Virus record (IMG/VR): IMGVR_UViG_3300044546_000330
Span: 11,341-75,340 of that record
Reading direction: 5' to 3' (one strand)
From: a virus
DNA: 64,000 bases
Part shown: in pieces, positions 1 through 64,000 of the stretch
How positions within the stretch are numbered: the first letter of the stretch is position 1
How the letters are laid out: each line of letters begins with the position of its first letter
Position numbers and translations under genes: made by a program
Notes under the pieces: model-generated
What the model was told of the DNA's origin: nothing
Database searches by the model: none
Seen by the model: the letters and a program-made list of their open reading frames with translations, nothing else

Positions 1-291
1 GAACTTCCAAAAAGTGTCTTAATATTGCCGTTTGGAATGACAAGGTCTCAGTGTATTAAGTACCTGAAGACTTTTGACTACCTAGTTTCTACTACTGTGG
101 ACAATGACCCGATCATAACAGACTTGCACAGATTTGCACTGAAGTTGGGTACTAAGTCCATAGAAGAGATAGAGTTAGAACAGAAAGTAGTGGACGGGGA
201 TGATTGGTATAGGGATGAACTTGGATTGGAAGTCTATGCATATAGCTTCCTAAGTATTGAATCACATTTTAAAGACTTAAGACATGATTAG
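1..291 (+). CDS. hypothetical protein, probably 5'-truncated by the window edge
   Basis: Frame is open from position 1 (ELPKSVLILPFG...), so the TTG start at 25 is probably not real. The stop overlaps the polA start. Confidence 0.55.
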   Translation, partial: ELPKSVLILPFGMTRSQCIKYLKTFDYLVSTTVDNDPIITDLHRFALKLGTKSIEEIELEQKVVDGDDWYRDELGLEVYAYSFLSIESHFKDLRHD

Positions 292-2488
292 AGTGGTAAC
301 CAACCAGGAGACTGGCTACAGTGGAAACTGGGACGAGTTTGTTAGGTGGGTTACACCTCAAACAGAACTCCAGTTTGATATAGAAACAAACGTCACCCAG
401 TGGTGGTGTACAAAGCAAGTCAAGACCCTACAGTTTGGGGATGTAGAAGGACAGGTTCAATACGTGTTAGAGTACAGTATACTAGATGATGCGCAGTTAA
501 ACCTTATCAAAGAAGTGCTAGAGAGTTGGCAAATTCTTAAGTTAATCCACAGAGCTTCGTTCGAATACGTTGTCATGGCTTTCCACGGTATAGAGGTGCA
601 CAATGTATATTGTACTTTAGTAGCAGAGAAAGTACTGCAAGGAGGAGCAGAGAACGTAGACTACGCTCTTGCGGACTTAACAAGAAAGTACCTTAAGTAT
701 GATCTAGACAAAGGACTGCAAACTTCCTTTGGAGATGGTATACTTACACCTGAAAAAGTCAAGTACGCTGCAGATGACGTAGTTCCCCTTGGAAAGATAA
801 AAGCTCTTCAAGATGCTCAGACTAAAAAGTGGGGACTTGAAAACGTAATGTGGCTAGAGATGAGAAGTCTTTTAGCTTTCTCTGAATGTACCTACCATGG
901 TGTAGCACTTGACCTTACTAAATGGAGGGAGAATATTGCACTAGCTCAGCCAATTGTTACAGAGGCCAAGAAGCAACTTGATCAGTGGATAAGGGATGAC
1001 TCTCGTTTACTGGCTAAAGCTGTAGATCACAACTTTTACAAAGTGAATGACACTGTAAACTTTAATCTTAACAGCCCTGTACAAAAGTTACAACTATTAA
1101 AACTTGTCTTCCCTGACATACAAGGGGCAAGTCTGTCTATCTTAAAAGCGTACATGAGAGACAACAACTCTTTACCTGCTAATAAGATGTACTTACTTGT
1201 TACATTACTAGAGAAAGACACTCAGCCTTTTTCTGAGTACCTTGTAAAGAATCACAGAGAAGAACTTATAGAAAGTAACTTATTACTACCTGCAGGTACT
1301 ATACAGATAAACTGGAATTCTATAGACCAGGCTTTACTTGTGTTACAGGGCGTAGAGCCTAAACTTAAAAGCCTTTCAGAAGATTCCTTAGGTAAGGTTA
1401 CTCATCCGGTATTCGAACAACTCAGCGACTACAAAGATTCTCTGAAGCTTACCTCCTCTTATGGAGAAGCATTCATAGAAAAACATGTAGAACCTGACGG
1501 CAGGGTAAGGACTAACTACAACCAAGTAGTAAGTACAGGTAGGAGCAGTTCCGCTAAGCCTAACATGCAAAACATTCCTGCTAAAGAATCTCCCAAATCT
1601 GTAGTAGACCCTTGGTTAAAAGATAACCCAGGTAAGAAACCTAAAGACTTCTTTTACCGGTACAGAAATAGTTTTACTTATGACCCAGACTGGGTATTTG
1701 TAGACTCTGACTTTACAGGTCAAGAACTTTGTCTTATAGCTTTTGCGTCTCAAGATGATGTATGGTACAAAGCCATAGAAAGAGGAGAGGATTTACACAG
1801 TGTAACTGCTGCGATGGTGTTCGGAAGAAAGTGGACCGCTGCTACTCAAGGAGACTGCGTATTTGCAACAGACAGACAAAAGTGTAAATGTGCAGGGCAT
1901 CAAACTCTTAGAACAGCAGTTAAGACTATCAACTTTGGCTTAGCTTATGGCATGTCCAAGTACAAACTTGCAAGTACTATACGGTGTTCTGTGCAGGAAG
2001 CTCAACAGCTTATTGACCAGTACTTCGAAACCTTTCCACAGATTAAAAAGACCTTGACAAGTTTTGGACGTTTTGCTCTTGAAAACGGGTATACTCAAAG
2101 CCTCAAACCTTTCTTTAGAAAGCGCTGGTTTGCTAATTGGGAAAGTCTTAGATCAAGAGTACAACTTCATACCTCAAACATCGACTACAACGCAAGCTTA
2201 GGCAGAATAGAACGACAAGCTAAAAACCATCCTATTCAAGGCTCTGGTGGAGATTCCATTAAGATGGCAATGTGGCTTACTTACAAATACATAAGAGATA
2301 ACAAACTTACAGACAAGATACACATAGTCTTAAATGTACACGATCAACTTACTACGGTATGTGAAAAGAGTATAGCAGATGACTGGTGTGTGACTTTTGA
2401 CAAACTTATGTGTGACGCGGCCAAGATTATCATCCCTACAGGTCTTCTAAAAGCAGAAACAATGAAAAGTCCAGTTTGGACAAAGTAA
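284..2488 (+). CDS. polA: DNA polymerase family A (3'-5' exonuclease + polymerase, no 5' nuclease domain)
   Basis: ExoI FDIET, ExoIII YAADDV, TGRSSSAKPNMQNIP, motif A DSDFTGQEL, motif B RTAVKTINFGLAYG, NHPIQGSGGD, motif C VHDQ. Confidence 0.96.
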   Translation: MIRVVTNQETGYSGNWDEFVRWVTPQTELQFDIETNVTQWWCTKQVKTLQFGDVEGQVQYVLEYSILDDAQLNLIKEVLESWQILKLIHRASFEYVVMAFHGIEVHNVYCTLVAEKVLQGGAENVDYALADLTRKYLKYDLDKGLQTSFGDGILTPEKVKYAADDVVPLGKIKALQDAQTKKWGLENVMWLEMRSLLAFSECTYHGVALDLTKWRENIALAQPIVTEAKKQLDQWIRDDSRLLAKAVDHNFYKVNDTVNFNLNSPVQKLQLLKLVFPDIQGASLSILKAYMRDNNSLPANKMYLLVTLLEKDTQPFSEYLVKNHREELIESNLLLPAGTIQINWNSIDQALLVLQGVEPKLKSLSEDSLGKVTHPVFEQLSDYKDSLKLTSSYGEAFIEKHVEPDGRVRTNYNQVVSTGRSSSAKPNMQNIPAKESPKSVVDPWLKDNPGKKPKDFFYRYRNSFTYDPDWVFVDSDFTGQELCLIAFASQDDVWYKAIERGEDLHSVTAAMVFGRKWTAATQGDCVFATDRQKCKCAGHQTLRTAVKTINFGLAYGMSKYKLASTIRCSVQEAQQLIDQYFETFPQIKKTLTSFGRFALENGYTQSLKPFFRKRWFANWESLRSRVQLHTSNIDYNASLGRIERQAKNHPIQGSGGDSIKMAMWLTYKYIRDNKLTDKIHIVLNVHDQLTTVCEKSIADDWCVTFDKLMCDAAKIIIPTGLLKAETMKSPVWTK

Positions 2489-2499
2489 AACAATAGAAA

Positions 2500-2970
2500 A
2501 TGGAACAACTAACATACTTCAGCGCACCTGGAGTAATGGTTGAACCTACTGCAGACGAGTTTGCTTCCCACCTTAAACGAGTACTGTGTGACTATAACAA
2601 TGCTAGATACTCGTTTAAGTTTACTCCTTTAGATATGGAGGAAAGTAACAGAAAGACAGAACTAGTTTTACTTAGACAAGCGTTCTGCTTTGTCTACAGC
2701 AAAAGCAGTTTCTTCACAACTCTTAGAGCAATAGGTTCTTACCTAGGAAACAGAGATCATACAACTGTAATATACAGTACCCAGACTTTTGTAGACCTAC
2801 TAGACTGCGAACACGCAGCAGCAACGGATTTATATAACTATTTAAAAAACAGAGGACTATTACTATATGATCACAACATCAAACGAAAAACAGACAAGCA
2901 AAGACACGGCTTGCAACTCGGTAATACTAGCGCAACTGCTATACGAGACCCTGAAAACTCTCCCCGGTAA
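2500..2970 (+). CDS. stand-alone DnaA C-terminal (domain IV) helix-turn-helix protein
   Basis: RKTELVLLRQ...TLRAIGSYLGNRDHTTVIYS matches the DnaA domain IV signature (RQ...SL..IG..FGGRDHTTV). No AAA+ domain. Confidence 0.85.
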   Translation: MEQLTYFSAPGVMVEPTADEFASHLKRVLCDYNNARYSFKFTPLDMEESNRKTELVLLRQAFCFVYSKSSFFTTLRAIGSYLGNRDHTTVIYSTQTFVDLLDCEHAAATDLYNYLKNRGLLLYDHNIKRKTDKQRHGLQLGNTSATAIRDPENSPR

Positions 2971-3352
2971 TGAAACCTTGGGAGAGGTGTTATTAGACTA
3001 CCAAAGAAAAACAGTAGTCCAACTTCCACAACAGACACAACAGTGGATTATGAAGGAAATAGCAAAGGAAAAGGTACAAGCCTTACCTCCTTTGTTTAGA
3101 CAGCATATCAATGTTGTACCTGGTATAGGAGAAGTACTTTACAAAGGCCTTAGTGACATGATAGACTTTACTACTACTTTTAAAGGGAAAGCAAGAAATG
3201 TAGACCCTGAAAAGTATAGACTGTTTGTACAGTTAATGCGGGCAGAACTAGGTGCAGACTTAACAGGAGGTACTCCTTGTTTAAGCGCAGAAAGTGGTAC
3301 TCTCTCTATAAAATTTGCTTTACCTGTAAACAAGGAGGTAGAAGATGAGTAG
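2867..3352 (+). CDS. hypothetical protein
   Basis: 161-aa ORF in operon context; its stop overlaps the next start. Confidence 0.6.
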   Translation: MITTSNEKQTSKDTACNSVILAQLLYETLKTLPGNETLGEVLLDYQRKTVVQLPQQTQQWIMKEIAKEKVQALPPLFRQHINVVPGIGEVLYKGLSDMIDFTTTFKGKARNVDPEKYRLFVQLMRAELGADLTGGTPCLSAESGTLSIKFALPVNKEVEDE

Positions 3353-4802
3353 TCACGTAGATGTTTATAACTTATTTGGCCCGCCAGAGACGCCGGCCAT
3401 AGACCCTATGACATTGCTAAGTCCTCATCAACTCATAGCAGGAGAACTCTTATTAGAGTACTTGGTTAGGAATAAAGAAGAGTACGATTTTGCACGTCTT
3501 AAAGGGTACGCAGGAACTGGTAAAAGTTTCTTACTTTCTCGAGTACTTGAATCTTATGGAGGTAAAGGAATAGGCATATCAGCCCCTACCCATAAAGCAG
3601 TCAAAGTAATAAAAGAGCAAAGTGAGCCTAATTCTTTTACTTTTGGGACTATCCATTCTTTGTTTGGACTTACTCAGTCTGTATCAGCAAAAGGAATAGT
3701 GTCTTACAAACCTGTATGGCCCCCTAAACCCGCCAAGATAGATTCTTTACACTTACTTGTTGTTGACGAGGCTTCTATGCTAGACTTAGCTTTGCTAACA
3801 CAGATATTAGAGTACTTGAAAAGAGACAAAGTAAACTTAAAAGTTATCTTCTGCGGAGACCCCCTACAAGCTCCCCCAGTAGGAGAAAAAGAAAGTCATG
3901 TGTTTACGGATAAAGTACTAGAAGAGTACAAAGTTCTAAACCTAGAGTTAAGTGAACCGATGCGTCAATCAATTGACAATCCTATCCTTTCTTATGCCAC
4001 CAGTATTCGATCGAACATACGTGTAAACAAAGATTACAAAGAGTTTATAAGTACTACAGGAGAAATAGGCATAGAAGCTATAAACACAGAAACTTTCCAT
4101 TCTATTGTATTGCCTATGTTTGACAAAAGGTTTGATGAGAATCAAGACTTTATCAAGATCCTGGCATGGACTAATGCGCAGGTAAATGTTATCAACGACT
4201 TAATTAGAAAGTACAGACTTAAAACTGACTTACCTGATAAATTAGTTGTAGGAGAATACCTTGTAGCAGATAAGCCTATCATACAAAAAGGGCAGATACG
4301 CGGGATAAACATAAACACTTCTGAAGAGATGGAAGTAGTAGCACTCAAGAAGACAACGATTAAAGTAAGTTGGAAACTATACCACAGTACAGAAAAGAGT
4401 GAAGAACTTAACACTTCTTGTACTAGAGAAGAGAAAGAGTTTAACATCTACAAGTGCAGTGTAAAACTTATGAGAGATGGTTACCCTGTGTTTGCAACTA
4501 TTGATGTACTCCATGAATCTGAAGAGGCTGAGTATGATAAACTACTTGCCGAACTAAAGACTACTGCAGTAACTTCTGCTCAGAGTAAGGCAGCTTGGGT
4601 AGAGTTTTATCAGTTTCAAAGTAACTTCGCAGCTATAAAGTACAACTACGCTTTAACTGTTCACAAGAGTCAAGGGTCTAGCTATGAGAACTGTGGTATA
4701 ATACTACTAGACATAGACAGAAACCCTAACACAGAAGAAAAGAACAAGCTCAAGTACGTAGCTGTAACGCGGGCTAAGAAAAAACTATTTATCATCACTT
4801 AA
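3345..4802 (+). CDS. SF1B (Dda/RecD-like) DNA helicase
   Basis: Walker A GYAGTGKS, APTHKA, TIHS, Walker B VVDEASM, GDPLQAPPV, MRQ, YALTVHKSQGSSY, YVAVTRA. Confidence 0.95.
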   Translation: MSSHVDVYNLFGPPETPAIDPMTLLSPHQLIAGELLLEYLVRNKEEYDFARLKGYAGTGKSFLLSRVLESYGGKGIGISAPTHKAVKVIKEQSEPNSFTFGTIHSLFGLTQSVSAKGIVSYKPVWPPKPAKIDSLHLLVVDEASMLDLALLTQILEYLKRDKVNLKVIFCGDPLQAPPVGEKESHVFTDKVLEEYKVLNLELSEPMRQSIDNPILSYATSIRSNIRVNKDYKEFISTTGEIGIEAINTETFHSIVLPMFDKRFDENQDFIKILAWTNAQVNVINDLIRKYRLKTDLPDKLVVGEYLVADKPIIQKGQIRGININTSEEMEVVALKKTTIKVSWKLYHSTEKSEELNTSCTREEKEFNIYKCSVKLMRDGYPVFATIDVLHESEEAEYDKLLAELKTTAVTSAQSKAAWVEFYQFQSNFAAIKYNYALTVHKSQGSSYENCGIILLDIDRNPNTEEKNKLKYVAVTRAKKKLFIIT

Positions 4803-4813
4803 AACTATACAAC

Positions 4814-5086
4814 ATGACAGCGCACGAGATATGGGCCGGTAAATATACCCACTCTACCGAAGAACCGGAATTACTTGGACGAGTAATAGCATCATCTTTT
4901 AGAGTAGCTTGTTGGCTCTATGAACTTCAAAGTACTATACATGGCCTACAAAGCCTGATGGAGAAAGACATAGAGCCTGACGACGAACACTTTGGAAAAT
5001 GGTACTACGACCCTATTACTAACAGCAACTTCTGGACTGGTAAGTACTACCAGACTAAGGAAGAGGCACAAAAGAGTTTTATATGA
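4814..5086 (+). CDS. hypothetical protein
   Basis: 90-aa ORF with A-rich leader; ATGA overlap with the next gene. Confidence 0.6.
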   Translation: MTAHEIWAGKYTHSTEEPELLGRVIASSFRVACWLYELQSTIHGLQSLMEKDIEPDDEHFGKWYYDPITNSNFWTGKYYQTKEEAQKSFI

Positions 5087-5364
5087 CGGAACTAATAGAA
5101 AAGACCTCTTACGAGGCGAGACTTAAAGAACTTGTAGATTTACAGTATATTAAAGTTGAAGAACTGCAAGAGTACATTGCCAAAGAAGTAGAACTTGCTT
5201 ACAAGGCAGGGATGCTAAGGTTTAATGCTTTAGACCATACATTCCAAGCCCCGGGAACTAAACTCTTGCTTCAATGGAACAAGGAAGACCTATCTTTTAT
5301 GGAAGTAGGAGAAGGAGCACTTCTTCCCTCTCTTTACTTACAAGCTAAAGGGTTCAAAAGATGA
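5083..5364 (+). CDS. hypothetical protein
   Basis: 93-aa ORF with ATGA overlaps on both sides. Confidence 0.6.
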   Translation: MTELIEKTSYEARLKELVDLQYIKVEELQEYIAKEVELAYKAGMLRFNALDHTFQAPGTKLLLQWNKEDLSFMEVGEGALLPSLYLQAKGFKR

Positions 5365-6560
5365 CTAAAGAGCAAGCATTAGAGAACAAAACAAGAGTAC
5401 AAGAAGAGACCAGGAAAGCCTGGTTCCAGGTAGGCTGTTGTGGTACTGCTGAACTAGCAACCGGGTCAGGCAAGTCTAAGATAGCAATCGACTGCTTACA
5501 ACAGTTGAGAGCTGATCCCTTAATGGGAACTTTCAAGACTTTACTAGTCACCCCTACTGAAAGTATGAGAGATGATGACTGGCCCGCAGAGTTTGCAAAG
5601 TGGAACGCAAGTACAGATGACGTAAAACTTATTTGCCAAGCCTCTCTTGGAAAAGAGAAGTTAGACAAGTACGACTTTATCATTCTAGATGAGTATCATA
5701 ACTGTACTGTGAATATTCTTAAAAAGATAGAAATTGCTAAGCTTAGAGGCGCCAAAATCCTTGGTCTTACTGCCACGCTGCCCGACAAGGCAAACTGGCC
5801 TGATGAGATTGAAAGAGTAGGTTACCTTAGAGAGATAGTTCCAAGTATCTACAAAGTCACAACTGATGAGGCTGTAGATCTTGGACTTATCTGTGACTTT
5901 GAGGTACAAGTACTTAAGTTTAAACTCGATACTATTCACCACGTTATACCGGCGGGCAGTAAAGCTACTCCCTTTATGAACACAGAATCTTCTCAGTACA
6001 TCTACTTGACCAAGCAACTGCAGAAAGCTATGTACTCTAAGAATGAGTTCTTAAAGTTTTCAGCAATTCAGAAAAGAACTTCTTTTTTGTACAACTTACC
6101 ATCTAAGACTAGACTTGCTAAAGCATGCATGGATAAGATGACAAGCGGTACAAAAAGAACTCTTGTTCTGGCTGGGAGTATTGAACAGGCAAACTTACTT
6201 TGTGGAGACTATGTGTACCACTCAGAAAGTAGTCAGAAATACTTAGATGAGTTTCAAGACGAAAAGATTAACATACTAGGTGCCGTAAAAGCACTTGACG
6301 AAGGTAGGAATCTTAAAAACTTAGAACAACTCTTAGTAGTACAAGTTCAGAGTGGTGAAAGGAGATTAGTGCAACGCATTGGCCGAGCTGTCAGGGTAGA
6401 CTATAATAACATGGACAAGAAAGCCTTAATAGTTATTCTAGTTTCTATAGCAGGAAACGATGGGAAATGTGCTGACGAGGAGTGGTACAAATCTGCCATA
6501 AGGGGATTTGACACTAAACGAATAACAGAAACCCTGGTTAAGGCACCTGACCATACTTAA
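5361..6560 (+). CDS. SF2 DExH helicase (UvsW/ResIII-like)
   Basis: ATGSGKS, ILDEYH, GLTAT, LDEGRN, QRIGRAVR. Confidence 0.92.
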   Translation: MTKEQALENKTRVQEETRKAWFQVGCCGTAELATGSGKSKIAIDCLQQLRADPLMGTFKTLLVTPTESMRDDDWPAEFAKWNASTDDVKLICQASLGKEKLDKYDFIILDEYHNCTVNILKKIEIAKLRGAKILGLTATLPDKANWPDEIERVGYLREIVPSIYKVTTDEAVDLGLICDFEVQVLKFKLDTIHHVIPAGSKATPFMNTESSQYIYLTKQLQKAMYSKNEFLKFSAIQKRTSFLYNLPSKTRLAKACMDKMTSGTKRTLVLAGSIEQANLLCGDYVYHSESSQKYLDEFQDEKINILGAVKALDEGRNLKNLEQLLVVQVQSGERRLVQRIGRAVRVDYNNMDKKALIVILVSIAGNDGKCADEEWYKSAIRGFDTKRITETLVKAPDHT

Positions 6561-6561
6561 G

Positions 6562-7068
6562 ATGACTCTACAAGAAGTTACAGAATGGTTAGTACTCAAC
6601 AAGTACATGACCTATCACAAAGGAAAACCTATCTTTACAGACAAGTTCAAACACGAAGTAAGTACTTCATCAGTACCCGCAGTGAGCTCTACAAGTGTAG
6701 CGCTTTCCACCACTATCGATTACGAAGAAGAGTACAAACAGTTCATACTAAAGTGTCAGGTTCCTCCAAGAGGGTATGATAACTTTCAAAGGGCCTATGC
6801 ACTCAATAAGTTTTCAAAAGATGGTGCAGTAGCGTACAAAGAAGCTATAGTAAAAGGTTACAACATGGACATACTAGCTATGGTTGTCCATACGTATTAC
6901 AAGTCTTCCATAAACTTTAAGAAAGCAATAGGCAACTATATGGTTTCAGGAGAATGGCAGACTGATTATACTACCTTTATGGCTAAACACGAAGATGGCA
7001 AACTTAAAGAACACTTAAAACAAGAAACACACGATGTCAACAATATCCCATGGTTTACCAGAGGTTAA
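6562..7068 (+). CDS. hypothetical protein directly upstream of the DnaB helicase (possible initiator/loader)
   Basis: 168-aa ORF overlapping the helicase start; function inferred from position only. Confidence 0.55.
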   Translation: MTLQEVTEWLVLNKYMTYHKGKPIFTDKFKHEVSTSSVPAVSSTSVALSTTIDYEEEYKQFILKCQVPPRGYDNFQRAYALNKFSKDGAVAYKEAIVKGYNMDILAMVVHTYYKSSINFKKAIGNYMVSGEWQTDYTTFMAKHEDGKLKEHLKQETHDVNNIPWFTRG

Positions 7069-8194
7069 TTTACACCTCAAAGAAGTAAAGAACAGAGCAT
7101 TCTTAGAAGAAGTTGAAAGGGGCCGTAGCGGTGCAAATGCTGGTCTCCCTTCCACACTGAAACTGAGTACTAAGTTACATGGTATACAAAAAGGCAGATA
7201 CTATCTTTTGGGGGCTCACCCGAATGTAGGAAAGACTCAGTTTACAGACTTTTACTTTGTACTATCTGCTTGGCTTAATGCTAAGAAGGCAGGAAAGAGG
7301 ATAAAGATCTTTTACTGTTCTTTCGAGTTATCTGCCATTGTTAAAAAGGCAAAGTGGTGTACATTCTACTTACATTGGAAGTATCAGTTGGACTGGTCTT
7401 CAGATTTTGTACTAGGTAGGATACCAAATGACGTGCCAACAGACGATCAGATGGTCCTCATAACAGAAGCTTACACTTTTGTAGAGGCAATTATGTTGGA
7501 CATGATTGTACTAGACATTCCCTTAACTCCTGACGCCCTTACGAACTACTTAATAGACAACTATTACAGTTTAATGGGTACTGTGGTACGGGAACCAGTC
7601 ACAGAAGAGCAGAAGAAAAAGAAACACAGAGGAAGAATTACAGGGTATAGTCCTAACATAGACATACCACTTACACTACTTGTTATAGACCACATGGCCC
7701 TATTGGCCGGTAAGAACCTAAAAGAGTCTATGGACCAGATGAGTACGAACTGTGTTTTTCTAAGAAACATCTTTGAACTGTCTCCTGTAATAGTACAGCA
7801 GTTTAATCAAGACCTAAACAAAACTCGCAGGGAGTCTTTGGCTAGGCATGGGGAAAAGAATGCACCTACAAACATTCTTGCGCCCCAACAACTCGACTTT
7901 GGAGATTCTACTTACACTTATAGGGATGCTGATGTAGTCTTAGGACTGGTCAAGCCTAGTAAGTTTGGAGTAGCAGTCTTTGAGGATTTCCCTGCCAGTC
8001 CCCCTTCAGTCGGAGGGTTAGGGGACTGTCTTGCTGTACTGTACTTAATCAAGAACAGGTACGGTTCAGTTGGAAGTATTTACCCTCTTTTTATGAATGG
8101 AATAGCTGGCATGTTCTATGACCTACCGGATACTCTTGAGCCGGATTTAAGTCCTTGGATAGAGTCAGCTTTAAAACTCTCGCAAAATGGCTAA
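7034..8194 (+). CDS. dnaB: DnaB-like replicative helicase
   Basis: Walker A GAHPNVGKT, SFELS, VIDHMALL, VQQFNQ, DFGDS..YRDADVV, KNRYG. Confidence 0.88.
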   Translation: MSTISHGLPEVNLHLKEVKNRAFLEEVERGRSGANAGLPSTLKLSTKLHGIQKGRYYLLGAHPNVGKTQFTDFYFVLSAWLNAKKAGKRIKIFYCSFELSAIVKKAKWCTFYLHWKYQLDWSSDFVLGRIPNDVPTDDQMVLITEAYTFVEAIMLDMIVLDIPLTPDALTNYLIDNYYSLMGTVVREPVTEEQKKKKHRGRITGYSPNIDIPLTLLVIDHMALLAGKNLKESMDQMSTNCVFLRNIFELSPVIVQQFNQDLNKTRRESLARHGEKNAPTNILAPQQLDFGDSTYTYRDADVVLGLVKPSKFGVAVFEDFPASPPSVGGLGDCLAVLYLIKNRYGSVGSIYPLFMNGIAGMFYDLPDTLEPDLSPWIESALKLSQNG

Positions 8195-8861
8195 CATAGT
8201 ATTAATAGTAGGCGATCAGGGTACTGGTAAATCAGCATCAGTAGAATCTCTTGACCCTAAAGAAACTTTTATAGTAAACTGTTCTAACAAACCCTTGCCG
8301 TTTGGCGGGAGTGGCGGACAGTATAAAGTAGGAGTTAACCTTTTTGTAAGTGACTCTTCAGTTGCTATTCTTCCAGTACTTGATGCAGTAGACAAGAACT
8401 CTGCTATCAAAAACTTGGTAATAGATGACTCAGGATTCATTATGTCAGAGATATACTTTAAGCGCGCATCAGAAACAGGCTTTGGTAAGTTCACTGCTAT
8501 TGCGCAAGCGTATCAGTCTATACTTAGCAAGTGTAAGTCTATGCGACCAGACCTTAATGTAGCAGTAATGATGCACGAAGAGAATGAAGTTTCTAATGGT
8601 ATTATCGTAGGAAAGAAAGGCCGTACAGTTGGAAAACTTGTAGACGACCAGTACAATCCTCTTAGTGTGGTATCTATAGCTTTGTTTACAGCTGTAACCT
8701 TTAACAAGGACGGCATACCAGAGTACAACTTCATTACTAATCGATGCATGGTAAGCGGCGTAGTCATTCCCGCAAAGTCTCCTAAGGGGATGTTTGACTT
8801 AAAGGTACCTAATAACCTTGATGTAGTATTTAAAGCTGCACGAACTTATTACGGAGCATAA
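8187..8861 (+). CDS. AAA_24/Sak4-like P-loop ATPase (recombination)
   Basis: IVGDQGTGKS, VIDDSGF, GKLVD, AKSPKGMF. Confidence 0.82.
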   Translation: MANIVLIVGDQGTGKSASVESLDPKETFIVNCSNKPLPFGGSGGQYKVGVNLFVSDSSVAILPVLDAVDKNSAIKNLVIDDSGFIMSEIYFKRASETGFGKFTAIAQAYQSILSKCKSMRPDLNVAVMMHEENEVSNGIIVGKKGRTVGKLVDDQYNPLSVVSIALFTAVTFNKDGIPEYNFITNRCMVSGVVIPAKSPKGMFDLKVPNNLDVVFKAARTYYGA

Positions 8862-8887
8862 TTTTCAAAACTTTTAAACTAAGAAAT

Positions 8888-9685
8888 ATGAACAACGCAC
8901 TTTTAGGTTTCTTGAATGAAATCAAAGTAAACGAAGTCGCTGCCCCAGTAGGCCGATTGACAACCAAGAAAGAGACTAACCCGGCTAGTAACTTTATGGG
9001 TATCCGTGTATGGAAAGATGGAAGTATTTTCCCTTCTCGTACTTTAGTAGATACCTATAACTTAGAGTACCCTAAAGCTACAGTGACTATCATTGATGTA
9101 CACAACGAAGATGGTAGTCTTAAGAAAGATGCTGAAGGTAAGCAAGTAGTAAAAAGAACGGTTAGTTTTCCTGAAGGGAGTACAGCAAACGGTCTTGACA
9201 TCTTTGCTTTAGCTGACTGGACTCAAGTAGACGAAACATTCCGTGCTAACAAGTTGATTCTTGTAGGTATTACTTCTAAGTCTATGCCTAAAGTAGAAGT
9301 CTTCTCTAATGTAAAGTACAATGATGACGGTACACCGCAGAACAGTGTAATGGATCAAGGTGCAACTACGTATGGTAGAGAAACTTTGTTGCCTTTGGTA
9401 AAGTCTGTGTACGGTATGGAACCTGGAGAAAATGGTTATATAGATTTGGAAATTAACCCAAGCTTTAACTTGAAATCAAAAGTAGCTAACGGTGTCTTTC
9501 TTATCCCTAAGACTATTGTCCGCGGAGAAAAGAAAGGTCATGCAGATTACTTAAGAAGAGAGAACATTGATGTGTTACCTATGACGCCTGTAGTTCCTGT
9601 ACAAAGTACTATTGACCAAACTAGCACAGCTATAGCAGAGATGCCTCAAGATATTGCAGAAAGCGTATCTAGTGTACCTGCATAG
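8888..9685 (+). CDS. hypothetical protein
   Basis: 265-aa ORF with A-rich Bacteroidota-type leader. Confidence 0.7.
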   Translation: MNNALLGFLNEIKVNEVAAPVGRLTTKKETNPASNFMGIRVWKDGSIFPSRTLVDTYNLEYPKATVTIIDVHNEDGSLKKDAEGKQVVKRTVSFPEGSTANGLDIFALADWTQVDETFRANKLILVGITSKSMPKVEVFSNVKYNDDGTPQNSVMDQGATTYGRETLLPLVKSVYGMEPGENGYIDLEINPSFNLKSKVANGVFLIPKTIVRGEKKGHADYLRRENIDVLPMTPVVPVQSTIDQTSTAIAEMPQDIAESVSSVPA

Positions 9686-9686
9686 T

Positions 9687-9718
9687 CTTGGCACTGTAGT
9701 GACTTTTATTTAACTTTG
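9687..9718 (+). promoter_or_regulatory. Bacteroidota sigma-A-type promoter (CTTG-N20-TAACTTTG)
   Basis: -7 element TAnnTTTG at 9711-9718 and a -33-like CTTG 20 nt upstream, intergenic before 9737. Confidence 0.7.
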
Positions 9719-9736
9719 ACCTCTTAAACAAACTAT

Positions 9737-10501
9737 ATGATACAAGTAGGAATCAACGAGGATGTAATCCTCAAAAACGTAGAACTTACCGAAAAGGATG
9801 GTAAGTGGGCTGTAAACTTTGCCTTATCTCAGGGTGGGCAAGAAGACGCAGGTGATGACCCTCTTAATGAGGTGTATGATGAAGATGGGATGCTTGTTAC
9901 CGGTTCAGGTGGAGGTATGAATATCAAAGTGTGGCCTATCAATGTACCTAAAGAGGATACATTTGACGGCAAAGCTAAGACCATCAAGGATCGTATTGAC
10001 GAGGCTAACGAAGCATCGAAGGAAATGCAAAACTTGTTTACTTCTTTTGCCCGTTGCTATCTTACATCGGACAAGATAAAGTTCGAAAGGTTTAGAAATA
10101 TCCCTATTACAAAAGACTCTATGCAGATACTTTTGAACGAGGATACTTTATTGCTTGTTACTAAGAACTTGGCTAACCAGTTCATAGAAATGTGCTCTCC
10201 TTTCTTCGGCCAACAAGAGTACAAACTTAGACTTTTACTTCGCCGCCAAAGTGTAACTAAACACTACCCGGCTTTAAGAGATAAGTTGTTACAAGCTTTC
10301 CCTTTTGTGGAGCTTATGGCTATTCCAAAGAGTGCGTCTAAGATCGCGTTCACTAAGTATGAAATTTCTAAAGGGTTAAACAGTGGCACACCGTCTGTAG
10401 CTACTGATGCTCCTGCGGAAAACTTGGCACCAGTTGATACTAATGCCTTGTTTGGAACTACAGGTGACGTTAACCTAGCTGAAGCTACTGAACTGAACTA
10501 A
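9737..10501 (+). CDS. putative single-stranded DNA-binding protein
   Basis: Lies between the ATPase and primase, has a beta-rich N-terminus and an acidic low-complexity C-terminal tail. No diagnostic motif. Confidence 0.45.
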   Translation: MIQVGINEDVILKNVELTEKDGKWAVNFALSQGGQEDAGDDPLNEVYDEDGMLVTGSGGGMNIKVWPINVPKEDTFDGKAKTIKDRIDEANEASKEMQNLFTSFARCYLTSDKIKFERFRNIPITKDSMQILLNEDTLLLVTKNLANQFIEMCSPFFGQQEYKLRLLLRRQSVTKHYPALRDKLLQAFPFVELMAIPKSASKIAFTKYEISKGLNSGTPSVATDAPAENLAPVDTNALFGTTGDVNLAEATELN

Positions 10502-10506
10502 GTCTT

Positions 10507-11463
10507 ATGCTTACACTGGACCAACTCAGTGAGCAAGAAATATTAGAGCGAGTCGATGAGTACTCGCTCTATTGTTTTTATCTGGAGTTTGAACCTGTTA
10601 TAGGTAGAAAGTACCAGTCTAGACTTCGTACTAGAGATGACAAGCCTTCTTTTGGTCTATTTGAAAGAAAGTATGGTGGAGACCTACCGCATGAATTCAT
10701 GTGGAAAGATCAAGCTCTTCCATGCACTCCTAACTATGGAGACATCTTTGATCTTTTAATAGTACTGTATCAAGAAGTAGAGTCTAGGTATGAGGCTATG
10801 TTAAAAGTAGCAGCAGACTTTGGACTTATGGAAGAGGCTAGTCCTCTAATAAAACAGCTTGTCATTACTCCTGTACGTAAAGAACCTGCTCACATCAGGG
10901 TAAAGTCCAGAGAGTTCACTCATAAGGAACTTCATTACTGGGAACAGTACAATGTAAACAAGAGTATTCTGCAGTTGTATAATTGTACAGCTGTGGAATA
11001 CTTTTTTCTTTATGATACTGATGTAGTGCCCAGAAACCCCGTAACGTCTATGTATGCCTATAGAATCTTTGACAAGTACCAATTGTACAAGCCAAAGCCT
11101 AAGGAGTTTTATATGGATTGGACAGAAAGCTGTGTACCAGGGTTTAGTCAATTAGAACGTACTGACTTGTTGGTAATTACTAAGGCTATGAAAGATATTA
11201 TGTTTTTCAAGTCTTTAGGGTATGACGCTATAGCTCCGAGAGCTGAGAATATGATACCAGACCCTATGCTAATTCAGTGGATACAGAAAAGATATAATAG
11301 AGTGATTACTTTCTTCGACAACGATGGAAAGACTAGTCCTCACTTGTATCCTTTTCAATCTGTCACAATTCCTTTAGGAACTGAGACAAAAGACCCCACT
11401 GACCACTGTGCCAGGTACGGAGTAGAAAGTACTGCTGAACTTATAAAAGACTTACTAAGATGA
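10507..11463 (+). CDS. dnaG: DnaG-family (TOPRIM) primase, crAss-like type
   Basis: SRLRTRDDKPSF N-terminal motif, LVITKAMKD, FFDND, KDPTD. Confidence 0.85.
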   Translation: MLTLDQLSEQEILERVDEYSLYCFYLEFEPVIGRKYQSRLRTRDDKPSFGLFERKYGGDLPHEFMWKDQALPCTPNYGDIFDLLIVLYQEVESRYEAMLKVAADFGLMEEASPLIKQLVITPVRKEPAHIRVKSREFTHKELHYWEQYNVNKSILQLYNCTAVEYFFLYDTDVVPRNPVTSMYAYRIFDKYQLYKPKPKEFYMDWTESCVPGFSQLERTDLLVITKAMKDIMFFKSLGYDAIAPRAENMIPDPMLIQWIQKRYNRVITFFDNDGKTSPHLYPFQSVTIPLGTETKDPTDHCARYGVESTAELIKDLLR

Positions 11464-11696
11464 CAGAAGCAGCGGAGTTAGAACAGGAACTAGAACCTTT
11501 ATTAATAGGTAAAGTAGTTCAGATAAAGTACACTCACTTTTCAAAAGAAGAACGGGTCGAGATAGATACAGTTAACCGTCTGGCTGTAGATATCGATACT
11601 AGACCAAACCATTATCTTATACTCTTTACAAATCAAGGTAAGAGACTTGAGATAAACCTAGACGATTTTTCAACACACATAAAAGTACTAAATTAA
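11460..11696 (+). CDS. hypothetical protein
   Basis: 78-aa ORF, ATGA/TAATG-coupled to its neighbours. Confidence 0.6.
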   Translation: MTEAAELEQELEPLLIGKVVQIKYTHFSKEERVEIDTVNRLAVDIDTRPNHYLILFTNQGKRLEINLDDFSTHIKVLN

Positions 11697-12162
11697 TGGC
11701 AATACTAGAACAAGGTACTTCGCAGATTAGCGGAGGCTTCGACAAGGGTATAGAAGAAGCCGGGAGAGATGTTATGCTTGACATCTTTCAAAAGAACCAA
11801 TATCAGTACCCTGTAAAGAGTACTATTAGAGAGATAGTTTCTAACTGTGTAGACTCTATTAACGAGAGAGAAGTAGCTAAGAAGATACTGTCTGGCGCAT
11901 CTGTAGTATCTGATTTCTTTGAAGACAGAGAAGGAGATGTATACAAAGACAGTAAGTTCGTACCTGAATACTATGACCCTAATTGGTTAAGCAATGATCC
12001 TACTACTTACATTACGTATTACGAAGGCGCTACTGCCGAACGGGATAGCATCTGTATTAAAGACTACGGAGTAGGACTTGGGGGAAGAAGGCTTGAGAAG
12101 TACTTTTCACTTTTCTTTAGCACTAAGAGGCTATCTAAACTACCTTTAGGTAAGTTTGGCCT
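11696..12162 (+). CDS. rIIA: rIIA-like GHKL ATPase, exon 1
   Basis: YQYPVKSTIREIVSNCVDS (N box), IKDYGVGL (G1), STKR...GKFGL; the G2 motif is cut by the intron. Confidence 0.88.
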
Positions 12163-12234
12163 TAACATACCGGGGCCGCTGTCAGGTAACTGACATGAAA
12201 ATAAAGTGGGAGAATTGCTGGAAGTCTAAGTTAG

Positions 12235-12249
12235 TTTTACTATCTTTGT
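12235..12249 (+). promoter_or_regulatory. intron-internal promoter for the homing endonuclease (TATCTTTG -7 element)
   Basis: TTTTACTATCTTTGT, the same 15-mer found upstream of the structural gene at 21278 (- strand). Confidence 0.65.
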
Positions 12250-12268
12250 TTCCTAAACACAACATACC

Positions 12269-13048
12269 ATGCGACAAAGAAAAAGTCGAAGTAGAAAAAA
12301 GCACGATTATTTTTCAGTAATAGACACAGAGTTCAAAGCTTACATCCTGGGATGGATATACGCTGATGGCACTCTTTTAAAACGTAACGGAAATAGACAG
12401 GCACTATTTTGCATATCAGTACAAGAAGAAGACGGTAAGGAGTTCTTACCTGAGCTTGCTAAAGTAGTAGCCGACAGAGTACCTGGGATACGATATTACG
12501 CAGCACAGAAGCTTAGAGGAGAAAAGCCACAGATGAGAGTAAGTATATCCTCCGATCAGATATATGCTGACTTAGTACGTCATGGCTTACAGCAAAATAA
12601 AACTGCGTATGGCATGACTTACCCTACTACTTTACCTTCTGAACTAGAGCATCATTTTATACGTGGGTTCTTAGATGGGGACGGTAGTATCATGTACAGC
12701 CAAACTGTCTCTACTTATGTTCCAAAAACTAAGCCTAAGACAAACGTCTTAAGAGACAGGGGACGTATAGCCTTTATAGGAACTGATAAAGCGTTCTTAG
12801 AAGAGATACGAAAAAGACTTCCTATTACAAAGTGTTACTACGGGGGTAAGCAGTCCAAGAACATGTTTACTCACGTACTTTGGGTTGAGCGTGCTTTAGA
12901 TGTAAGAGCGTGTATAGCATACCTATATAAAGACGCCACATGGTTTTTGTCAAGAAAGAAAAGTAAAGCTGATAAGATAATCAGCAGCCGAGCCTTACGT
13001 GCAAGTAAGGAAGGTTCAGAGACTACCGGAGCAGTAGAGTCTGCTTAA
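12269..13048 (+). CDS. double-motif LAGLIDADG homing endonuclease, intron-encoded
   Basis: KAYILGWIYADGT and HFIRGFLDGDGSI motifs; inserted in the P5 loop. Confidence 0.92.
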   Translation: MRQRKSRSRKKHDYFSVIDTEFKAYILGWIYADGTLLKRNGNRQALFCISVQEEDGKEFLPELAKVVADRVPGIRYYAAQKLRGEKPQMRVSISSDQIYADLVRHGLQQNKTAYGMTYPTTLPSELEHHFIRGFLDGDGSIMYSQTVSTYVPKTKPKTNVLRDRGRIAFIGTDKAFLEEIRKRLPITKCYYGGKQSKNMFTHVLWVERALDVRACIAYLYKDATWFLSRKKSKADKIISSRALRASKEGSETTGAVESA

Positions 13049-13161
13049 TAACCGGAAGTAGTATAGAGTAGTTTCTATATGAAACAGCACCCACCTCCGT
13101 GTGAAGACGCACGGATGATGATATAGTCCGACACTCTTGGAAACAAGAGATTACAGATTCG

Positions 13162-15445
13162 CGGTAATAAAGCGCCCTTATCTTTAGAGATGGGGTACTA
13201 TACAGTAGAGTCAAGATACAACGGGCAACTGTACAGGTTCAATGTCTACAAAGGTAAGGTAGAATCTATCATACCTAAGTTTAACATAAAGACAGGGCAG
13301 GAGAACACTGCTCACGAGATGCCAACTCCCTCTGGCGTACCTTACATTTACTACAGCGAAGTCACTACTGAAAAGAATGGAGTATCTGTAATAGTAGAAG
13401 CCAAGAAACCGCATAAAGAACTGTACCGTGATGCAGTCCAATCTCAGTTGCTTTACTTTGACAACATAAACTTTCAGATAATCAAAGAAGGGTATGTAGA
13501 CCAAGTAGATTACAAAGCTGACATTATTTATGAGGATGAGTACCTTGTTATGTCTAACAACTCTTATTACTCCAAACCCCATTTACTTCTTAACAGGGTA
13601 AACTATGGGTACATAAACTTTGGAGAGTTAGAGATACAGGACAAGATAGGTAACATTGGTATCAAAGTACTGCCTGAAGACGTAGAGATTTCACCGTCTA
13701 GGGAATCTTTGGTGTGGAATGACAAGACTAAGGAGACTATTCTTAGTAGATTTAAGGCAGCGGTACAAAGTGCCACAGTACTTGTACAAGAAGAGCTCAA
13801 GGAAAAGGACTTTCTAAGATGGGTAAAGCTTTGCTATGGCATGCAAAACAGGTATTCAAGTGATAAGGCTAATGGCACTGTAGTGGAAAGACTGTCGTGT
13901 ATCATAGATATGGCTTCTTTAGAACCCACTTATAATGGTACTGATATAAAGTTTAACCATAACGTGCTAGACTTCCTACTCGTAGAGAAAGTAGAAATAA
14001 TTAAGACTAAAAAAGCGAACAAAGTAAGTAACAAGGTAGACAGAAAAAGAGTTTACACTTTATACGATGCTATGAATTCCAAAGTAGTAATTTCTACCGG
14101 TAAGAGAAACAATCGTAAAGACAAGTACCTATTAAGTACTGCAGATAAGTTTGTACGAGTAAAACCCCCATATTGGTTAACAGAAGAGTCACAGTCTCTT
14201 AGTAAAGAGGAGTTACTTGAAACCATATTGGAAGGTTACGTTTCTGAATCGCACAAAGAAGAGATAAGAAAGAAGTTTAATGCTAACAACTCTGTTGAAG
14301 TATGGAACTTGCTAAAGTCTTCTATAGATGTGCTAGACTACGAAGCCATAGAAGTCCCTGATAGCTTTGTCGCTTCGAACAATGAAGAAGATGAGGAGAT
14401 CATAGAAACTGAGGAGGAGAAACAAGAAGCTGCTATGTCTAATGAGGAACGAAGAAAGTTACACAACAAGGTAGTAATACACACTCCAAGATTTGTATCC
14501 GATTCTCGTGCACCTCAGTTTATAGAATGGCAGAAACTTGAAGTAACTGTAAAAGAGATCGAAGCCTGGGATGCTGCAGAAGTGTACTATGGTAACGACG
14601 TAGATGGCGATACTATTAAACTTGTAGCTATGTTGTCTCGTAAAGTGAACAATGAAAGTGACTGTGTATGGCTTCCAAAAGGTGTTACTATTGAGGGCGA
14701 TGCTAATCCGGGAGAAGAAGGCCACTACTCTGAATGGCGTAAATCAAAGTTTGACGAGTCCATCACAGCGGGCGTAGCATATAGGTGTTCTCATTTCTTT
14801 GACAATACGCAGATTAAACTGATAAAAGTTTCTCAACAGACTACTAAACTGTATAAGAACTTTTACCACATAAACAAATTCTTTTACCGTTTAAACAGAG
14901 GTGTACTTACCATGAGCAATGTACTAATACAGTGGAATACTTCCCGCTTAATTAAACAGGACCTTCATAAGTTGAACTTCTTATGGAACTATCCTTTCTC
15001 GCAAGAGAAGAAAGACCAGTTTAGAGAGATAGTAAAGTATGTCAAACTTAACTATAGGCCGATGGCAGGGTTTCAAGATAAAGGTGTTGCACCTGAAGCT
15101 TTAAACAACTTGACTGCACATCTTGATAAGGTACTGCAGTTTCAACTCTTTGTCAAAGAAGGGCATGCGTCAGAAGACATAGCTAAACTTGCTTCCGAAA
15201 TGTGGGGCAGTGAATCTGTAGTTGACGGCCAGGCTATTGACATGGCAGTATGGGACAAGTTTAAAGCTTTGCTTGAGTGGTCAGAACCTATTAGAGTACT
15301 ATTAAATGAGATGACAGCGTTAACAGGCATTGATGGTGTAGCTCTAACAGAAGTTGACCAATACCAAGATAGACAAGAGTGCCTTATTAAAGAAGAACTT
15401 GAACACTCTCTTATTTCGTATATCAAGTCTAAGAACGTATCTTAG
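13162..15445 (+). CDS. rIIA: rIIA-like protein, exon 2 (spliced product 916 aa)
   Basis: Continues GNKAPLSLEMGYYTVESRYNG, NGVSV, VEISPSRESL; followed by rIIB. Confidence 0.88.
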
Positions 15446-15460
15446 CATAAAATCTCAAAC

Positions 15461-16645
15461 ATGATGATTATAGTAAACAACATCAACAACGAAAGAATTG
15501 TTGGTACAGCATCAGGAGAAGCTTTCTCAGTTACTTACTCTGAAAAGAAGTATAACTTAATGAAAGAACTCCAAAACAAAGCAGAGGACGCTACTACTGT
15601 AGACGAACTTAAAGCTATCTTAGAAGAGTTTACACCTCTTACTAAAGAAAGCTATAAGGAAATCATAGAGCAAGCCTGTCCTTATGTAGTGTGTAACCCT
15701 CACACTAATAAGTTCTATCTGAAGTACAATGGAGTAGTGTCAAGCCGACCTATGCCAAACGAGTTTGCAGAAAGACTTGTTAAGTCCGCAGAAAAGGGAA
15801 TTGATTTCATGCCTTACGTGTACATGTGGGTCCGTTATTTAAGAGAAGCTGAAGGCCGACCGGCTTACAGTTTACAAAGAGCTAACGACTTTGCCAAGTA
15901 TGTAACGGCTACCTTTTGTAATCCTAGAACAGTAACACAACTTATGGACGACTTTGGCCTGTCAAGAGAAGCTGCTGTCAAACAAGCAACTCTACCACAA
16001 GTTTCAGTTACGAAAGAAGGTCTATTGTGTACCTTTAAAGTTAGTACTGAGATTCGTCACAGATATGACTTGAACGAGGACGAAGAAGTAGTTGTAAAAA
16101 GTAGGTACAAGAAGAGTGTTGATCCTGATACAGGAGAAGTAACTTTTACTGAGCCAGACTTTGCTGAAGACTTATTGTTTGAACCTGCTGTAATGGGCGA
16201 AAGAGGAGATGCTTTTAACTGTGTCTCTATTAATGGCGCCTTTAACAAGAAAGGTCACCACATCCGCGTAGGCTGTCGTCACTTCTTGGATAGCTGGGAT
16301 CAAGTAGGTCCTCCTATGGGTCCTGGTTTACACGTTGGTAACCTGGATTACATTGGAACGTACCAAACTGACCAGACTGTTACTCATAACGTATTTGTAG
16401 ACCCTGCTCATATCCATACTGTGAATCCTAACGGGCATGGAGACGGTGCTTTGACTTGTATTGAGTACTTTGTTCACAGTTCCTTTAAGGGGCAGAACAA
16501 AACTCTGTATAACTCGTCAGAGTATGCTAAGTTCCACGATGAAGAGTACGTAAAGTACTTGAATGAAGTGGTAAAAGCTTCTGCTATGAAGAAGGAGGAA
16601 GTTGATCAGTTTGAGTCTGAAGCCAAATCTCTGATTAAAGCCTAG
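15461..16645 (+). CDS. rIIB: rIIB-like protein
   Basis: VTKEGLLCTFK, GLHVGNLDYI, VFVDPAHI; adjacent to rIIA. Confidence 0.8.
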   Translation: MMIIVNNINNERIVGTASGEAFSVTYSEKKYNLMKELQNKAEDATTVDELKAILEEFTPLTKESYKEIIEQACPYVVCNPHTNKFYLKYNGVVSSRPMPNEFAERLVKSAEKGIDFMPYVYMWVRYLREAEGRPAYSLQRANDFAKYVTATFCNPRTVTQLMDDFGLSREAAVKQATLPQVSVTKEGLLCTFKVSTEIRHRYDLNEDEEVVVKSRYKKSVDPDTGEVTFTEPDFAEDLLFEPAVMGERGDAFNCVSINGAFNKKGHHIRVGCRHFLDSWDQVGPPMGPGLHVGNLDYIGTYQTDQTVTHNVFVDPAHIHTVNPNGHGDGALTCIEYFVHSSFKGQNKTLYNSSEYAKFHDEEYVKYLNEVVKASAMKKEEVDQFESEAKSLIKA

Positions 16646-16658
16646 TCTTATCACCTAA

Positions 16659-16690
16659 GAAGGGGAGTGTAATAGCTCCCTTTCTTTTTT
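16659..16690 (+). terminator. Rho-independent terminator after rIIB
   Basis: AAGGGGAG-TGTAATAG-CTCCCTTT hairpin followed by CTTTTTT. Confidence 0.8.
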
Positions 16691-16700
16691 AAACTTAAAT

Positions 16701-17168
16701 ATGAACGGATCACGAAACAGAACAGCAGGACATAGCTTTGAAAGAGAGTGTGTAAAGTTGTTTAAACAACTAGGATTTACTCATGTGGAAACATCTAGAC
16801 TAGTGTCTAAGATGAGAGATTCTCAAAAGATAGATCTTGCTAACCCGGATGAACTGGAGCATGGGAGATTCCCTTACAATGTACAATGTAAGAACACTAC
16901 TACTTTGAACTACAGTAAAATCCTACAAGAAGTACCTATTACCCCAGGTATAAAGAATGTGGTCTTGCATAAGCACACGAAAAAAGTGGGCACCAAGTTT
17001 ATAAGTCAAGGAAAGTTTGCCTATATGTATATGGAAAACTTCTTTGAACTTGTAGAAGAATTAGAAAAATACAAGAAAGGCTATGAAGCTATGATGGAGT
17101 ACTTTGATTCCATACCAGAAGATGAAAAGCCTAAACTTGACCTTAAACTTAAAACACTAGGATTATGA
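16701..17168 (+). CDS. PD-(D/E)xK Holliday junction resolvase-like nuclease
   Basis: RTAGHSFERE, KIDL, YNVQCKN. Confidence 0.75.
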   Translation: MNGSRNRTAGHSFERECVKLFKQLGFTHVETSRLVSKMRDSQKIDLANPDELEHGRFPYNVQCKNTTTLNYSKILQEVPITPGIKNVVLHKHTKKVGTKFISQGKFAYMYMENFFELVEELEKYKKGYEAMMEYFDSIPEDEKPKLDLKLKTLGL

Positions 17169-17944
17169 GAGCAGCGATAATAGATGCAGATAGCATCATC
17201 TACATAGTAGCATGGAACAACAAAGAGTCTGACGAAGAACTTGTCATTCAGTCTTGTGACAGTATTGTAAACGCTATTCTTAAGAAAGCAGAGGCCACTC
17301 ATTACCTAGGAGCTTTCTCAGCCAGTGTAACCTTTAGACAAGAGGTGTACAAGGTTGCAAAGTACAAAGGAAACAGAGGAGAAAAGCCCGAATGGATTAC
17401 CAAATGGGGACCAGTTATAAAGAATCACTTAATAACTAACTGGGGCTTTGTACAAGCTTCTAAGTGCGAGGCAGATGACGTACTAGCAGCTATGGAAAGT
17501 CTTCTTGAAGACTCTTCTATAGAACTAGTGTACTGTTCTCCTGATAAAGACTTGAAGCAACTACCTGGTCTTCACTTTGATTATAGCAAGATGGAGAATG
17601 AGCTAGAATCTGTAAACTTTGAGCAGTCTATAGACAACTATCTTACTCAACTTCTTACAGGGGATGCCACTGATAACGTAAAAGGACTCTTTGGCGTGGG
17701 CCCAGTAAAAGCTGCTAAACTACTAGCTAGTTGTATAGACCATCTGGATAAGTATCAGATGGTTATCAATCAGTATGATCAGTTCTACGGTGACTACTAT
17801 GGTCCTATCATCCTTAAAGAAACTGAGACAACTATAGGGTTATTAACTCCTATTCATCCCTTGTGGGAGGAGTACAGCCCTACTATGTCCGGTTATAGAC
17901 TTCTTCCAGTACCCGAGATAGATAATGACTTACCTGAACTGTAG
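17165..17944 (+). CDS. 5'-3' exonuclease / flap endonuclease (T7 gp6/PolI-N family)
   Basis: IIDADSI, YKGNR, EADDV, SPDKDLKQLPG, TGDATDNVKGLFGVGPVKA. Confidence 0.93.
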   Translation: MRAAIIDADSIIYIVAWNNKESDEELVIQSCDSIVNAILKKAEATHYLGAFSASVTFRQEVYKVAKYKGNRGEKPEWITKWGPVIKNHLITNWGFVQASKCEADDVLAAMESLLEDSSIELVYCSPDKDLKQLPGLHFDYSKMENELESVNFEQSIDNYLTQLLTGDATDNVKGLFGVGPVKAAKLLASCIDHLDKYQMVINQYDQFYGDYYGPIILKETETTIGLLTPIHPLWEEYSPTMSGYRLLPVPEIDNDLPEL

Positions 17945-17952
17945 TAACTTTG
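17945..17952 (+). promoter_or_regulatory. putative -7 promoter element TAACTTTG
   Basis: Intergenic TAnnTTTG 16 nt before the ATG at 17969. Confidence 0.5.
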
Positions 17953-17968
17953 TCCTAAATGACATATT

Positions 17969-18532
17969 ATGGAGCTAAAAACTATGATTACAGTAATGAA
18001 AGAGGTAAATCTTTGCACCTATTTTCTTCTTCCATTGCTAGGACTTTCGGAGCGCAGCTTCGGGGAGGGCAACTTCACAAACAGCTTCTTAGACAGGGCT
18101 GAACCGTTTATTTATGTGGGCGTATCTAACCTCGATCGAATTCCCCTTGATGTAAGACAAGGGTCTAGTAAGATTGTGGCTATTGATGGTACTACTTACC
18201 TAAGATTTAGGTTTCCTGATCTTTGGGCACTTGACATTAAGAAGTTTGCAGAAGGAAAGTACAGTACTATGAGTAGTACGGCTAAACAAGCCATAAGGAC
18301 TTACTCAGGATTAATGTACAAAGAAGAAAGAGAGGGTATGATGTACTCTGACTTTAGATTGACTGCCTTAGAAAGGAGTCCAGCTTTAGTAGAGGAACTG
18401 AAGAACCATCTTTACAGCGACAAGGATTCATCCTACGGCGTGACTATTCTTGACACAGATCCAACAACTGAACTTCTGGAAGCCCCCGGCTACTACATGT
18501 TCTTTAACAAGGAAATAGAGTCTATATCTTAA
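17969..18532 (+). CDS. hypothetical phage protein
   Basis: 187-aa ORF, last of the + strand block (YFLLPLLG...F.EGKYS pattern). Confidence 0.7.
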   Translation: MELKTMITVMKEVNLCTYFLLPLLGLSERSFGEGNFTNSFLDRAEPFIYVGVSNLDRIPLDVRQGSSKIVAIDGTTYLRFRFPDLWALDIKKFAEGKYSTMSSTAKQAIRTYSGLMYKEEREGMMYSDFRLTALERSPALVEELKNHLYSDKDSSYGVTILDTDPTTELLEAPGYYMFFNKEIESIS

Positions 18533-18536
18533 AATT

Positions 18537-18572
18537 ACCCTGCACTTTCCGAAAGGAGGTGTAGGGTTTTTT
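18537..18572 (+). terminator. Rho-independent terminator at the convergence of the early and late blocks
   Basis: ACCCTGCACTTTCC-GAAA-GGAGGTGTAGGGT followed by TTTTT. Confidence 0.85.
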
Positions 18573-18588
18573 CTGCGCGCTATTGGCG

Positions 18589-18873
18589 CTAGTAAAACGA
18601 GTCAGTGGACTGAGGGCCCCATTTACCTATAGGGCAGGAACAAGTAGTGCATGCAGTCTTAGCAGAGAGAGGACAAGTACACTTAGTACACTTTAAGATA
18701 CTCCCTTCCGGGTTTAACCCTCTTACTATAGTACTGGCTACCTTACCTAACTCTCCTCTAAAAGGACAAGTATCACACACGGCAAGCCGTTGCTCCATAA
18801 GTAGCTTAGTACGTGGAGAAGCTGTGGCGTAAGCATGCCACCCTTGTGCTATTTGTAGTATACTAGACGACAA
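18589..18873 (-). CDS. small Cys-rich putative Zn-binding protein (DUF6171-like)
   Basis: RLAVCDTCP...CTKCTCPLSAKTACTTCSCPIGKW. Confidence 0.65.
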   Translation of the reverse strand: MSSSILQIAQGWHAYATASPRTKLLMEQRLAVCDTCPFRGELGKVASTIVRGLNPEGSILKCTKCTCPLSAKTACTTCSCPIGKWGPQSTDSFY

Positions 18874-20206
18874 AGACTTTTGTAGGGTAAGAACAGACTA
18901 TAGGTACTATTAAGTGTGCTGTTGAGGATAATGTTGCAGTGCTATAATCGGCGCCCGATGTTGGTAATACAAGACTTAAGTACATATCTCCAGCAGGTGT
19001 AATAGTACAACTCATGTGTATGTTTATTTGGCGCCCCGCAAACTGAGTTTCCTTTCCTGAGCCCCAATAACGGGTAGGTTGTATAATACCTGGTAAAGTT
19101 ATTGTAGTAGTGTGCATAGGTCTATAAGTAGCAGGAATAGTGCCTATTTTATAGGATTCTACGTATCTAACTGCTCCCAAAGTGGTCATAACCGCTGTAA
19201 TGTTAGCCCAAACTACGTAAAAAGCTGCGTTTATAGAAACAGTTATAAGGTTTGCAGTGTCTGTTAATTTACTTATAGTATTAATAGGATCGTCTTGAGT
19301 AAAAGTATCGACATCACCGTCTCCTACACATTCTCCCCATCCCAATGAGCTATCCGGAGTTATATTAGAGTAAGTGTAAGTTACTGCGCCCGCCGGTAAA
19401 GTTTTGTAAGACCATTGATTACCTGTCCAGTACAACACTTGATCTACAGTCGCAGAAGTGTCTACTGCATCATTGACATTAGATAAGTCACCTAAAGAGT
19501 GAGTGTGAGCTGGAAGAGTAGGTGTAGGTATTACTAAACTTGAGGCATTAGTTACTCTACCATAAGCATCTACATTAATTACAGGGTATGAGGTAGAACT
19601 CCCATAAGTTCCAGCAGTAACTCCGCTAACGGCTAAGTCTATTACAGGGTTACCAGTTACACCGTCAGGGTAAGTAACAGTAAGTCTAGAAGTATTACCG
19701 ATAGAACGGAATGTCCAAGTGCCTACAGCAGTCTTTGTTAAAAACCCACTACCCGAGAGTGCTTCTATAGCTGGAAGTTCTAGACCTAAGTCAGGGTATA
19801 CTAAAGCTTGTAGTGTCACTCCTGTAATATGGCCCGACTCATTAATTGTAATAACAGGCACTTCTATAGAAGATCCGTACGTTCCTACAGGAACTCCACT
19901 AGCACTGTGTGACACTACTCCTGTTAGAGGATTGTAAGCTAAGGGTGCAGATGCACTTATTATAGCACGAGCAGCAGACTCAGTAAAGAACTGATTACCT
20001 AATAAGTCTATGTCGTTTATGGTGAGTTGAACTTCTCCTGTTTTATCTGCAACAGAAATTACGCAACAAGGATTACTAGGTAAAGCTTCAGAGGTGCTTA
20101 CTAGTCCTGCTAGATTACACTGGCAAGAACTCACAGTAGTACTGGAGAAATCAAATGGGTCACCTAAAGACCCTCCGCATTTTATACATGTACTCATGAG
20201 CAACAA
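18863..20206 (-). CDS. tail fibre-like protein
   Basis: Cys-rich N-terminus, two SGV.(V/A)GTYGS....PVI....G.(I/V)T repeats, HTHSLGDLSNV, DQVLYW, C-terminal IGTIPATYRP. Confidence 0.75.
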   Translation of the reverse strand: MLLMSTCIKCGGSLGDPFDFSSTTVSSCQCNLAGLVSTSEALPSNPCCVISVADKTGEVQLTINDIDLLGNQFFTESAARAIISASAPLAYNPLTGVVSHSASGVPVGTYGSSIEVPVITINESGHITGVTLQALVYPDLGLELPAIEALSGSGFLTKTAVGTWTFRSIGNTSRLTVTYPDGVTGNPVIDLAVSGVTAGTYGSSTSYPVINVDAYGRVTNASSLVIPTPTLPAHTHSLGDLSNVNDAVDTSATVDQVLYWTGNQWSYKTLPAGAVTYTYSNITPDSSLGWGECVGDGDVDTFTQDDPINTISKLTDTANLITVSINAAFYVVWANITAVMTTLGAVRYVESYKIGTIPATYRPMHTTTITLPGIIQPTRYWGSGKETQFAGRQINIHMSCTITPAGDMYLSLVLPTSGADYSTATLSSTAHLIVPIVCSYPTKVFVV

Positions 20207-20514
20207 CAGGATTTAGAGATTTGTTCTACGTTTGTTAGAAGAGCCATAAGTTGGTCTTCATTTATAAAGTTCTTCCCTTCAAAGTCAAAGCTATCTAGCG
20301 CGTACAAGTACAAGTATAGGCAGTAAACACCGGTAGTGTCTGAAGGGTTACAAAGATTTTTATTAAGTTGGTACAAGTTGTTGTACATCATATTAAGTAC
20401 ACCGTCAGTAAGTCCAGCCTTTCCACCTGAAAGCGCTTTACATACTTCGTCTTCTGAAACAAAAGGAGTAAACTCGGATATATTATACAATGTAGCCATT
20501 AGCAAGTAGTACAA
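20194..20514 (-). CDS. putative tail hub B-like structural protein
   Basis: About 100-aa helical, Cys-containing protein between a hub-A-like gene and a fibre gene; assignment from synteny. Confidence 0.4.
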   Translation of the reverse strand: MYYLLMATLYNISEFTPFVSEDEVCKALSGGKAGLTDGVLNMMYNNLYQLNKNLCNPSDTTGVYCLYLYLYALDSFDFEGKNFINEDQLMALLTNVEQISKSCCCS

Positions 20515-21278
20515 GTTGGTGAAGAAGTAGAAGACGCACTCAAAAGAACTGCAGCGTTATGAGCTTTGGCATAGTTTCCACAGTTCATACTTATCTGTGC
20601 AGCAAACTTAAGTAGTAATCGATTAAACAAAGCTAAAGAAGTTTCATTGTCACAACCTTGCCCGTTCTTTAAAGAGTTTATAGCCATGTTTCCAATATCA
20701 GAGATAAGATCTGCTTCTCCGTCATTAGTAATCAGTACGTACTTTTGTACTTTATACACAAACCACAAAGGACCGTCGTCTAACCCACCGGTCAAAGTTG
20801 AAGCCAGTGTTACAGTTGTGGTGTCGAAAGCTGTAATAACAGAGACATTATCTATGCTAAAGTTTTCAGAAGCTGAAACTATTACTCCGTAAACACCTTC
20901 GAACAAACCTGTAGTGCCCGTCCAAGGGGCCCCAGCTCCTCTACTAAGTGTAGTCTTCGGTGTATCTAGAGCATAGTCTAAGTCTATACCTGATACTGAT
21001 CTTGTAAAGTACTCTGTTACAAGATAAATACCGTCTTTAAACTGGTAAGAGATGGTCGCTGTTACATCTTCATTAGTAGTTGAAGGAAAAAACGTAAGTT
21101 TTTGGGCTATGTCACCTAGGTATTGTACGTATAACTGTTTGTTCCATGACAAGTTATTCTGGGGCAAGTAACTTGCTATTCCGTAACCTGTAAGGTCAGC
21201 AGGGTAGTTTCCTGTAATGTCAGCAACTGTAATAGACTTGGAGTCTTTTGGAATTGTTATGCTTATCTTAGGTATCAT
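20499..21278 (-). CDS. putative tail hub A-like structural protein
   Basis: ITVADITG, DGIY, C-terminal helical ...AAQISMNCGNYAKA... and terminal CTTC. Confidence 0.5.
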   Translation of the reverse strand: MIPKISITIPKDSKSITVADITGNYPADLTGYGIASYLPQNNLSWNKQLYVQYLGDIAQKLTFFPSTTNEDVTATISYQFKDGIYLVTEYFTRSVSGIDLDYALDTPKTTLSRGAGAPWTGTTGLFEGVYGVIVSASENFSIDNVSVITAFDTTTVTLASTLTGGLDDGPLWFVYKVQKYVLITNDGEADLISDIGNMAINSLKNGQGCDNETSLALFNRLLLKFAAQISMNCGNYAKAHNAAVLLSASSTSSPTCTTC

Positions 21279-21282
21279 AATA

Positions 21283-21290
21283 CAAAGATA
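21283..21290 (-). promoter_or_regulatory. -7 promoter element TATCTTTG, 4 nt before ATG
   Basis: Minus strand reads TATCTTTG-TATT-ATG. Confidence 0.6.
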
Positions 21291-21292
21291 GT

Positions 21293-21320
21293 AAAAAAGA
21301 GATACACTTATGCATATCTC
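21293..21320 (-). terminator. Rho-independent terminator after the RNAP gene
   Basis: Minus strand GAGATATGC-ATAA-GTGTATCTC-TTTTTT. Confidence 0.8.
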
Positions 21321-21335
21321 CTTCTTACTGTAAGG

Positions 21336-24300
21336 TTATCTAACTGCTGAACTAAGGTCAGTAGTTGCATACTGGTTTAGTTTATTTACATTGTTCACTA
21401 TAGGCAGGGCTTTTGTAGTCTTGAGAACAGCTTTGTCCCAATGGTATCCTTCATCTGTAGAAAACTTGTACCAAGCTTTAGGCACAGCAAGTGCATCTCT
21501 TACTACGGACCATGAAGGTACTGGGTTACCAGTCAACTGGTCAAACACATCCGGGCTAGAGTAGATAGCAAGATCCTGGTAAGTTCTATACAGCATGTTT
21601 ATAGTCATACGTTGTATAGCTGTGTGATCTTTCCCTAGTCGTCTTCTCTTCTTCATCTCTTCGTCGTCTGGTAAAGCAGCTTTAAGTAAATAGTACGAAG
21701 CAAGTATAAAAGCAGTGTAAGCCATACCTGCTAAGTTTCTTCTCATGTTCTCTTTCTCATGTTCTTGCAAGTCTACTAGTTGCCTTTCTCCGTCTACAGT
21801 TCTCCATATCTGGCCACTGTCTAACGGATTTGTTCCAGTCATTACACTGAAAGCTTGTTGCAATAACATAGGTACTCCAAGACCAGGCATACGTAACATA
21901 GTTCTGTATCTACCTTCTACGTTTCTTTCTAGTACCTCACTGTATCCTTGATCACTGCCCCATCTAGTCTTAATACCTTCTGGTATCCAGCTAGCTTTAA
22001 ACTGACCAAGTAGTCTACCAAACATGTCCTCTTTAATATGCTGAGGCATAAACTTGTCCTGCGCTCCAAAGATTATGACCTGTATCATTCTAGCTCTTAG
22101 AGTAAACTTGTTCCATTCTGTTTGTTCGCTCCTGTTATCTTGAGAAGACCACGCTTTGTTCTCGCCATACTTGGCAGCGTCCCATTCTCCGTTCTCATTT
22201 AAAGCGTCGAACAAACGAATAGTTTTCTCTTCGCCATCTACAAGTACTTTTATAGGTACATTAAGAGTACGGGCAATAATACACGAACCTTTAGTAAGAA
22301 AGTCACCTGACTTCTGCGCTGCAAAAGGATGGAAGAACTGAGCGGTGTTTGACTTCTCTTCTACTAGGTTTGTTTTACCGTAAGCAGTGTCTATTAATGC
22401 CTCGATAGAACCAACTCTCTGTATAATTGCTGCACATTTCTTAGCAACGTCTCCACCTTCGTACCCAAACGCTTTTAACCAAGACCTAGACACATTACCT
22501 TTCATCATCTTGAAAGCTAGTTTAAGGTGCTCTACTGCAAAGTCTCCGTTACCTTTAGTAAAGCCATCTTCTCCAACTCTAAAACCTCTGGCATGTATCA
22601 TTGCGGCCATGTAACCGTAAGTAAAGTTAGACACAGCTGAGAGAGGATTATAAGACATAGACTTAAGTTGTTGCAAACCTATTGTAACGTCTGCTATTTT
22701 AGAAGCAGCAATGTACCTAGCCTTTGATCTTATCTCTTCTACTCTGTTCTCTACCATTTCCAACTCTTTTACAAGTGGGTGATTAGGATTATCGTAAGGG
22801 TTTACACCAGTGTTTGCATGCTCATCTAGTATTTTACTTCGAAGAACTGGGACTCTTTTAACAAGTTCAGCAAGTTCTCTAGTAAGTTTTTTGTTCTCTC
22901 TGACGTTTGCACTGTACACCGGCGTAGTACCGACTCCTTGTACTTCCGTAGGCTTTTGGTATACCAGCATATCTTGATAGTACTCCATCAAGCTTAACAA
23001 GTTAGTCAATCCTTTCTTACCATCCTTTAGTCTCTCATTGTTTTCCTCTTTAACTAAACGAGTGATAACGTCTCCTACTTCTTTTACAGGGTACATGTTC
23101 TTGTAGTGTATAGCCATGTTACCAAACATCTCAAAGATACGAGGTAAGTCATGACTAATCTCTTCAGTAAGTACTCTGCCTTTTACTTTGTTTCCGGCCG
23201 CATCAATAGTCTCTTCCCTTGGGGCAGCACCGGCGTACTTAACCTTAAGTTTAGAACCGCGTACTTTGTCCATCTGGTCTTTAGTAACAGATAGTTTTTC
23301 AAGCGCCTTTTGCCCTACTGCTGACGTCTTAAAGTTAGACAAGAAGTTAGAAGCTGCTGCCATCTGATCTATACCTACTATAGGCAAGAAGTTTTCGTGT
23401 AAACTCTCCGCTAGTGTGGCCGGTAAATAGTCTCTAAACTTTTGAGACAATTCGGTTAGTATATCATAAGCTTCAGACAGGTTATTGTTGGCCCTTATCT
23501 TTTCGTACTTACTATCTAAGTTAGATGCTAGTCTTTTAGGGGCAAACCAAGCTTTGAATCTTCCGTTGTGCGCGTATACTCTTTCTTCTTTTTGAGACGT
23601 AGATGGTTCTGTGTTTAAGAAACTAACCGGAGAGTTTCTACTTTCCCAACTAATCTTTTGTCTAGCTTTCTCGTTTTCTATTCTTGTCTTAACGTGATTA
23701 GCCATGTACACAAGTTGTTCATCTGGCGTCATGTTTGCCCAGTTTATCTGGTCTTCAGCGGATAAAGTAGCAGGATCAAAAGCTGCCATAGCAGGGTCTG
23801 TTTCTACTCCTGCTTCTAACTCTTCGAACTTTATCTCTCTTATCTCTAAGTACTTTTTGTAGTCCTTTTGAGCTTTTTCTATTACCTTCTTAGTAGATTC
23901 TTCTACAGTCTTAGAATAGAAATCTGCCAACACTGCTTGAGCTTCTGCGTCTGTTCTTAGTTCCCCTGTAGCTAAGTCAAGTATCTTGTCGATAGGAACT
24001 GCTATGCCTGTCTTGTTACTTTCTTTCCAGTACTTCTTAAATGCGCGTTCTGCAAGTTTCCTTTTACGTCTTACATTGTCTGGCGTATCAGTAGGCATAC
24101 TTTGTAGTTCGCTAAGTCTGTGTCTTAAGTACCCTCTATTACTAGCTAATGCTTGATACCAGTCAGGGTGCAATTCTTGTACAAGTCCAAACACAGTGTT
24201 GGCATCGTTAGTCTGAATGAACTGTGCGTAAGCTTTCTCGTCTGGTACAAGTTCTTTAAACCTCTTGAGTATACTTACCAAGTCACGCTTTTCAGCCTCT

Positions 24301-27300
24301 GCAGTCTGTACATGGTACTGAGTAAACGTAGTGTACATCTGCATTAACTTGTTAGCATCTCTCTCTAAGTAGATCAATTGATCTTGAAGTATGTGTATCT
24401 CCTTAAGATTAAAACCAAGGTCAGCCGGGGTAAGTTCTATGTTTGTAACTTCTTTACCTGTCGCTATTACAGTGTGCATACCTTGCTGTACCATTCTATT
24501 GGTGAGTTCTCTGGCTATACCTTCTATTGAAGAAGTGGCAAGTTTAAAGTCTTCGTTAGTAGTATCAAACCCAGTTTTGTAAATCTCTGATAAAGAGTTC
24601 CAAGTATCTAGTACTTCCCAAGCGACATTCACTTCAGACATGTGCAGGTTACCTTTAGTCAATCTATTCTTTACCCACTGTATCTGTTTGTTACCTATCT
24701 CTATTACCTTCTCAAGGTCATTGGATTCTTTAAGTTGATCGTAGTCATCCTTTACTTCGTGGTACTGTAGTTTTGCTTCTGCTTGACGTTGTCTATCTTC
24801 ATCTGTTCTAGCGGGTCTATCTATTGCACCTTCCATAACTTGTAGAGTTCTATACATGTTCTCAAGTACTTTGTCCACATAGTCAGTACGTATAGACTTA
24901 GCCTCGGCGCCGACAGTCAATATTAAGTGAGTACCTTTGTCTTCTACAGAAACGTCTTTAGATTGTGTAGTACCTATGATGTCCTTCATGTGGCTAGCTT
25001 CTTGTTCTGTAAAGAAGAGCATAGCAGGGGGTGCAAACAAATCATCAAGAGTAGTAGTTATTCTTTCTAGCGCTCGTTCGTTGTGGTCTTGTAAAGAAGA
25101 TAAGTCATAGCTTAGCGCGACTGCTTCTTTCAGTATACTAGTACTATTGTACTGTACACCCTTTGCCTCAAGGGCTTTTACTACCTCTGCAAAGAAAGAA
25201 GTTACAGCGTCTAAAAGCTTCTCTATCCAGTTTTCTGCTTTGTTTGTAGACTCTATGCTGTTAAGAAACTGCATAAGGTCTTCTTGAGTAAGCACTTGGA
25301 CTACAAACTCTTCCATACTTGAAAGACTGTACATCAACCTGATGTTAACGTCGTCCGGCAAAGAGCTCTTATTCTCTTTTAACAAGTTGGACCATTCTTC
25401 AAACTTTCCAGGTTGGGCAATTTCCATCTCTGCTTTAAGTTTAGCTAAAGCTTGTTGACGAAGCTTGTCTAACTCTATAGCTTTTCTATAAAGGTCAGGG
25501 TGCTTGGCGATAAACGCTTGAGCACTTGCTTGGTACTCAGCAAATAACTTATCTGACTCTGCCTTTGATGCATTAGGGTTATCTTTACTATACTTTGACC
25601 ACCATAAGTCCTTGTTTAACCATCCCATACTTCTTAAGAACCCTACAGATCTTGTGTGTAAGTTCTCGTGTACAGTTGTTTCAGCAGCTAACTTTATGTC
25701 CTTAGTAGGTTTAAGATTTAAAGTATTAGTCTGTAAGAAAAAGTTACCACTAGACCCTATAGGGCTAGTAGGACTATAGCTAAATGGTTGGGCAGTGTTT
25801 ACTCCAAGAAACTGTCTGCCTTCAAGTTCTTCAGCTGATACTGTTGACTCTGCAAGACTTTGAGCAAGCATTCTTAAGTAGCTAGGTACTAGAGGATCTG
25901 TAGACAGAAGTTCTAATCCTCTGTTCATAATCTCTTCACCACCTTCTATATGCAAGTTCCAGCGGGACAGTGCGTTATTAGGGTCACTACCTTCACGTAT
26001 TCTCTTTTCGACTTCAGAGTCTAACTGCCTTTCAAAAGTAGCTTCTTTAAACTTATACCCTGCTCTGTTCTCTGGGAACACTGATCGATTTATTTCGTGC
26101 ACTTTAGAGTCATACTCTACATGATTATCTTGCCCTAAGGTGTCAACGCGTTGATAAGTAACTGTACCTCCCGCTTCTCTTAGCCTGTAAAGTATAGTAC
26201 GCCCTTCTTGTTTAGACCTGTAACTAATGTACTTAGTGTACTCTTGCTCGCCGTCTCCAGGTACAACTTGTAAGTTTGCATTTTGTCCATACTTAAATAC
26301 TATTATCTCAGGGTAATCTCTACCTGTGACCTCATACTGGGCCCAAGAATCTTTAAACACAGCAGAGTCTACTTTGATAGCTAGTTTAGGCATGTGCTGA
26401 TACAGCTGATCTATAAACCCAGCAGGCACTTTACCAGTTGCTTGTAGCATTTCATAGGAAAGCCTTAGGTTTACACTTATATCAGTACCTAATAAAACTC
26501 CTGAAGGTAACTTACTAGCCAAAGAAGTTGAACTAGCCTGAGGAGTAAGTAGCATAGTATACGTTATTAAGTCTTCTCCTAGTTGTCTTTCTACTTCATT
26601 ACTTGATTGTATGAGAGCAGCAAAATCTTCTATTACTTGGTTGTCTGTTGCACGTATAGACTTTTCATTGTGGACAGTTATAAAGTCGGGCCCTTTTCCT
26701 ACTATTGCAATATCAGTAGAAATACGGTTTATAAGACTGTTAGTCTTGTTCTCTTTCATGTACTCGGCCACTCTAACTGCTAAGGACTTATTTGTCTCGG
26801 TATTGTAGAGTAGTCTTAACCTTTCAGCAGTACTGTTCATAGCTATTGCAGGTGAGGTAGAGATTAAGAAAGACCTAAAATTCCTAAGGACTTCTAGTTG
26901 TACTTTCAAAGGTAACTCACTCATTACTTTACCTTGTTGCATTGCCACTTGTGACATTAGACTAGATATAGCATCTACCGGGAATACGGAAGCTAGTAAA
27001 TTCTTGGCAATAGGAATAGTCATCTGGTACATCTGTTCCAGCTGGTGCTCGGGCTCAGTTAAATAGTGTTCCCCTATAAAGATCTTGCCCATAGTTGTGT
27101 GGCCAAGCTTTTCATGATTCTCTTCTTGCTGAAGTAAGTAGACTAGGTTAGGCCCTGCTCCATTAGTGTCTTGGTTTAAAGTCTTTTGAAGTTGTCTAAT
27201 ACGTTCTCCTATTTCCAACAACCTTTCAAACTTTTTCAAAACCGCTAACTGTCTTGTGTAGTAAAGACTGTCCTTAGCTTCTTCTTTTAAAGAAGTATTA

Positions 27301-30300
27301 AACGCTGCTACAAGCATCCTCTCATCTACGTTTGTAGTTGCTATTTCCTTTACCAAGTCTTCATCACTATTCTTTTCTTTCTTTTCAAGAGCACTAGCAG
27401 CTTTCCACTTTGCTGTGTAGTCTCTAGCTAGTCCTTCTATAATAGTAGCTTGTAGATTAGCATTGTACTCTTCACTCAAGGAGTCATTTCCTTTTCTATA
27501 CTCTCTAGTGTAATCGTTTAAGATCTCTTGTACAGATAATGCTGTTTGAAAGTTTTTACTTAAACCCAGGTTTGGCTCTTTCTCCTTAACCTGGTGTATC
27601 ATATTCATAGCAACAAAGGCAGGATAAGTAGCCAAAGTAATATTTAAGTTATCTAGATCTCTGTTGTTAGCATTATCTACGGCGCCTGACTGATCTATGG
27701 TAATGTTATCGTGTTTTGAGTACCAAGTAGACATGTCATCAGTAGAGTCTTCTCCTCTTGAGATTGCTTCTCCCGCTAAGTGAGAAAGTCTAAGACCGTT
27801 TAATTCTAGCGGTCTAGGGTTTTCATGCACCATACCTTCTTTATCTGTATAGTAGTTTCCTAACTTTATTTCTCGTCCTTGCGTAGCAAACTTTTGTAAG
27901 TTAGCTTCTTGGGTTGAAGCTAAGGAAGTAGCGCCCACCAAAGACTTAGCATCTTTTGCAGATTGGAAAGTTTTTAATTGAGTGATAGCAGAAAAGTAAG
28001 TATGTGCCCCTGTAACTCCGCGAGCAAACTTCTTGTTAGCTTTAGCCAAGTCAGTCTTATCCAACTTAGAAAAAACTTTAGCGTACATATCCTTGTGGGT
28101 AAGTATTCCCCAGTGGATATTAAAGTAATCCTTTTGTAAAGTGTCTGTTGTTTCTTTTTCCCCACTTGTCACTTCCATGAACGAGTTAGTCTCTGGGTTA
28201 TGCCAGTAAGGTCTTTGATAAGTGTACAACTTATCCACGTCAAAGTCAGATCCCATCTGTCCTGTAATGGCTCCAGGTACTATCATCAGATCTCCCATCC
28301 ATTCAGGAGTAAAACCTACTATCTCAATAGGTATCATAGAGTTGTGGCCCTGATTAGGGATACGCGCGCCTACAAGTTGTAATAGTTCCTTAGGTACACG
28401 GGCCATGTCCAACTGGTTAGTACCTTCTATAAGGTAATCAGATACTTTCTGTTTAACGCCGTTGATGTGAAAGTTAAAAGGAGCTATGACTTGGGCCGGC
28501 AACACGTTACCATTCTCGTCCTTAGACATGTGTCTTAGAGGTTCATCAAGATTGTAGTCTCCTATTGTCACTATTCCTTTACGGTCTGCAGCTGAAAGAC
28601 TTGCTAGTCTTCGCATACCTATACTAGAAGCCTGTACATAAGACTTACCAGGCATCTTAAACTCCGTTACTTTCTTCACTTGAGCAAGTAATAACTTCTC
28701 AAATCTTTCTACTGCGCTATGAAAGAATAGCGGGTAAGCCATGTAATCTTTCTGTACTTCAACAGGGTTGCCCTTACTGTCAATCTTTGTTTCAGTTTCA
28801 GAGAGTATACCTTCTAGCAAAGCTATATCGTTAGGAGGAAACTCTCCTGCACGGGCAGCGTCTACTAGAAGTTCTATTACTTTCTTAGGTTCAATTTGTT
28901 CTGTTGCGTTTTTAATTCCAAGTTTAGAGTACAAGTCTTTAAGGTTTCTAGTAGCCATAGCTATTCGAATAGCTTCTTTACGTTGTCTTACTTCTTGCCC
29001 TGAATAAGTTTTACCAGAATCGTCGATAGTAAAGTTTGACATCTCTAATATTCCTTCTACTATTAACTTGTCCATCTGAGTAACTACACCGATCTTAGTC
29101 TTGCTTTCATCGTACGGAACCTCTTGCTGAATACGGAAGTTTGCTCTGTCCAGTTGTCTTGTACTTCTAACTAAGGCGTCTTTGTCAGGCGAAACAAACT
29201 TGTTGTCCTCGTCAAAAAGTTTAACAAGTTTTGGATTATTACCCAGTTTACTACCTGATTTAAAAGAACATCTTTGGTACAATTCTTTTCCGTCAGTAGT
29301 CTCGTGCCCTGGAAGTTTACCTTCCATTAGTAATCTTAGCTTGTCTAGTTCCGTATCTTTTGTGTACTCTTTAAACAAAGGAAAAGACATAGTCTTAAGA
29401 TAGTCATAAAAGATTAAACCATTTTCATAACGTGCCCCAGCGTATACCGGCTTCATAGCACCCATAGGTTCGATCATCTGTTGCAATTGCTCGTCACTAA
29501 AGTCTCCGTCTTTGTCTAAGACTTCTATAAGTTCGTTGTATAGTTTTTCTTCTATTTTTCCAGCCTTATACATTACATTTAAGTGCTCTCTTACAGTTGT
29601 TAACTCTTGGGCATCTGTAGCTTCTGAAGACTGTACATTACTACCAAACTTAGCTGCGTACCCATAAGTCATTGTCACGTCAGTAATAGTTAGGTGAGAG
29701 TACAAAGGATTTTCAAACTCTAGTTGTTGTCCCGGAGCAATGTCTTTTGCTAGACGTTTAGAATAGAAAGCCAAAGTCTTTTCTTCATTACCCTTCCATG
29801 CATTAGCTGGGTCTCCCATAAACATAACTACTGAAGAGGCGTTCCATAGTACTGAATTAAGAGCGTACTCATACGCAGTTCTTCTAAGTATTTCCTCGTT
29901 CTTAGTCTTTCCCTTTAGGTCTTTGTAGTTCTTTTTCTGGTACTTGGTATCTATAAGAGTATGATCAATACCGTTGTCCTTAAAGTACTGCACAGCTTCG
30001 TCACCTATTTGTGTAAGGTACTCGGCTATTCTTTCTTTTACAAAGCTTTGTACGCCGGCATCTAAAGAAGAAGCAACATTGCCTTGCTCGTCAAAAAGAA
30101 ACATACTATTTTTACCTAAAGACTCTTTGTTTAAAGTAGGGAATAGTATAAAGCGTTCACCTCCATCGTCCATTGCTTCTGAACCTGCAGTACCTTGATT
30201 TCTTTTTAACTCTTGTACTCTCTTAATACGAAGCCATTCTCCCTCGAACAGAGTGTACACTGCGTTTACTATCTCAGGGGTTAGGTTACCATCTTTCCCT

Positions 30301-33300
30301 ATAGCTTGTACTCTAGGTATGTTGCTAAAGACAGGAGTTGTAGTCTTATCTGAGTGGGCCATAGAGATCATGTGCATCAACTTGTGACCCTGGTTTGTAA
30401 ACATGTTTACTGCTACCAGTAGTTGTTCACGGTCAGACATGTTAGGACGTACTCTACCAAGTAAAGCATTGTCCATGTTCAGCCCTTCCAAGTAAGACAG
30501 GTTAAACTTATTGACATCTAGTTTGCCCATGTAATAAGTACCGCCCCACACACTTTCCTGTATAGATGTAAAGACTCCGTCTTTGTTAGTCTTAAAAGAA
30601 CTTACTATGTTAGACAAAGCGCTCGGGTACGAGTAGTCCCAGTTCTGTTTACCCTCTATAGTAGTGTGTACTGAGTTAAATAGCTTCTCACTATACCTTG
30701 ATGTAAAACTTGCAAGAACTCCCATAGTCTTTTCTTCTAAGTAGATAGGGTTATTTTCTTTTACTAAGTTCTCCAACTCTTCTGTTACACTCTCATCTAA
30801 CTCAGCCCCGTAAGTAACGCCGGCCGCTCTGTTAAAGAAGGCAGAGAATATACCGTTAGACTTACCGTTTGTAGTATTAGTAAACTGGCCAAGCCAGTCT
30901 GTACTCATTTCCTTATGAGCCATTGACGAAGTAATAAAGTCTACTCTTTGACCATTCTTGTAATAGTACCCAGCCATGTCATTAAGTACAGGCGTGGACA
31001 ACTGTATCCCGTGGGCAGCGAACATTCTTTTTAACAGAGCTTTTTGTGTAGCACGTTGTTGATCTCTTGGAACTCTTGCCTCGCTTGTTTCTTCTTTTAT
31101 AAGAGCGTCTACTAGATTAATCTGTGCTTCAGGGGATGTATTACCTATAAACAATCTTGCTGCAGGGTTAGAGATTGCTAAGTCGTTTAAGTACAAGTGT
31201 AGCTTTACTGTTAAGTCAAGTACTTCGTTAGGGTTTCTAAAGTCTACTCGTTGGAATAGTTGCATCATATTAATTACCCCAAGATGATGACGAGCTTGTT
31301 CTACGTCAAGTACCTTTTCCCCTGTCTCTCTAACCTTTATCATAGGAGAGACCATCTGTGCATCTGTCCAAGCTTTTACAATAGTTTGATTCTGTGAATA
31401 TCGTTGTGCGTTTATGACGCGAGTAGTAAGAAAGTCTTTTCCTCCGTCTGATCCTGAGTCTGCTCTTAGTACTAGGAATTTGTTATACTGCATACGCATA
31501 ACCTTAATAAACTCTTTTTGGTTTCGAACGCTAGTCTTTTCTAATCTGTCAGCAAACTCTTCTAAGTTGGCATCTCTTTGAGAACGTAGAATTGCCAACG
31601 CTTCTTCCATACGTAAGTTAGGGATGTCAGCTAAAAGGCCTTGTACATTTTCGTACATAGTGTCAAACTGAATAAGAGTAGGAATACCAAACTGAGTTTT
31701 AGCTGGCAATCGTTTCATCTTACTTCTTAAGGCTGCTTCAAGTTCTGGACCTGTGTACTCACTGTGGTACACTACCTTGTTGTTCATCTGCCTAGCCTGT
31801 GCAACTGTAAGTGTATCAGGATTGATGTGAGAAATGTCCATTGCGTCAGGCAAGATAGACATGTCTGCCAACTTGTTAACTCCTATGATGTCAAAGTGCT
31901 CACGTTCTCCTTGCCCTGCCATAAAGATTTTAAGACGTGCAGTAGCTGAGGATTTGCTATTCTTTTCAAAGGAACTATCTTGCCACCCTTTTACAACTTC
32001 AGTACGTGTATCCTCTACATTAAACTGAACGTCATCTAAGTTATCTGAGATGTAGTCCTGTATTTCTTTTTCGTAATCTGTACTCTCCTCAATATTGATT
32101 GTCATACCTTCATCTACTTTAACAAAGGTTGGATCTGTTTTCTTAAGGTTGAAGTAAGTCTTTAGTTTGCTTCGATCAGCAATGTCTATCTTGTACCCAA
32201 GTACTGCAAGGTTTTCTAGTACTGAATCAATGAAGGATAACTTGGGGTCAGTGCCATTAAAAGCAAACGAGTTTACAACGTCTTTCCACATATTACCCAT
32301 TTCAGTGTTCTCTAAAGCCATACGCTTAGATTCTTTGAGTAACTGTCCGAACAAGTGAGGTACAGAAATGTTACCGTTTGCCTGATTGTACATTAGATAG
32401 AACGTACTAGTAAGTGCGTTAATTAAACCAAGCTGAGCTTCTTTACCGTGCTTCTTGGCAAAGTAGTCTTCTACTTTACCGTTTTGATCAGTTATACAGA
32501 TTTCCATCTTAGCACTCATCTTTGCCATCTCAGTTTGATCCAGTCTCCAGGCAAGTCTTGAATTCTTAAACTCATTTATCTTATCTGTAAAGACCATCAA
32601 TAGTCTTTCTGTGTTGTTGTTCATCTCAAACAAGAAAGCCGGTGGTAGTTTTAAGTTAGGAGGAAAGTCATCTCCCATCTTAGTACGAAGATCATCTAGC
32701 ATTTGAGCGTACTCAGAAGGTTTGATACCTCTTGAGTCTGGCCAATTGTTTACTCGTGGGTTTTCCCAAGGCACAGTAAAGAGTTGATCAGGTTCGGCAA
32801 CTGCTGCAGCTACTATCTCTCTTTCTAAAAGTTCTCTTGCTTCCTTTATGTTTTCGTTGGTAAGGTTCTTTCTGCTTATAGGGTTAGGTGCCTCAGGCAT
32901 TCTGAGCATAGTTATGCCTGGAACTGCTGTGGATGTTTGAACGGGTTTACTTTCTGCAGTACTTTGTAGAGTATTCTGGTATATGTCTCTTATGGCTTGC
33001 ACAGATTCTGGCGTCATAGTACCGTTATCTTGCCTACTACCTATACCTGCAAAGTTCTTATGAAGTGTTGGTACACCTGTTTGTTCGAATGTAGTACCAT
33101 TCCACTTGTACCATTCATTTGTTTTAGTGTCAAAGACTACAACTTCTTTTCCGTTGGCTATCCCCATCTCAACAGCGTAACCAGTTCCACCATCTACAGT
33201 AGTACGTACAGCTTTAGAAGTATACCCTTTACTGTTTTTTTCCCCAGGTTGAATAAGTGGGGCTATAGCGACTACTTGTGTACTGTTTTTAACTTGATAC

Positions 33301-35477
33301 CAGTTTCGTCCAAGTAAGTTTGCAAACTTGTCGTTCCAAGGTCTACCAAGTACTTTAGCAGCTGCCTTAGCGTGTACTACTCCTTCAGCAAGTTGAGCAT
33401 CCGTAAGTTGTACGTTTCCACCGGGTGTTTTAGCATTGGCCCAGTAGTGGTTATGATTTGTAAAGCCAAACTCTCTCCCTATTGTGTCCCACATCATGTC
33501 AGCTCCAATGGCCCCGCCTGAATGGTTTGTAAACTGTGTAGGGTCTACCTTAATTCTTTCCGGAGTACTAATAGTAGGTATCTCAACAAGCTCTGTTAAG
33601 TACTCTATAAGGTCTTGCACAATCTTTAGTTGGTTTGCCTTTAAAGATGCTTGGTTAATACTTTTAAAGTTTTTTAGTTGTTCTTCTCTACTTTTTTTTA
33701 CCCAGTATTTATCATAGGTTACAGGCAGTTCCGCAGTATAGATACTGTCTATAACTTCTTCCAACTTAGCAACTCTTGTGCTGTCAGGGGACTGTGCACC
33801 AGCGTCTAGTGCAAGTGCTCCTTTACCGACAAACTCTTTAAATCCTTCTATATCTTGTTGAGTTCCTAGTATGTGCGTTTGCTCACTGTCTTTAACTGAG
33901 TAGATTTTCTCTCCACTCATTATTTCATTTACGTAGCCATCCCCGCCTTCAAAGCCTTCCTTTAAGTTTTTTATATTAAGTAGTACAGAGTGTAAGTATT
34001 TACCGTACTGAGTATTACCTGGTGTTTTAGAAAAGTCAAATACTCCTCCAGTTTCCTTGTTTAATCTATTATTATCAAAGTTATCAAACTGTATGTCACT
34101 TCTATGATAAACAATATCCTTTATTTGACTATCAGGAAATATAGTATCTAAGTATTGAGAATACTCTTCTTGTGTACCAATAGAAGCTAGTTCAGGATTA
34201 GACTCAAACAGTTCTGTTACTCCTGGTTTAAGCGGGGCTTTTAGTAAGTTACTTTTAACCCACTCATAAGTAGGCTCTTGCCCCAAAGTATCCACAGGTA
34301 TAGAATCTATTATTTCCTGGTAAGATTTGGAGGCTTCAGCATTCTCTTTAAAAGTTTCCAAAATTTCGGCAGCTACAAAGAAAGCTTGATTGTAAAGTGT
34401 AGGGTCTGATTTAGTTATATCTAAAGCAGCTAAAATACTGTCTATGATCTCTTCAAGTAAATTTGAGTACTTTACAGAATCCAAAGGAGGTAGAGTGCTG
34501 AGTAATTGTATGAACTCTGCATCTGTGTACAAGGCCACAAAAAACTCGTCTATGTTAAGCAGTGCATAGGCTTCAGGCAATACAGACTTGGCATGTTCAA
34601 ACAGTTTAGTAAAAGACTTGTTTGTTTCCGTATTACTTCTTAGTTGGTTATGAGATATGGCATGTAAGATTTCATGTATAATAGTAGGCTCGGAACCCCT
34701 CCCTCTGAAAGATGCACCTTCTTTTATTTCTATTCGATTCTCTAAAGGTATAAAGACTGCAGCAGGATTGTTTATTAAGGTTGAGGTTTCTATAGTTTGC
34801 ACAAGACTTACTCTCACATTGTTTAAAGCGACAAAAGGAATAAGCTTTTCTGCTACTTTAGAAAGTGGATGATTGCTTTCAACTATCTTTGTCAGTACGG
34901 ATACACTGTCTGTTTCGTCACCTTCGTTAAAGTACTTCGCTCTTAGGGCAGTGTCAAAAGTATTGTAACCTTCGTGGGCTTCGTTAAACAGCTTACCCGT
35001 TTCTTCGGCAAGTTCTATTTCATGTGCTTGTTCGTCCGGAGTTAACTCCTTCCACATCTTATCAAAGTTTGCTGCGTAGTTTAAGTCGAGGGTAGACTTA
35101 TCAGATAGTTTAGGTTTCTTTACATATACTACAAACCTGTTTTCTGCAAGTTGGAACGGCTTGTTTACAAAGTCTTTTCCGTGCTCTCTTACTTGTCTTT
35201 CATAGACTAATTGAGCTTCTGCCAAGTTATTACGTTCAAACTTTCCTCTAGTTCTTTCCCAAAGGTTTACAGCTCTTGTATAAGCTACTTTGTCGTCAGA
35301 TCCAAAAGTAGCTGCCAGTGCTCCGCCCGTAACAAAGTCTCCGTGCTTGGTAGCAAACTCATCAGAATAGATATGAGACATTACCCGGTCTCTTATTTCT
35401 TGACCATGATTTTCTAGTAATAAGTCAGCAAGTACAGACTTTTTTCCATTGTAAGACGTATAGCAGTTTGAACTCAT
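21336..35477 (-). CDS. giant virion-packaged two-barrel RNA polymerase / polyvalent protein (4713 aa)
   Basis: RIPNQGHNSM...QMGSDFDVDKL (DxDxD, aa 2411-2415), TDAQ, RIQQEVP; HEILH (aa 268) and HENLH (aa 3270) zincin motifs; ART-like and SLOG domains; hydrophobic C-terminal helices. Confidence 0.92.
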   Translation of the reverse strand: MSSNCYTSYNGKKSVLADLLLENHGQEIRDRVMSHIYSDEFATKHGDFVTGGALAATFGSDDKVAYTRAVNLWERTRGKFERNNLAEAQLVYERQVREHGKDFVNKPFQLAENRFVVYVKKPKLSDKSTLDLNYAANFDKMWKELTPDEQAHEIELAEETGKLFNEAHEGYNTFDTALRAKYFNEGDETDSVSVLTKIVESNHPLSKVAEKLIPFVALNNVRVSLVQTIETSTLINNPAAVFIPLENRIEIKEGASFRGRGSEPTIIHEILHAISHNQLRSNTETNKSFTKLFEHAKSVLPEAYALLNIDEFFVALYTDAEFIQLLSTLPPLDSVKYSNLLEEIIDSILAALDITKSDPTLYNQAFFVAAEILETFKENAEASKSYQEIIDSIPVDTLGQEPTYEWVKSNLLKAPLKPGVTELFESNPELASIGTQEEYSQYLDTIFPDSQIKDIVYHRSDIQFDNFDNNRLNKETGGVFDFSKTPGNTQYGKYLHSVLLNIKNLKEGFEGGDGYVNEIMSGEKIYSVKDSEQTHILGTQQDIEGFKEFVGKGALALDAGAQSPDSTRVAKLEEVIDSIYTAELPVTYDKYWVKKSREEQLKNFKSINQASLKANQLKIVQDLIEYLTELVEIPTISTPERIKVDPTQFTNHSGGAIGADMMWDTIGREFGFTNHNHYWANAKTPGGNVQLTDAQLAEGVVHAKAAAKVLGRPWNDKFANLLGRNWYQVKNSTQVVAIAPLIQPGEKNSKGYTSKAVRTTVDGGTGYAVEMGIANGKEVVVFDTKTNEWYKWNGTTFEQTGVPTLHKNFAGIGSRQDNGTMTPESVQAIRDIYQNTLQSTAESKPVQTSTAVPGITMLRMPEAPNPISRKNLTNENIKEARELLEREIVAAAVAEPDQLFTVPWENPRVNNWPDSRGIKPSEYAQMLDDLRTKMGDDFPPNLKLPPAFLFEMNNNTERLLMVFTDKINEFKNSRLAWRLDQTEMAKMSAKMEICITDQNGKVEDYFAKKHGKEAQLGLINALTSTFYLMYNQANGNISVPHLFGQLLKESKRMALENTEMGNMWKDVVNSFAFNGTDPKLSFIDSVLENLAVLGYKIDIADRSKLKTYFNLKKTDPTFVKVDEGMTINIEESTDYEKEIQDYISDNLDDVQFNVEDTRTEVVKGWQDSSFEKNSKSSATARLKIFMAGQGEREHFDIIGVNKLADMSILPDAMDISHINPDTLTVAQARQMNNKVVYHSEYTGPELEAALRSKMKRLPAKTQFGIPTLIQFDTMYENVQGLLADIPNLRMEEALAILRSQRDANLEEFADRLEKTSVRNQKEFIKVMRMQYNKFLVLRADSGSDGGKDFLTTRVINAQRYSQNQTIVKAWTDAQMVSPMIKVRETGEKVLDVEQARHHLGVINMMQLFQRVDFRNPNEVLDLTVKLHLYLNDLAISNPAARLFIGNTSPEAQINLVDALIKEETSEARVPRDQQRATQKALLKRMFAAHGIQLSTPVLNDMAGYYYKNGQRVDFITSSMAHKEMSTDWLGQFTNTTNGKSNGIFSAFFNRAAGVTYGAELDESVTEELENLVKENNPIYLEEKTMGVLASFTSRYSEKLFNSVHTTIEGKQNWDYSYPSALSNIVSSFKTNKDGVFTSIQESVWGGTYYMGKLDVNKFNLSYLEGLNMDNALLGRVRPNMSDREQLLVAVNMFTNQGHKLMHMISMAHSDKTTTPVFSNIPRVQAIGKDGNLTPEIVNAVYTLFEGEWLRIKRVQELKRNQGTAGSEAMDDGGERFILFPTLNKESLGKNSMFLFDEQGNVASSLDAGVQSFVKERIAEYLTQIGDEAVQYFKDNGIDHTLIDTKYQKKNYKDLKGKTKNEEILRRTAYEYALNSVLWNASSVVMFMGDPANAWKGNEEKTLAFYSKRLAKDIAPGQQLEFENPLYSHLTITDVTMTYGYAAKFGSNVQSSEATDAQELTTVREHLNVMYKAGKIEEKLYNELIEVLDKDGDFSDEQLQQMIEPMGAMKPVYAGARYENGLIFYDYLKTMSFPLFKEYTKDTELDKLRLLMEGKLPGHETTDGKELYQRCSFKSGSKLGNNPKLVKLFDEDNKFVSPDKDALVRSTRQLDRANFRIQQEVPYDESKTKIGVVTQMDKLIVEGILEMSNFTIDDSGKTYSGQEVRQRKEAIRIAMATRNLKDLYSKLGIKNATEQIEPKKVIELLVDAARAGEFPPNDIALLEGILSETETKIDSKGNPVEVQKDYMAYPLFFHSAVERFEKLLLAQVKKVTEFKMPGKSYVQASSIGMRRLASLSAADRKGIVTIGDYNLDEPLRHMSKDENGNVLPAQVIAPFNFHINGVKQKVSDYLIEGTNQLDMARVPKELLQLVGARIPNQGHNSMIPIEIVGFTPEWMGDLMIVPGAITGQMGSDFDVDKLYTYQRPYWHNPETNSFMEVTSGEKETTDTLQKDYFNIHWGILTHKDMYAKVFSKLDKTDLAKANKKFARGVTGAHTYFSAITQLKTFQSAKDAKSLVGATSLASTQEANLQKFATQGREIKLGNYYTDKEGMVHENPRPLELNGLRLSHLAGEAISRGEDSTDDMSTWYSKHDNITIDQSGAVDNANNRDLDNLNITLATYPAFVAMNMIHQVKEKEPNLGLSKNFQTALSVQEILNDYTREYRKGNDSLSEEYNANLQATIIEGLARDYTAKWKAASALEKKEKNSDEDLVKEIATTNVDERMLVAAFNTSLKEEAKDSLYYTRQLAVLKKFERLLEIGERIRQLQKTLNQDTNGAGPNLVYLLQQEENHEKLGHTTMGKIFIGEHYLTEPEHQLEQMYQMTIPIAKNLLASVFPVDAISSLMSQVAMQQGKVMSELPLKVQLEVLRNFRSFLISTSPAIAMNSTAERLRLLYNTETNKSLAVRVAEYMKENKTNSLINRISTDIAIVGKGPDFITVHNEKSIRATDNQVIEDFAALIQSSNEVERQLGEDLITYTMLLTPQASSTSLASKLPSGVLLGTDISVNLRLSYEMLQATGKVPAGFIDQLYQHMPKLAIKVDSAVFKDSWAQYEVTGRDYPEIIVFKYGQNANLQVVPGDGEQEYTKYISYRSKQEGRTILYRLREAGGTVTYQRVDTLGQDNHVEYDSKVHEINRSVFPENRAGYKFKEATFERQLDSEVEKRIREGSDPNNALSRWNLHIEGGEEIMNRGLELLSTDPLVPSYLRMLAQSLAESTVSAEELEGRQFLGVNTAQPFSYSPTSPIGSSGNFFLQTNTLNLKPTKDIKLAAETTVHENLHTRSVGFLRSMGWLNKDLWWSKYSKDNPNASKAESDKLFAEYQASAQAFIAKHPDLYRKAIELDKLRQQALAKLKAEMEIAQPGKFEEWSNLLKENKSSLPDDVNIRLMYSLSSMEEFVVQVLTQEDLMQFLNSIESTNKAENWIEKLLDAVTSFFAEVVKALEAKGVQYNSTSILKEAVALSYDLSSLQDHNERALERITTTLDDLFAPPAMLFFTEQEASHMKDIIGTTQSKDVSVEDKGTHLILTVGAEAKSIRTDYVDKVLENMYRTLQVMEGAIDRPARTDEDRQRQAEAKLQYHEVKDDYDQLKESNDLEKVIEIGNKQIQWVKNRLTKGNLHMSEVNVAWEVLDTWNSLSEIYKTGFDTTNEDFKLATSSIEGIARELTNRMVQQGMHTVIATGKEVTNIELTPADLGFNLKEIHILQDQLIYLERDANKLMQMYTTFTQYHVQTAEAEKRDLVSILKRFKELVPDEKAYAQFIQTNDANTVFGLVQELHPDWYQALASNRGYLRHRLSELQSMPTDTPDNVRRKRKLAERAFKKYWKESNKTGIAVPIDKILDLATGELRTDAEAQAVLADFYSKTVEESTKKVIEKAQKDYKKYLEIREIKFEELEAGVETDPAMAAFDPATLSAEDQINWANMTPDEQLVYMANHVKTRIENEKARQKISWESRNSPVSFLNTEPSTSQKEERVYAHNGRFKAWFAPKRLASNLDSKYEKIRANNNLSEAYDILTELSQKFRDYLPATLAESLHENFLPIVGIDQMAAASNFLSNFKTSAVGQKALEKLSVTKDQMDKVRGSKLKVKYAGAAPREETIDAAGNKVKGRVLTEEISHDLPRIFEMFGNMAIHYKNMYPVKEVGDVITRLVKEENNERLKDGKKGLTNLLSLMEYYQDMLVYQKPTEVQGVGTTPVYSANVRENKKLTRELAELVKRVPVLRSKILDEHANTGVNPYDNPNHPLVKELEMVENRVEEIRSKARYIAASKIADVTIGLQQLKSMSYNPLSAVSNFTYGYMAAMIHARGFRVGEDGFTKGNGDFAVEHLKLAFKMMKGNVSRSWLKAFGYEGGDVAKKCAAIIQRVGSIEALIDTAYGKTNLVEEKSNTAQFFHPFAAQKSGDFLTKGSCIIARTLNVPIKVLVDGEEKTIRLFDALNENGEWDAAKYGENKAWSSQDNRSEQTEWNKFTLRARMIQVIIFGAQDKFMPQHIKEDMFGRLLGQFKASWIPEGIKTRWGSDQGYSEVLERNVEGRYRTMLRMPGLGVPMLLQQAFSVMTGTNPLDSGQIWRTVDGERQLVDLQEHEKENMRRNLAGMAYTAFILASYYLLKAALPDDEEMKKRRRLGKDHTAIQRMTINMLYRTYQDLAIYSSPDVFDQLTGNPVPSWSVVRDALAVPKAWYKFSTDEGYHWDKAVLKTTKALPIVNNVNKLNQYATTDLSSAVR

Positions 35478-35483
35478 ATTGTG

Positions 35484-38400
35484 TTAGCACCGTTTAAATG
35501 GATTGAAACCTTCAGGCGGGTGTGTAACTTGAATACGTCTAAAGTAATCAAACATTTCCTGGGGTGTAATACCATTCCTTTCGGATTGTGGTGTAAAGTT
35601 ATACATCTCTGTTAAACTCTCCAAAGAAACTGCAGGAACCTTTTGAGTACCTACAGTTTTAGTACTAGTTTTAGGCATTTCGACAGACGGTGACATGCTC
35701 CCAACGTCTAATCCTAACCCTGCGCCAAACCCGCCCTCTACATCAACTGCTTCATCTTCTACAGTTGTTGGCGTGTTAGCTACTTCTCCATCAGGGATAA
35801 CAGTACTTGGTCGATTGTTTAACGCAAGTATAGGATCAGTGTCGTACTCTATTATAGGGTTGGCCCCGTAATAGAACTCTTTGTGAGTTTTACCGTTGGC
35901 GTCAGTAACATCTACTCCACCGTCTATGTAGTTAATTGGTACAATAGGACTTACAAGATGAGTACTTATAAAGTCGTTGTAAGAAGAGTGCTTAATAGCT
36001 CTCCACTTAGTTCCGTCGTATATGAACTCGTTTATTTCTGAAGGGTCGTTAAGCCCAATCATCTGTCTTACAGGGGAAGTAAATGCTACACCTCTATACC
36101 TGTTGTCGAATAACGTAGCTACTGCTTTTTTAGAATCTCTAGTTAGTTTACCCGTGGCATCTACAGCCATTGTCCAACTTTGAGTACCGGCGTCATCTGT
36201 GTAAGAGATTACTATGTTTTCACCTACAGAACGTAACTGCAGTCCTTCACCTACTTCAGTACTAAAGTAAGTGTAATACTGACTTACAAAGTTTCTTAAT
36301 CCGTCTTTAGTAAGTTTCCCGTTAGTGTCAGTTAGGAAGTTAAACCCTAATGCTTTAAGGGCTTTCATCTCTGCTTCATCATGCTGTAAGTAAAGTTCTA
36401 GTACTCTATTAAAAGTTTGAAAGGAAGTATCATCTGATTTACTTGATAGCTTGCTTCCTTTTAAAGGAACAAGAGTTCTAGCGCCGTTAGCCATTCTTAC
36501 TAAAGCCACTACTCTACCGTCTAGATTTTCTATACCCTCTTGGTCTATACTGTTTAGCATGCCTGGTAAATTCTCAACACCAATTAAACTTTTACCTCTT
36601 ACTAAGACCATAGGAACTTGTGAAACTTTTCTAGACCCTTGAACTACATTACTTTCCTTGAGTACTATAGAAGCTTTAATCCCGTTGTTAGGAGCGTAAA
36701 CGTACTTACCCGGTCCTTTAGTTTTAACTTTTGTTTTAGTTTCAGTCTCTCCTCTGTTGTGCGCTTTAGCTAATGCCATTCTATAGGAGAACATATCAGC
36801 GGATTGTTTTGCTACGTTGTTCTCTTCTTTGATATTACCTTCTGCGTCCCGTAGTACGTTTACAGTGTTGTACCAAGCATCTTCTAAAGGCTTGCCATCA
36901 GCGTCCACTGCTAAAGGATCTTTTCTTTCTATCCAGTTTACAGTGTGCAACCATTGCGGAGTTTCTCCATCTGCAGTGACTATCTTTATAGGCATATTAC
37001 CTATAGCTTCAGGGTTGTCAGTGTCAATAGTACCGTCAGGTCTTAGGTAAGACTTTACCTCTCCTTTACTTGTTAAGTAATGTCCGGCCGGTATATCCAC
37101 TTGCTGTATTGCAGAAGGTTTAAGACTGCCTGTTTTGGCATCAACTATCTGAGGAGTATACTGTACTGTGCCACTGTAGGTTAAGTCAATACTAATAGTT
37201 ACTGGAGTATTGGCAGTAAGTTGGTCATGTTGTACTACTTTCTTGCTAGCAGTCTCTTCCCAAAGAGAAGTACTTTCTCTTCGTACTTTGTTATCTGCCC
37301 ATCTTTTCTCAAAGAAAACTGTGGACCGCGATGCTCCAGAGGAAGCTGAGTTTACTTGCTTAAATCCTTCCACTCCACCTTTCTCATCCGGGTCTTCTAT
37401 AGTAGTAGCTGATAAGTCAGGTTCTAAAAAGTTGTCAGGGCTTTGCGCCATTATTGTAGCGGCAAAGTCTAGAGGTTCAGGTATATTCTGTATGGCCTCT
37501 TCGCCCTCTTCAATAGTTTCTGCTAGTTCTGTAAGAACCACACCTTGTGCTTCTAGCATAGCTTTTACAGCAGTCATTAGTTTAGCACTGTCATCTGAGG
37601 ACAAGTTTATGCCATCTCTGGTAAACGCTCCTAGTGAAAACTCTTTTGTAGTTCTTACTTCTTCCACAACAACTAGTATCTCAGCCTGCTTTGCTGGGTA
37701 CTTCTGTAGCTCAGCTATAAAGCCTTGTATAGCAATCTCTAGTTTAGACGGGCCAGTAGGTGTTACAGGTGGAGCTAATGGCGCCGGGGTATGAGGCATA
37801 GTAGTAGAGTTCTCAAGTCTGTATATGTACTCTGTGTACGTATTTATTTGCTTCGTTAAGAAGTCTGCCTCTGCTTTTAACTTGGCAACACTTTTCATCA
37901 AGTCTTGTACCTCTCCTACAGGGTCTGCACTGTTGAGCTTTATAACCCCTATCAACTGGCTCAGTTGGTTTAACTCGTCGTGTATTTTACCCAGTCTAGT
38001 AGCTAACTTTGTTGACTCAGCTGTAAACTTTCTTTGCAATCTTTCTCGTACAGTTTTATTGTACTTCTGTATCTGAGATTCATTATCCAGTACTTCTTTG
38101 ACGTTTCTATTAGCCGAGTCTCTTTGCTTCTTTAACTTCTCTCCTAACTTATCATAGAACTTTGTTGTGTTCTTCATGATAGTTGACAAGGTAGCAGACT
38201 TGGTAATAGTCTCGTGCACTCCTTTAAGTATGTCAAGTCTGTTCTCTTCGTCAGAGATATGTTCTACAAGCGCCTTTTGGTACAAAGAGTCTTGTTGCTT
38301 TTCCATCAGTTCTTTAAAGTAATCTTCAGTTTTACCCTCTGGATTCTTTTCCGACCAGGCAGCGAATTCCTCAGTTCCTAAGTTCTGCTTTTGAAGTTCT

Positions 38401-40748
38401 TCGTACTCTGCATTGTCCTTATCTATTTTTTCTTTTACAGCTTTGGTAAGTCTCTCACTAATCTCTTTAGGAGTTTCTCCTTCCATAGATACTACGCCAA
38501 AGTAATCCAAAGCTTTCTCTAATGCTAGGTTGTTCTCGGGAGTCTGGGGCAAGTTAGCCAGTCTATTGATTTCGTCTATAGTGGCTAAGTTTTTTCTACT
38601 ACGAATAGAGTTCTGTCTTGTCTTTCTAGCCCAGTCTCTTGCTGCTCTAGCGGCTATAGCCCTTTCATCTAGTACTCCATTACCGTCCAAAGGCATGTCA
38701 AACTTTTCTAACTCTGCTTTAGAAGATTCTATTCTACTCTTTGTAAGATGCATGTCTGCTAAAGTCTGGAAGATAAAGTCTGCTACGTGCCCTTGCTCAG
38801 GACTAGACCAGTCTTTGTCAACTCCGTACTTTTTAAATACTTCTTCGTGTAGTATCTTTAGAGCGCCTAAGTCTTTTACAGCTTTCTCTGCTTTTTCAAT
38901 GAAACGATTATCCCCCGGCTTGGTAGCAAACCCTACTTTCATAGCAGCAGTTTGGTTCTTAGTAAGTAGTAAATTGCTTTGTGCTTTTGCTATAGCCTCT
39001 TCTATTGGAGCAGTGTCTTCTCCTTTGCCCTGCGCTTCTGTTAACTGTTGGCCAAGTTGGTCTAAGGTTTCTTGTACTTCCTGAGTGTCTGTCTTAGTAT
39101 TGTCTAAACCGGCTATCGATCGATACGTTTCTTTCATGTGTTCAGCCATACCAAGTTGAACACTTCTCATGTTCATAAGGTCGAACATACTATGTCTAAG
39201 GTTCTCAGCTTTAGCAAGGTCTCCACTTTTCATTGCCTCTACAATCTCTTCTTGAGTACTTTGTAAATGCTCTGCATCTGCAATCATCCGTTCTTTAATG
39301 TTATTAAACATTACACCAGTTTGGATTCTATTCTTCTTTGCAGAGGTTACTCTTTTGCCATTCTCATAGTAGTTAACTGCGGCGTCTCTGTCGTTACTAA
39401 CAGGTTTGCCATCCTTATCAACTCTTTCGCCTGTAATGGCATCAGTGGCCATCCCCATGGCTACCTTGTGAATAGGTAAACCTGCTGCTACGGTATTCTG
39501 TACTGGCCCAGCTATGGCGCCCATTACAAAGTTAAGAGCTCCTTCTTCGTTAAAAGTAGTATCATAGTAGTCTGACAACAGGCTTAACTGTTCTGCAAAA
39601 CCGTGAACCTGTCCTTTCTTCCCTTCGTTAGTTGCAGAAGCTTGGGCCCATTGGTTTGTCAATTCTTCGAAACCTTCCCCTACGGCTTCGCGAGTTGCAG
39701 TAGCTACCTTCTTTCCAGTAGTAAGCAAGTTATGATCAAGACCAAGTTCCTTAGTGTATTTCTTAGGATCCATCTCTTTCAACCTTGTAATGTACTTACC
39801 TAAGCCTTCTACAGTACCTTCCCCAACCTCTTGTTTCATCAAAGTATGTGCGGCTTCTATGACTGCATCTTTTTCATGATCGAAGAACATTCCTACTCCG
39901 CCAACTAAGTTGAGTCCTGTAGCTACCATAGTGTTAAGTTGTACACCTGAAGCTGCTGATTGGGAAGCTATATGTTTAGCCTCTTCTTCACTCTTTCCTT
40001 GTTTGAGTTGTGCAGTGTACACATCGTTGTAGATCTGTCTGCCAAACTGTGCTGCTTCTTCGTAGGCTAACATACCTGCAGTAAGAGTTTTCTCTCCTGC
40101 GTTAACAAACTTTGTAGCAGTTGCTACGTCAGACAGTCCGCTGACCATACTTCCTACCCTTCTACCTGCTCCTGTAAGTTTACCAATGGCCCCTAGTCCC
40201 TTTGCTATTCCTGCACCGCCCACAGCAAATCCTATTACAGAAGCTGCTACGCCAGAACCATTCTGTAACCAGAAAGATAAGTCTCCTGCATCTCCCCAAG
40301 TACCTGTCGAACGCCTGTACAAAGGAAAGTTTTTATCAGTCCACTCATTGGCTTTGTCTGCTGCGTCTGTAAAGATGTTTTGATAGTCTCTATTGTCCCC
40401 AAACCCTTCAGTAAGTAAAGACGTAAGACCTCCTGCCATATCGATTAACTGTGTTCCAGCTTTAACGCCTGTCTGTACTACAGCATTTCCCCACTTGTCT
40501 AAAGCAGACTGAGCTTCTCCCCTTTGCAGGTCAGGGTCACCCTTAGACTCATAGAGTCCCTCAGTTAAGTACCCTGTATATTCGTCTGGGTTATAACTAG
40601 AAGCTTTAGGCCCATAGTTACTAATATCAGACGGCAAGAACGACATGAGGTCTTCATGAGTTCTTGGCCCTGTTGGTTTAATCGGCGGGGTTTGTTGGTC
40701 GTCTGCGCCTAAGCCCCTGTCATAGGTGTCTGTAAGATCTATTGCCAT
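35484..40748 (-). CDS. large ejected virion cargo protein (1754 aa)
   Basis: AQSALDKWGNA, Gly/Ala-rich membrane-like helices, EAVGEGFEE, long coiled coils; directly upstream of RNAP. Confidence 0.72.
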   Translation of the reverse strand: MAIDLTDTYDRGLGADDQQTPPIKPTGPRTHEDLMSFLPSDISNYGPKASSYNPDEYTGYLTEGLYESKGDPDLQRGEAQSALDKWGNAVVQTGVKAGTQLIDMAGGLTSLLTEGFGDNRDYQNIFTDAADKANEWTDKNFPLYRRSTGTWGDAGDLSFWLQNGSGVAASVIGFAVGGAGIAKGLGAIGKLTGAGRRVGSMVSGLSDVATATKFVNAGEKTLTAGMLAYEEAAQFGRQIYNDVYTAQLKQGKSEEEAKHIASQSAASGVQLNTMVATGLNLVGGVGMFFDHEKDAVIEAAHTLMKQEVGEGTVEGLGKYITRLKEMDPKKYTKELGLDHNLLTTGKKVATATREAVGEGFEELTNQWAQASATNEGKKGQVHGFAEQLSLLSDYYDTTFNEEGALNFVMGAIAGPVQNTVAAGLPIHKVAMGMATDAITGERVDKDGKPVSNDRDAAVNYYENGKRVTSAKKNRIQTGVMFNNIKERMIADAEHLQSTQEEIVEAMKSGDLAKAENLRHSMFDLMNMRSVQLGMAEHMKETYRSIAGLDNTKTDTQEVQETLDQLGQQLTEAQGKGEDTAPIEEAIAKAQSNLLLTKNQTAAMKVGFATKPGDNRFIEKAEKAVKDLGALKILHEEVFKKYGVDKDWSSPEQGHVADFIFQTLADMHLTKSRIESSKAELEKFDMPLDGNGVLDERAIAARAARDWARKTRQNSIRSRKNLATIDEINRLANLPQTPENNLALEKALDYFGVVSMEGETPKEISERLTKAVKEKIDKDNAEYEELQKQNLGTEEFAAWSEKNPEGKTEDYFKELMEKQQDSLYQKALVEHISDEENRLDILKGVHETITKSATLSTIMKNTTKFYDKLGEKLKKQRDSANRNVKEVLDNESQIQKYNKTVRERLQRKFTAESTKLATRLGKIHDELNQLSQLIGVIKLNSADPVGEVQDLMKSVAKLKAEADFLTKQINTYTEYIYRLENSTTMPHTPAPLAPPVTPTGPSKLEIAIQGFIAELQKYPAKQAEILVVVEEVRTTKEFSLGAFTRDGINLSSDDSAKLMTAVKAMLEAQGVVLTELAETIEEGEEAIQNIPEPLDFAATIMAQSPDNFLEPDLSATTIEDPDEKGGVEGFKQVNSASSGASRSTVFFEKRWADNKVRRESTSLWEETASKKVVQHDQLTANTPVTISIDLTYSGTVQYTPQIVDAKTGSLKPSAIQQVDIPAGHYLTSKGEVKSYLRPDGTIDTDNPEAIGNMPIKIVTADGETPQWLHTVNWIERKDPLAVDADGKPLEDAWYNTVNVLRDAEGNIKEENNVAKQSADMFSYRMALAKAHNRGETETKTKVKTKGPGKYVYAPNNGIKASIVLKESNVVQGSRKVSQVPMVLVRGKSLIGVENLPGMLNSIDQEGIENLDGRVVALVRMANGARTLVPLKGSKLSSKSDDTSFQTFNRVLELYLQHDEAEMKALKALGFNFLTDTNGKLTKDGLRNFVSQYYTYFSTEVGEGLQLRSVGENIVISYTDDAGTQSWTMAVDATGKLTRDSKKAVATLFDNRYRGVAFTSPVRQMIGLNDPSEINEFIYDGTKWRAIKHSSYNDFISTHLVSPIVPINYIDGGVDVTDANGKTHKEFYYGANPIIEYDTDPILALNNRPSTVIPDGEVANTPTTVEDEAVDVEGGFGAGLGLDVGSMSPSVEMPKTSTKTVGTQKVPAVSLESLTEMYNFTPQSERNGITPQEMFDYFRRIQVTHPPEGFNPFKRC

Positions 40749-40750
40749 AC

Positions 40751-43183
40751 TTAGTTTCTTTGAGCGTAATGATAATAAGTGATAGCTGCGTTAAGAGTTA
40801 ACCCACTATGTAATGCTTCCTTTTTACCGTTTGGTAAAGTTTGGTATATAGTGTAAGTACCGTTTTTAGGGTGCTGTAGCAGAGAGATTGCGTTACCCTC
40901 TTTTGTTGTAAACGGAGTATTGTCGCCGCTAGTTATTGGTATAAAGTCAAAACTGCTTCTTAATTTGTTTAAGTACTGAGGGTATAAGTTTGCACCTTCA
41001 TGGTCGCCAGTACTTCGGTCTCTACTTGGTGCTAAGATATCAGACATAACACGTAAGTCTTGATCACTAGACGCGTCCAAAAGTTGAGCTACTCTTTTTC
41101 TTGTGTTAGAGTTATTTAAGTCTACAAAAAACTCTCCTTGCGGCGTTCTTATTCTACCATAGTTTAACTCTGGAATGTACCCAGTTACTGTTACTTTAGT
41201 TTGATCTTCTAAAGCAGCGTTCACTTGCGCAGGCTCAGCAGCTTTCATAGTAGTTGGGTCTATCAGTTGTTCTGTGTTAGCAAAGCTTCCTATAGCATCT
41301 CTTACGTCTTTATACTTTTCTCCAGTAAGAGTATAGTTAGACGCACGTATTGACGGCGTAGGCATTTTTTCTACTTCTTTAACTACTTTTTTGTAAACAG
41401 GTGTTTCTGAAGATCTTGCTACTGTAGTTAAAGTTTCATACAGGTTTTTAGATATAGTTTTAGGTCCGTCAGCTGTATTTAAGGTAACCATTTGTTCACT
41501 AGCCATCATACCTTCTTTTGCTAGTCTTCTAACAGCTAAAGTTGAAGAAAGTGCGCCCATACCTGGTGTGTTAGCTACTGCTTTTTCAAGGTTACGAGTA
41601 CTTTTTATAGGCGGGTCTGTTGTTGATTTTTTGTCTATTATTGCGTTAAATACAGAGTTCCTATCTTTTGTGGATAAAGTTTGTAATTCATTCATTACTA
41701 TAGGAGTCATAGCACCAATGTGTACCCCTGTGCCAGTTAGTTTACTGTTTGCTCCAGAGACTGCATTTTCCAGATCATCAAAAGTTTTTCTTTGTAACTC
41801 CCTATTATCTTTCTTTACTTCTTTCCAGTCTATGTGTCGAGTTACTTTCTTACCATCTTTTACCTCAGTTTTAACTGCTGTAGGTTCATCTATAGTTGCG
41901 TCTTCGTATTGTACTTGACGTTGGTTTTGGAAGTCAGTCTTTTTGAACTGGTTCATATTCAATTCTGCTGTAGCGTTTGCTAAGTCTTCTTGGGCAACCG
42001 CTCTTTCTCTTTCGTTTACAGCAGTGTTAGCTGGGTCAAGTTTCTTATTAATATTAGCTATTCTAGCGTTTATCTCGTTCTCTTTAGTTACGTAATCTTT
42101 GTAGGCTACATGCTCATCTGGTAGGTTTAATGTTAAACCTTGTGAACTTGGTATCCAGCCTTCCGGAGTCTTAGAGCCCTTAGGGCCTGTAGTAGTCTCC
42201 TTAGGAATACCTCTATCAGTAACTTGTTCAGAATGAGTAATATCGAAGTAAGATGCGGCATCTGCAAAAGTACCAAGTGAACGGTATGTATCGTTCCTGT
42301 GTAAAACCGTGTTAACTTCTTCTACAGCTTCTTTTGCTGAGTAGTTGTTTTCTTTTACCAACTTTAAAGCAGCTTGACCTACTTGACTAGCTGGGTCTGC
42401 TATAACCTTTTGGGCCATCTCTTCAGTGATGTTATTTTGGTAAGTACTTGTTCTAGCATCTTGGTCTATAGAAGCTTTCCATTCAGGGTCAGATTCTATA
42501 GCGGCGGCCAAAGCTTGTTGAATTCTTTCTTTAGATAATCCTTTCCAACCATTTCCAGTCCTTACACTTTCCAACATATTAGCAGCGGCTTCTGCTCTAC
42601 CAACTTCTGTAGTTATAGTACTGTCTCCTTCCGGCACTAAACCTTCTAAAGCTCTTTTAGCCCTAGCTATGTTGTCTACTTGTTTAGTTGGTTTTACAGA
42701 ATACCCATAACTGTTTACGGGTCTGTTGTACTCATCAAACGTAGTACCTTTAAAGTTTTCATCTGCTTTGCCGAGTATATAATCTTTTGTAGCAGGGTTT
42801 AAGTATCCGTACTTTTCTCTGTCGTCTAAGTCTTTTTTTATTATCTCTCTCTTCTTAGTGTTGTTGGCAAGTGCTACCATCTTTACACCAGTTTTAGAAG
42901 CTGTACGATATAAGTCAGGCAAAGCATTTTCAAGGTCACCTCTTGTGGCCCACTCATTTATCTTTCCAGTAGCCTCATTGCTTATTTGCTCCCAAGCTGC
43001 TTGATCTTGTGGCAGTATTTCTGCAGTACCTAGTTTCTCTTGAGTACCTAACATAAGGTCTTGAGCTTTGTAATATCTGTCCTCCGCTGAAGCTTTTACT
43101 TCTTTTAACTCGGGGGCCATAGTACCGGCAAAGTCTTTAGTCTTAGTTGAGTTGGCTAGTTGCCAGTTATCGTATAGTCCCAT
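40751..43183 (-). CDS. virion cargo protein (810 aa)
   Basis: Position in the cargo block; helical and charged; no catalytic motif recognised. Confidence 0.6.
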   Translation of the reverse strand: MGLYDNWQLANSTKTKDFAGTMAPELKEVKASAEDRYYKAQDLMLGTQEKLGTAEILPQDQAAWEQISNEATGKINEWATRGDLENALPDLYRTASKTGVKMVALANNTKKREIIKKDLDDREKYGYLNPATKDYILGKADENFKGTTFDEYNRPVNSYGYSVKPTKQVDNIARAKRALEGLVPEGDSTITTEVGRAEAAANMLESVRTGNGWKGLSKERIQQALAAAIESDPEWKASIDQDARTSTYQNNITEEMAQKVIADPASQVGQAALKLVKENNYSAKEAVEEVNTVLHRNDTYRSLGTFADAASYFDITHSEQVTDRGIPKETTTGPKGSKTPEGWIPSSQGLTLNLPDEHVAYKDYVTKENEINARIANINKKLDPANTAVNERERAVAQEDLANATAELNMNQFKKTDFQNQRQVQYEDATIDEPTAVKTEVKDGKKVTRHIDWKEVKKDNRELQRKTFDDLENAVSGANSKLTGTGVHIGAMTPIVMNELQTLSTKDRNSVFNAIIDKKSTTDPPIKSTRNLEKAVANTPGMGALSSTLAVRRLAKEGMMASEQMVTLNTADGPKTISKNLYETLTTVARSSETPVYKKVVKEVEKMPTPSIRASNYTLTGEKYKDVRDAIGSFANTEQLIDPTTMKAAEPAQVNAALEDQTKVTVTGYIPELNYGRIRTPQGEFFVDLNNSNTRKRVAQLLDASSDQDLRVMSDILAPSRDRSTGDHEGANLYPQYLNKLRSSFDFIPITSGDNTPFTTKEGNAISLLQHPKNGTYTIYQTLPNGKKEALHSGLTLNAAITYYHYAQRN

Positions 43184-43188
43184 TATTA

Positions 43189-44598
43189 CTAGTATTTAAT
43201 GTTTATAGGTTTCATGTTCTTTACCATTCTCCCAGCAGTGTAAAGTTTACCGCCCATAGCTTTTATAGTTACGCCGTTTGCATCTACCTTAGGCTGGTCT
43301 TGTTCTTTCTCGTACTTGTCAGCAAGTCTTTTAAAGTACCCAGTAGGATCGTTCATGTACATTAACTTCATCTTTCTATCCTCTAAGTCGTTTTGAGACT
43401 GAGTGTTTTGCTGAGCTATGAACTTGTCTGACGCGTTAGCTAAGTTAGCTGCTTGTTGCTGAGTTATAGCGTTTGTACGTTCTGCCTCTAACATTCTTGT
43501 AGCGTATAGCTTGTCATTGTTTCTACTGTTTATAGCAGCGTTAGCAGTAGTTTGGGCGTTTCCTATTTCTACGTTCTTGTTAGTCTCTATTTCGTTTATC
43601 TTGTTCATAAACTGAAACTTCTGAGCTTTACTTGCCATGTTAGCCCTTACCGCGGTGTTAGCATCAAGTGTAGCATTATTGTTTAGTACTGCGTTACGGT
43701 AGTCACTCTGTACAGCGTTACGCTCTGAGTCTAAGCTTACTCGGCCGAACTGCGTTGGCGCGTCCATTACTGGTTGTGGTACACCAGCAGGACGTAAGTT
43801 CATGTTTGCAATGTTAGACATGTAGGGCATAGTTGAACTTGCTATACTTTGAAACTTGCTTGGTCTGCTCTCTAAAGACTTCCAGCCATCAGGCTTTCCT
43901 TGAGTTTGAGTAATAGGGGTTCCAACTACAGGCTTTTGACCTGAGGTTGTAGCAACTGTTGCATCTTCTTTCTTTGGCGGTACATAGTTAGTTACTGGAG
44001 TCAACGTGATAGGGTCGTTATTAGGTAAAGCTCTCCCGGCATTACCAGCTGTAGAAGCAGCTGTGTAAGTTGTAGACTTAGCGGGAGTTGTAGCAGTAGT
44101 TGTAGACGTTGGGGTTAAACCCATTCCCTTAGCAACTTTATCTGCGTAGGCGCCAACTGTTATCTTGTTACCAGACTTTGGTTTAGGAACTACGTTCTCA
44201 AAGTGACTTACGTTACCTGTGTACCAACCTTTGGTTAACATTCTTGCACGGTCAACGTCTGACGCGTCTGCTGGTATTTTTTTGTCTAACATAAGTAGAC
44301 CGTGTCTTGCTACAGTTCGTTCAAACTTTGGGTCATTTTGAAATCTGGATACCGCATCGTTGTAAGATTTTTGAGTCTTTGCAAGCCCCATGTCTCTGAG
44401 TATACGATTTCTAGTTCTGTCAGTTATCTGCCATCTACCACTAGCAGTATTGACTGGCTGACCTGGTGCAGCTTTAATCCTAGTACGCTTACCAGTAATG
44501 CCGCCTTCAAATCCAGGCTTAGCCATCTGGTCTAACCATCTGTCGTAAATGTCTGGTCCAGTTTGTTCTTTTACTTCGCCGTCTCCTTTTATTGCCAT
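43189..44598 (-). CDS. cargo protein with N-terminal lysozyme/transglycosylase-like domain
   Basis: FEGG...TASGRWQIT...WYTG...YADKV, Thr/Pro linker, Asn/Gln/Ala-rich coiled coil, C-terminal KAMGG. Confidence 0.6.
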   Translation of the reverse strand: MAIKGDGEVKEQTGPDIYDRWLDQMAKPGFEGGITGKRTRIKAAPGQPVNTASGRWQITDRTRNRILRDMGLAKTQKSYNDAVSRFQNDPKFERTVARHGLLMLDKKIPADASDVDRARMLTKGWYTGNVSHFENVVPKPKSGNKITVGAYADKVAKGMGLTPTSTTTATTPAKSTTYTAASTAGNAGRALPNNDPITLTPVTNYVPPKKEDATVATTSGQKPVVGTPITQTQGKPDGWKSLESRPSKFQSIASSTMPYMSNIANMNLRPAGVPQPVMDAPTQFGRVSLDSERNAVQSDYRNAVLNNNATLDANTAVRANMASKAQKFQFMNKINEIETNKNVEIGNAQTTANAAINSRNNDKLYATRMLEAERTNAITQQQAANLANASDKFIAQQNTQSQNDLEDRKMKLMYMNDPTGYFKRLADKYEKEQDQPKVDANGVTIKAMGGKLYTAGRMVKNMKPINIKY

Positions 44599-44599
44599 G

Positions 44600-47380
44600 T
44601 TATTGTAAGTTTAATTGTTTTTTCATATACTCTTGTGCAAGTTTTAACTTGTTAGTTTTATCTGCAAGAAGTTTTAAAGTGTTAAGTCTTTCAGGTGTAG
44701 AAGCTTTTGCCTCTATTTTTCCTTGCGCTTTAGCTATAGGTTTGTGAAGCGCCGCAAAGCCAAGTTGTTTTGAGAAAACATAGTCTCCTGACATAGTTTC
44801 TCCCCCTTCTATTTCTGCTTGTTGATCCGGTAAAGCTATACCACCTTGTTCGTGCGAGGGGCCTACAGCTATAGAAGCATCTTTAGACATAGGTTGGATA
44901 CTTCCCCCTACAGCTTTCTGGTTAGCCATGTAGTTAGAAGCCATAGAACCCCCTGGTCCATACATCTTAGTCCCCGTATAGTCTGTGAACTGTGCTTGTG
45001 GTCTTTTAACAGTGCCCCCATTAGCTTTCTTGTACAGACTAGAAACTGTACTAGCATCTTTCTTTAGCTGGTTAAAACTATTACCTGAAGGGGAGTAGCC
45101 TTCTTGTGCAGCGTTTACAACCATATCTCCTATTACTGGTACTCCCAGTTTTGTAAACTCACTACCTATTAAGTTTGCAGCTTTTAAGTAGTCTTTGTTT
45201 TTAAAAGCTTTTCCTGCGTCTTTACCTGTGTTGTACATATTGTAAAGTTTACCTGGATTAGTTTGGTCTAGGAGTGTTTGTACAGAGACGTTACCTGCAT
45301 AGTTAACCGCCGGGCTAAAGTCTTCTTTTTGTTTAGGAGCAGTATCTTCTACAGCTTTATTGTACTTAGAGTTAGGCTTCCAATCGTAACCAACTGGAGT
45401 TTGTGTAATCCAGTTCTTAGAATCTGCTGTATGAGTTGCTACAGTTTTTGTTTGCCCACCATTACGGTACGTAGTAAGTAGACCTTTATTCTGTCTGCCT
45501 TTTAAAGAATCTCTAAGTTCACCATATCTGGCGTGCAGACCAGGAGCTATATTGCCGTGAGCTTCATACTCCATATACTCAGGTCCTGTCACTTTAGGTT
45601 GGTAAAACTTTTGGTAATCTTTCATACTAAAGGACGGACTTCTTAACCAGTCTTTTGCCCAACCTGCAGCAACTCCTTTACCTATAGGGTTTTCTTTATC
45701 TTGTTTACTGTGAGCAGTTTCTTCTATAAGATTCCTAGTAAACTTGTTAGGGTTTTTACCTGTTGGCAGTATTATAGTACTTGAAAAAGGATTGTAATGA
45801 GGCCACGCTCCTTCTTTTGTAGTTACGTCAGGAGAGCCATTCTCTTCTAATAGTTTTTTCTTAGCTAAGTAGGAAGCAGGATCAAGCTTACCCTTACGCA
45901 TAGACCCTTGTTCTAGAACTTCTGTAGAGTTGCTGCTAGGGTTGTACACCGGCATTCCACTAGGGTTTGGTCTAAAAGTTCTAGTGTACGTACTGACAGG
46001 GCTAGGCATTTGAGGGCTAGGCGCTGGAGAAGAAGGTACGTATGTAAACTTGCTACTTGGCAAGTTGGCAGTTGTTGCGTTTGCCACTGTATCTGGTTCT
46101 GTATCTCCGCCAAAACCCATAGTCTTAAGATACCCTTTAGACAGTGCTCCTCCGTTTCTATAGTACCCACTACTAGTAGGTTTGAGATCTTGGTACCTAG
46201 ATGAATTAGAATTTATAACACTCTGTTCTGCTTTCATGTAGTCAGCCTGCCATGCATCATAAGCTTTCTTCTTAACCTTGCCAGAAGCTCTACCTCCAAT
46301 ATAACCAGCTATTCCTCCTACAGCTGCTCCAACTGCAGTACCAATAGGGCCAAAGGTAGAACCTATAGATGCTCCTGTACCCATACCTTTAGCAGCTCCT
46401 TTTATATCATCCATACTACCAGTGTCATGAGCTCCTTCTTGCTTACGTCTGTTTGTCTCAGCAAAGTTACCTATAAAAGATGTACCTGCTTGAATAGCTG
46501 CATTGTAAGACTTTGCTGCTAGTTCTTTATTTTTAAACTCATCTTGTGGTTCTGGAGTTTCTGGAGTTTCTGGAGTTGATTTGCCTTTACCTTCTGTACC
46601 TGGTGCAAATTCAGAAGTTACAAAGTTTTTTCTTTGTTGGTTGCTAGCCATGTTAAAGACACCCTCTTGTTGGGTCTGTGCAGGCATGTTTTGGTTTGTA
46701 GACCATGATGAGAATGGAGTTTGCTTACCTAAAATAACTCCATCAGTTTCATCAGTAGGACCACCAAGTAAATACTTCTTAAGTCCTTTACCATAGGCAA
46801 CATTGACTGTACCTCTTTTATCATACATCTGCTTAAGACTGCCTCCCATTGCTACATGTTGATTACCTACTAGGAGTGGTCCTCCTTTACCAAACTTATA
46901 CCTTAAACCAGCATTTACATTCTTTGAATTACTCTGCATGTCAATATCAAGTCGATCATTTACATGGTATGTTCCTGCCATTCCCATATCAGCAGGGAAC
47001 TTTTGAAAGTGTTTATTACCAACGCCGACCGCGTAAGGCCCAACAGAAAAGTCTTTAGTTTGGTAACGAGGGTTTATCCCTCCTACAATTAAGTTTTCTT
47101 TTCTGTCATTAGCAAGAAACCCGTTAAACTTTAAAGGCTTTACTTCTTGCTGTCTATTTACAGGTAAGTTTAAGTTTATACCTTTACTAGTTATATAAGG
47201 ACTCTCTTCTAATATTGGACCACCGTTACGATGTTGCCACTTAGCAGCATTCTGTGCAAAGACAGCTCTCTTCTTAGTTACTGGGTTAGAACTATGAGTA
47301 AGTTCTTCCGTACTTTTTCCGGTACGAGCTTTGGTAGCGTTAAACTTACCACGGTTTTCAGGCTTAATATGTATACTCAT
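44600..47380 (-). CDS. modular cargo protein (926 aa) with repeated xxxGG motifs
   Basis: N-terminal IHIKPENRGKF...KRAVFAQNAAKW, glycine zipper GAAKGMGTGASIG...GAAVGG, C-terminal GPSHEQGGI...EIEGGE. Confidence 0.7.
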   Translation of the reverse strand: MSIHIKPENRGKFNATKARTGKSTEELTHSSNPVTKKRAVFAQNAAKWQHRNGGPILEESPYITSKGINLNLPVNRQQEVKPLKFNGFLANDRKENLIVGGINPRYQTKDFSVGPYAVGVGNKHFQKFPADMGMAGTYHVNDRLDIDMQSNSKNVNAGLRYKFGKGGPLLVGNQHVAMGGSLKQMYDKRGTVNVAYGKGLKKYLLGGPTDETDGVILGKQTPFSSWSTNQNMPAQTQQEGVFNMASNQQRKNFVTSEFAPGTEGKGKSTPETPETPEPQDEFKNKELAAKSYNAAIQAGTSFIGNFAETNRRKQEGAHDTGSMDDIKGAAKGMGTGASIGSTFGPIGTAVGAAVGGIAGYIGGRASGKVKKKAYDAWQADYMKAEQSVINSNSSRYQDLKPTSSGYYRNGGALSKGYLKTMGFGGDTEPDTVANATTANLPSSKFTYVPSSPAPSPQMPSPVSTYTRTFRPNPSGMPVYNPSSNSTEVLEQGSMRKGKLDPASYLAKKKLLEENGSPDVTTKEGAWPHYNPFSSTIILPTGKNPNKFTRNLIEETAHSKQDKENPIGKGVAAGWAKDWLRSPSFSMKDYQKFYQPKVTGPEYMEYEAHGNIAPGLHARYGELRDSLKGRQNKGLLTTYRNGGQTKTVATHTADSKNWITQTPVGYDWKPNSKYNKAVEDTAPKQKEDFSPAVNYAGNVSVQTLLDQTNPGKLYNMYNTGKDAGKAFKNKDYLKAANLIGSEFTKLGVPVIGDMVVNAAQEGYSPSGNSFNQLKKDASTVSSLYKKANGGTVKRPQAQFTDYTGTKMYGPGGSMASNYMANQKAVGGSIQPMSKDASIAVGPSHEQGGIALPDQQAEIEGGETMSGDYVFSKQLGFAALHKPIAKAQGKIEAKASTPERLNTLKLLADKTNKLKLAQEYMKKQLNLQ
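46551..46577. repeat. 9-bp tandem repeat x3 (TCTGGAGTT) encoding TPE-TPE-TPE
   Basis: tctggagtt tctggagtt tctggagtt seen directly. Confidence 0.8.
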
Positions 47381-48174
47381 CGTAGTGCTTTTTGTGCTTG
47401 AACGGTTGTGTCATGTAAAATTAACTGTTTTTTCTGTAAGTTGTCAAACTCAAACCTAATAACAAAGTATTTATCTTGTAAAAGTTCGGCCTCATACCAG
47501 TCTTTAGTACTTGCCATTGCGGGGTCAAGCCTGTAATTGTTAAACAAGTCCTTTATAAACGTAGTGCCTCTGTCAGTTACTATATTTCTAAAGTCGTTAA
47601 AGCTCCATTTACCGTCAGTCTTTCGAGAGGTTTGATATTGTAGGTCTGCGAAGACGTCTTGTAAAGAGATCTTTCCTGAGTGTTGTTGAGAGTTCCAGAT
47701 TGAGATGTGAGTAAGTGTATTCCACTCACTCCCAACGGTACTGGCATCGGAACTATCTTCCAGTACAGATGAGACCCAGTTTACTGTTTCCAGTAAAAGT
47801 TCTCCATCAGCTTTAAACACTACATCTATAAAGAACGGGTTAACAGTGTCTGTAAAGTATTTACCTACTGGACCAGCATTAGTTTTGTACAAAGCATTGT
47901 CCTTTAAAGCAAACAAAGCTTCTCTAGTATGAAAATAGAAGTCAGGGATGTAATCATGGAAGAATACCCATGCTCCATCTTTTACAGAGTAGGACATAGT
48001 AAAAGACTTATCCACTGTATTCTCTAAAGCCAAGTCTTCAAAAGCTAGACAGTACTCAGTTTGCGAGTTACTGTTAGGAAAAGATAGCTTCATCAAGTAG
48101 ATACAAGAATGGTCCCAAGACGTTGCGTTTGGGGCAAAGTTGACTGCAGTAGTTTGATTACATCCTTGTGCCAT
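47377..48174 (-). CDS. C-terminal part of the tail stabilization/muzzle protein, as a separate gene
   Basis: KSFTMSYS...WVFFHDYIP, WNSQQHSG, WSFNDFRN, KYFVIRFEFDN; TAATG-coupled to the upstream part. Confidence 0.68.
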   Translation of the reverse strand: MAQGCNQTTAVNFAPNATSWDHSCIYLMKLSFPNSNSQTEYCLAFEDLALENTVDKSFTMSYSVKDGAWVFFHDYIPDFYFHTREALFALKDNALYKTNAGPVGKYFTDTVNPFFIDVVFKADGELLLETVNWVSSVLEDSSDASTVGSEWNTLTHISIWNSQQHSGKISLQDVFADLQYQTSRKTDGKWSFNDFRNIVTDRGTTFIKDLFNNYRLDPAMASTKDWYEAELLQDKYFVIRFEFDNLQKKQLILHDTTVQAQKALR

Positions 48175-51100
48175 TATGAGTAAGTTAAAGATATATAGTT
48201 GTTAGAGTTAAGTGTTATAGAGCCTGTTCCTGATTCAGTCACACTAGTAGCTCCTACCATTAAGTTGTGATCTATACTTACTACTACAGGGCCTGAAGGC
48301 GCCGGCAAGTTTACAACTGCAGTAAATGTACTAGATATAGAGTTTAAATTGAAAGAGCCTGTGTATGTCACACCATTTGATAGTACTTCTACATTTCCTG
48401 TGTCTGACCATCCTGGGTATCGATTCAAGTTGCCTGACAAGTGGAACTTGTAAGAGACTTTAGGTTCAGGTACAAAATAGTTAGCAAATCCACAATAAGA
48501 AGGGTCTGTGATAGTACCTGCATAACCAGTTCCTGCAGCTAAGTACTCTCCTGCTCCTAATACAACTGAGATGTTGACTGAGTAGTTACCAGTTGTAATT
48601 GTACCTGTGAGAGGAGTACCAATTAGAGTTCCAGTGCTACCTACTTTGTAAATAGTTACAGGTATATTAGAAACAGCTATTGTAGGGTTTGATAACTGAT
48701 CCATTAAGGTTACTGTGATGTCAGACAACCCAGGGTTCACAGCATACCATAAACAATAGCTTCTAGGTGAATTAACTACACGAGAAGTAGACCATTGAAT
48801 AGAACTAACCTCACTTACACACTCTGGTCCACACTCTGACCAGATATCAAACTTATAAGCAGTGTCAGGTAATAGGGCAGTAAAGTCAACAAAGTATCCT
48901 GTAGATGTTCCTGACTGTACTAGGGTATTAGTAAGAGTACCTACTTCATATAGATTCCAAGAGAATGTTCCTACTCCTCCCCATGTAACGTGAGAGGAAA
49001 CTTGGTCATTCATTAAGACTACCTTTAAGTTTATAGGGTCAATACAATCACAAGGATCTTCAGGGCAACTGTAAGTTGTGTTAAAGCTTTGACCTAAGTA
49101 AGTCAGATACTTTCCTTGGTAGAAGATGACATCTCCTATCTTAACAATACCATTAGTAGTTATAAGACAGTCAGGGTAGTTTGGAGGTCCTACTATACCT
49201 ACTACTTCTAGAATATCTGCAGGACTGTTAATAATTACTACATTAGTTCCATCTGCTGGTCTGATGTTTTTTACTGTAGCTAGTATACGTTTATACCTCT
49301 GATCCCATCCTAGAGTAATACCATTACCTGTGAAAGGGTTCTTTCCAAATATCTTTAAGTAGTCCCTTAAGAACCTGTGCATCCCTGTGTTTAGAAGAGT
49401 CAGCTCTTTAGGTTTGTATAGGTACAGTTCCCCTTGTTTAGAGTCTGCAAACACATACCCTATTGGGGTTCTTATACAGGCCAAGTTGTGTTGAGTACCT
49501 CCATACCCTAGTTTAGATGACTGAGCCTCTTGTGGTTCAAACTGGAAAATGTCTCCAGCTCCTAAAGTAATTGACAACATACCAGCTTCTAACTTACCCT
49601 TGTCCTGACTAACAAAAAGAGAATTAGTCATGTGCACAAGCATTCTATCATCCATACCTTCTAGATGTTCTATGTACCCCATGTTCTTTTGCATTTCATA
49701 GTAGTCTAAAGCTAGGAAAGTTCTCCAAGATCTTGTAGTCTGTCTAGACAACTTACCTCCTCTATGTATACGATATGGAAACTTGTCTATGTACTCTTGG
49801 TAAGGATTAAATATCACATCAGATGCAAAGTCATTGATAGCTTCTGCACCTTTAGTAAACCCAAATTGATTAGGGTCTGTGTGGCCATTGTAATCTATTG
49901 GGTACATAGCAGATAATGGCCCACCTATATAAACACTTTCTAGTTTCCTATGAGGATACCACCAAGAGTAGTTGTTACCTGGTATGTCATATCTAGTATA
50001 AAGGTTAGCTACAGTTTCACATATAAATCTATTAACTACCCTATGTCCTCTTCTATCTAATGGGAAGTCTACACCACCTTTAGTTTGTACTCCCCAGTAA
50101 TAATCTAATATTCCATAAGTATGAAAAGTATATTGGGATAAGAATATATCACCTCCCCAAAAAGAACTAGAATCTGTAAGAGTTTTAACGTCCCCTGCAG
50201 ATACTAACTCTTGAGTATAGAAAGCTTCATATATGTTTATCTTAGTATCACATAGATTAGTAAGATAATTCTCTACACTTGTTGGTCCTGAAGATGGCCA
50301 ATTTCCAGAGTCACTTAGTACAGGGTAAGTAGACATAGGCAATGGTGGACCTAGTAACTGAGCTACATAAGTAGTTTCTAAGTACCCATTAAAGTATGAT
50401 AGGTATGTACCAAAAGGAGTGTTAGCACTTTCAGCTAGTGCATTAGTATCACTAAGTAAATACTTAGGTTCTTTTAAAGCATTTATATTAAAAGCATTTA
50501 CAGAGGATACAGTAGCATTAGCAATACTATCCATCAAAGTAATAGTAAACCCTGTACCAGTAGCTCCCATTGAAGTACCTGTTGTATAAGAATAGCTACT
50601 TACTAAAGCAGTATGGGGTGTTGTTAACTTGTACTGAGCTGCTACAAAAGAAGGTGATATCAAAGGCTTATTAAACAAGACATCAAAAGAATGAAACCTT
50701 AAAAAACTTTGATTAGGTGCATACTCTTCTATGGCCCAATTGTTTCCATTACTGTAAACCTTATCATCTGTAAGAGTTGACAATGTAGGATTCCAAGGGC
50801 TTAAGTAAGTAGATCCATAAAGTGCTAACCCTTGACCATAGATAGTCATGTTCTGTAAATTCCTTTTAGCATAGAGGATTTCATACCCTATAATCTGATT
50901 AGTGTACTTAGTAGGTATAATTACATTAATAGCCTTAACACCTAAGAGGTCTAACTTTTTACAACCATAATCAGCTACCGTAGGATAGAGTTCAGTCTGA
51001 CACCATCCTAATGAAGGCATCTTGTGGTGCCTTACTCTTTCTCCTCTAAGGTCATACCCTCCAAACGATATAGAATTAAAGTCATCAGTAATTGGGTATA

Positions 51101-52352
51101 CTTCTGTGTCATTATAATAAGGACCTGTAAAACCTTCAAGGGTAACACTTGAAAAAGTATTTATATAGTCTTGAGTTTTAAACAATGGAGTGTTTCCTAA
51201 ACCTCCTGCAGTAGCTACCGGGCTAATCCCTAAAGCAGTAGCATCTGCTTCTACTCCAGGGATATGATAAGCTATTGTCATATTACCATTAGAGAGTTTA
51301 TACTTAATGTAAAAGGCATAAGTCTCTCCATGCATGAATCCTTTTTTCTGACCTGTCTTATGTTCTTCAGGACAGTTTTCAACATCAATAAGTTCTGAAG
51401 TCCAAAGCAACTGTACTAGGTTAGCATACTTCTGCATGTCTAGAATCTCATCACTCTTTTCTAACTTACCAACATACAAGGCATCATTCAATTGTGTCAT
51501 TGTACCCACCTTGTTGTAGAAGATAGGGTTGACTAACACTTCTTCAATTGATATAGTTGTAATAACTTCATTACCGGTAAATGTAGTTTTGCTGACTCCT
51601 GACACTATTGGAATCTTGTTCAGTAGTGAGGCTTTGACTATTCCACTTATTTTACTTATGACTGCAACTTCTATGAAGTCATAGGTAGTGTCAGCATTAG
51701 TAATTAGTAACTGTATTGCCTTATCAGCAAATGTTTGGTACAAATCAGACACTATAGCTATACCACTTGATACTTCAGAAAAGCCTGTTACAGTTCCATC
51801 TAATCTTGTATATCTAACAGCAAAGAAATATGAACCTACACTTAAGTAACCTCCACTCTCAATAGACTTTGTAATGGTAGGGAATATGCATTCAGGAAAT
51901 AAGTTCCATGATCTGAGCTCATCTATCTGAGGATTATCAAGATTTATGAACTTGGGAAATGTAACCTTGTCAGTAAAAGCGCATACAAGTTCTCCTAGAT
52001 TGTTTCTTTGTACTTGACCTGTAATATAGTTCTCAGCTTTGAATCCAAGTTTGTAGGTTAAAGCAGTATCAATTACAGAGAAACTTACTGTATTACTTGC
52101 TAGGTCATAGAGTTTTAACCCTGAGTTTATATCATTTGTAAAGAAGACTAAGACCTTTGTAGTATCAGTTTCAAGTATACCATTGATAGTATAACCTGCA
52201 GGAACTATGTTCTTTGTCAACTGCTTAAAGCCGGGCTCATTTGTCACAGACCCTTCTAGGTCAAACTGTAAACCATTCTTGCCGAAAGGGTACGTTCCTT
52301 CCGGCTGATCTTCTGGTCTTGTGTCTTGAGACAGTCCTTTTATTGGCTTCAT
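48174..52352 (-). CDS. tail stabilization/muzzle protein with C-terminal FN3/Ig-like additions
   Basis: KGLSQDTRPEDQPEGTY start, GSYFFAVRY, KKGFMHGETYAFYI, VRHHKMPS, WGGDIF, TPIGYVFAD, GWDQRYKRIL. Confidence 0.78.
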   Translation of the reverse strand: MKPIKGLSQDTRPEDQPEGTYPFGKNGLQFDLEGSVTNEPGFKQLTKNIVPAGYTINGILETDTTKVLVFFTNDINSGLKLYDLASNTVSFSVIDTALTYKLGFKAENYITGQVQRNNLGELVCAFTDKVTFPKFINLDNPQIDELRSWNLFPECIFPTITKSIESGGYLSVGSYFFAVRYTRLDGTVTGFSEVSSGIAIVSDLYQTFADKAIQLLITNADTTYDFIEVAVISKISGIVKASLLNKIPIVSGVSKTTFTGNEVITTISIEEVLVNPIFYNKVGTMTQLNDALYVGKLEKSDEILDMQKYANLVQLLWTSELIDVENCPEEHKTGQKKGFMHGETYAFYIKYKLSNGNMTIAYHIPGVEADATALGISPVATAGGLGNTPLFKTQDYINTFSSVTLEGFTGPYYNDTEVYPITDDFNSISFGGYDLRGERVRHHKMPSLGWCQTELYPTVADYGCKKLDLLGVKAINVIIPTKYTNQIIGYEILYAKRNLQNMTIYGQGLALYGSTYLSPWNPTLSTLTDDKVYSNGNNWAIEEYAPNQSFLRFHSFDVLFNKPLISPSFVAAQYKLTTPHTALVSSYSYTTGTSMGATGTGFTITLMDSIANATVSSVNAFNINALKEPKYLLSDTNALAESANTPFGTYLSYFNGYLETTYVAQLLGPPLPMSTYPVLSDSGNWPSSGPTSVENYLTNLCDTKINIYEAFYTQELVSAGDVKTLTDSSSFWGGDIFLSQYTFHTYGILDYYWGVQTKGGVDFPLDRRGHRVVNRFICETVANLYTRYDIPGNNYSWWYPHRKLESVYIGGPLSAMYPIDYNGHTDPNQFGFTKGAEAINDFASDVIFNPYQEYIDKFPYRIHRGGKLSRQTTRSWRTFLALDYYEMQKNMGYIEHLEGMDDRMLVHMTNSLFVSQDKGKLEAGMLSITLGAGDIFQFEPQEAQSSKLGYGGTQHNLACIRTPIGYVFADSKQGELYLYKPKELTLLNTGMHRFLRDYLKIFGKNPFTGNGITLGWDQRYKRILATVKNIRPADGTNVVIINSPADILEVVGIVGPPNYPDCLITTNGIVKIGDVIFYQGKYLTYLGQSFNTTYSCPEDPCDCIDPINLKVVLMNDQVSSHVTWGGVGTFSWNLYEVGTLTNTLVQSGTSTGYFVDFTALLPDTAYKFDIWSECGPECVSEVSSIQWSTSRVVNSPRSYCLWYAVNPGLSDITVTLMDQLSNPTIAVSNIPVTIYKVGSTGTLIGTPLTGTITTGNYSVNISVVLGAGEYLAAGTGYAGTITDPSYCGFANYFVPEPKVSYKFHLSGNLNRYPGWSDTGNVEVLSNGVTYTGSFNLNSISSTFTAVVNLPAPSGPVVVSIDHNLMVGATSVTESGTGSITLNSNNYISLTYS

Positions 52353-52356
52353 AGAA

Positions 52357-52364
52357 CAAAGATA
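52357..52364 (-). promoter_or_regulatory. -7 promoter element TATCTTTG, 4 nt before ATG
   Basis: Minus strand reads TATCTTTG-TTCT-ATG. Confidence 0.6.
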
Positions 52365-52370
52365 AGTACT

Positions 52371-52931
52371 TTAGGTTAAACATTCTAGAAAGTCGTCGGC
52401 ATATACTGCTATTAAGTCATCACAGTCCGTACCGTTTATTATGTGACGCGCTTTTACAAAGTCACAACTTTTTGAGTTGATGTAAGTTTTAAGCTTTGCC
52501 CCTGTAAACCACCCTTCTATCATCCCCCTAACAAGTATTGTAGATGCTGTACTTAATTCCAAAGCTAACTCTGGAGTATTAAGCAAGTCTATGCCAAGCT
52601 TCTTTCCTGCCTTTACGTAATTCTCGTACCAAGTAAGCTGGACAAAACCTCTGCCATAGTACAACTTGTTAGGAGTGCTGTAGGGTTTTCTGCTAGACTT
52701 TATCTTTGAGCCATAAGCTTTTCCTTTTCCTTTACCAAACTCTTCTATTGGTTGCATTTTACGCGCGCACTCGTGGTAAACTGTAGCTAGGATGTAAGCC
52801 AGTTGCCTGTTGTCACTTATTCCTTGTTTCTCCCATTCGTCTACGATAGCATTAATACCATTTAAGGTGCTTTGTTTAAGCGATGGAAACAGTTTAACTT
52901 TGACCTTCTGATAAAAAATCTGCCTGTTCAT
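52371..52931 (-). CDS. glycoside hydrolase family 19 endolysin
   Basis: RQLAYILATVYHE..MQPIEE, YYGRGFVQLTWYENY, ARHIING. Confidence 0.92.
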   Translation of the reverse strand: MNRQIFYQKVKVKLFPSLKQSTLNGINAIVDEWEKQGISDNRQLAYILATVYHECARKMQPIEEFGKGKGKAYGSKIKSSRKPYSTPNKLYYGRGFVQLTWYENYVKAGKKLGIDLLNTPELALELSTASTILVRGMIEGWFTGAKLKTYINSKSCDFVKARHIINGTDCDDLIAVYADDFLECLT

Positions 52932-53197
52932 TACTTCTTTTTAAAAAGTTCCAGAGCAGCGTTAAGTATCTTAGCGCCGAATCGGCCCCAACGGCCTCCT
53001 CTTGTTGTAGCTGTAGATGCAATGTACTTATCAAGTTCATCGTCTAGTATTGCTATAATAGATTGTTTTAGGTTCTCAAGGTCTTGTTCCCCTATAGTGT
53101 TCACAACTTTACTGTACGCGACACCAAATTGTACTTTGTAGTTTGGAAGTTTACTGTACTTGTTCGACAGGTCCTCCTGGATTTTTAAATAGTTCAT
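52931..53197 (-). CDS. hypothetical lysis-cassette protein
   Basis: 88 aa, TAATG-coupled to the endolysin; basic amphipathic C-terminus. Confidence 0.5.
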   Translation of the reverse strand: MNYLKIQEDLSNKYSKLPNYKVQFGVAYSKVVNTIGEQDLENLKQSIIAILDDELDKYIASTATTRGGRWGRFGAKILNAALELFKKK

Positions 53198-53432
53198 CTT
53201 GTGTATTTGTTTTAGAGTTTAATAAGTCGTTTGTTGGTTCTGTATTGACAGGTCTGTGGGAAGCTTGGAAGTAGTATCCTCCTATAAGACTTATGCCTGT
53301 AATTGCAGATCCTGTAATAAGGTTTAAAGTTCCTTTGTCATCTCCGTGCTTTATTAAAGTGTAGAGTAATATAGAGAAACAAAGAAGTGTTATAACTAAA
53401 GCTAGTATTGATCGAATGCTTACCTTGTTCAT
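53151..53432 (-). CDS. two-TM holin-like membrane protein
   Basis: Two hydrophobic helices, IGGYYF motif. Confidence 0.6.
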   Translation of the reverse strand: MNKVSIRSILALVITLLCFSILLYTLIKHGDDKGTLNLITGSAITGISLIGGYYFQASHRPVNTEPTNDLLNSKTNTQDELFKNPGGPVEQVQ

Positions 53433-53983
53433 GATTCCTCCTTTTTAGTGTCATTAGTAAACTTGTACTGTATACCGGCTAAGGTGCTTTGCAAGAACTT
53501 TTTAAGTCCCAAGTTAAACCCTAGCTTAGACATGTTCTCATCTACAGAGAAAGCTTCCCAGAAAAAGATGTGGATAGTAATGTAGATGTGAATGTACTTA
53601 AGTACCTCAGAGACCCACATACCTTCATACTCTTTGATCAGTGTATTAGTACAGAATAAGAAGATTATATAGACTCCTAACTTGTAGGCACTTCTTATTC
53701 CTTTTGATGCGCACACAAGTCTTTTCTTAAGTCTTCGTTGTTGCTTGTAGGCATAGCTTATACCTGTAATAAAGTCTGCAGTTATTATCAGTAGTATCAT
53801 TGTCAACAGTGTACCAGACACTCCTAGGAAATGTCTACTAGTAGTACTTACACAGGCTAATACTGTTGTAATAACCATAGAGGCTACACTAGACGTTTCT
53901 ACTGTATCCTTATGAAAGTTCCACGCGCTTGTTATAGCTGTGTGAGAATCTCCTAGTACTTTTGTTAATGCTTCTTTTATCAT
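53429..53983 (-). CDS. holin (Phage_holin_4-like)
   Basis: ILLIITADFITGI, SKG...K.GVY, EAFSVDENM; multiple TM helices. Confidence 0.78.
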   Translation of the reverse strand: MIKEALTKVLGDSHTAITSAWNFHKDTVETSSVASMVITTVLACVSTTSRHFLGVSGTLLTMILLIITADFITGISYAYKQQRRLKKRLVCASKGIRSAYKLGVYIIFLFCTNTLIKEYEGMWVSEVLKYIHIYITIHIFFWEAFSVDENMSKLGFNLGLKKFLQSTLAGIQYKFTNDTKKEES

Positions 53984-54037
53984 GTCTTTAGTTTGTCGTT
54001 TGTTTAGAATCCTGATACTTATGTTTAACTTATAGAT

Positions 54038-54994
54038 TTAACGTAACACTGGAGTTTCATAACCACCTAATGTTATTGCTCTTCCTAACATATTTTGAAA
54101 GTTTTGTTCTATTATAACTCTTTGCTTTTCTTCAGCAGCAGTATATGCTTTGTGAATATAAAAACCCCCATATCCTCTGTTTGAAAAATTTGCCGGAAAA
54201 TTTGTAGCTGCTAAAATACTACTACCTAAATAAATATTTTTTACTGTTATAGATCCTATATTTGGTTTATGTCTAGTACTCATTATTAATGAGCCATCTT
54301 TAAACAATGTACTTTGATTATCTATATAAGACATTGAATAAAACCCTGTTATCATTCTATTTGGAGCATTATTAGCCAAATCAGCAGGTGCAGCATAACT
54401 TCCTAAGGTTCCACCCATAACATTTCCTGAAGCAGTTAGCCACACAAATAAAGCTGAAAGATCAAGAACTACGGCATACGTACTATTAATTATGCAACCC
54501 ATATCAGTGCCTCCTTGGCTGGTACTAAGTTTAGCTTCATGTGTTCTTACATAACAACTCATACCCAAAGATTTTGCTGGGTTAAGATCTATAAGTGTAC
54601 CTTGTGATATTCCACTATCTAACCATGTATTGCTTCCATTTGAAATTGCACCAGTATTTTTGAATCCTGTTGGATTGCACATAGCCTCAGTAACACCTGC
54701 ACCGTATGTAATTCCATATAAACTACTAATAAGATTTATCTTAAAACTATCTTTACTTCCAGTAGTACCTCTTCCTCCAACTAAGGGATATGCAGCTACC
54801 ATTTTATCCCATAAGTTGTAATACTTGTACTGACTTATCCAGTAGTTTATTGCATTTAACTCAACAGGTGATAGCAAGTTACCACCAGCTGCTGTCATCC
54901 TAGCCTGAAAATTTAATGTTTCAGCTAGCATAACAGAGTAGGGTAATCCAGAAGGATTAAAGTTCTTGTTATAGTTTGAAGGATAAGAATACAT
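54038..54994 (-). CDS. putative receptor-binding/structural protein (possible concanavalin-like fold)
   Basis: AINYW...LWDKMVAAYPLVGG...INL pattern; beta-rich; at the end of the fibre cluster. Confidence 0.5.
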   Translation of the reverse strand: MYSYPSNYNKNFNPSGLPYSVMLAETLNFQARMTAAGGNLLSPVELNAINYWISQYKYYNLWDKMVAAYPLVGGRGTTGSKDSFKINLISSLYGITYGAGVTEAMCNPTGFKNTGAISNGSNTWLDSGISQGTLIDLNPAKSLGMSCYVRTHEAKLSTSQGGTDMGCIINSTYAVVLDLSALFVWLTASGNVMGGTLGSYAAPADLANNAPNRMITGFYSMSYIDNQSTLFKDGSLIMSTRHKPNIGSITVKNIYLGSSILAATNFPANFSNRGYGGFYIHKAYTAAEEKQRVIIEQNFQNMLGRAITLGGYETPVLR

Positions 54995-55704
54995 TAGAAA
55001 TTACTTGATTGTACTGCGTATACTGTTGTTGTGTCTACTGCTGTTGCCCATACTGCTATTGTAGCCCCAAGTTGTGCACCTTCTGGTACAAACAATCCGC
55101 CTGTAAATGTCATTGTCTGCCTATTACCTATAGCAGTAGTTGAACGTGTGATTGTCGGTAAAGCTACCTCTCTTATAGGGAACCAAGTTGAAGAGTTTCT
55201 AGGTTTCATAAATAACTTACCTACGTTAGCACCTGAAGCAGCAGCAGTTAATTGACTATTTATAAAGTTTATCTCATCTACTCTTGTACCTCCTGGGAAA
55301 CGTAAAACATGTGGTGCAGTTCCTGCATCAGTATAAGCTATTGTAGCAGGAGCAAGTGCATTAGTTACTAAAAAGAAAGTGGCACTATTAGCAGAAACGG
55401 ATAATCCAGATATTATATAATCTGTAGTAATAGCCAATCCAGTTGGTATACCTGCTGTAGTTGTTATAGTTACAATATCACCATTTTTTACATACCCTAC
55501 TATCTCTGAACTTATCATATCCCAGTTAGGCACTGTACACAATATTTTAGAATTAGTACCCGATGAAAATGTAGCCAAATTAGTAAATTTACCAGCTCCA
55601 GTTAATACTACACCTATTGTTCCTGAACCATCTGTAGCAGTATTTGCTGCTGCTAAAACGACTTGACCTAGGTTGATTGATCCTCCAAAATTAGGAAATT
55701 TCAT
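54994..55704 (-). CDS. virion structural/fibre-associated protein
   Basis: AANTATDGSGTI...GTRVDEI core with an inserted NGDIVTITT..P.GL...TDY beta domain. Confidence 0.55.
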   Translation of the reverse strand: MKFPNFGGSINLGQVVLAAANTATDGSGTIGVVLTGAGKFTNLATFSSGTNSKILCTVPNWDMISSEIVGYVKNGDIVTITTTAGIPTGLAITTDYIISGLSVSANSATFFLVTNALAPATIAYTDAGTAPHVLRFPGGTRVDEINFINSQLTAAASGANVGKLFMKPRNSSTWFPIREVALPTITRSTTAIGNRQTMTFTGGLFVPEGAQLGATIAVWATAVDTTTVYAVQSSNF

Positions 55705-55707
55705 ATT

Positions 55708-56154
55708 TTATATTAGTTTTAATAAGTTATTGAATTCTGTTTTGTCAATAGTTTGTTCTATTGAATATGCTTCTTCATTTCTAGATACCGAGTATCTATT
55801 ACCTTCTGATACAAACACCCAGCCTTTAGATACAGCATTTGCTATCTCAACACTTGTAATTGGAACAGGTGTTTTAGCTGGAGGTGTTGTAGGCATAGAA
55901 TCTTCTAAGAAAGATTGTTTAAGATCTGATGCATAGTCTCTAATCAATTTAAGAGCATACTCTCTTAATACCGTGTCATCTCCAGGAGTTACAAGAGTTG
56001 TATTGAATAGAGACTCTAAAGCCTGCGCTGGAATTAGGTTCTCTAAGTTTGTAGCTGTAGCAAAAGATAATCCTAAAGCTCTTAATCTTTCAGCTAACAG
56101 TAGGTCTTTTGAGTACTGTGCTTGTTGTTCTGTTGTTAGTAATGATAAATCCAT
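55708..56154 (-). CDS. hypothetical protein
   Basis: 148-aa ORF tightly packed in the fibre cluster. Confidence 0.6.
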   Translation of the reverse strand: MDLSLLTTEQQAQYSKDLLLAERLRALGLSFATATNLENLIPAQALESLFNTTLVTPGDDTVLREYALKLIRDYASDLKQSFLEDSMPTTPPAKTPVPITSVEIANAVSKGWVFVSEGNRYSVSRNEEAYSIEQTIDKTEFNNLLKLI

Positions 56155-56155
56155 G

Positions 56156-56815
56156 TTATGTGTAGTTTAAAAATGCTGTCATTAATGTTACAGGATTGTC
56201 AGAAGATCCACCTGTAGATGATATAGTTAAAGTTCCTGCTGTTTTTGTTATTGTTATATTTGTTCCAGCTGCAATATTAATTGTTTTAGCTGAAGATCCA
56301 TCGAATGTGTATAAATCTGTTCCTTCTGTAGTACCACTATCTGCTTTTACTACAAATGAATTAGTAGTAGTTCCACCTCCTCCGCCACCACCTGCTGGTG
56401 CTGCCCATGTTCCATCTGCTCTAAGAAAATTTGTAGTGCCGCCACTAGAGGCAGGTGCAAGACCTTTTAATGATGATGTAAAAGTATCAAGCATTGCAGT
56501 GGCTTGTGTAACTGTTAAGTCTTCAACATTACCAGTTCCAGCTGTAGTCCTACCTTTAAACATACCTGTTACAACTTGAGCTAACATTGTATTAAGTACT
56601 TTGTTTGCTCCTATTGTAGTTGTTATTGCAGTAGACCCTGTTCCAGATAAATCACCACTTAATGTAATAGATTGGTTCCCTGTTAAATCTACAAGAGCAC
56701 TATTCTGATATCCTCTATACTTATTAGTAGTAGTGTTATACCATAATCCTCCATTAACGGGACTTGTTGGGTCTCCTGGAATATTTTGTAATACTAATTG
56801 TTCTAAAAAGTTCAT
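56156..56815 (-). CDS. tail fibre segment protein
   Basis: G.LWYNTT N-terminus, ITLSGDLSG, KGLAPASSGGTTNFLRADGTWAAP, poly-Gly hinge, FDGSSAKTINI. Confidence 0.75.
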   Translation of the reverse strand: MNFLEQLVLQNIPGDPTSPVNGGLWYNTTTNKYRGYQNSALVDLTGNQSITLSGDLSGTGSTAITTTIGANKVLNTMLAQVVTGMFKGRTTAGTGNVEDLTVTQATAMLDTFTSSLKGLAPASSGGTTNFLRADGTWAAPAGGGGGGGTTTNSFVVKADSGTTEGTDLYTFDGSSAKTINIAAGTNITITKTAGTLTISSTGGSSDNPVTLMTAFLNYT

Positions 56816-56830
56816 TTATATTATATTAAT

Positions 56831-58939
56831 TTATCCTGTTATTACTACTCTATATTGATTAGTTGTTGGAGCAACTGCAAAACCAAAAGTTGTTTGAGTC
56901 CCACTGGTTAATGTTACGTCACAATATACCTGTGCTCCTGTAGACTCATTAAATATTTGAGCTGTTACATATTGAGAACCAAGACCGTGTGTTACAGCAA
57001 TTGAAGTAGCTGAACCATTTCCTATTGTTGCTGTGTATTTTCTTGCAAATGTAGAAAGACTTGCTGGTGTTACTACTAAAGTTGTACTAGATTTAGCTTC
57101 TGATTGAGCTGTTGTTGCTAATTGTACTTTACCCTTTACAGAAGTAGTTGCATCAGGAACAGTAGCTGAAGAAAAAGTAGTAAATTGTAAAGGTGTAGTA
57201 TTAACTGTAGTGATTGTATCAGTGGTAAGAACAAAAGCATTATCAACATTTACTGTTCCTTGTCTAACAAAAACTACAGATTGTAATAATTCAGGTGCGG
57301 TATTAGCATCAGATGCTCTTGACACAGTAAGATTTGTTGTAGCATTTGTTACAGTATAAATACCATTTGCTGATTGATTTGTTTCAGGAGATGAACCAGT
57401 ACCTGTTGTAGCTGGAGCATTTTTAATTAATATTCTATCATTAACTCCTGGGGATTGACCATCAAGAGTTGTACCTGTAATTTGTGTTACAGCTCCACCT
57501 GATATAGTGAATGTCTCTCCACCTACTGTTGCAGCAATAACTGAAGCTTTCCAAGAAAGACCTGCACTAACATTATCAACATAATTTTTTGTTGCAGCGT
57601 CTTGTGCTCCTGTAGGATCAGCTAAATTTGTAATCCTTTTAGAATTAACATCCACTGTACCTGTACCATTTGGAGTAAGATTAACATTAGTGTTTGTTCC
57701 ACCAGCTGTAAATGTTAAAGCACCTGTTCCTGTTATAGAACCAGTAGTTGTTCCAGTACCACCATTTGCTATAGCGACTGTACCTGTGACATTGGCAGCT
57801 GTGCCAGTTGTGTTTTGATTAAGCGTAGGAATGTCTGCTGCTACAACTGCACGGAATGTAGGTACGCCAGCAGACCCGCTAGGTGCAGCTAAGACATAGT
57901 TTGCAGTCTTAGAAGCATAAGGATTTTGAGTGTCACCATAGCTACTAGCCAAAGATATGACAGGAGTAGCGCCACCACTAGAGGCAATTGGTGAAGTTCC
58001 TGTTACAGATGTAACTGTTCCTGTTGTTGGTGTAGTCCATGTAGGAATTCCTGCTCCAGCAGAAGTTAAAACTTGTCCACTTGTTCCTACAGATGTAACA
58101 GCCAATGCACTTGTTGTAGAACCATAAACAATACCACCAGCCACAAAAGCAGATGATTGACCTGTACCACCTCTGTTGTAGGCTACTACATTACCATTCC
58201 AAGTTGCACTTGTTATTGAACCTGCATAATCTAAAGTATTAGTTGACCAAGATACATTAGATGGAGCAAAGTTATGTACATCCCATGTACCAGCAGCAGT
58301 TCCATTGCTTAACAAAATTACATCAATATATCCACCAGCTTGAACAGTTGCAACAGTAGTAGATGAATTGTTTTGAACAACAATTGTTCCACTGCTTTGA
58401 TTATTATTAAATGTGTAATTAGCACCATTACTCAATGTAGTTGCATCTGGAAGTTTATAGGTTTGTCCACCAGAACCTGTAACTACATAATTTGGTACTG
58501 AAGAAATAGTTAAAGTTGTTGTTGTACCAGCAGCAGAAACATTTGAATATCCTTCAGATATTAAATTTGCACTTATGTTTGAACTTGCATCACGCAAAAC
58601 AACACTATTAGCACCTGAAGATGCTGTAACACCTGTACCACCGTTAGCAACGGCTAATGTTCCAGCTAATGTTATTGTTCCAGTTGAAGTGATGGGACCA
58701 CCAGACGTTGTAAGACCTGTTGTTCCACCAGATACATTAACACTAGTAACACCACTACCAGATGTACCAAAAGTTACCCAAGCAGAACCATTGTAATACT
58801 TCATTAAATTTGTAGCCGTATCAAAATACATTTCACCACCAAGTGCTGATGGAGGAGATGAATTTGGTGTATTATGAACTTTGAAGTTTTGAAGTTCGTT
58901 ATTTGATAAATTAATGTTTGTTAAAAAAATTTGTGCCAT
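56831..58939 (-). CDS. long tail fibre protein (702 aa)
   Basis: VTSV and ANGGTG repeats, RITNLADPTGAQDAATKNYVD, DATTSVKGKVQLAT, C-terminal THGLG domain. Confidence 0.82.
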   Translation of the reverse strand: MAQIFLTNINLSNNELQNFKVHNTPNSSPPSALGGEMYFDTATNLMKYYNGSAWVTFGTSGSGVTSVNVSGGTTGLTTSGGPITSTGTITLAGTLAVANGGTGVTASSGANSVVLRDASSNISANLISEGYSNVSAAGTTTTLTISSVPNYVVTGSGGQTYKLPDATTLSNGANYTFNNNQSSGTIVVQNNSSTTVATVQAGGYIDVILLSNGTAAGTWDVHNFAPSNVSWSTNTLDYAGSITSATWNGNVVAYNRGGTGQSSAFVAGGIVYGSTTSALAVTSVGTSGQVLTSAGAGIPTWTTPTTGTVTSVTGTSPIASSGGATPVISLASSYGDTQNPYASKTANYVLAAPSGSAGVPTFRAVVAADIPTLNQNTTGTAANVTGTVAIANGGTGTTTGSITGTGALTFTAGGTNTNVNLTPNGTGTVDVNSKRITNLADPTGAQDAATKNYVDNVSAGLSWKASVIAATVGGETFTISGGAVTQITGTTLDGQSPGVNDRILIKNAPATTGTGSSPETNQSANGIYTVTNATTNLTVSRASDANTAPELLQSVVFVRQGTVNVDNAFVLTTDTITTVNTTPLQFTTFSSATVPDATTSVKGKVQLATTAQSEAKSSTTLVVTPASLSTFARKYTATIGNGSATSIAVTHGLGSQYVTAQIFNESTGAQVYCDVTLTSGTQTTFGFAVAPTTNQYRVVITG

Positions 58940-58956
58940 TGTTATTTATTTTATTA

Positions 58957-59703
58957 TTATGAAAGATAAGCTGTTCCTGATACGGCAGCTGAAAAAGTTA
59001 ATATTAATGATGTATTATTAGGATATGATATATCACCAACAATGTTAGCTCCTGTACTATTTACTACAATTACATTGGGGAAAAAATATAAATTATGTGT
59101 AATATTCCAAGTAGTAGAAGATATATTTTGTGTATGAACATAAGAAGTAATAGCATATTCTACAGCAGTTTCTCCAGCATTTACTCTAAGGTATTTTAAT
59201 GCATTTCCTGTAAGATTATCAGCAGGAGCAAGTTTTGAATTTAAAGATATTGAACCTGTACTTGTTATAGTACCACCAGTTAATCCAGTTCCTGTTCCTA
59301 CTGATGTTACAGCAGATGTTAAATATGTACTATTATCAAATACCCAAGCAGATCCATTCCATTTAAGAAATCCTGTGTTAAATCCACCAGATAAATAAGG
59401 AACCTTTGATGTATCTATAGATACAGATCCAGAACTAGTTATAGTTGTAAAACTCATTCCAGTACCAGCAGATACACTTGCTACAGTTCCACTACCACCA
59501 GCAGTAGTAGTCCAACCTGTTCCATTCCATACATAAAGACTTAATGCTGTAGTATCATATACTATATATCCTTTATCTGTTGTAGTTAAAGATGAAGATA
59601 ATACATTTCTTTCTGTATCAGTTAAATTATATATTCTTCCTGACTTCAGCTCATTAGAGTCTAAATCAATATTATGGTAATATTTTTTATCTAATGTACT
59701 CAT
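58957..59703 (-). CDS. tail fibre segment protein
   Basis: NIDLDSNEL N-terminus, VYDT..LYVWNG, GTGLTGGTITSTGSISL, C-terminal WNITHNL...AYLS. Confidence 0.75.
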   Translation of the reverse strand: MSTLDKKYYHNIDLDSNELKSGRIYNLTDTERNVLSSSLTTTDKGYIVYDTTALSLYVWNGTGWTTTAGGSGTVASVSAGTGMSFTTITSSGSVSIDTSKVPYLSGGFNTGFLKWNGSAWVFDNSTYLTSAVTSVGTGTGLTGGTITSTGSISLNSKLAPADNLTGNALKYLRVNAGETAVEYAITSYVHTQNISSTTWNITHNLYFFPNVIVVNSTGANIVGDISYPNNTSLILTFSAAVSGTAYLS

Positions 59704-60305
59704 TATGATAGATATACAAATCCTGTTACTAGTTCAGTAAATTCAATTACCACCACTGAAATAGTAGCTGATGTAACCACTCCAGCAATCTCAATACCAT
59801 TATCATCAGTAGTAAGTACATTAGGTACAAAACCAAGATTGTGAGTGATAGTCCAAGTATCAGAAGCATTTGTAATATGATATTGATATGAGCCACCATT
59901 TATTGTGATATTAGGATTAACATTAATTCTTGTACAGCATCCACCAACATTTACATCTATAATGTTTACATTACCATTACTGGTTGGATAGGACATTGCT
60001 AAATCACATAATGGAGCCACCCCACCACTACATTGACCTGTTGTACTAAATCCACCAATATAAGCTGCTGGATTACCATTAAATGTCACAGGTAGCCATG
60101 ACATATATGCAACACTAACTTGTGTTAATGCACCTGCATCTTCATTCTCAGCCCAACTTAAAATTTCATTCCTAAGATAAGCCAACTCACAATTAGTGCT
60201 AGATTCTGCACATTGAATTCCATACTGAGCATATCTATATTTTTCAGCCATGCATTCAGCAAACTCTTCTCTATAACGGTCTTTATATAATAAAACATTA
60301 CTCAT
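59703..60305 (-). CDS. fibre anchor (hub-B-like N-terminus + THNLG C-terminal domain)
   Basis: Cys-rich N-terminal half, C-terminal WTITHNLGFVPNV...VYLS. Confidence 0.55.
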   Translation of the reverse strand: MSNVLLYKDRYREEFAECMAEKYRYAQYGIQCAESSTNCELAYLRNEILSWAENEDAGALTQVSVAYMSWLPVTFNGNPAAYIGGFSTTGQCSGGVAPLCDLAMSYPTSNGNVNIIDVNVGGCCTRINVNPNITINGGSYQYHITNASDTWTITHNLGFVPNVLTTDDNGIEIAGVVTSATISVVVIEFTELVTGFVYLS

Positions 60306-60450
60306 CTGGATTGTTTATAGGGGCATTTACAATTACTAATTTTATTTCATAATCAGATATGCATGAATTACATACTTGAGTTCCATTTGATGCTGTTCTA
60401 ACTTGGCATCCACAAGTGATTGTTGTTCCACAATTTGAACAATTTGTCAT
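60298..60450 (-). CDS. 50-aa Cys-rich protein, absent from the ORF track
   Basis: MTNCSNCGTTITCGCQVRTASNGTQVCNSCISDYEIKLVIVNAPINNPDE*; exactly fills the gap between 60452 and 60305. Confidence 0.75.
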   Translation of the reverse strand: MTNCSNCGTTITCGCQVRTASNGTQVCNSCISDYEIKLVIVNAPINNPDE

Positions 60451-60451
60451 A

Positions 60452-61036
60452 TTAATATTGGTTTTGATTACAATCTTTACATCCTCCTATATATTTATCA
60501 AGTCTTTTTTTAGCATAAAGTAATAACTCCATTGCTAAATTAGGATCATGACAATCTTCTGCTTTAATTTTAGCAGCATCAATATATGATTTAATAAGTC
60601 TCAATTCATTCAATCTTGCTCTTATCTCCACTGAAGGTTCACAAGTTGCCATTTCAAGTTTACAAAGTTGTTGATTGTAAACATTATAAGTTTGAGTTGT
60701 TCTAAGATGATAGTATTCTACATAAACTTTATCATTAGGACTAACTGAATATTTTAATTTATATATACCATCAGGTAATGCTGGTGCTACATCTTGACAT
60801 CCAGTTGCTACAAAACCAAGACTACAAGCATTTAATATTAAATTAAATGAACTAGCTAATAATGCATAATTAGTCATATCATGTGTAGATGGAGAAGTAA
60901 ACCCAGGAGATGTAACTTGTAATGTTGCACATTTAACATCTAAATCATTGGCATATATACTTGCATCCATCACCCTAAAAACACTAACATTGTTAGTATC
61001 TGGGATATCTAAAGCTAATTGGTGTTGTAATGGCAT
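60452..61036 (-). CDS. putative tail hub A-like structural protein
   Basis: VMDASIY, LPDGIYKLKYSV, helical C-terminus with CKDC. Confidence 0.6.
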   Translation of the reverse strand: MPLQHQLALDIPDTNNVSVFRVMDASIYANDLDVKCATLQVTSPGFTSPSTHDMTNYALLASSFNLILNACSLGFVATGCQDVAPALPDGIYKLKYSVSPNDKVYVEYYHLRTTQTYNVYNQQLCKLEMATCEPSVEIRARLNELRLIKSYIDAAKIKAEDCHDPNLAMELLLYAKKRLDKYIGGCKDCNQNQY

Positions 61037-61060
61037 ATTTATTATATTTATTCTACACTA

Positions 61061-61092
61061 ATAATATAAGATATTTTCTGCAAATATACAAA
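61061..61092 (-). promoter_or_regulatory. TTTG-N20-TATATTAT putative promoter
   Basis: Same spacing as the copy at 63157-63188; intergenic, just after a terminator. Confidence 0.55.
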
Positions 61093-61093
61093 T

Positions 61094-61122
61094 AAAAAAA
61101 GGAGAGAATAAAATCTCTCCTT
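61094..61122 (-). terminator. Rho-independent terminator
   Basis: Minus strand AAGGAGAGA-TTTTAT-TCTCTCCTT-TTTTT. Confidence 0.85.
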
Positions 61123-61144
61123 CTTTATTTTATTATAAAGTAAA

Positions 61145-63115
61145 TTAAATCATTTCTATATATTGCACACCACCTGCTGCAATAGATGCTTCAAGAATAT
61201 AATCTCCTAAACCATTACCAGCAGTAGGAACATAATTATTATTTCCTGCTGAATAAGTAGCATTTTCAAAAAGCTTACCAATTGTTAAAGTACTAGGAAG
61301 AGCAATTTCAATTAAATATTGATCATTATCAAATACTCCTGTAGGATTATTAAATCTAGGAACACTATGAAGAATGCAAAGTTTATTATAAAGTTTGTTT
61401 CTATTTGCAACACTCATCATATCTAATACACTTGGATTAGCTTCAATCTCTCTCATACGGAATTGATCAATATTAGTTCCATCACCAAATGCTTCTTGAC
61501 GGTATCTACCAGTAAGAATCAATTCACGAAGAACTGTTTCACCAGTACCTTGTGCCATTGAACTAGCTTGTGCTACTGTAGCAATACCTGCTTCACCAAT
61601 TGTTTGTAAAGCAGCAGTTCCAATAGGAGCAACAACTGTTGTACTACCACTATCATCCATTAATGATGCAATGATTTTTAATGGCTCAAGATCATAATTA
61701 TCACTTATTGTAAATGTTGGATTACCAAATTTAGTTTCCAAATAAGCAGCTGTTAATTCTAAGAAAGCATCTGTAGTAAATGTTGACGCATCAGCAGCAG
61801 CAGTATAAATATGTGCTCCAGATGTAGCAGCAGCAACTGTTGAAGCAGCTGTAATTGTAGCACCTGTAAGTGTACCAGCTGTTTGAGAAGTACCAGTTGT
61901 ATAAGCAGAACTACCAGGAATATATGGAGTTTGACCTACATATGTTGGTTGTTGACCACTTGTTACTGCAATATTAGTGTAAGGAGTTACATATCCACCA
62001 TTATTACCATAAAGATCACTATAACATTTTATAGTCCATGAACTAAAAGTAGGTGCTGAAGCTTGAGTTGGATAAGTTAATACAATAGTATTATAAAAAG
62101 TAAGTGCAGCAGCTGCTCCAGTTATTGTAGGAGCTGTAGATTGAGTAGGATAAGTAATTATATAGTTAGTTTGAGAACTAACTGTAGATAGGTAAGCTCC
62201 TTGTGGTAAACCAGCTCCTGTTACATACATACCAACAGTAATTGTACCTGTTGGAGTACCTGTACCTGTTCCTGTAATTGTAACAGAAGTAGTAGATGCT
62301 GTAGGAGCAGTTGTTGGAGTAGTACCTGTAGCAAATGCAGTACCATAATTAGCAAAAATATTAGGTACATTAGTTAATCCAGTTACTCCTGTAGATGCAA
62401 CAATACGTTGACCAGGTAAAATACCACCAGCAGAGGTTGATGAAACTGTTAAAGTTGTTGAAGAAACTGTAGGAGTACCTGCCGTATAAGTACTACTTGT
62501 TACATTATTTTTAAATGCATAAACACGTGCTTGTACCAATTGATTAAAATAAGGAGACATTGTAATTTGCTCTTTCCAATCAACTAATGTTGCAACAGGA
62601 TCTTTTACATATGTAGGATTTGTTGCATTAGCAGGTCCTGTGTAAGAATCCATCACACGATAAATATTATGAGATAAAAAACGTAAAGCTGGACTACCTT
62701 TAACATCAATACGTAAACGGTATGTTGTGTCAGCATTCAAACCAACATTAGTTGATCCAGCTTGAGCTGTCAAAGGAATTTGTACTACTTGTTGTACAGG
62801 TAATTTAGATTGTACCCAGAATATACGACTGATATATTTTGGATTAATCATTTTAGATTTAACTGATTCTTGATATCCACCATGAGAACCAATTTTATCA
62901 GAATATCCAGATGTTTTGTAATAAGAACCTTGTACAAGATAAAATGGAGCTTTAGTACCTGAACCTGTGTAATCAATTACACCAAAGTTTTGATTATAAA
63001 TACCAAGTTGACCTGCTGCTAAAGCAGATGTTGCAAGACTTGTAGTTCCACTAAGTGTTGCACTACCAGAATCAACAGCTAAAAGGGTTTTTCTAAATGC
63101 GTGATTAAAATACAT
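61145..63115 (-). CDS. major virion structural protein (auxiliary-capsid-like) with a large Thr/Ser/Gly-rich insert
   Basis: MYFNHAFRK, HGGYQESVKSKMINPKYIS, YRLRIDVKGSPALRFL, GTGETVLRE, HSVPRFNNPTGVFDNDQY; own promoter and terminator; follows a ring-like gene. Confidence 0.6.
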   Translation of the reverse strand: MYFNHAFRKTLLAVDSGSATLSGTTSLATSALAAGQLGIYNQNFGVIDYTGSGTKAPFYLVQGSYYKTSGYSDKIGSHGGYQESVKSKMINPKYISRIFWVQSKLPVQQVVQIPLTAQAGSTNVGLNADTTYRLRIDVKGSPALRFLSHNIYRVMDSYTGPANATNPTYVKDPVATLVDWKEQITMSPYFNQLVQARVYAFKNNVTSSTYTAGTPTVSSTTLTVSSTSAGGILPGQRIVASTGVTGLTNVPNIFANYGTAFATGTTPTTAPTASTTSVTITGTGTGTPTGTITVGMYVTGAGLPQGAYLSTVSSQTNYIITYPTQSTAPTITGAAAALTFYNTIVLTYPTQASAPTFSSWTIKCYSDLYGNNGGYVTPYTNIAVTSGQQPTYVGQTPYIPGSSAYTTGTSQTAGTLTGATITAASTVAAATSGAHIYTAAADASTFTTDAFLELTAAYLETKFGNPTFTISDNYDLEPLKIIASLMDDSGSTTVVAPIGTAALQTIGEAGIATVAQASSMAQGTGETVLRELILTGRYRQEAFGDGTNIDQFRMREIEANPSVLDMMSVANRNKLYNKLCILHSVPRFNNPTGVFDNDQYLIEIALPSTLTIGKLFENATYSAGNNNYVPTAGNGLGDYILEASIAAGGVQYIEMI

Positions 63116-63156
63116 AATTTTTTAAATTTTTAAGGGTTATAAATAAGTTTATATAA

Positions 63157-63188
63157 ATAATATAATATATATATTTTAAACTTCCAAA
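63157..63188 (-). promoter_or_regulatory. TTTG-N20-TATATTAT putative promoter
   Basis: Same motif and spacing as 61061-61092. Confidence 0.55.
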
Positions 63189-63189
63189 T

Positions 63190-63669
63190 TTATTTTAGGA
63201 AATTTAATTTATATTTAGCAGAATTAATTGTACTCTTTACATTATCAAGATCATTAATTATTTCTGAATATGGCATTTTACTTTGAAGGGTAGTCACCAT
63301 AGAAACTAATTCTCTTAAATATGATAATGCTTCTGATACAGAATTTAATGTTCTTGGAGCTACATCTGTATAATCTAATAGTTTTTCAGCAGCACCTTGG
63401 AATCCTTCTGCAATATCATCAGCATGTCCTGGAAGTTCATCATATAATTCATTAAGAGCTTTATGTCCTGCAAAAGATCCAAGTCCTGTAATTTTAAGAT
63501 GGAGTTTGTGAAAAGAAGTTGCTGCATTCATAAGTTCAGAAACACAAGCAGCTGTTGAAACTTCTAATGAAGAATTAGCTGGAGCAGATGAATATGAAGA
63601 AGCAGAATTAGATGATGGGGATGTTATAGGACCTGAAACACTAAAGACATTGCGTGATATTGTTTTCAT
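63190..63669 (-). CDS. ferritin/Dps-like four-helix-bundle protein (DUF5856-like)
   Basis: FHKLHL...SFAGHKALNELYD...DDIAEGFQG, KYKL. Confidence 0.78.
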   Translation of the reverse strand: MKTISRNVFSVSGPITSPSSNSASSYSSAPANSSLEVSTAACVSELMNAATSFHKLHLKITGLGSFAGHKALNELYDELPGHADDIAEGFQGAAEKLLDYTDVAPRTLNSVSEALSYLRELVSMVTTLQSKMPYSEIINDLDNVKSTINSAKYKLNFLK

Positions 63670-63686
63670 TTTTTATGTTTAATTAA

Positions 63687-64000
63687 TTAATTATTTCTTT
63701 CTGCTGATTTTTCATTTCTTTGATATTGCATAATAGATTCAATATCACCAGCTAATATAGATGCAGCTTCATCACATATAAGTTCTACAATATCATCTTT
63801 TAGTTCAGATTGAACATCTGTAGCTATTGTATTACCAGTGTTTAAATCAATACATCCAACAAACTGAACTTCCACAGGTTTTCTGTAGTAGTTCAGTTTT
63901 GGACTTATAACTTCAAATTCATTATTAGTATAGATTCTAATCTTGTTTCCCACTAGTGTACAAAATGTTTCTCCCCACTCAAATGATGGTTGTGATAATT
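63687..64000 (-). CDS. head-tail ring/adaptor-like protein, 5'-truncated
   Basis: Frame open to the window edge (LSQPSFEWGETFCTLVGNKIRIY), YYRKP, ELKDDIVELICDEAA. Confidence 0.6.
   Translation of the reverse strand, partial: LSQPSFEWGETFCTLVGNKIRIYTNNEFEVISPKLNYYRKPVEVQFVGCIDLNTGNTIATDVQSELKDDIVELICDEAASILAGDIESIMQYQRNEKSAERNN

Follow-up and report, generated by a model that had tools for sequence, protein, structure and literature searches.

The 64,000-nt window, i.e., the whole stretch of phage DNA that was analysed, holds two open reading frames at 11696-12193 (165 aa) and 13190-15445 (751 aa) that flank a third of 259 aa (12269-13048), and the question raised by this arrangement is whether the outer two are separate genes or the halves of one. 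An earlier note on this DNA had proposed a single rIIA gene, split within its ATP lid by a group I intron. Our analyses make it very likely that the 999 nt at 12163-13161 are a mobile group I intron of subgroup IA, lodged in the gene for an rIIA-like GHKL ATPase of a crAss-like phage from lake water. The source phage looks crAss-like from its gene content, having a PolA closest to those of IAS virus and the PhiCrAss phages, and ORFs of 4713 and 1754 aa. Near-identical sequence was found in 24 lake or freshwater sequencing runs from 24 studies dated 2018-2025, which may not all be independent campaigns, and no RNA run was listed among those containing it. The features assigned to the locus are:

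11696-12162, plus strand: rIIA-like exon 1, 155 codons and the CT of Leu156, equal to residues 1-155 of the protein P0001
12163-13161, plus strand: probable group I intron, subgroup IA type, 999 nt, assigned by RF00028, helices, covariation and fold
12158-12177, plus strand: P1 with internal guide, exon GGCCU (12158-12162) pairing with GGGCC (12173-12177)
12180-12195, plus strand: P2 hairpin UGUCAG-GUAA-CUGACA, located by coordinate and present in the thermodynamic fold
12206-12227, plus strand: 5' strands of P3 (GUGGG, 12206-12210), P4 (UGCUGG, 12216-12221) and P5 (GUCU, 12224-12227)
12269-13048, plus strand: gene for a putative two-motif LAGLIDADG homing endonuclease of 259 aa, in loop L5
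12975-13149, plus strand: 3' ribozyme core, beginning with P5' (12975-12978), P4' (UCAGCA, 12981-12986) and P6/P6a (12988-13014)
13021-13079, plus strand: 3' core continued, J6/7 and P7 (GACUA, 13021-13025), P7.1 (13026-13055) and P7.2 (13062-13079)
13090-13128, plus strand: 3' core continued, P3' (CCCAC, 13090-13094), P8 (13096-13115) and P7' (UAGUC, 13124-13128)
13134-13149, plus strand: P9 (CUCUUG-GAAA-CAAGAG), within the 3' core
13161, plus strand: terminal (omega) G of the intron; a G before exon 2 is also found in L007, L045 and L062
13162-15445, plus strand: rIIA-like exon 2, the third base of Leu156, then GNKAPLS..., 760 codons to the stop

Exon 1 ends with the letters ...TTTGGCCT, of which the last base is 12162, the intron closes with ...GATTCG at 13161, and CGGTAATAAA then opens exon 2. 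Joining 12162 to 13162 yields a frame of 2751 nt, coding for 916 aa, which includes ...LPLGKFGLGNKAPLSLEMGYY..., with the Leu codon (CTC) and the GKFGLGNK that the earlier note had expected splicing to restore. When compared with P0001, an uninterrupted 916-aa rIIA-like protein from another metagenome, the spliced frame aligned without gaps: 894 of 916 residues are identical (97.6%), including every one of residues 1-287, the junction among them. The conceptual splice thus equals an intact allele, known as a protein only, and the two ORFs are one gene, as had been claimed. Intron-less alleles, which the earlier note had recommended seeking, are represented by this intact protein and by 33 of 34 rIIA loci in IMG/VR that are uninterrupted, the locus L007 alone having a homologous intron. 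Without splicing, the exon-1 frame reads 31 nt of the insert and then meets a TGA stop at 12191-12193, inside P2, confirming the predicted end of translation at 12193. The first ATG of exon 2, 28 nt in at 13190, is merely the start chosen by the gene caller.

The host protein is remotely but significantly related to rIIA, and the site of insertion within it is the invariant GxxGxGxK (G2) box in the ATP lid of an Hsp90-like GHKL domain. P0001 matched four PHROG rIIA families (best 1.5e-18) across the junction region, and in tblastn searches it found the annotated rIIA of KVP40 (7e-7) and of other T4-like phages, together with a "protector" gene of IAS virus (2e-8). The rIIA assignment of the earlier note therefore stands, although identity to annotated rIIA is only 22-26%, hence our use of the name rIIA-like. 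Exon 1 contributes the N-box (E46, N50, D53), the G1 box (D123xGxG127) and the first half of the G2 box (GKFG), and E46, N50, D53, D123, G125, G127, G152, G155, G157 and K159 were all invariant in 55 homologues. The best fold matches of the predicted host-protein structure were Hsp90 and TRAP1 (E 2e-12), and the pLDDT of this model was lowest at residues 151-160, as expected for a mobile lid. Together with the invariant G2 residues, the Hsp90 fold upheld the placement of the insertion in the lid. The Pfam family HATPase_c_3 scored 28.6-33.6 bits in homologues (cut-off 25) and 19.8 in P0001 itself. Exon 2 alone had no tblastn match in phage records at 1e-5, phmmer found no match to P0001 in the PDB, and a scan of genome contigs produced no rIIA relatives. 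The next ORF (15461-16645, 394 aa), considered as a candidate for an adjacent rIIB partner gene, had no Pfam or PHROG match.

The insert itself has the anatomy of a group I ribozyme. At the 5' splice site, U12162 forms a wobble pair with G12173 within P1, and directly adjoining P1 is P10, in which the guide UACCG (12168-12172) pairs with CGGUA of exon 2 (13162-13166). With a U at position -1 paired to the guide G, P1 and P10 adjacent, and G13161 as the terminal nucleotide, the splice points claimed earlier were upheld; P1, P10 and the full core could likewise be placed by coordinate, every helix being fully paired, and these elements, like P2, recurred in the thermodynamic fold. P5 is only 4 bp long and poorly defined. 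The minimum free energy fold of 13021-13161 recovered P7, P7.1, P7.2, P8 and P9 (z -3.72; 0 of 200 shuffles were as good). P7.1 and P7.2 between P7 and P3', the hallmark of subgroup IA, are present in this fold, in L045 and in the PolB intron of Cellulophaga phage phi14:2; the finer subgroup of the rIIA-like gene's intron may be IA2. The sequences UUCAGAGACUA and GAUAUAGUC each occur once within the 64 kb, both in this intron.

Infernal group I models, proposed in the earlier note as a check, gave a divided outcome: RF00028 matched the sub-region at E 9.4e-11 when an E-value threshold was used, but its 47.6 bits are under the gathering cut-off of 50 bits, and a whole-window Rfam search at the gathering threshold had no match. 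The scores of related introns were 52.8 bits (L007), 48.6 bits (the same-site intron of L062) and 54.9 bits (the upstream intron of L062, which has two, the first lying ~48 nt upstream of the same-site one). Because L5 contains ~740 nt of ORF sequence, Infernal assigns P1-P5 wrongly. It put these helices inside the endonuclease ORF, a placement we rejected because the strands that precede the ORF covary and are contiguous in relatives without a full-length endonuclease ORF. Covariation was assessed in a hand-built comparison of five introns (those of the window, L007, L045 and L062, and the phi14:2 PolB intron), with no statistical test. In P1, P2, P3, P6a, P7.1, P8 and P9, the sequence differs while pairing is kept fully in three to five related introns, and P7.2 is fully paired in the three that have it, being absent from L007 and L062. 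For example, exon and guide change together in the P1 of L062 (exon GGGU with guide GCCC), the P2 strands read UGUUAA/UUAACA (L007) and UAUACA/UGUAUA (L062), and P3 covaries between GUGGG/CCCAC and UUGGA/UCCAA. The motif GAAUUGCUGGAAG, from the region of the 5' strands of P3-P5, is common to the introns of the window, L007, L062 and phi14:2 PolB. A second RF00028 match in the window (29251-29417, plus strand, 17.5 bits, E 1.5e-3) was dismissed as chance; the R and S core motifs are missing from it, and on the opposite strand the 4713-aa ORF continues through it uninterrupted.

The ORF-bearing insert in L5 extends from about 12232 to 12971, and the last 77 nt of the endonuclease ORF cross P5', P4', P6, J6/7, P7 and P7.1, its TAA stop (13046-13048) lying in P7.1. 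Core sequence of the ribozyme also encodes the enzyme's 14-residue C-terminal tail, for which disorder is predicted. The protein carries the motifs ..LGWIYADG.. and ..RGFLDGDGS.., with G28, D33, G34, G133 and D136 to S140 invariant in 35 homologues. It matched phrog_4645 (7.5e-34) and, by a narrow margin, Pfam LAGLIDADG_3 (PF14528; 22.8 bits versus a cut-off of 22.5), and its homologues carry PF00961 and PF14528. The predicted model is a two-domain alpha-beta structure (pLDDT 89.6) whose top folds are I-OnuI, I-GpeMI and I-Tsp061I (probability 1.00), and from it we are confident of a two-domain LAGLIDADG fold. In that model the protein resembles the monomeric meganucleases I-OnuI, I-GpeMI, I-SmaMI and I-Tsp061I in its two-domain build, in which either domain bears a LAGLIDADG helix with its acidic residue, whereas sequence identity to them is only 11-18% and the window's enzyme is shorter (259 aa versus about 300). 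A TAnnTTTG at 12241 was considered as a Bacteroidota-type promoter for the endonuclease and set aside, the motif being weakly enriched in the window (88 versus 70 +/- 9).

From these parts, a pathway can be proposed in which the pre-mRNA would fold into the ribozyme and guanosine would attack after U12162, in the U.G pair of P1. G13161 would then occupy the guanosine site while P10 aligned exon 2, and exon ligation across CU/C (Leu156) would restore GKFGLGNK in the 916-aa protein. Judged from sequence, 12163-13161 probably catalyses guanosine-dependent splicing; were it not to do so, translation would run only as far as 12193, giving 165 aa, and the G2 box needed for ATP binding would stay incomplete. 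Patchy intron presence, and an endonuclease more conserved than its host gene (80% identical to that of L007, versus rIIA exons that are only 41-59% identical), suggest that the enzyme cuts the intron-less allele. Homing would follow if, in a co-infection, it cleaved an intron-less rIIA at this motif and repair copied the intron in.

Three other explanations deserve weighing. The insertion could be intron-like but no longer splice, leaving polypeptides of 165 and 751 aa (the latter from ATG 13190) that either cooperate or are non-functional; a precedent is the g39 insertion, in which two proteins are made with no splicing (preprint 10.1101/542787), and an ATG is indeed available 28 nt into exon 2. 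However, that ATG is unconserved, the starts for L007 and P0019 being inside the intron, and the split product would be without the invariant G157 and K159, leaving GNKAPLSLE untranslated. Moreover, the ribozyme core is intact, its helices have been kept through base changes in several phages, and in alleles that have the intron the flanking exon sequence suits P1 and P10, all of which makes a loss of splicing improbable. We consider it very unlikely that the locus is instead a free-standing LAGLIDADG gene between the halves of a dead rIIA pseudogene, its group I resemblance a relic. T4 does not need its rIIA in many hosts and the Rfam score of the window is below the cut-off, as such decay would allow, but both exons are open, without a frameshift at 97.6% identity to the intact allele, the arrangement persists in divergent phages, and near-identical sequence occurs in the 24 lake or freshwater runs.

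An assembly artefact, in which the intron of another genome was joined into rIIA, is hardly credible. The same lakes are rich in related intron cores, and these do cross-map (loose ends; X10 record 4), but the arrangement is not a chimera, because the two junctions are spanned, with one mismatch or none, by contigs of independent lake metagenomes, those of X6 covering 12127-12507 and 12709-13700 and those of X12 covering 12123-12286 and 13100-13700. L007, L045 and L070-L075 also share the architecture in independent assemblies. An apparent skip from 12231 to 12972 in X10 was rejected as an intron-less form, since it reflects cross-mapping of an ORF-less relative at another locus. No intron-less DNA joint was seen in four lake DNA runs, all of which show the intron-bearing form in pieces.

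The element is a well-supported case of a familiar type, and what is unreported in the papers searched is its host gene: full-text searches found no description of an intron in rIIA, in agreement with the remark in the earlier note that no rIIA site was known. Its closest described counterpart in our comparisons, the PolB intron of phi14:2 (crAss-like, Akihdevirus; NC_021806, where the CDS is annotated as joined), belongs with it to one ribozyme lineage. Over 171 nt, the 3' cores of the two share 76% identity, and in a 30-nt stretch that takes in P7' and P9 they do not differ at all. Both introns have UGCUGG/UCAGCA as their P4 strands and share the motif GAAUUGCUGGAA around the 5' one; the phi14:2 intron likewise possesses P7.1 and P7.2, and its ORF is again in L5. 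It differs in having a DNA polymerase host gene, a 58-aa ORF with no LAGLIDADG, and another P1, P2 and guide. The group I intron hosts reported for crAss-like phages are MCP, PolB, primase, the AAA ATPase ATP_43b and RNAP (Yutin et al. 2021, PMC7886860); those phages are gut-derived, whereas the rIIA-intron phage is from lake water, and the term rIIA has 0 occurrences in that paper. ATP_43b was considered as a possible rIIA and rejected, as it is an AAA ATPase. The T4 introns of td, nrdB and nrdD (sunY), subgroup IA2, with I-TevI, I-TevII and I-TevIII, are alike in being phage subgroup-IA introns of protein-coding hosts with a looped-out endonuclease ORF, an early in-frame stop and homing to conserved motifs (established knowledge; PMC3984707). 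In contrast, their enzymes are GIY-YIG or HNH, their ORFs lie in P6a or P9.1 rather than L5, and their hosts are genes of nucleotide metabolism. LAGLIDADG is not the usual endonuclease type in phages (review, PMC3984707). rIIA would join a short list of phage genes hosting group I introns, and a LAGLIDADG enzyme, of a family unusual for phage introns, would be specialised on the GHKL ATP-lid motif.

The distribution of relatives bears on the history of the site. In other rIIA genes, which are very divergent, related units of intron and endonuclease are inserted no more than 2 nt away, most relatives being without one, and three splice positions occur within 3 nt (GGU/CUA, GGGU/UA and GGCCU/C, the slash marking the junction). 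The close relatives of L007 that are intron-less read GGC TTA GGT, and both intron-bearing alleles read GGC CT/C GG, fitting the guide. An exact-pattern scan of metagenome contigs for the 3' end of the intron gave 0 matches. We lean slightly towards the view that the rIIA GxxGxG box is a long-standing homing hot spot in deeply divergent environmental phages for one co-evolving ribozyme and LAGLIDADG unit, in which the tail of the enzyme is overprinted on the core. If so, the three splice positions would imply repeated re-invasion or intron sliding, and the rIIA ATPase site would be under much stronger selection than T4 genetics suggests. Homing endonucleases persist on sites that cannot drift, and their recurrence at this one points to a functional importance of rIIA's ATP binding in crAss-like phages and their relatives. 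The related copies also form a natural series in which to study how the insertion site shifts and how a ribozyme core doubles as coding sequence for a protein tail. For annotation, the consequence is that gene callers split this rIIA into two unrelated ORFs, or start inside the intron (P0016, P0019). Among rIIA protein clusters, 13 of 110 start just past the site, i.e., about one eighth of this family's clusters in a large database look truncated by such introns. Conversely, eight ORFs that comprise exon 1 alone end at the site, and four of these share a read-through peptide, NIPGP or NIPVP.

Three consecutive ORFs lie on the same strand in this part of the window:

11696-12193, plus strand: ORF of 165 aa, the first of the three
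12269-13048, plus strand: ORF of 259 aa, the second, a LAGLIDADG ORF
13190-15445, plus strand: ORF of 751 aa, the third

That the two outer ORFs are a single gene, as an earlier note had proposed, was borne out by a protein database search, in which the best match for the frame from 13163 onward was P0001, an uninterrupted allele (916 aa, 97% identity) that reads ...LPLGKFGLGNKAPLSLEMGYY... through the point of interruption in the window. A scripted join of 12162 to 13162 gave a 2751-nt open frame encoding exactly 916 aa, with the leucine codon foreseen in the note at the exon junction (CU|C, Leu156), and the joined protein aligned to P0001 without a gap (894/916 identical, residues 1-287 all identical). 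Without splicing, the exon-1 frame reads 31 nt further, to the TGA at 12191-12193, the stop that the note had named. Judged from these sequences, the 165-aa and 751-aa ORFs are one gene.

The naming of that gene as rIIA was supported at a remote level of similarity. The intact allele matched four PHROG "RIIA lysis inhibitor" families (best 1.5e-18, the best stretch being residues 121-203, which span the junction), and tblastn connected it to rIIA genes annotated in T4-like phages, KVP40 among them (7e-7), and to the rIIA-type gene that the crAss-like IAS virus carries (2e-8). Classical rIIA proteins share only 22-26% identity with it, which makes "rIIA-like" the safe name. Homologues of the protein pass the Pfam HATPase_c_3 cut-off, and 55 full-length relatives are invariant at the N-box (E46, N50, D53), the G1 box (D123, G125, G127) and the G2 box, GxxGxGxK (G152, G155, G157, K159). 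The best structural matches of its AlphaFold model (pLDDT 81.7) were Hsp90 and TRAP1 (E 2e-12, probability 1.00), and the lowest-confidence stretch of the N-terminal domain was residues 151-160, as expected of a mobile ATP lid. The interruption falls within the G2 box, between G155 and G157, and so in the GHKL ATP lid, where it had been placed from the outset.

The Infernal check suggested in the note had a divided outcome: at the gathering threshold Rfam gave no match in the whole window, but at an E-value threshold the region 12100-13260 matched the group I intron model RF00028 at 12887-13150 (47.6 bits, E 9.4e-11). In that alignment P6-P9 were correct and P1-P5 were forced into the endonuclease ORF, a placement that was rejected because relatives put the true 5' strands upstream of the ORF. 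All of the helices could be placed by coordinate, in agreement with the claim that P1, P10 and the full core are visible:

12158-12162 / 12173-12177: P1, GGCCU / GGGCC, with U12162.G12173
13162-13166 / 12168-12172: P10, CGGUA / UACCG, adjoining P1 on the guide
12180-12195: P2, UGUCAG-GUAA-CUGACA
12206-12210 / 13090-13094: P3, GUGGG / CCCAC
12216-12221 / 12981-12986: P4, UGCUGG / UCAGCA
12224-12227 / 12975-12978: P5, short, GUCU / AGAU
12988-13014: P6/P6a
13021-13025 / 13124-13128: P7, GACUA / UAGUC
13026-13055: P7.1
13062-13079: P7.2
13096-13115: P8
13134-13149: P9, GAAA loop
13161: terminal G of the intron

An unconstrained fold of 13021-13161 returned P7, P7.1, P7.2, P8 and P9 (z-score -3.72, 0/200 shuffles as good), and the 64 kb contain a single occurrence of the R core word and a single one of the S core word, both in this intron. 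P7.1 and P7.2 are the mark of subgroup IA, the usual phage type. A second RF00028 match, at 29251-29417 on the plus strand (17.5 bits, E 1.5e-3), was set aside as chance, as it lies inside an uninterrupted minus-strand ORF of 4713 aa.

In place of the P5 loop is an insert of 740 nt (about 12232-12971) bearing the 259-aa ORF, which has two LAGLIDADG motifs (..LGWIYADG.. and ..RGFLDGDGS..) with G28, D33, G34, G133 and D136 to S140 invariant in 35 homologues. It was barely above the cut-off of Pfam LAGLIDADG_3 and matched phrog_4645 at 7.5e-34, and its model (pLDDT 89.6, pTM 0.86) most closely resembled the monomeric meganucleases I-OnuI, I-GpeMI, I-Tsp061I and I-SmaMI. The ORF's final 77 nt (12972-13048, ~25 codons) are dual-coding, since they also form the P5', P4', P6, J6/7, P7 and P7.1 strands: UCA GAG ACU ACC encodes the tail ...SETT, the R element GAGACUAC being read as E-T-T. 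ETT occurs within the last 45 residues of 21/35 homologues, most of which end on it, and disorder is predicted for residues 246-259. A 151-nt contig from lake sequencing run X10 (record 4), from another locus, matches 12209-12231 and 12972-12995, having the P3-P4...P4' flanks of the window with GCGTGAGC (8 nt) alone between them; we take it for a relative lacking the ORF, with a short P5 stem closed by a GUGA tetraloop. Further related cores from the same lake appeared as loose ends in run X9.

Alleles without the intron, which the note had advised seeking, include P0001 and 33 of the 34 rIIA loci in an IMG/VR survey. The exception is L007, a contig of 47 kb, where an intron of 957 nt with a homologous endonuclease occupies exactly this position and exceeds the RF00028 cut-off (52.8 bits). 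The metagenome locus L045 contains the 3' portion of a third copy. A divergent homologue, L062:1360-2133, has a pair of group I introns with a mini-exon of ~48 nt between them, encoding about FSTKRNTNKGALGGYG: the upstream one scored 54.9 bits (1375-1599), and the second, a fourth, ORF-less copy at the G2 box (48.6 bits), has its splice position at GGGU|UA, one nucleotide from the window's. The PolB gene of the crAss-like Cellulophaga phage phi14:2, whose CDS is annotated as joined, contains the same ribozyme lineage. Across these five introns, compared by hand and not by a statistical test, P4 and P7 are invariant, while P1, P2, P3, P6a, P7.1, P8 and P9 vary in sequence and remain completely paired, e.g., P2 as UGUCAG/CUGACA, UGUUAA/UUAACA or UAUACA/UGUAUA, and P3 as GUGGG/CCCAC vs UUGGA/UCCAA; P7.2 is paired in all three introns that possess it. 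Some 4 kb before its rIIA intron, the L007 contig has a second partial RF00028 match (352-548, 35.1 bits, E 1.5e-5), which may mark another interrupted gene. Introns sharing P7'-P9 or P3-P4 words with this ribozyme lineage were also seen in genes other than rIIA, at L038:1700-2010 (minus strand) and L041-L044; the one in L038 interrupts a large terminase gene immediately ahead of the Walker A motif, and an HNH-like ORF lies upstream.

The nearest relatives of both intron-bearing alleles lack the intron (P0001 for the window; L011, L012, L003 and L046 for L007). The two endonucleases are 80% identical as proteins vs 59% (exon 1) and 41% (exon 2) for the rIIA-like proteins, and the introns 72% identical as DNA vs 61-64% for the exons. 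Both alleles read GGC CT|C GG(T/A) AAT, the form able to pair with the guide, and the intron-less L007 relatives GGC TTA GGT AAT. Relatives of the endonuclease are encoded in more than 486 IMG/VR stretches. The six closest among the matches listed (L070-L075, 37-44% identity) go with a related intron and have rIIA-like sequence downstream, of a much more divergent clade (22-28% identity, motif GMMG|LGFK), and in all but L073 tblastn matched rIIA from residue ~152-156. Their splice, GGU|CUA (e.g., L071:2868 and 3863), precedes the window's site by 2 nt, so that three positions lie within 3 nt (GGU|CUA, GGGU|UA and GGCCU|C); every one of them follows a U and is matched by its guide sequence. Among 110 rIIA protein clusters, 13 begin at residues 157-184, two of them opening with a translated intron 3' end, and eight further exon-1-only ORFs terminate at GKFG(L/I/V), four with the read-through peptide NIPGP or NIPVP and one on a 14,468-bp contig that also bears a split rIIA together with an endonuclease of 67% identity. 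As separate observations, the rIIA homologue P0074 (1139 aa) carries an in-frame N-terminal fusion to a GIY-YIG domain (PF01541), and at L034:5498-8037 the rIIA segment that precedes the junction region is on the opposite strand beside the remainder, possibly through an inversion or an assembly artefact.

The main rival, an insertion that does not splice and leaves two polypeptides, is known from an N4-like phage (10.1101/542787), but it would remove invariant G2-box residues and leave unexplained both a conserved, covarying ribozyme and exon flanks matched to its guide, and we consider it very improbable. The observation of the earlier note is thus confirmed and its interpretation as an rIIA group I intron is supported; going by sequence, the intron is probably catalytic and its endonuclease probably active. 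According to the note, phage group I introns are not known from rIIA, and full-text literature searches likewise found no report of one there, the apparent matches being unrelated. A 2014 review gives polymerases, ribonucleotide reductases and terminases as targets in phages, with GIY-YIG, HNH, PD-(D/E)xK and EDxHD as the usual enzymes of phage introns (PMC3984707). Crass-like phages are dense in group I introns with LAGLIDADG ORFs according to Yutin et al. 2021, whose host genes were MCP, PolB, primase, AAA ATPase and RNAP, whereas the host here is rIIA-like (PMC7886860). The finding is of moderate interest, for its new host gene, the recurrent targeting of the GHKL lid motif and the annotation errors that the intron causes.

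The source record is linear, 75 kb and 83% complete by CheckV, and the window, its bases 11341-75340, has a replication module: a family-A DNA polymerase whose nearest counterparts are in crAss-like phages, a primase, and helicases of Dda-like and other types. On the strand opposite to the rIIA-like gene are two giant ORFs:

21336-40748, minus strand: ORFs of 4713 aa and 1754 aa

The larger matched phrog_16227, "virion structural protein" (1e-42), and the smaller had no family match. These giant ORFs and the similarity of the polymerase to crAss-like phage enzymes (IAS virus, PhiCrAss phages) suggest a crAss-like freshwater phage; near-identical DNA was present in 24 lake-water/freshwater metagenome runs dated 2018-2025, and the locus matched no RNA run. 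The Bacteroidota -7 box is TAnnTTTG, and TATCTTTG at 12241-12248 fits it, preceding the endonuclease ATG by 20 nt, with TACTTTTG at the equivalent position in L007. Similar boxes lie just upstream of ORFs starting at 9737, 17969, 21278 (minus) and 52352 (minus), and overall the motif is weakly enriched (88 vs 70 +/- 9).

Follow-up and report, generated by a model that had tools for sequence, protein, structure and literature searches.

Aromatic-Gly-Gly seam peptides at the borders of exchangeable modules in cargo protein 1 of a divergent crAss-like phage

A C1-type cargo protein and its neighbors

Two adjacent ORFs, of 926 aa (44600-47380) and 469 aa (43189..44598), lie on the minus strand of the analyzed window, a 64,000-nucleotide stretch of IMG/VR virus record IMGVR_UViG_3300044546_000330. 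The 926-aa ORF encodes cargo protein 1 (C1, gp45-type) of a divergent crAss-like phage. The crAss001 C1, gp45, has been described previously (Bayfield et al. 2023, PMC10172136; PDB 7QOG chain M; Pfam PF25725, crAss_CARG1), and its CARG1-type domain lies within the capsid, on the portal wing (PMC10172136). By profile-profile comparison, the C-terminal region of the 926-aa protein matched canonical C1 proteins carrying Pfam crAss_CARG1 (hhalign, 98.7%, E 4.7e-16), and a profile of this region matched PDB entry 7qog_M, "Cargo protein 1 gp45" (E 8.7e-6); a direct Pfam scan of the 926-aa protein left CARG1 undetected. The AF2 model of residues 771-926 (pLDDT 84.5) had 7qog_M as its top, weak, Foldseek match, and the N-terminal module (module A) was 52% identical to gp45 residues 376-423. 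Gene order was kept across 30 IMG/VR loci, comprising a 1230-1790-aa gene, usually a ~260-aa gene, C1, C2, a ~750-aa gene, and a ~1750-aa gene. As for crAss001 gp45, the gene follows the muzzle gene and precedes the C2 and RNAP cargo genes. A first-pass annotation, made from the sequence alone, had proposed a crAss-like cargo protein, and the CARG1 profile match, the 7qog_M match, and synteny bear this out.

C1 has a conserved core of two parts, a glycine-zipper membrane hairpin and, after it, a CARG1-type domain at the C-terminus. With gp45, the 926-aa protein shares a glycine-rich predicted membrane hairpin, a homologous portal-docking domain, and module A. Unlike in gp45, where ~290 residues extend beyond it, the docking domain stands here at the extreme C-terminus, module A is N-terminal, and modules B, 426-642, and 643-789 have no gp45 counterpart. 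Models of the accessory modules were mostly of low confidence, with pLDDT < 50 for 598 of the 926 residues of C1, a figure that may partly stem from poor mosaic alignment rather than true disorder.

By its position, the 469-aa ORF corresponds to cargo protein 2 (C2); it had no match in Pfam or PHROG. It contains two GG dipeptides (2.0 expected), none of the aromatic-xxGG class, and its C-terminal tail (residues 445-469; 43192..43266, minus strand) reads IKAMGGKLYTAGRMVKNMKPINIKY. This ORF had been thought to end in KAMGG; the motif is present, but 21 residues short of the end. C2-like ORFs ending in an aromatic/Met-GG plus a short basic tail were found in this phage and in 20/20 canonical related loci, and this conserved C2 end is new here. 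Minimal C1 proteins carry a comparable peptide at the N-terminus (M..L..RYKKYxxGG).

Module layout of the 926-aa protein

All modules are encoded on the minus strand. Module A (residues 1-54; 47219..47380) is a basic three-helix mini-domain (IHIKPENRGKF...AKNAAKW; pLDDT 74-88) with the seam HRNGG at its end. It is mobile, occurring at any position in relatives and at 375-428 within crAss001 gp45, and free-standing copies are the "transcriptional regulator" ORFs of Suoliviridae. Module B (residues 55-167; 46880..47218), probably beta-rich, ends in the seam FGKGG and is missing GG to GG in P0006-P0008; it occurs in relatives that also have LysM, amidase, glucosaminidase, or YkuD domains. Two mini-modules follow (residues 168-207; 46760..46879), PLLVGNQHVAMGG and SLKQ...KKYLLGG, short strand-like units ending in GG, and residues 150-207 read as alternating strand-like segments with GG or GKG between them. 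After ...VAY in residues 168-207 lies an insertion site that holds other cassettes in relatives, bordered by a GKG repeat adjoining a GG. The Pro/Thr/Gln-rich stretch (residues 208-319; 46424..46759) was modeled with low confidence; a mosaic patch at ~225-290 is swapped between lineages without GG borders, the sole exception found.

The glycine-zipper helical hairpin and long helix (residues 320-411; 46148..46423; pLDDT 67-84), which correspond to the part of crAss001 gp45 predicted to be transmembrane, end in the seam YYRNGG. Within 45455..46147 lie the mini-module ALSKGYLKTMGFGG (residues 412-425) and a lineage-specific module (residues 426-642) ending in YRNGG, the latter shared only with P0003 (91% identical). 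This module had been labeled "zincin-like," a label that failed, as it has neither HExxH nor HxxEH and no Pfam match; the module labels of the first-pass annotation were right in part only. The helical module (residues 643-789; 45014..45454), with the seam KANGG at the tip of a predicted helix, is common from ~698 on to P0006, P0113, P0121, P0129, and P0182. Two pre-domain mini-modules (residues 790-826; 44903..45013) end in YGPGG, modeled as a tight beta-hairpin turn, and KAVGG. The CARG1-type domain (residues 827-926 plus stop codon; 44600..44902; pLDDT >90) reads GPSHEQGG...EIEGGET..YVFS..LGF, then two helices. Many seams are spaced only 7-15 residues apart, and tandem mini-units each end in the motif.

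Seam peptides and cassette exchange among relatives

All ten xxxGG motifs originally listed were present in the 926-aa ORF: HRNGG (50-54), FGKGG (163-167), VAMGG (176-180), YLLGG (203-207), YRNGG (407-411), MGFGG (421-425), YRNGG (638-642), KANGG (785-789), YGPGG (807-811), and KAVGG (822-826). Five further GG occur, two in the glycine zipper and the others in IVGG (98-101), HEQGG, and IEGG. The raw total of 15 GG dipeptides was not significant (10.5 +/- 2.9 by shuffle, P=0.08) in a protein with a glycine content of 10.7%. The class [YFWHM]xxGG occurred eight times against 1.3 expected, with as many in 0/20,000 shuffles, and [YFW]xxGG five times against 0.9 expected (P=0.0025), values that are optimistic since the motif class was picked post hoc. 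The seam is an aromatic residue, Met, or His, two variable residues (often basic, Ala, or Asn), and Gly-Gly; the residue after Gly-Gly is unconstrained, and Gly-Gly-Pro stands at three of the ten junctions. The motif is conserved at the protein level, and the GG codons vary (GGT/GGA/GGG/GGC), consistent with selection at that level. In 171 non-redundant relatives, GG occurred 1737 times against 1160 expected, with basic and aromatic residues enriched ahead of it, and gp45 itself has 21 GG against 13.3 expected, including the aromatic seams FDTGG, SAYGG, FAEGG, KAFGG, NAFGG, FAYGG, and EYTGG. No description of an aromatic-x-x-Gly-Gly seam peptide was found in the literature searched, and PMC10172136 describes no seam motif, module exchange, or proteolysis (zero occurrences of "protease" or of words in cleav- or proteol-). 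Motif copies in this genome numbered eight in the 926-aa ORF, three in the 4713-aa RNAP fusion, two in the 1754-aa protein, and none in the 810-aa and 469-aa proteins. Within this genome, enrichment was thus limited to the 926-aa ORF, which speaks against the general packaging or cargo tag that had been suggested.

The protein is a mosaic: among homologs, its modules come and go and are exchanged for others. BLAST ends against P0001 cluster at residues 54-57, 167, and 413-415. In local alignments with the 171 non-redundant relatives, 34% of alignment ends fell 0-4 residues after GG, compared with 12.5% of random positions; the breakpoint ratio to the null was 3.2 for [YFW]xxGG, 1.1 for non-aromatic GG, and 0.4-2.0 for control dipeptides. 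Cassette indels in close relatives ran exactly from GG to GG, namely an 83-aa N-terminal extension, module B (55-167), and residues 412-811, the last missing in P0112. A GG lay 0-2 residues ahead of module A in 34/49 internal copies and ≤9 residues after it in 47/50 copies, with none at the two C-terminal copies. Breakpoints and indels therefore coincide with the motifs, which was the test that the first-pass annotation had proposed for its swappable modules.

Possible roles as hinges, processing sites, or docking peptides

We infer that the seams function as uncut hinges and connectors, with the end versions as handles, an explanation to which we give about an even chance. Accessory modules are strung before and between the core parts on long, probably unfolded stretches, and the seams would be left uncut in the virion to serve as standard connectors. 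Each Gly-Gly would form a tight turn or swivel, and modules would unfold and refold singly during threading through portal and tail; the seams at 50-54, 407-411, and 785-789 lie where confident helical modules pass into low-pLDDT sequence. Where the peptide stands at a protein end (N-terminally in minimal C1 proteins, in the basic C-terminal tail of C2), it is probably a docking handle inside the particle. Against this reading, a plain flexible linker needs no conserved aromatic upstream of Gly-Gly, here two positions upstream, so the motif looks recognized by something.

Several observations on gp45 would also fit a processing code, in which a phage or host protease cuts after Gly-Gly and C1 is a polyprotein that frees its modules inside the particle or following injection. 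Published MALDI peak lists place gp45 (90.7 kDa) at chance level in every crAss001 gel band ≥70 kDa, and the portal, of equal expected copy number, was detected in the same lists; undetected full-length gp45 is compatible with processing and may count against uncut seams. The two ordered parts of gp45 flank the portal tunnel with ~420 Å between them, a spacing that separate fragments would explain without 12 chains through the tunnel. Weighing against the hinge reading rather than for cutting, four LC-MS/MS gp45 peptides (79-101, 181-190, 275-300, and 307-320) include none across a seam, and two of three aromatic seams flanking ordered gp45 segments are not resolved in the map. Besides lying at junctions, the stereotyped peptide follows N-terminal leaders of 15-25 residues and precedes basic C-terminal tails of 8-25 residues, and the C1 leader and C2 tail, which resemble the cut ends of adenovirus core precursors, could conceivably be trimmed as in adenovirus/ASFV core precursors and phiKZ inner-body proteins. 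We nevertheless consider both cutting and trimming unlikely. In the crAss001 virion, gp45 425-552 is one modeled stretch (126 residues, chain M) that continues across GG at 427-428, 434-435, and 447-448, one of which is the seam after the homolog of module A. Adenain (Peptidase_C5), Ulp1 (C48), the HK97-type prohead protease (S78), and Prok-JAB were absent from five complete relatives, and C39, Asp_protease_2, and Trypsin_2 from this genome and four complete relatives; five of these seven families were also searched in this genome, ThiF was absent from it, and no protease appeared in the Pfam/PHROG results for the window's ORFs. The residue following Gly-Gly is often Pro, and Gly-Gly-Pro is cut poorly by ubiquitin-type proteases. 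Cutting between seams 7-15 residues apart would yield pointless peptides, and the motif is missing from other cargo proteins such as the C2 analogue. Release by cutting and a general packaging tag are thus not supported, though cutting at other seams, or after injection, may occur; what stands of the earlier reading is a cargo protein with swappable modules that break at GG.

Known viral processing systems differ in further respects. Clan CE Gly-Gly-X processing (adenain; ASFV pS273R on pp220/pp62) acts on internal virion proteins, at GG after short leaders, before basic tails, and internally. Unlike in adenovirus and ASFV, a clan CE protease was not found in the five complete relatives, Gly-Gly-Pro is common, the crAss001 structure shows homologous seams intact, and the conserved hydrophobic residue lies one position further from Gly-Gly than in the adenain consensus. 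Injected internal proteins of phiKZ (protease gp175, S/A/G-X-Glu) and T4 (gp21, Leu/Ile-X-Glu) likewise contain a short motif that recurs along the chain at several positions. In phiKZ and T4, however, the motif ends in Glu and the genome encodes a prohead protease, a family undetected here.

Two other explanations concern what the peptide itself does. The aromatic-xx-Gly-Gly units could be functional strand-turn peptides for which border position is secondary, an improbable reading in our view; they might bind beta-sheets of 12-fold partners (portal wing loops, tail ring proteins), each other, or the outer membrane or LPS, and might hold unfolded cargo in place or build a pore. Consistent with this, the AFGG and QGG seams of gp45 are ordered at the portal wing, the place where SH3-like loops interdigitate with C1, the tandem mini-units of 7-15 residues each terminate in the motif, and basic and aromatic residues are enriched ahead of Gly-Gly. 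The YGPGG hairpin and the strand-like segments at 150-207 point the same way, as do the Atlas look-alikes of module B, which are outer-membrane barrel families (a lead only, from a poor model). However, the gp45 tail-barrel helix (214-245) begins four residues past a disordered seam, the seam after the gp45 portal domain (559-563) is likewise disordered, and end-placed copies of module A lack the motif on their free side, the pattern that a joint would give and a hook carried by the module would not. We regard as very unlikely that the peptide has no specific function and is a by-product of glycine-rich disorder, with GGNGGN microhomology recombination making indels that selection tolerates. 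The raw GG count within chance, the glycine content, the patch at ~225-290, and one indel bounded by a GKG repeat would agree with it. Only aromatic-xxGG marks breakpoints, however, [YFWHM]xxGG exceeds expectation, the peptide is conserved between this phage and crAss001 gp45 and recurs at the C2 end in all 20 canonical loci, and DNA microhomology is minimal because the GG codons vary.

Uncut hinges and connectors can be set beside other injected and modular proteins. C1 shares with podophage ejection proteins (T7 gp14/gp15/gp16, P22 gp7/gp16/gp20) storage on the portal in the head and ejection ahead of the DNA to form a conduit across the envelope. Relatives of C1 also contain peptidoglycan hydrolase modules (lysozyme, amidase, glucosaminidase), comparable to the transglycosylase of T7 gp16. 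Neither sequence nor fold similarity between the T7/P22 ejection proteins and C1 was found, and neither a stereotyped junction peptide nor cassette exchange is known to us from the ejection proteins. The comparison of C1 with T7 comes partly from PMC10172136. Polymorphic toxins have conserved pre-toxin junction motifs (CdiA VENN, Rhs PxxxxDPxGL; Zhang et al. 2012, PMC3482391) and, together with MuF-fused phage head toxins, resemble C1 in joining a conserved trafficking part to exchangeable modules through a short peptide at the exchange point. C1 differs in having many seams per protein rather than one, and the modules identified in its relatives are enzymes acting on the cell wall or small binding domains rather than toxins. 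As all junctions resemble one another, swapping in frame from any seam to any other would give a working protein, and the modules of C1 would be interchangeable cassettes.

An enlarged cargo protein 1 in the virion block

The source contig, 75 kb long and 83% complete (CheckV), is from a divergent crAss-like phage. Its virion block lies on the minus strand and consists, in order, of ORFs of 1392, 265, 926, 469, 810, 1754, and 4713 aa. The 4713-aa product resembles the crAss001 RNA polymerase gp50, and the 1754-aa product weakly resembles gp47. On this basis, the 926-aa ORF (P0001, 44600-47380, minus strand) and the 469-aa ORF (P0002, 43189-44598, minus strand) sit at the positions of cargo protein 1 (C1, gp45 in crAss001) and cargo protein 2 (C2, gp46), respectively.

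A sequence search over 1.8 billion representatives recovered 2186 relatives of P0001, most of which match over the last ~120 residues only. This conserved end region reads GPSHExGG ... EVEGGET ... YVFS ... LGF and is followed by two helices. Its profile matched PDB 7qog chain M ("Cargo protein 1 gp45") with an E value of 8.7e-6, a score that derives mostly from the glycine-zipper and coil part, the CARG1-type docking stretch (residues 827-926) by itself being weak (12.8 bits). A direct Pfam scan of P0001 for CARG1 gave no match at E<=1, and searching PDB sequences with the C-terminal domain alone returned Tudor matches at chance level and nothing else. Profile-profile comparison (hhalign) of the C-terminal alignment with canonical C1 proteins carrying Pfam crAss_CARG1 gave 98.7% probability (E 4.7e-16, 153 columns). 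The AF2 model of residues 771-926 had a pLDDT of 84.5, rising above 90 from residue ~820, and its best Foldseek match in the PDB was 7qog_M, a weak one (E 0.6, TM 0.38/0.46). In Pfam and PHROG scans of P0001, a glycine zipper at ~326-366 was the only feature detected, by weak Pfam matches and by PHROG matches on the same stretch; it aligns with gp45 118-234 in a profile search, and residues 322-395 form a helical hairpin in the AF2 model, upstream of the docking domain. Residues 1-54 share 52% identity with gp45 376-423. Judged by these profile, model, and identity comparisons together with gene order, P0001 is an enlarged member of the crassvirus C1 family (Pfam PF25725 crAss_CARG1). The C1 protein and its portal domain were already known (PMC10172136; Pfam PF25725). 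The minimal C1 form, ~250 aa long, starts with a short peptide (M..L..RYKKYxxGG) and continues with a glycine-zipper hairpin and a coil before the docking domain.

Among 32 IMG/VR loci with the domain, the C1 ORF was obtained from 30, with lengths of 253-980 residues. C1 comes after a 1230-1790-aa gene and before a C2-like gene in all 30 loci; a ~260-aa gene lies directly upstream in most of them, and ~750-aa and ~1750-aa genes lie downstream in those that extend far enough. This placement of C1, with the muzzle gene on one side and the C2 and virion RNA polymerase genes on the other, is shared by crAss001 and, with minor variation, by the 30 loci.

The 265-aa ORF (47377-48174, minus strand) matches just the last ~240 positions of PHROG "virion structural proteins" of 1500-1780 aa, and the 1392-aa ORF upstream of it (48174-52352, minus strand) is in a muzzle-type position. 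Most related loci have a ~250-270-aa gene immediately ahead of C1 and a ~1350-1790-aa gene ahead of that. From these partial matches and the two-gene arrangement, the muzzle-type gene looks split in this lineage, or else fused in other ones.

Gly-Gly seams and module exchange

The ten xxxGG motifs listed for P0001 in the first-pass annotation were all present, along with five more GG dipeptides. These 15 GG dipeptides are not a significant excess over shuffled sequences (10.5 +/- 2.9, P=0.08), and GG enrichment by itself was dropped as evidence. Eight motifs fit [YFWHM]xxGG, in which the first residue stands three positions before the first Gly, versus 1.3 expected (0 of 20,000 shuffles reached 8), and five fit [YFW]xxGG versus 0.9 expected (P=0.0025). 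We call this aromatic/Met/His, two variable residues, Gly-Gly peptide a seam. The motif class was set after looking at the data, and greater reliance was therefore placed on independent sequences. There were 1737 GG dipeptides in 171 non-redundant relatives versus 1160 expected, and 21 versus 13.3 expected in crAss001 gp45, which has comparable seams. The GG codons vary freely, indicating that the motif is conserved at the protein level, and a DNA-level signal (a Shine-Dalgarno-like GGAGG or a recombination hotspot) was rejected for that reason.

The suggestion that GG motifs fall at the borders of mosaic modules agreed with BLAST ends, with breakpoints among the 171 relatives, and with indels in close relatives. 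BLAST matches to P0001 end at residues 54-57, 167, and 413-415, directly after HRNGG, FGKGG, and YRNGG. The 52-residue module A, at the N-terminus of P0001 and ending in HRNGG, is found in other proteins as well, whether N-terminal, internal, or C-terminal, and in some of them twice. Among 52 distinct copies, GG was found 0-2 residues before 34 of 49 internal ones and <=9 residues after 47 of 50; no GG follows the two C-terminal copies, and nothing precedes the N-terminal ones. Across the 171 relatives, similarity ended 0-4 residues after GG in 34% of cases versus 12.5% for random positions, with breakpoint ratios of 3.2 for [YFW]xxGG, 1.1 for GG lacking an aromatic residue, Met, or His three positions before, and 0.4-2.0 for control dipeptides, figures that are inflated by kinship, the contrast between aromatic and non-aromatic GG being internal to one dataset.

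Seams as borders show most clearly when P0001 is aligned with its close relatives. An 83-residue N-terminal extension in relatives is made of six GG-ended mini-units and ends in ...YKNGG directly ahead of module A. Three proteins lack module B (residues 55-167, ending in FGKGG) from GG to GG. After ...VAY, certain relatives hold either of two unrelated cassettes, one of them a module A variant, and P0001 412-811 is deleted or swapped for unrelated sequence between ...YY(R/A)NGG and ...GG-SMASNYMA. Exceptions are a mosaic patch at ~225-290 that is swapped without GG and one indel flanked by a GKG repeat. In distant C1-like proteins with LysM, amidase, glucosaminidase, YkuD, or lysozyme domains, nearly every module closes in a seam (YYGLGG, KYQKGG, NYKQGG, KFKNGG, TWEEGG, and MYGPGG, for example).

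Modules identified in relatives were LysM, Amidase_2, Glucosaminidase, YkuD, Phage_lysozyme2, DUF5754, DUF5872, and DUF5661; no toxin domain was recognized. In how it works, though not by homology, the P0001 family resembles polymorphic-toxin-like effectors: variable modules are attached to a delivery part that is conserved, and so is the peptide at the junctions. DUF5754 (the Tlr6F module), DUF5872, and DUF5661, carried by some of the C1-like relatives P0014, P0016, and P0019, are small modules common to very different virus groups, DUF5754 being found also in polinton-like viruses and giant viruses (PMC12220804).

Module A is also encoded as free-standing 70-77-aa "transcriptional regulator" proteins beside RecX-like genes in the Suoliviridae phages cr1_1 (L037, 550-765), cr52_1 (L038, 532-765), and cr114_1 (L039, 553-762). 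These open with a 16-22-residue leader closing in ...YK(D/N)GG ahead of IHIKKK; two of the three end in ...WKHKGRKKK without GG, and the cr114_1 copy diverges past its in-frame stop. That stop occupies a position held by Gln in other copies, which fits stop-codon recoding, as occurs in some crAss-like phages. Predicted-structure look-alikes of module B (46880-47218, minus strand) in the Atlas were the outer-membrane beta-barrel families DUF2490, DUF4858, and DUF5777, and its sequence-feature look-alikes were attacin and gloverin, glycine-rich antibacterial proteins of insects (score 0.83). As a hint from a poor model, and a lead only, module B might act on the outer membrane.

The full-length AF2 model of P0001 is poor (mean pLDDT 52, with 598 residues <50), partly because the homologues are mosaic and badly aligned. 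Confident parts are residues 1-45, 320-395, 700-745, and 820-926. Within the limits set by that alignment, seams 50-54, 407-411, and 785-789 lie at transitions from confident helical parts to low-confidence sequence, and YGPGG forms a hairpin turn in the C-terminal domain model. Helix capping was rejected as a general explanation, as seams lie 0 to 11 residues past helix ends in the model. The module at ~426-642 had been labeled zincin-like, a label that did not hold: HExxH and HxxEH are absent from the entire 926 aa, and there is no peptidase Pfam match.

Scope of the motif and the C2 tail

A general cargo or packaging tag had been proposed, and the distribution of the motif argued against it. 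In this genome the motif is enriched in P0001 only. Across 27 related loci, [YFW]xxGG occurs 5.0 times per 1000 residues in C1 and 1.6 times in C2, falls to 0.1 and 0.4 in the two cargo genes that follow, and stands at 0.6 in the muzzle gene; a general tag was rejected since other cargo ORFs, here and in these loci, are 3- to 40-fold poorer in the aromatic motif.

The GG noticed near the end of the next ORF led to a conserved C2 tail. P0002 ends in ...IKAMGGKLYTAGRMVKNMKPINIKY, and in 20 of 20 canonical related loci the C2-like ORF closes likewise: Gly-Gly, preceded by an aromatic residue, Met, or Leu (by Asn in one locus), is followed by a tail of 8-25 residues, most of them basic. Four C2-like tails terminate in Cys (GGNIGRRKVKC in L008, GGKMIKPFC in L010, GGKMHKIC in L017, and GGKLKRC in L028) and recall the Cys-containing adenovirus pVIc peptide, possibly by coincidence. 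In the papers searched, PMC10172136 included, we found no description of the seam peptide, the cassette exchange, or the C2 tail.

Connectors or cleavage sites

We give about even credence to the seams being uncut connectors. A turn or swivel at each seam would isolate its module and thereby allow storage and piecemeal extrusion of the chain, a mode suggested for gp45 by the crAss001 authors (PMC10172136). Alike seams would render modules exchangeable, and from their uniformity we propose that the modules are interchangeable; the seam versions at the ends of C1 and C2 would act as handles.

That the seams are instead cleavage sites of a processing code appears unlikely. Several points nonetheless leave room for cleavage. 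The motif is too specific for a mere flexible linker, and leaders closing in GG, like tails of GG plus basic residues, are reminiscent of adenovirus precursors. In gp45, the tail-barrel helix (214-245) starts four residues past the seam FSAYGG, which is not ordered in the structure, nor is the seam after the portal domain. LC-MS/MS reported four gp45 peptides, and no seam is spanned by any of them. We also compared MALDI peak lists published for crAss001 gel bands with theoretical digests (peptide-mass fingerprinting). Bands 3-9 identified gp50/gp47, gp49, portal gp20, gp26/gp22, gp22/gp25, gp25, and gp23, and gp45 (90.7 kDa), which has the same expected copy number as the portal, was at chance level in each band >=70 kDa, the peak lists running from band 1 to band 10, the last with only seven peaks. 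This is compatible with processing and far from proof of it. Against cleavage, residues 425-552 of gp45 were modelled as one stretch on the portal wing in the crAss001 virion (126 residues, chain M), and three GG lie within it: the seam that follows module A (427-428) and two more at 434-435 and 447-448. Many inter-seam units are only 7-15 residues long, and no constraint is seen on the residue that follows Gly-Gly, frequently Pro (three of the ten motifs in P0001). Clan CE proteases (adenain, ASFV pS273R, or Ulp1 type) have the consensus (M/I/L)-x-G-G|x with a hydrophobic residue at P4, a rule followed in P0001 by YLLGG only; the enriched aromatic or His residue here is at P5, three residues before the first Gly. 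Double-glycine leaders, cut by C39 peptidases, have a hydrophobic residue at -4 as opposed to the aromatic at P5 here, and a C39 partner was not found in this genome or four complete relatives.

A cognate protease had been suggested as a check, and no candidate emerged from scans of the window ORFs or from searches for seven peptidase families in complete relatives. Pfam and PHROG scans of 35 window ORFs identified replication and structural genes only and no protease, the Pfam-negative result being compatible with a novel protease. Peptidase_C48 and Peptidase_C5 (adenain) were absent at E<=1 in five complete relatives, which, as this genome is 83% complete, bear the weight of that negative. 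S78 and Prok-JAB were not found in the same number of complete relatives, and Peptidase_C39, Asp_protease_2, and Trypsin_2 were not found in this genome and four complete relatives.

Ubiquitin-like E1/JAB conjugation, an idea prompted by ThiF and metalloprotease-domain genes in crAss001-like phages, was ruled against by the lack of ThiF in this genome and of Prok-JAB in the five complete relatives. In those crAss001-like phages, a ThiF (E1-like) gene adjoins a metalloprotease-domain gene (L003, NC_055883.1, 28842-30730 of the locus), and annotated aspartyl protease and serine protease genes are present too; an E1-plus-peptidase pair in a phage with a Gly-Gly-rich cargo protein is perhaps noteworthy. 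In the same gel data, bands 1-2 (>300 kDa; PMC6235969 supplementary file 14) were best fit by the 156-kDa muzzle gp44, with 6 of 15 and 12 of 38 peaks matched, respectively, which suggests SDS-resistant oligomers.

It is rather improbable that a maturation code is formed jointly by the seams, the C1 leader ending in GG, and the C2 tail of GG plus basic residues, to be cut in the particle or just after injection by an as yet unrecognized protease from phage or host. A primary function as a sticker or docking motif is an unlikely reading too, and we think it quite doubtful that the seams lack a specific function.

If a maturation code did operate, crassvirus ejection proteins would be true polyproteins, processed as the core precursors of adenovirus and ASFV are, and this in a lineage of phages for which no maturation protease is known; cut seams would represent a new maturation system. 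If, as in the connector reading, the seams stay uncut, they would amount to a natural "beads on a string" arrangement suited to proteins crossing a narrow channel unfolded, one that could be reused for loading foreign modules into phage particles. The seams also offer a simple experimental handle, for example in crAss001 gp45. Crassviruses are the most abundant human gut phages, and their injected protein cargo amounts to ~5 MDa. A standard seam that enables module swaps in the first-ejected cargo protein, the swapped modules including cell-wall enzymes, membrane-active parts, and DNA-binding-like mini-domains, would explain diversification of the entry machinery.
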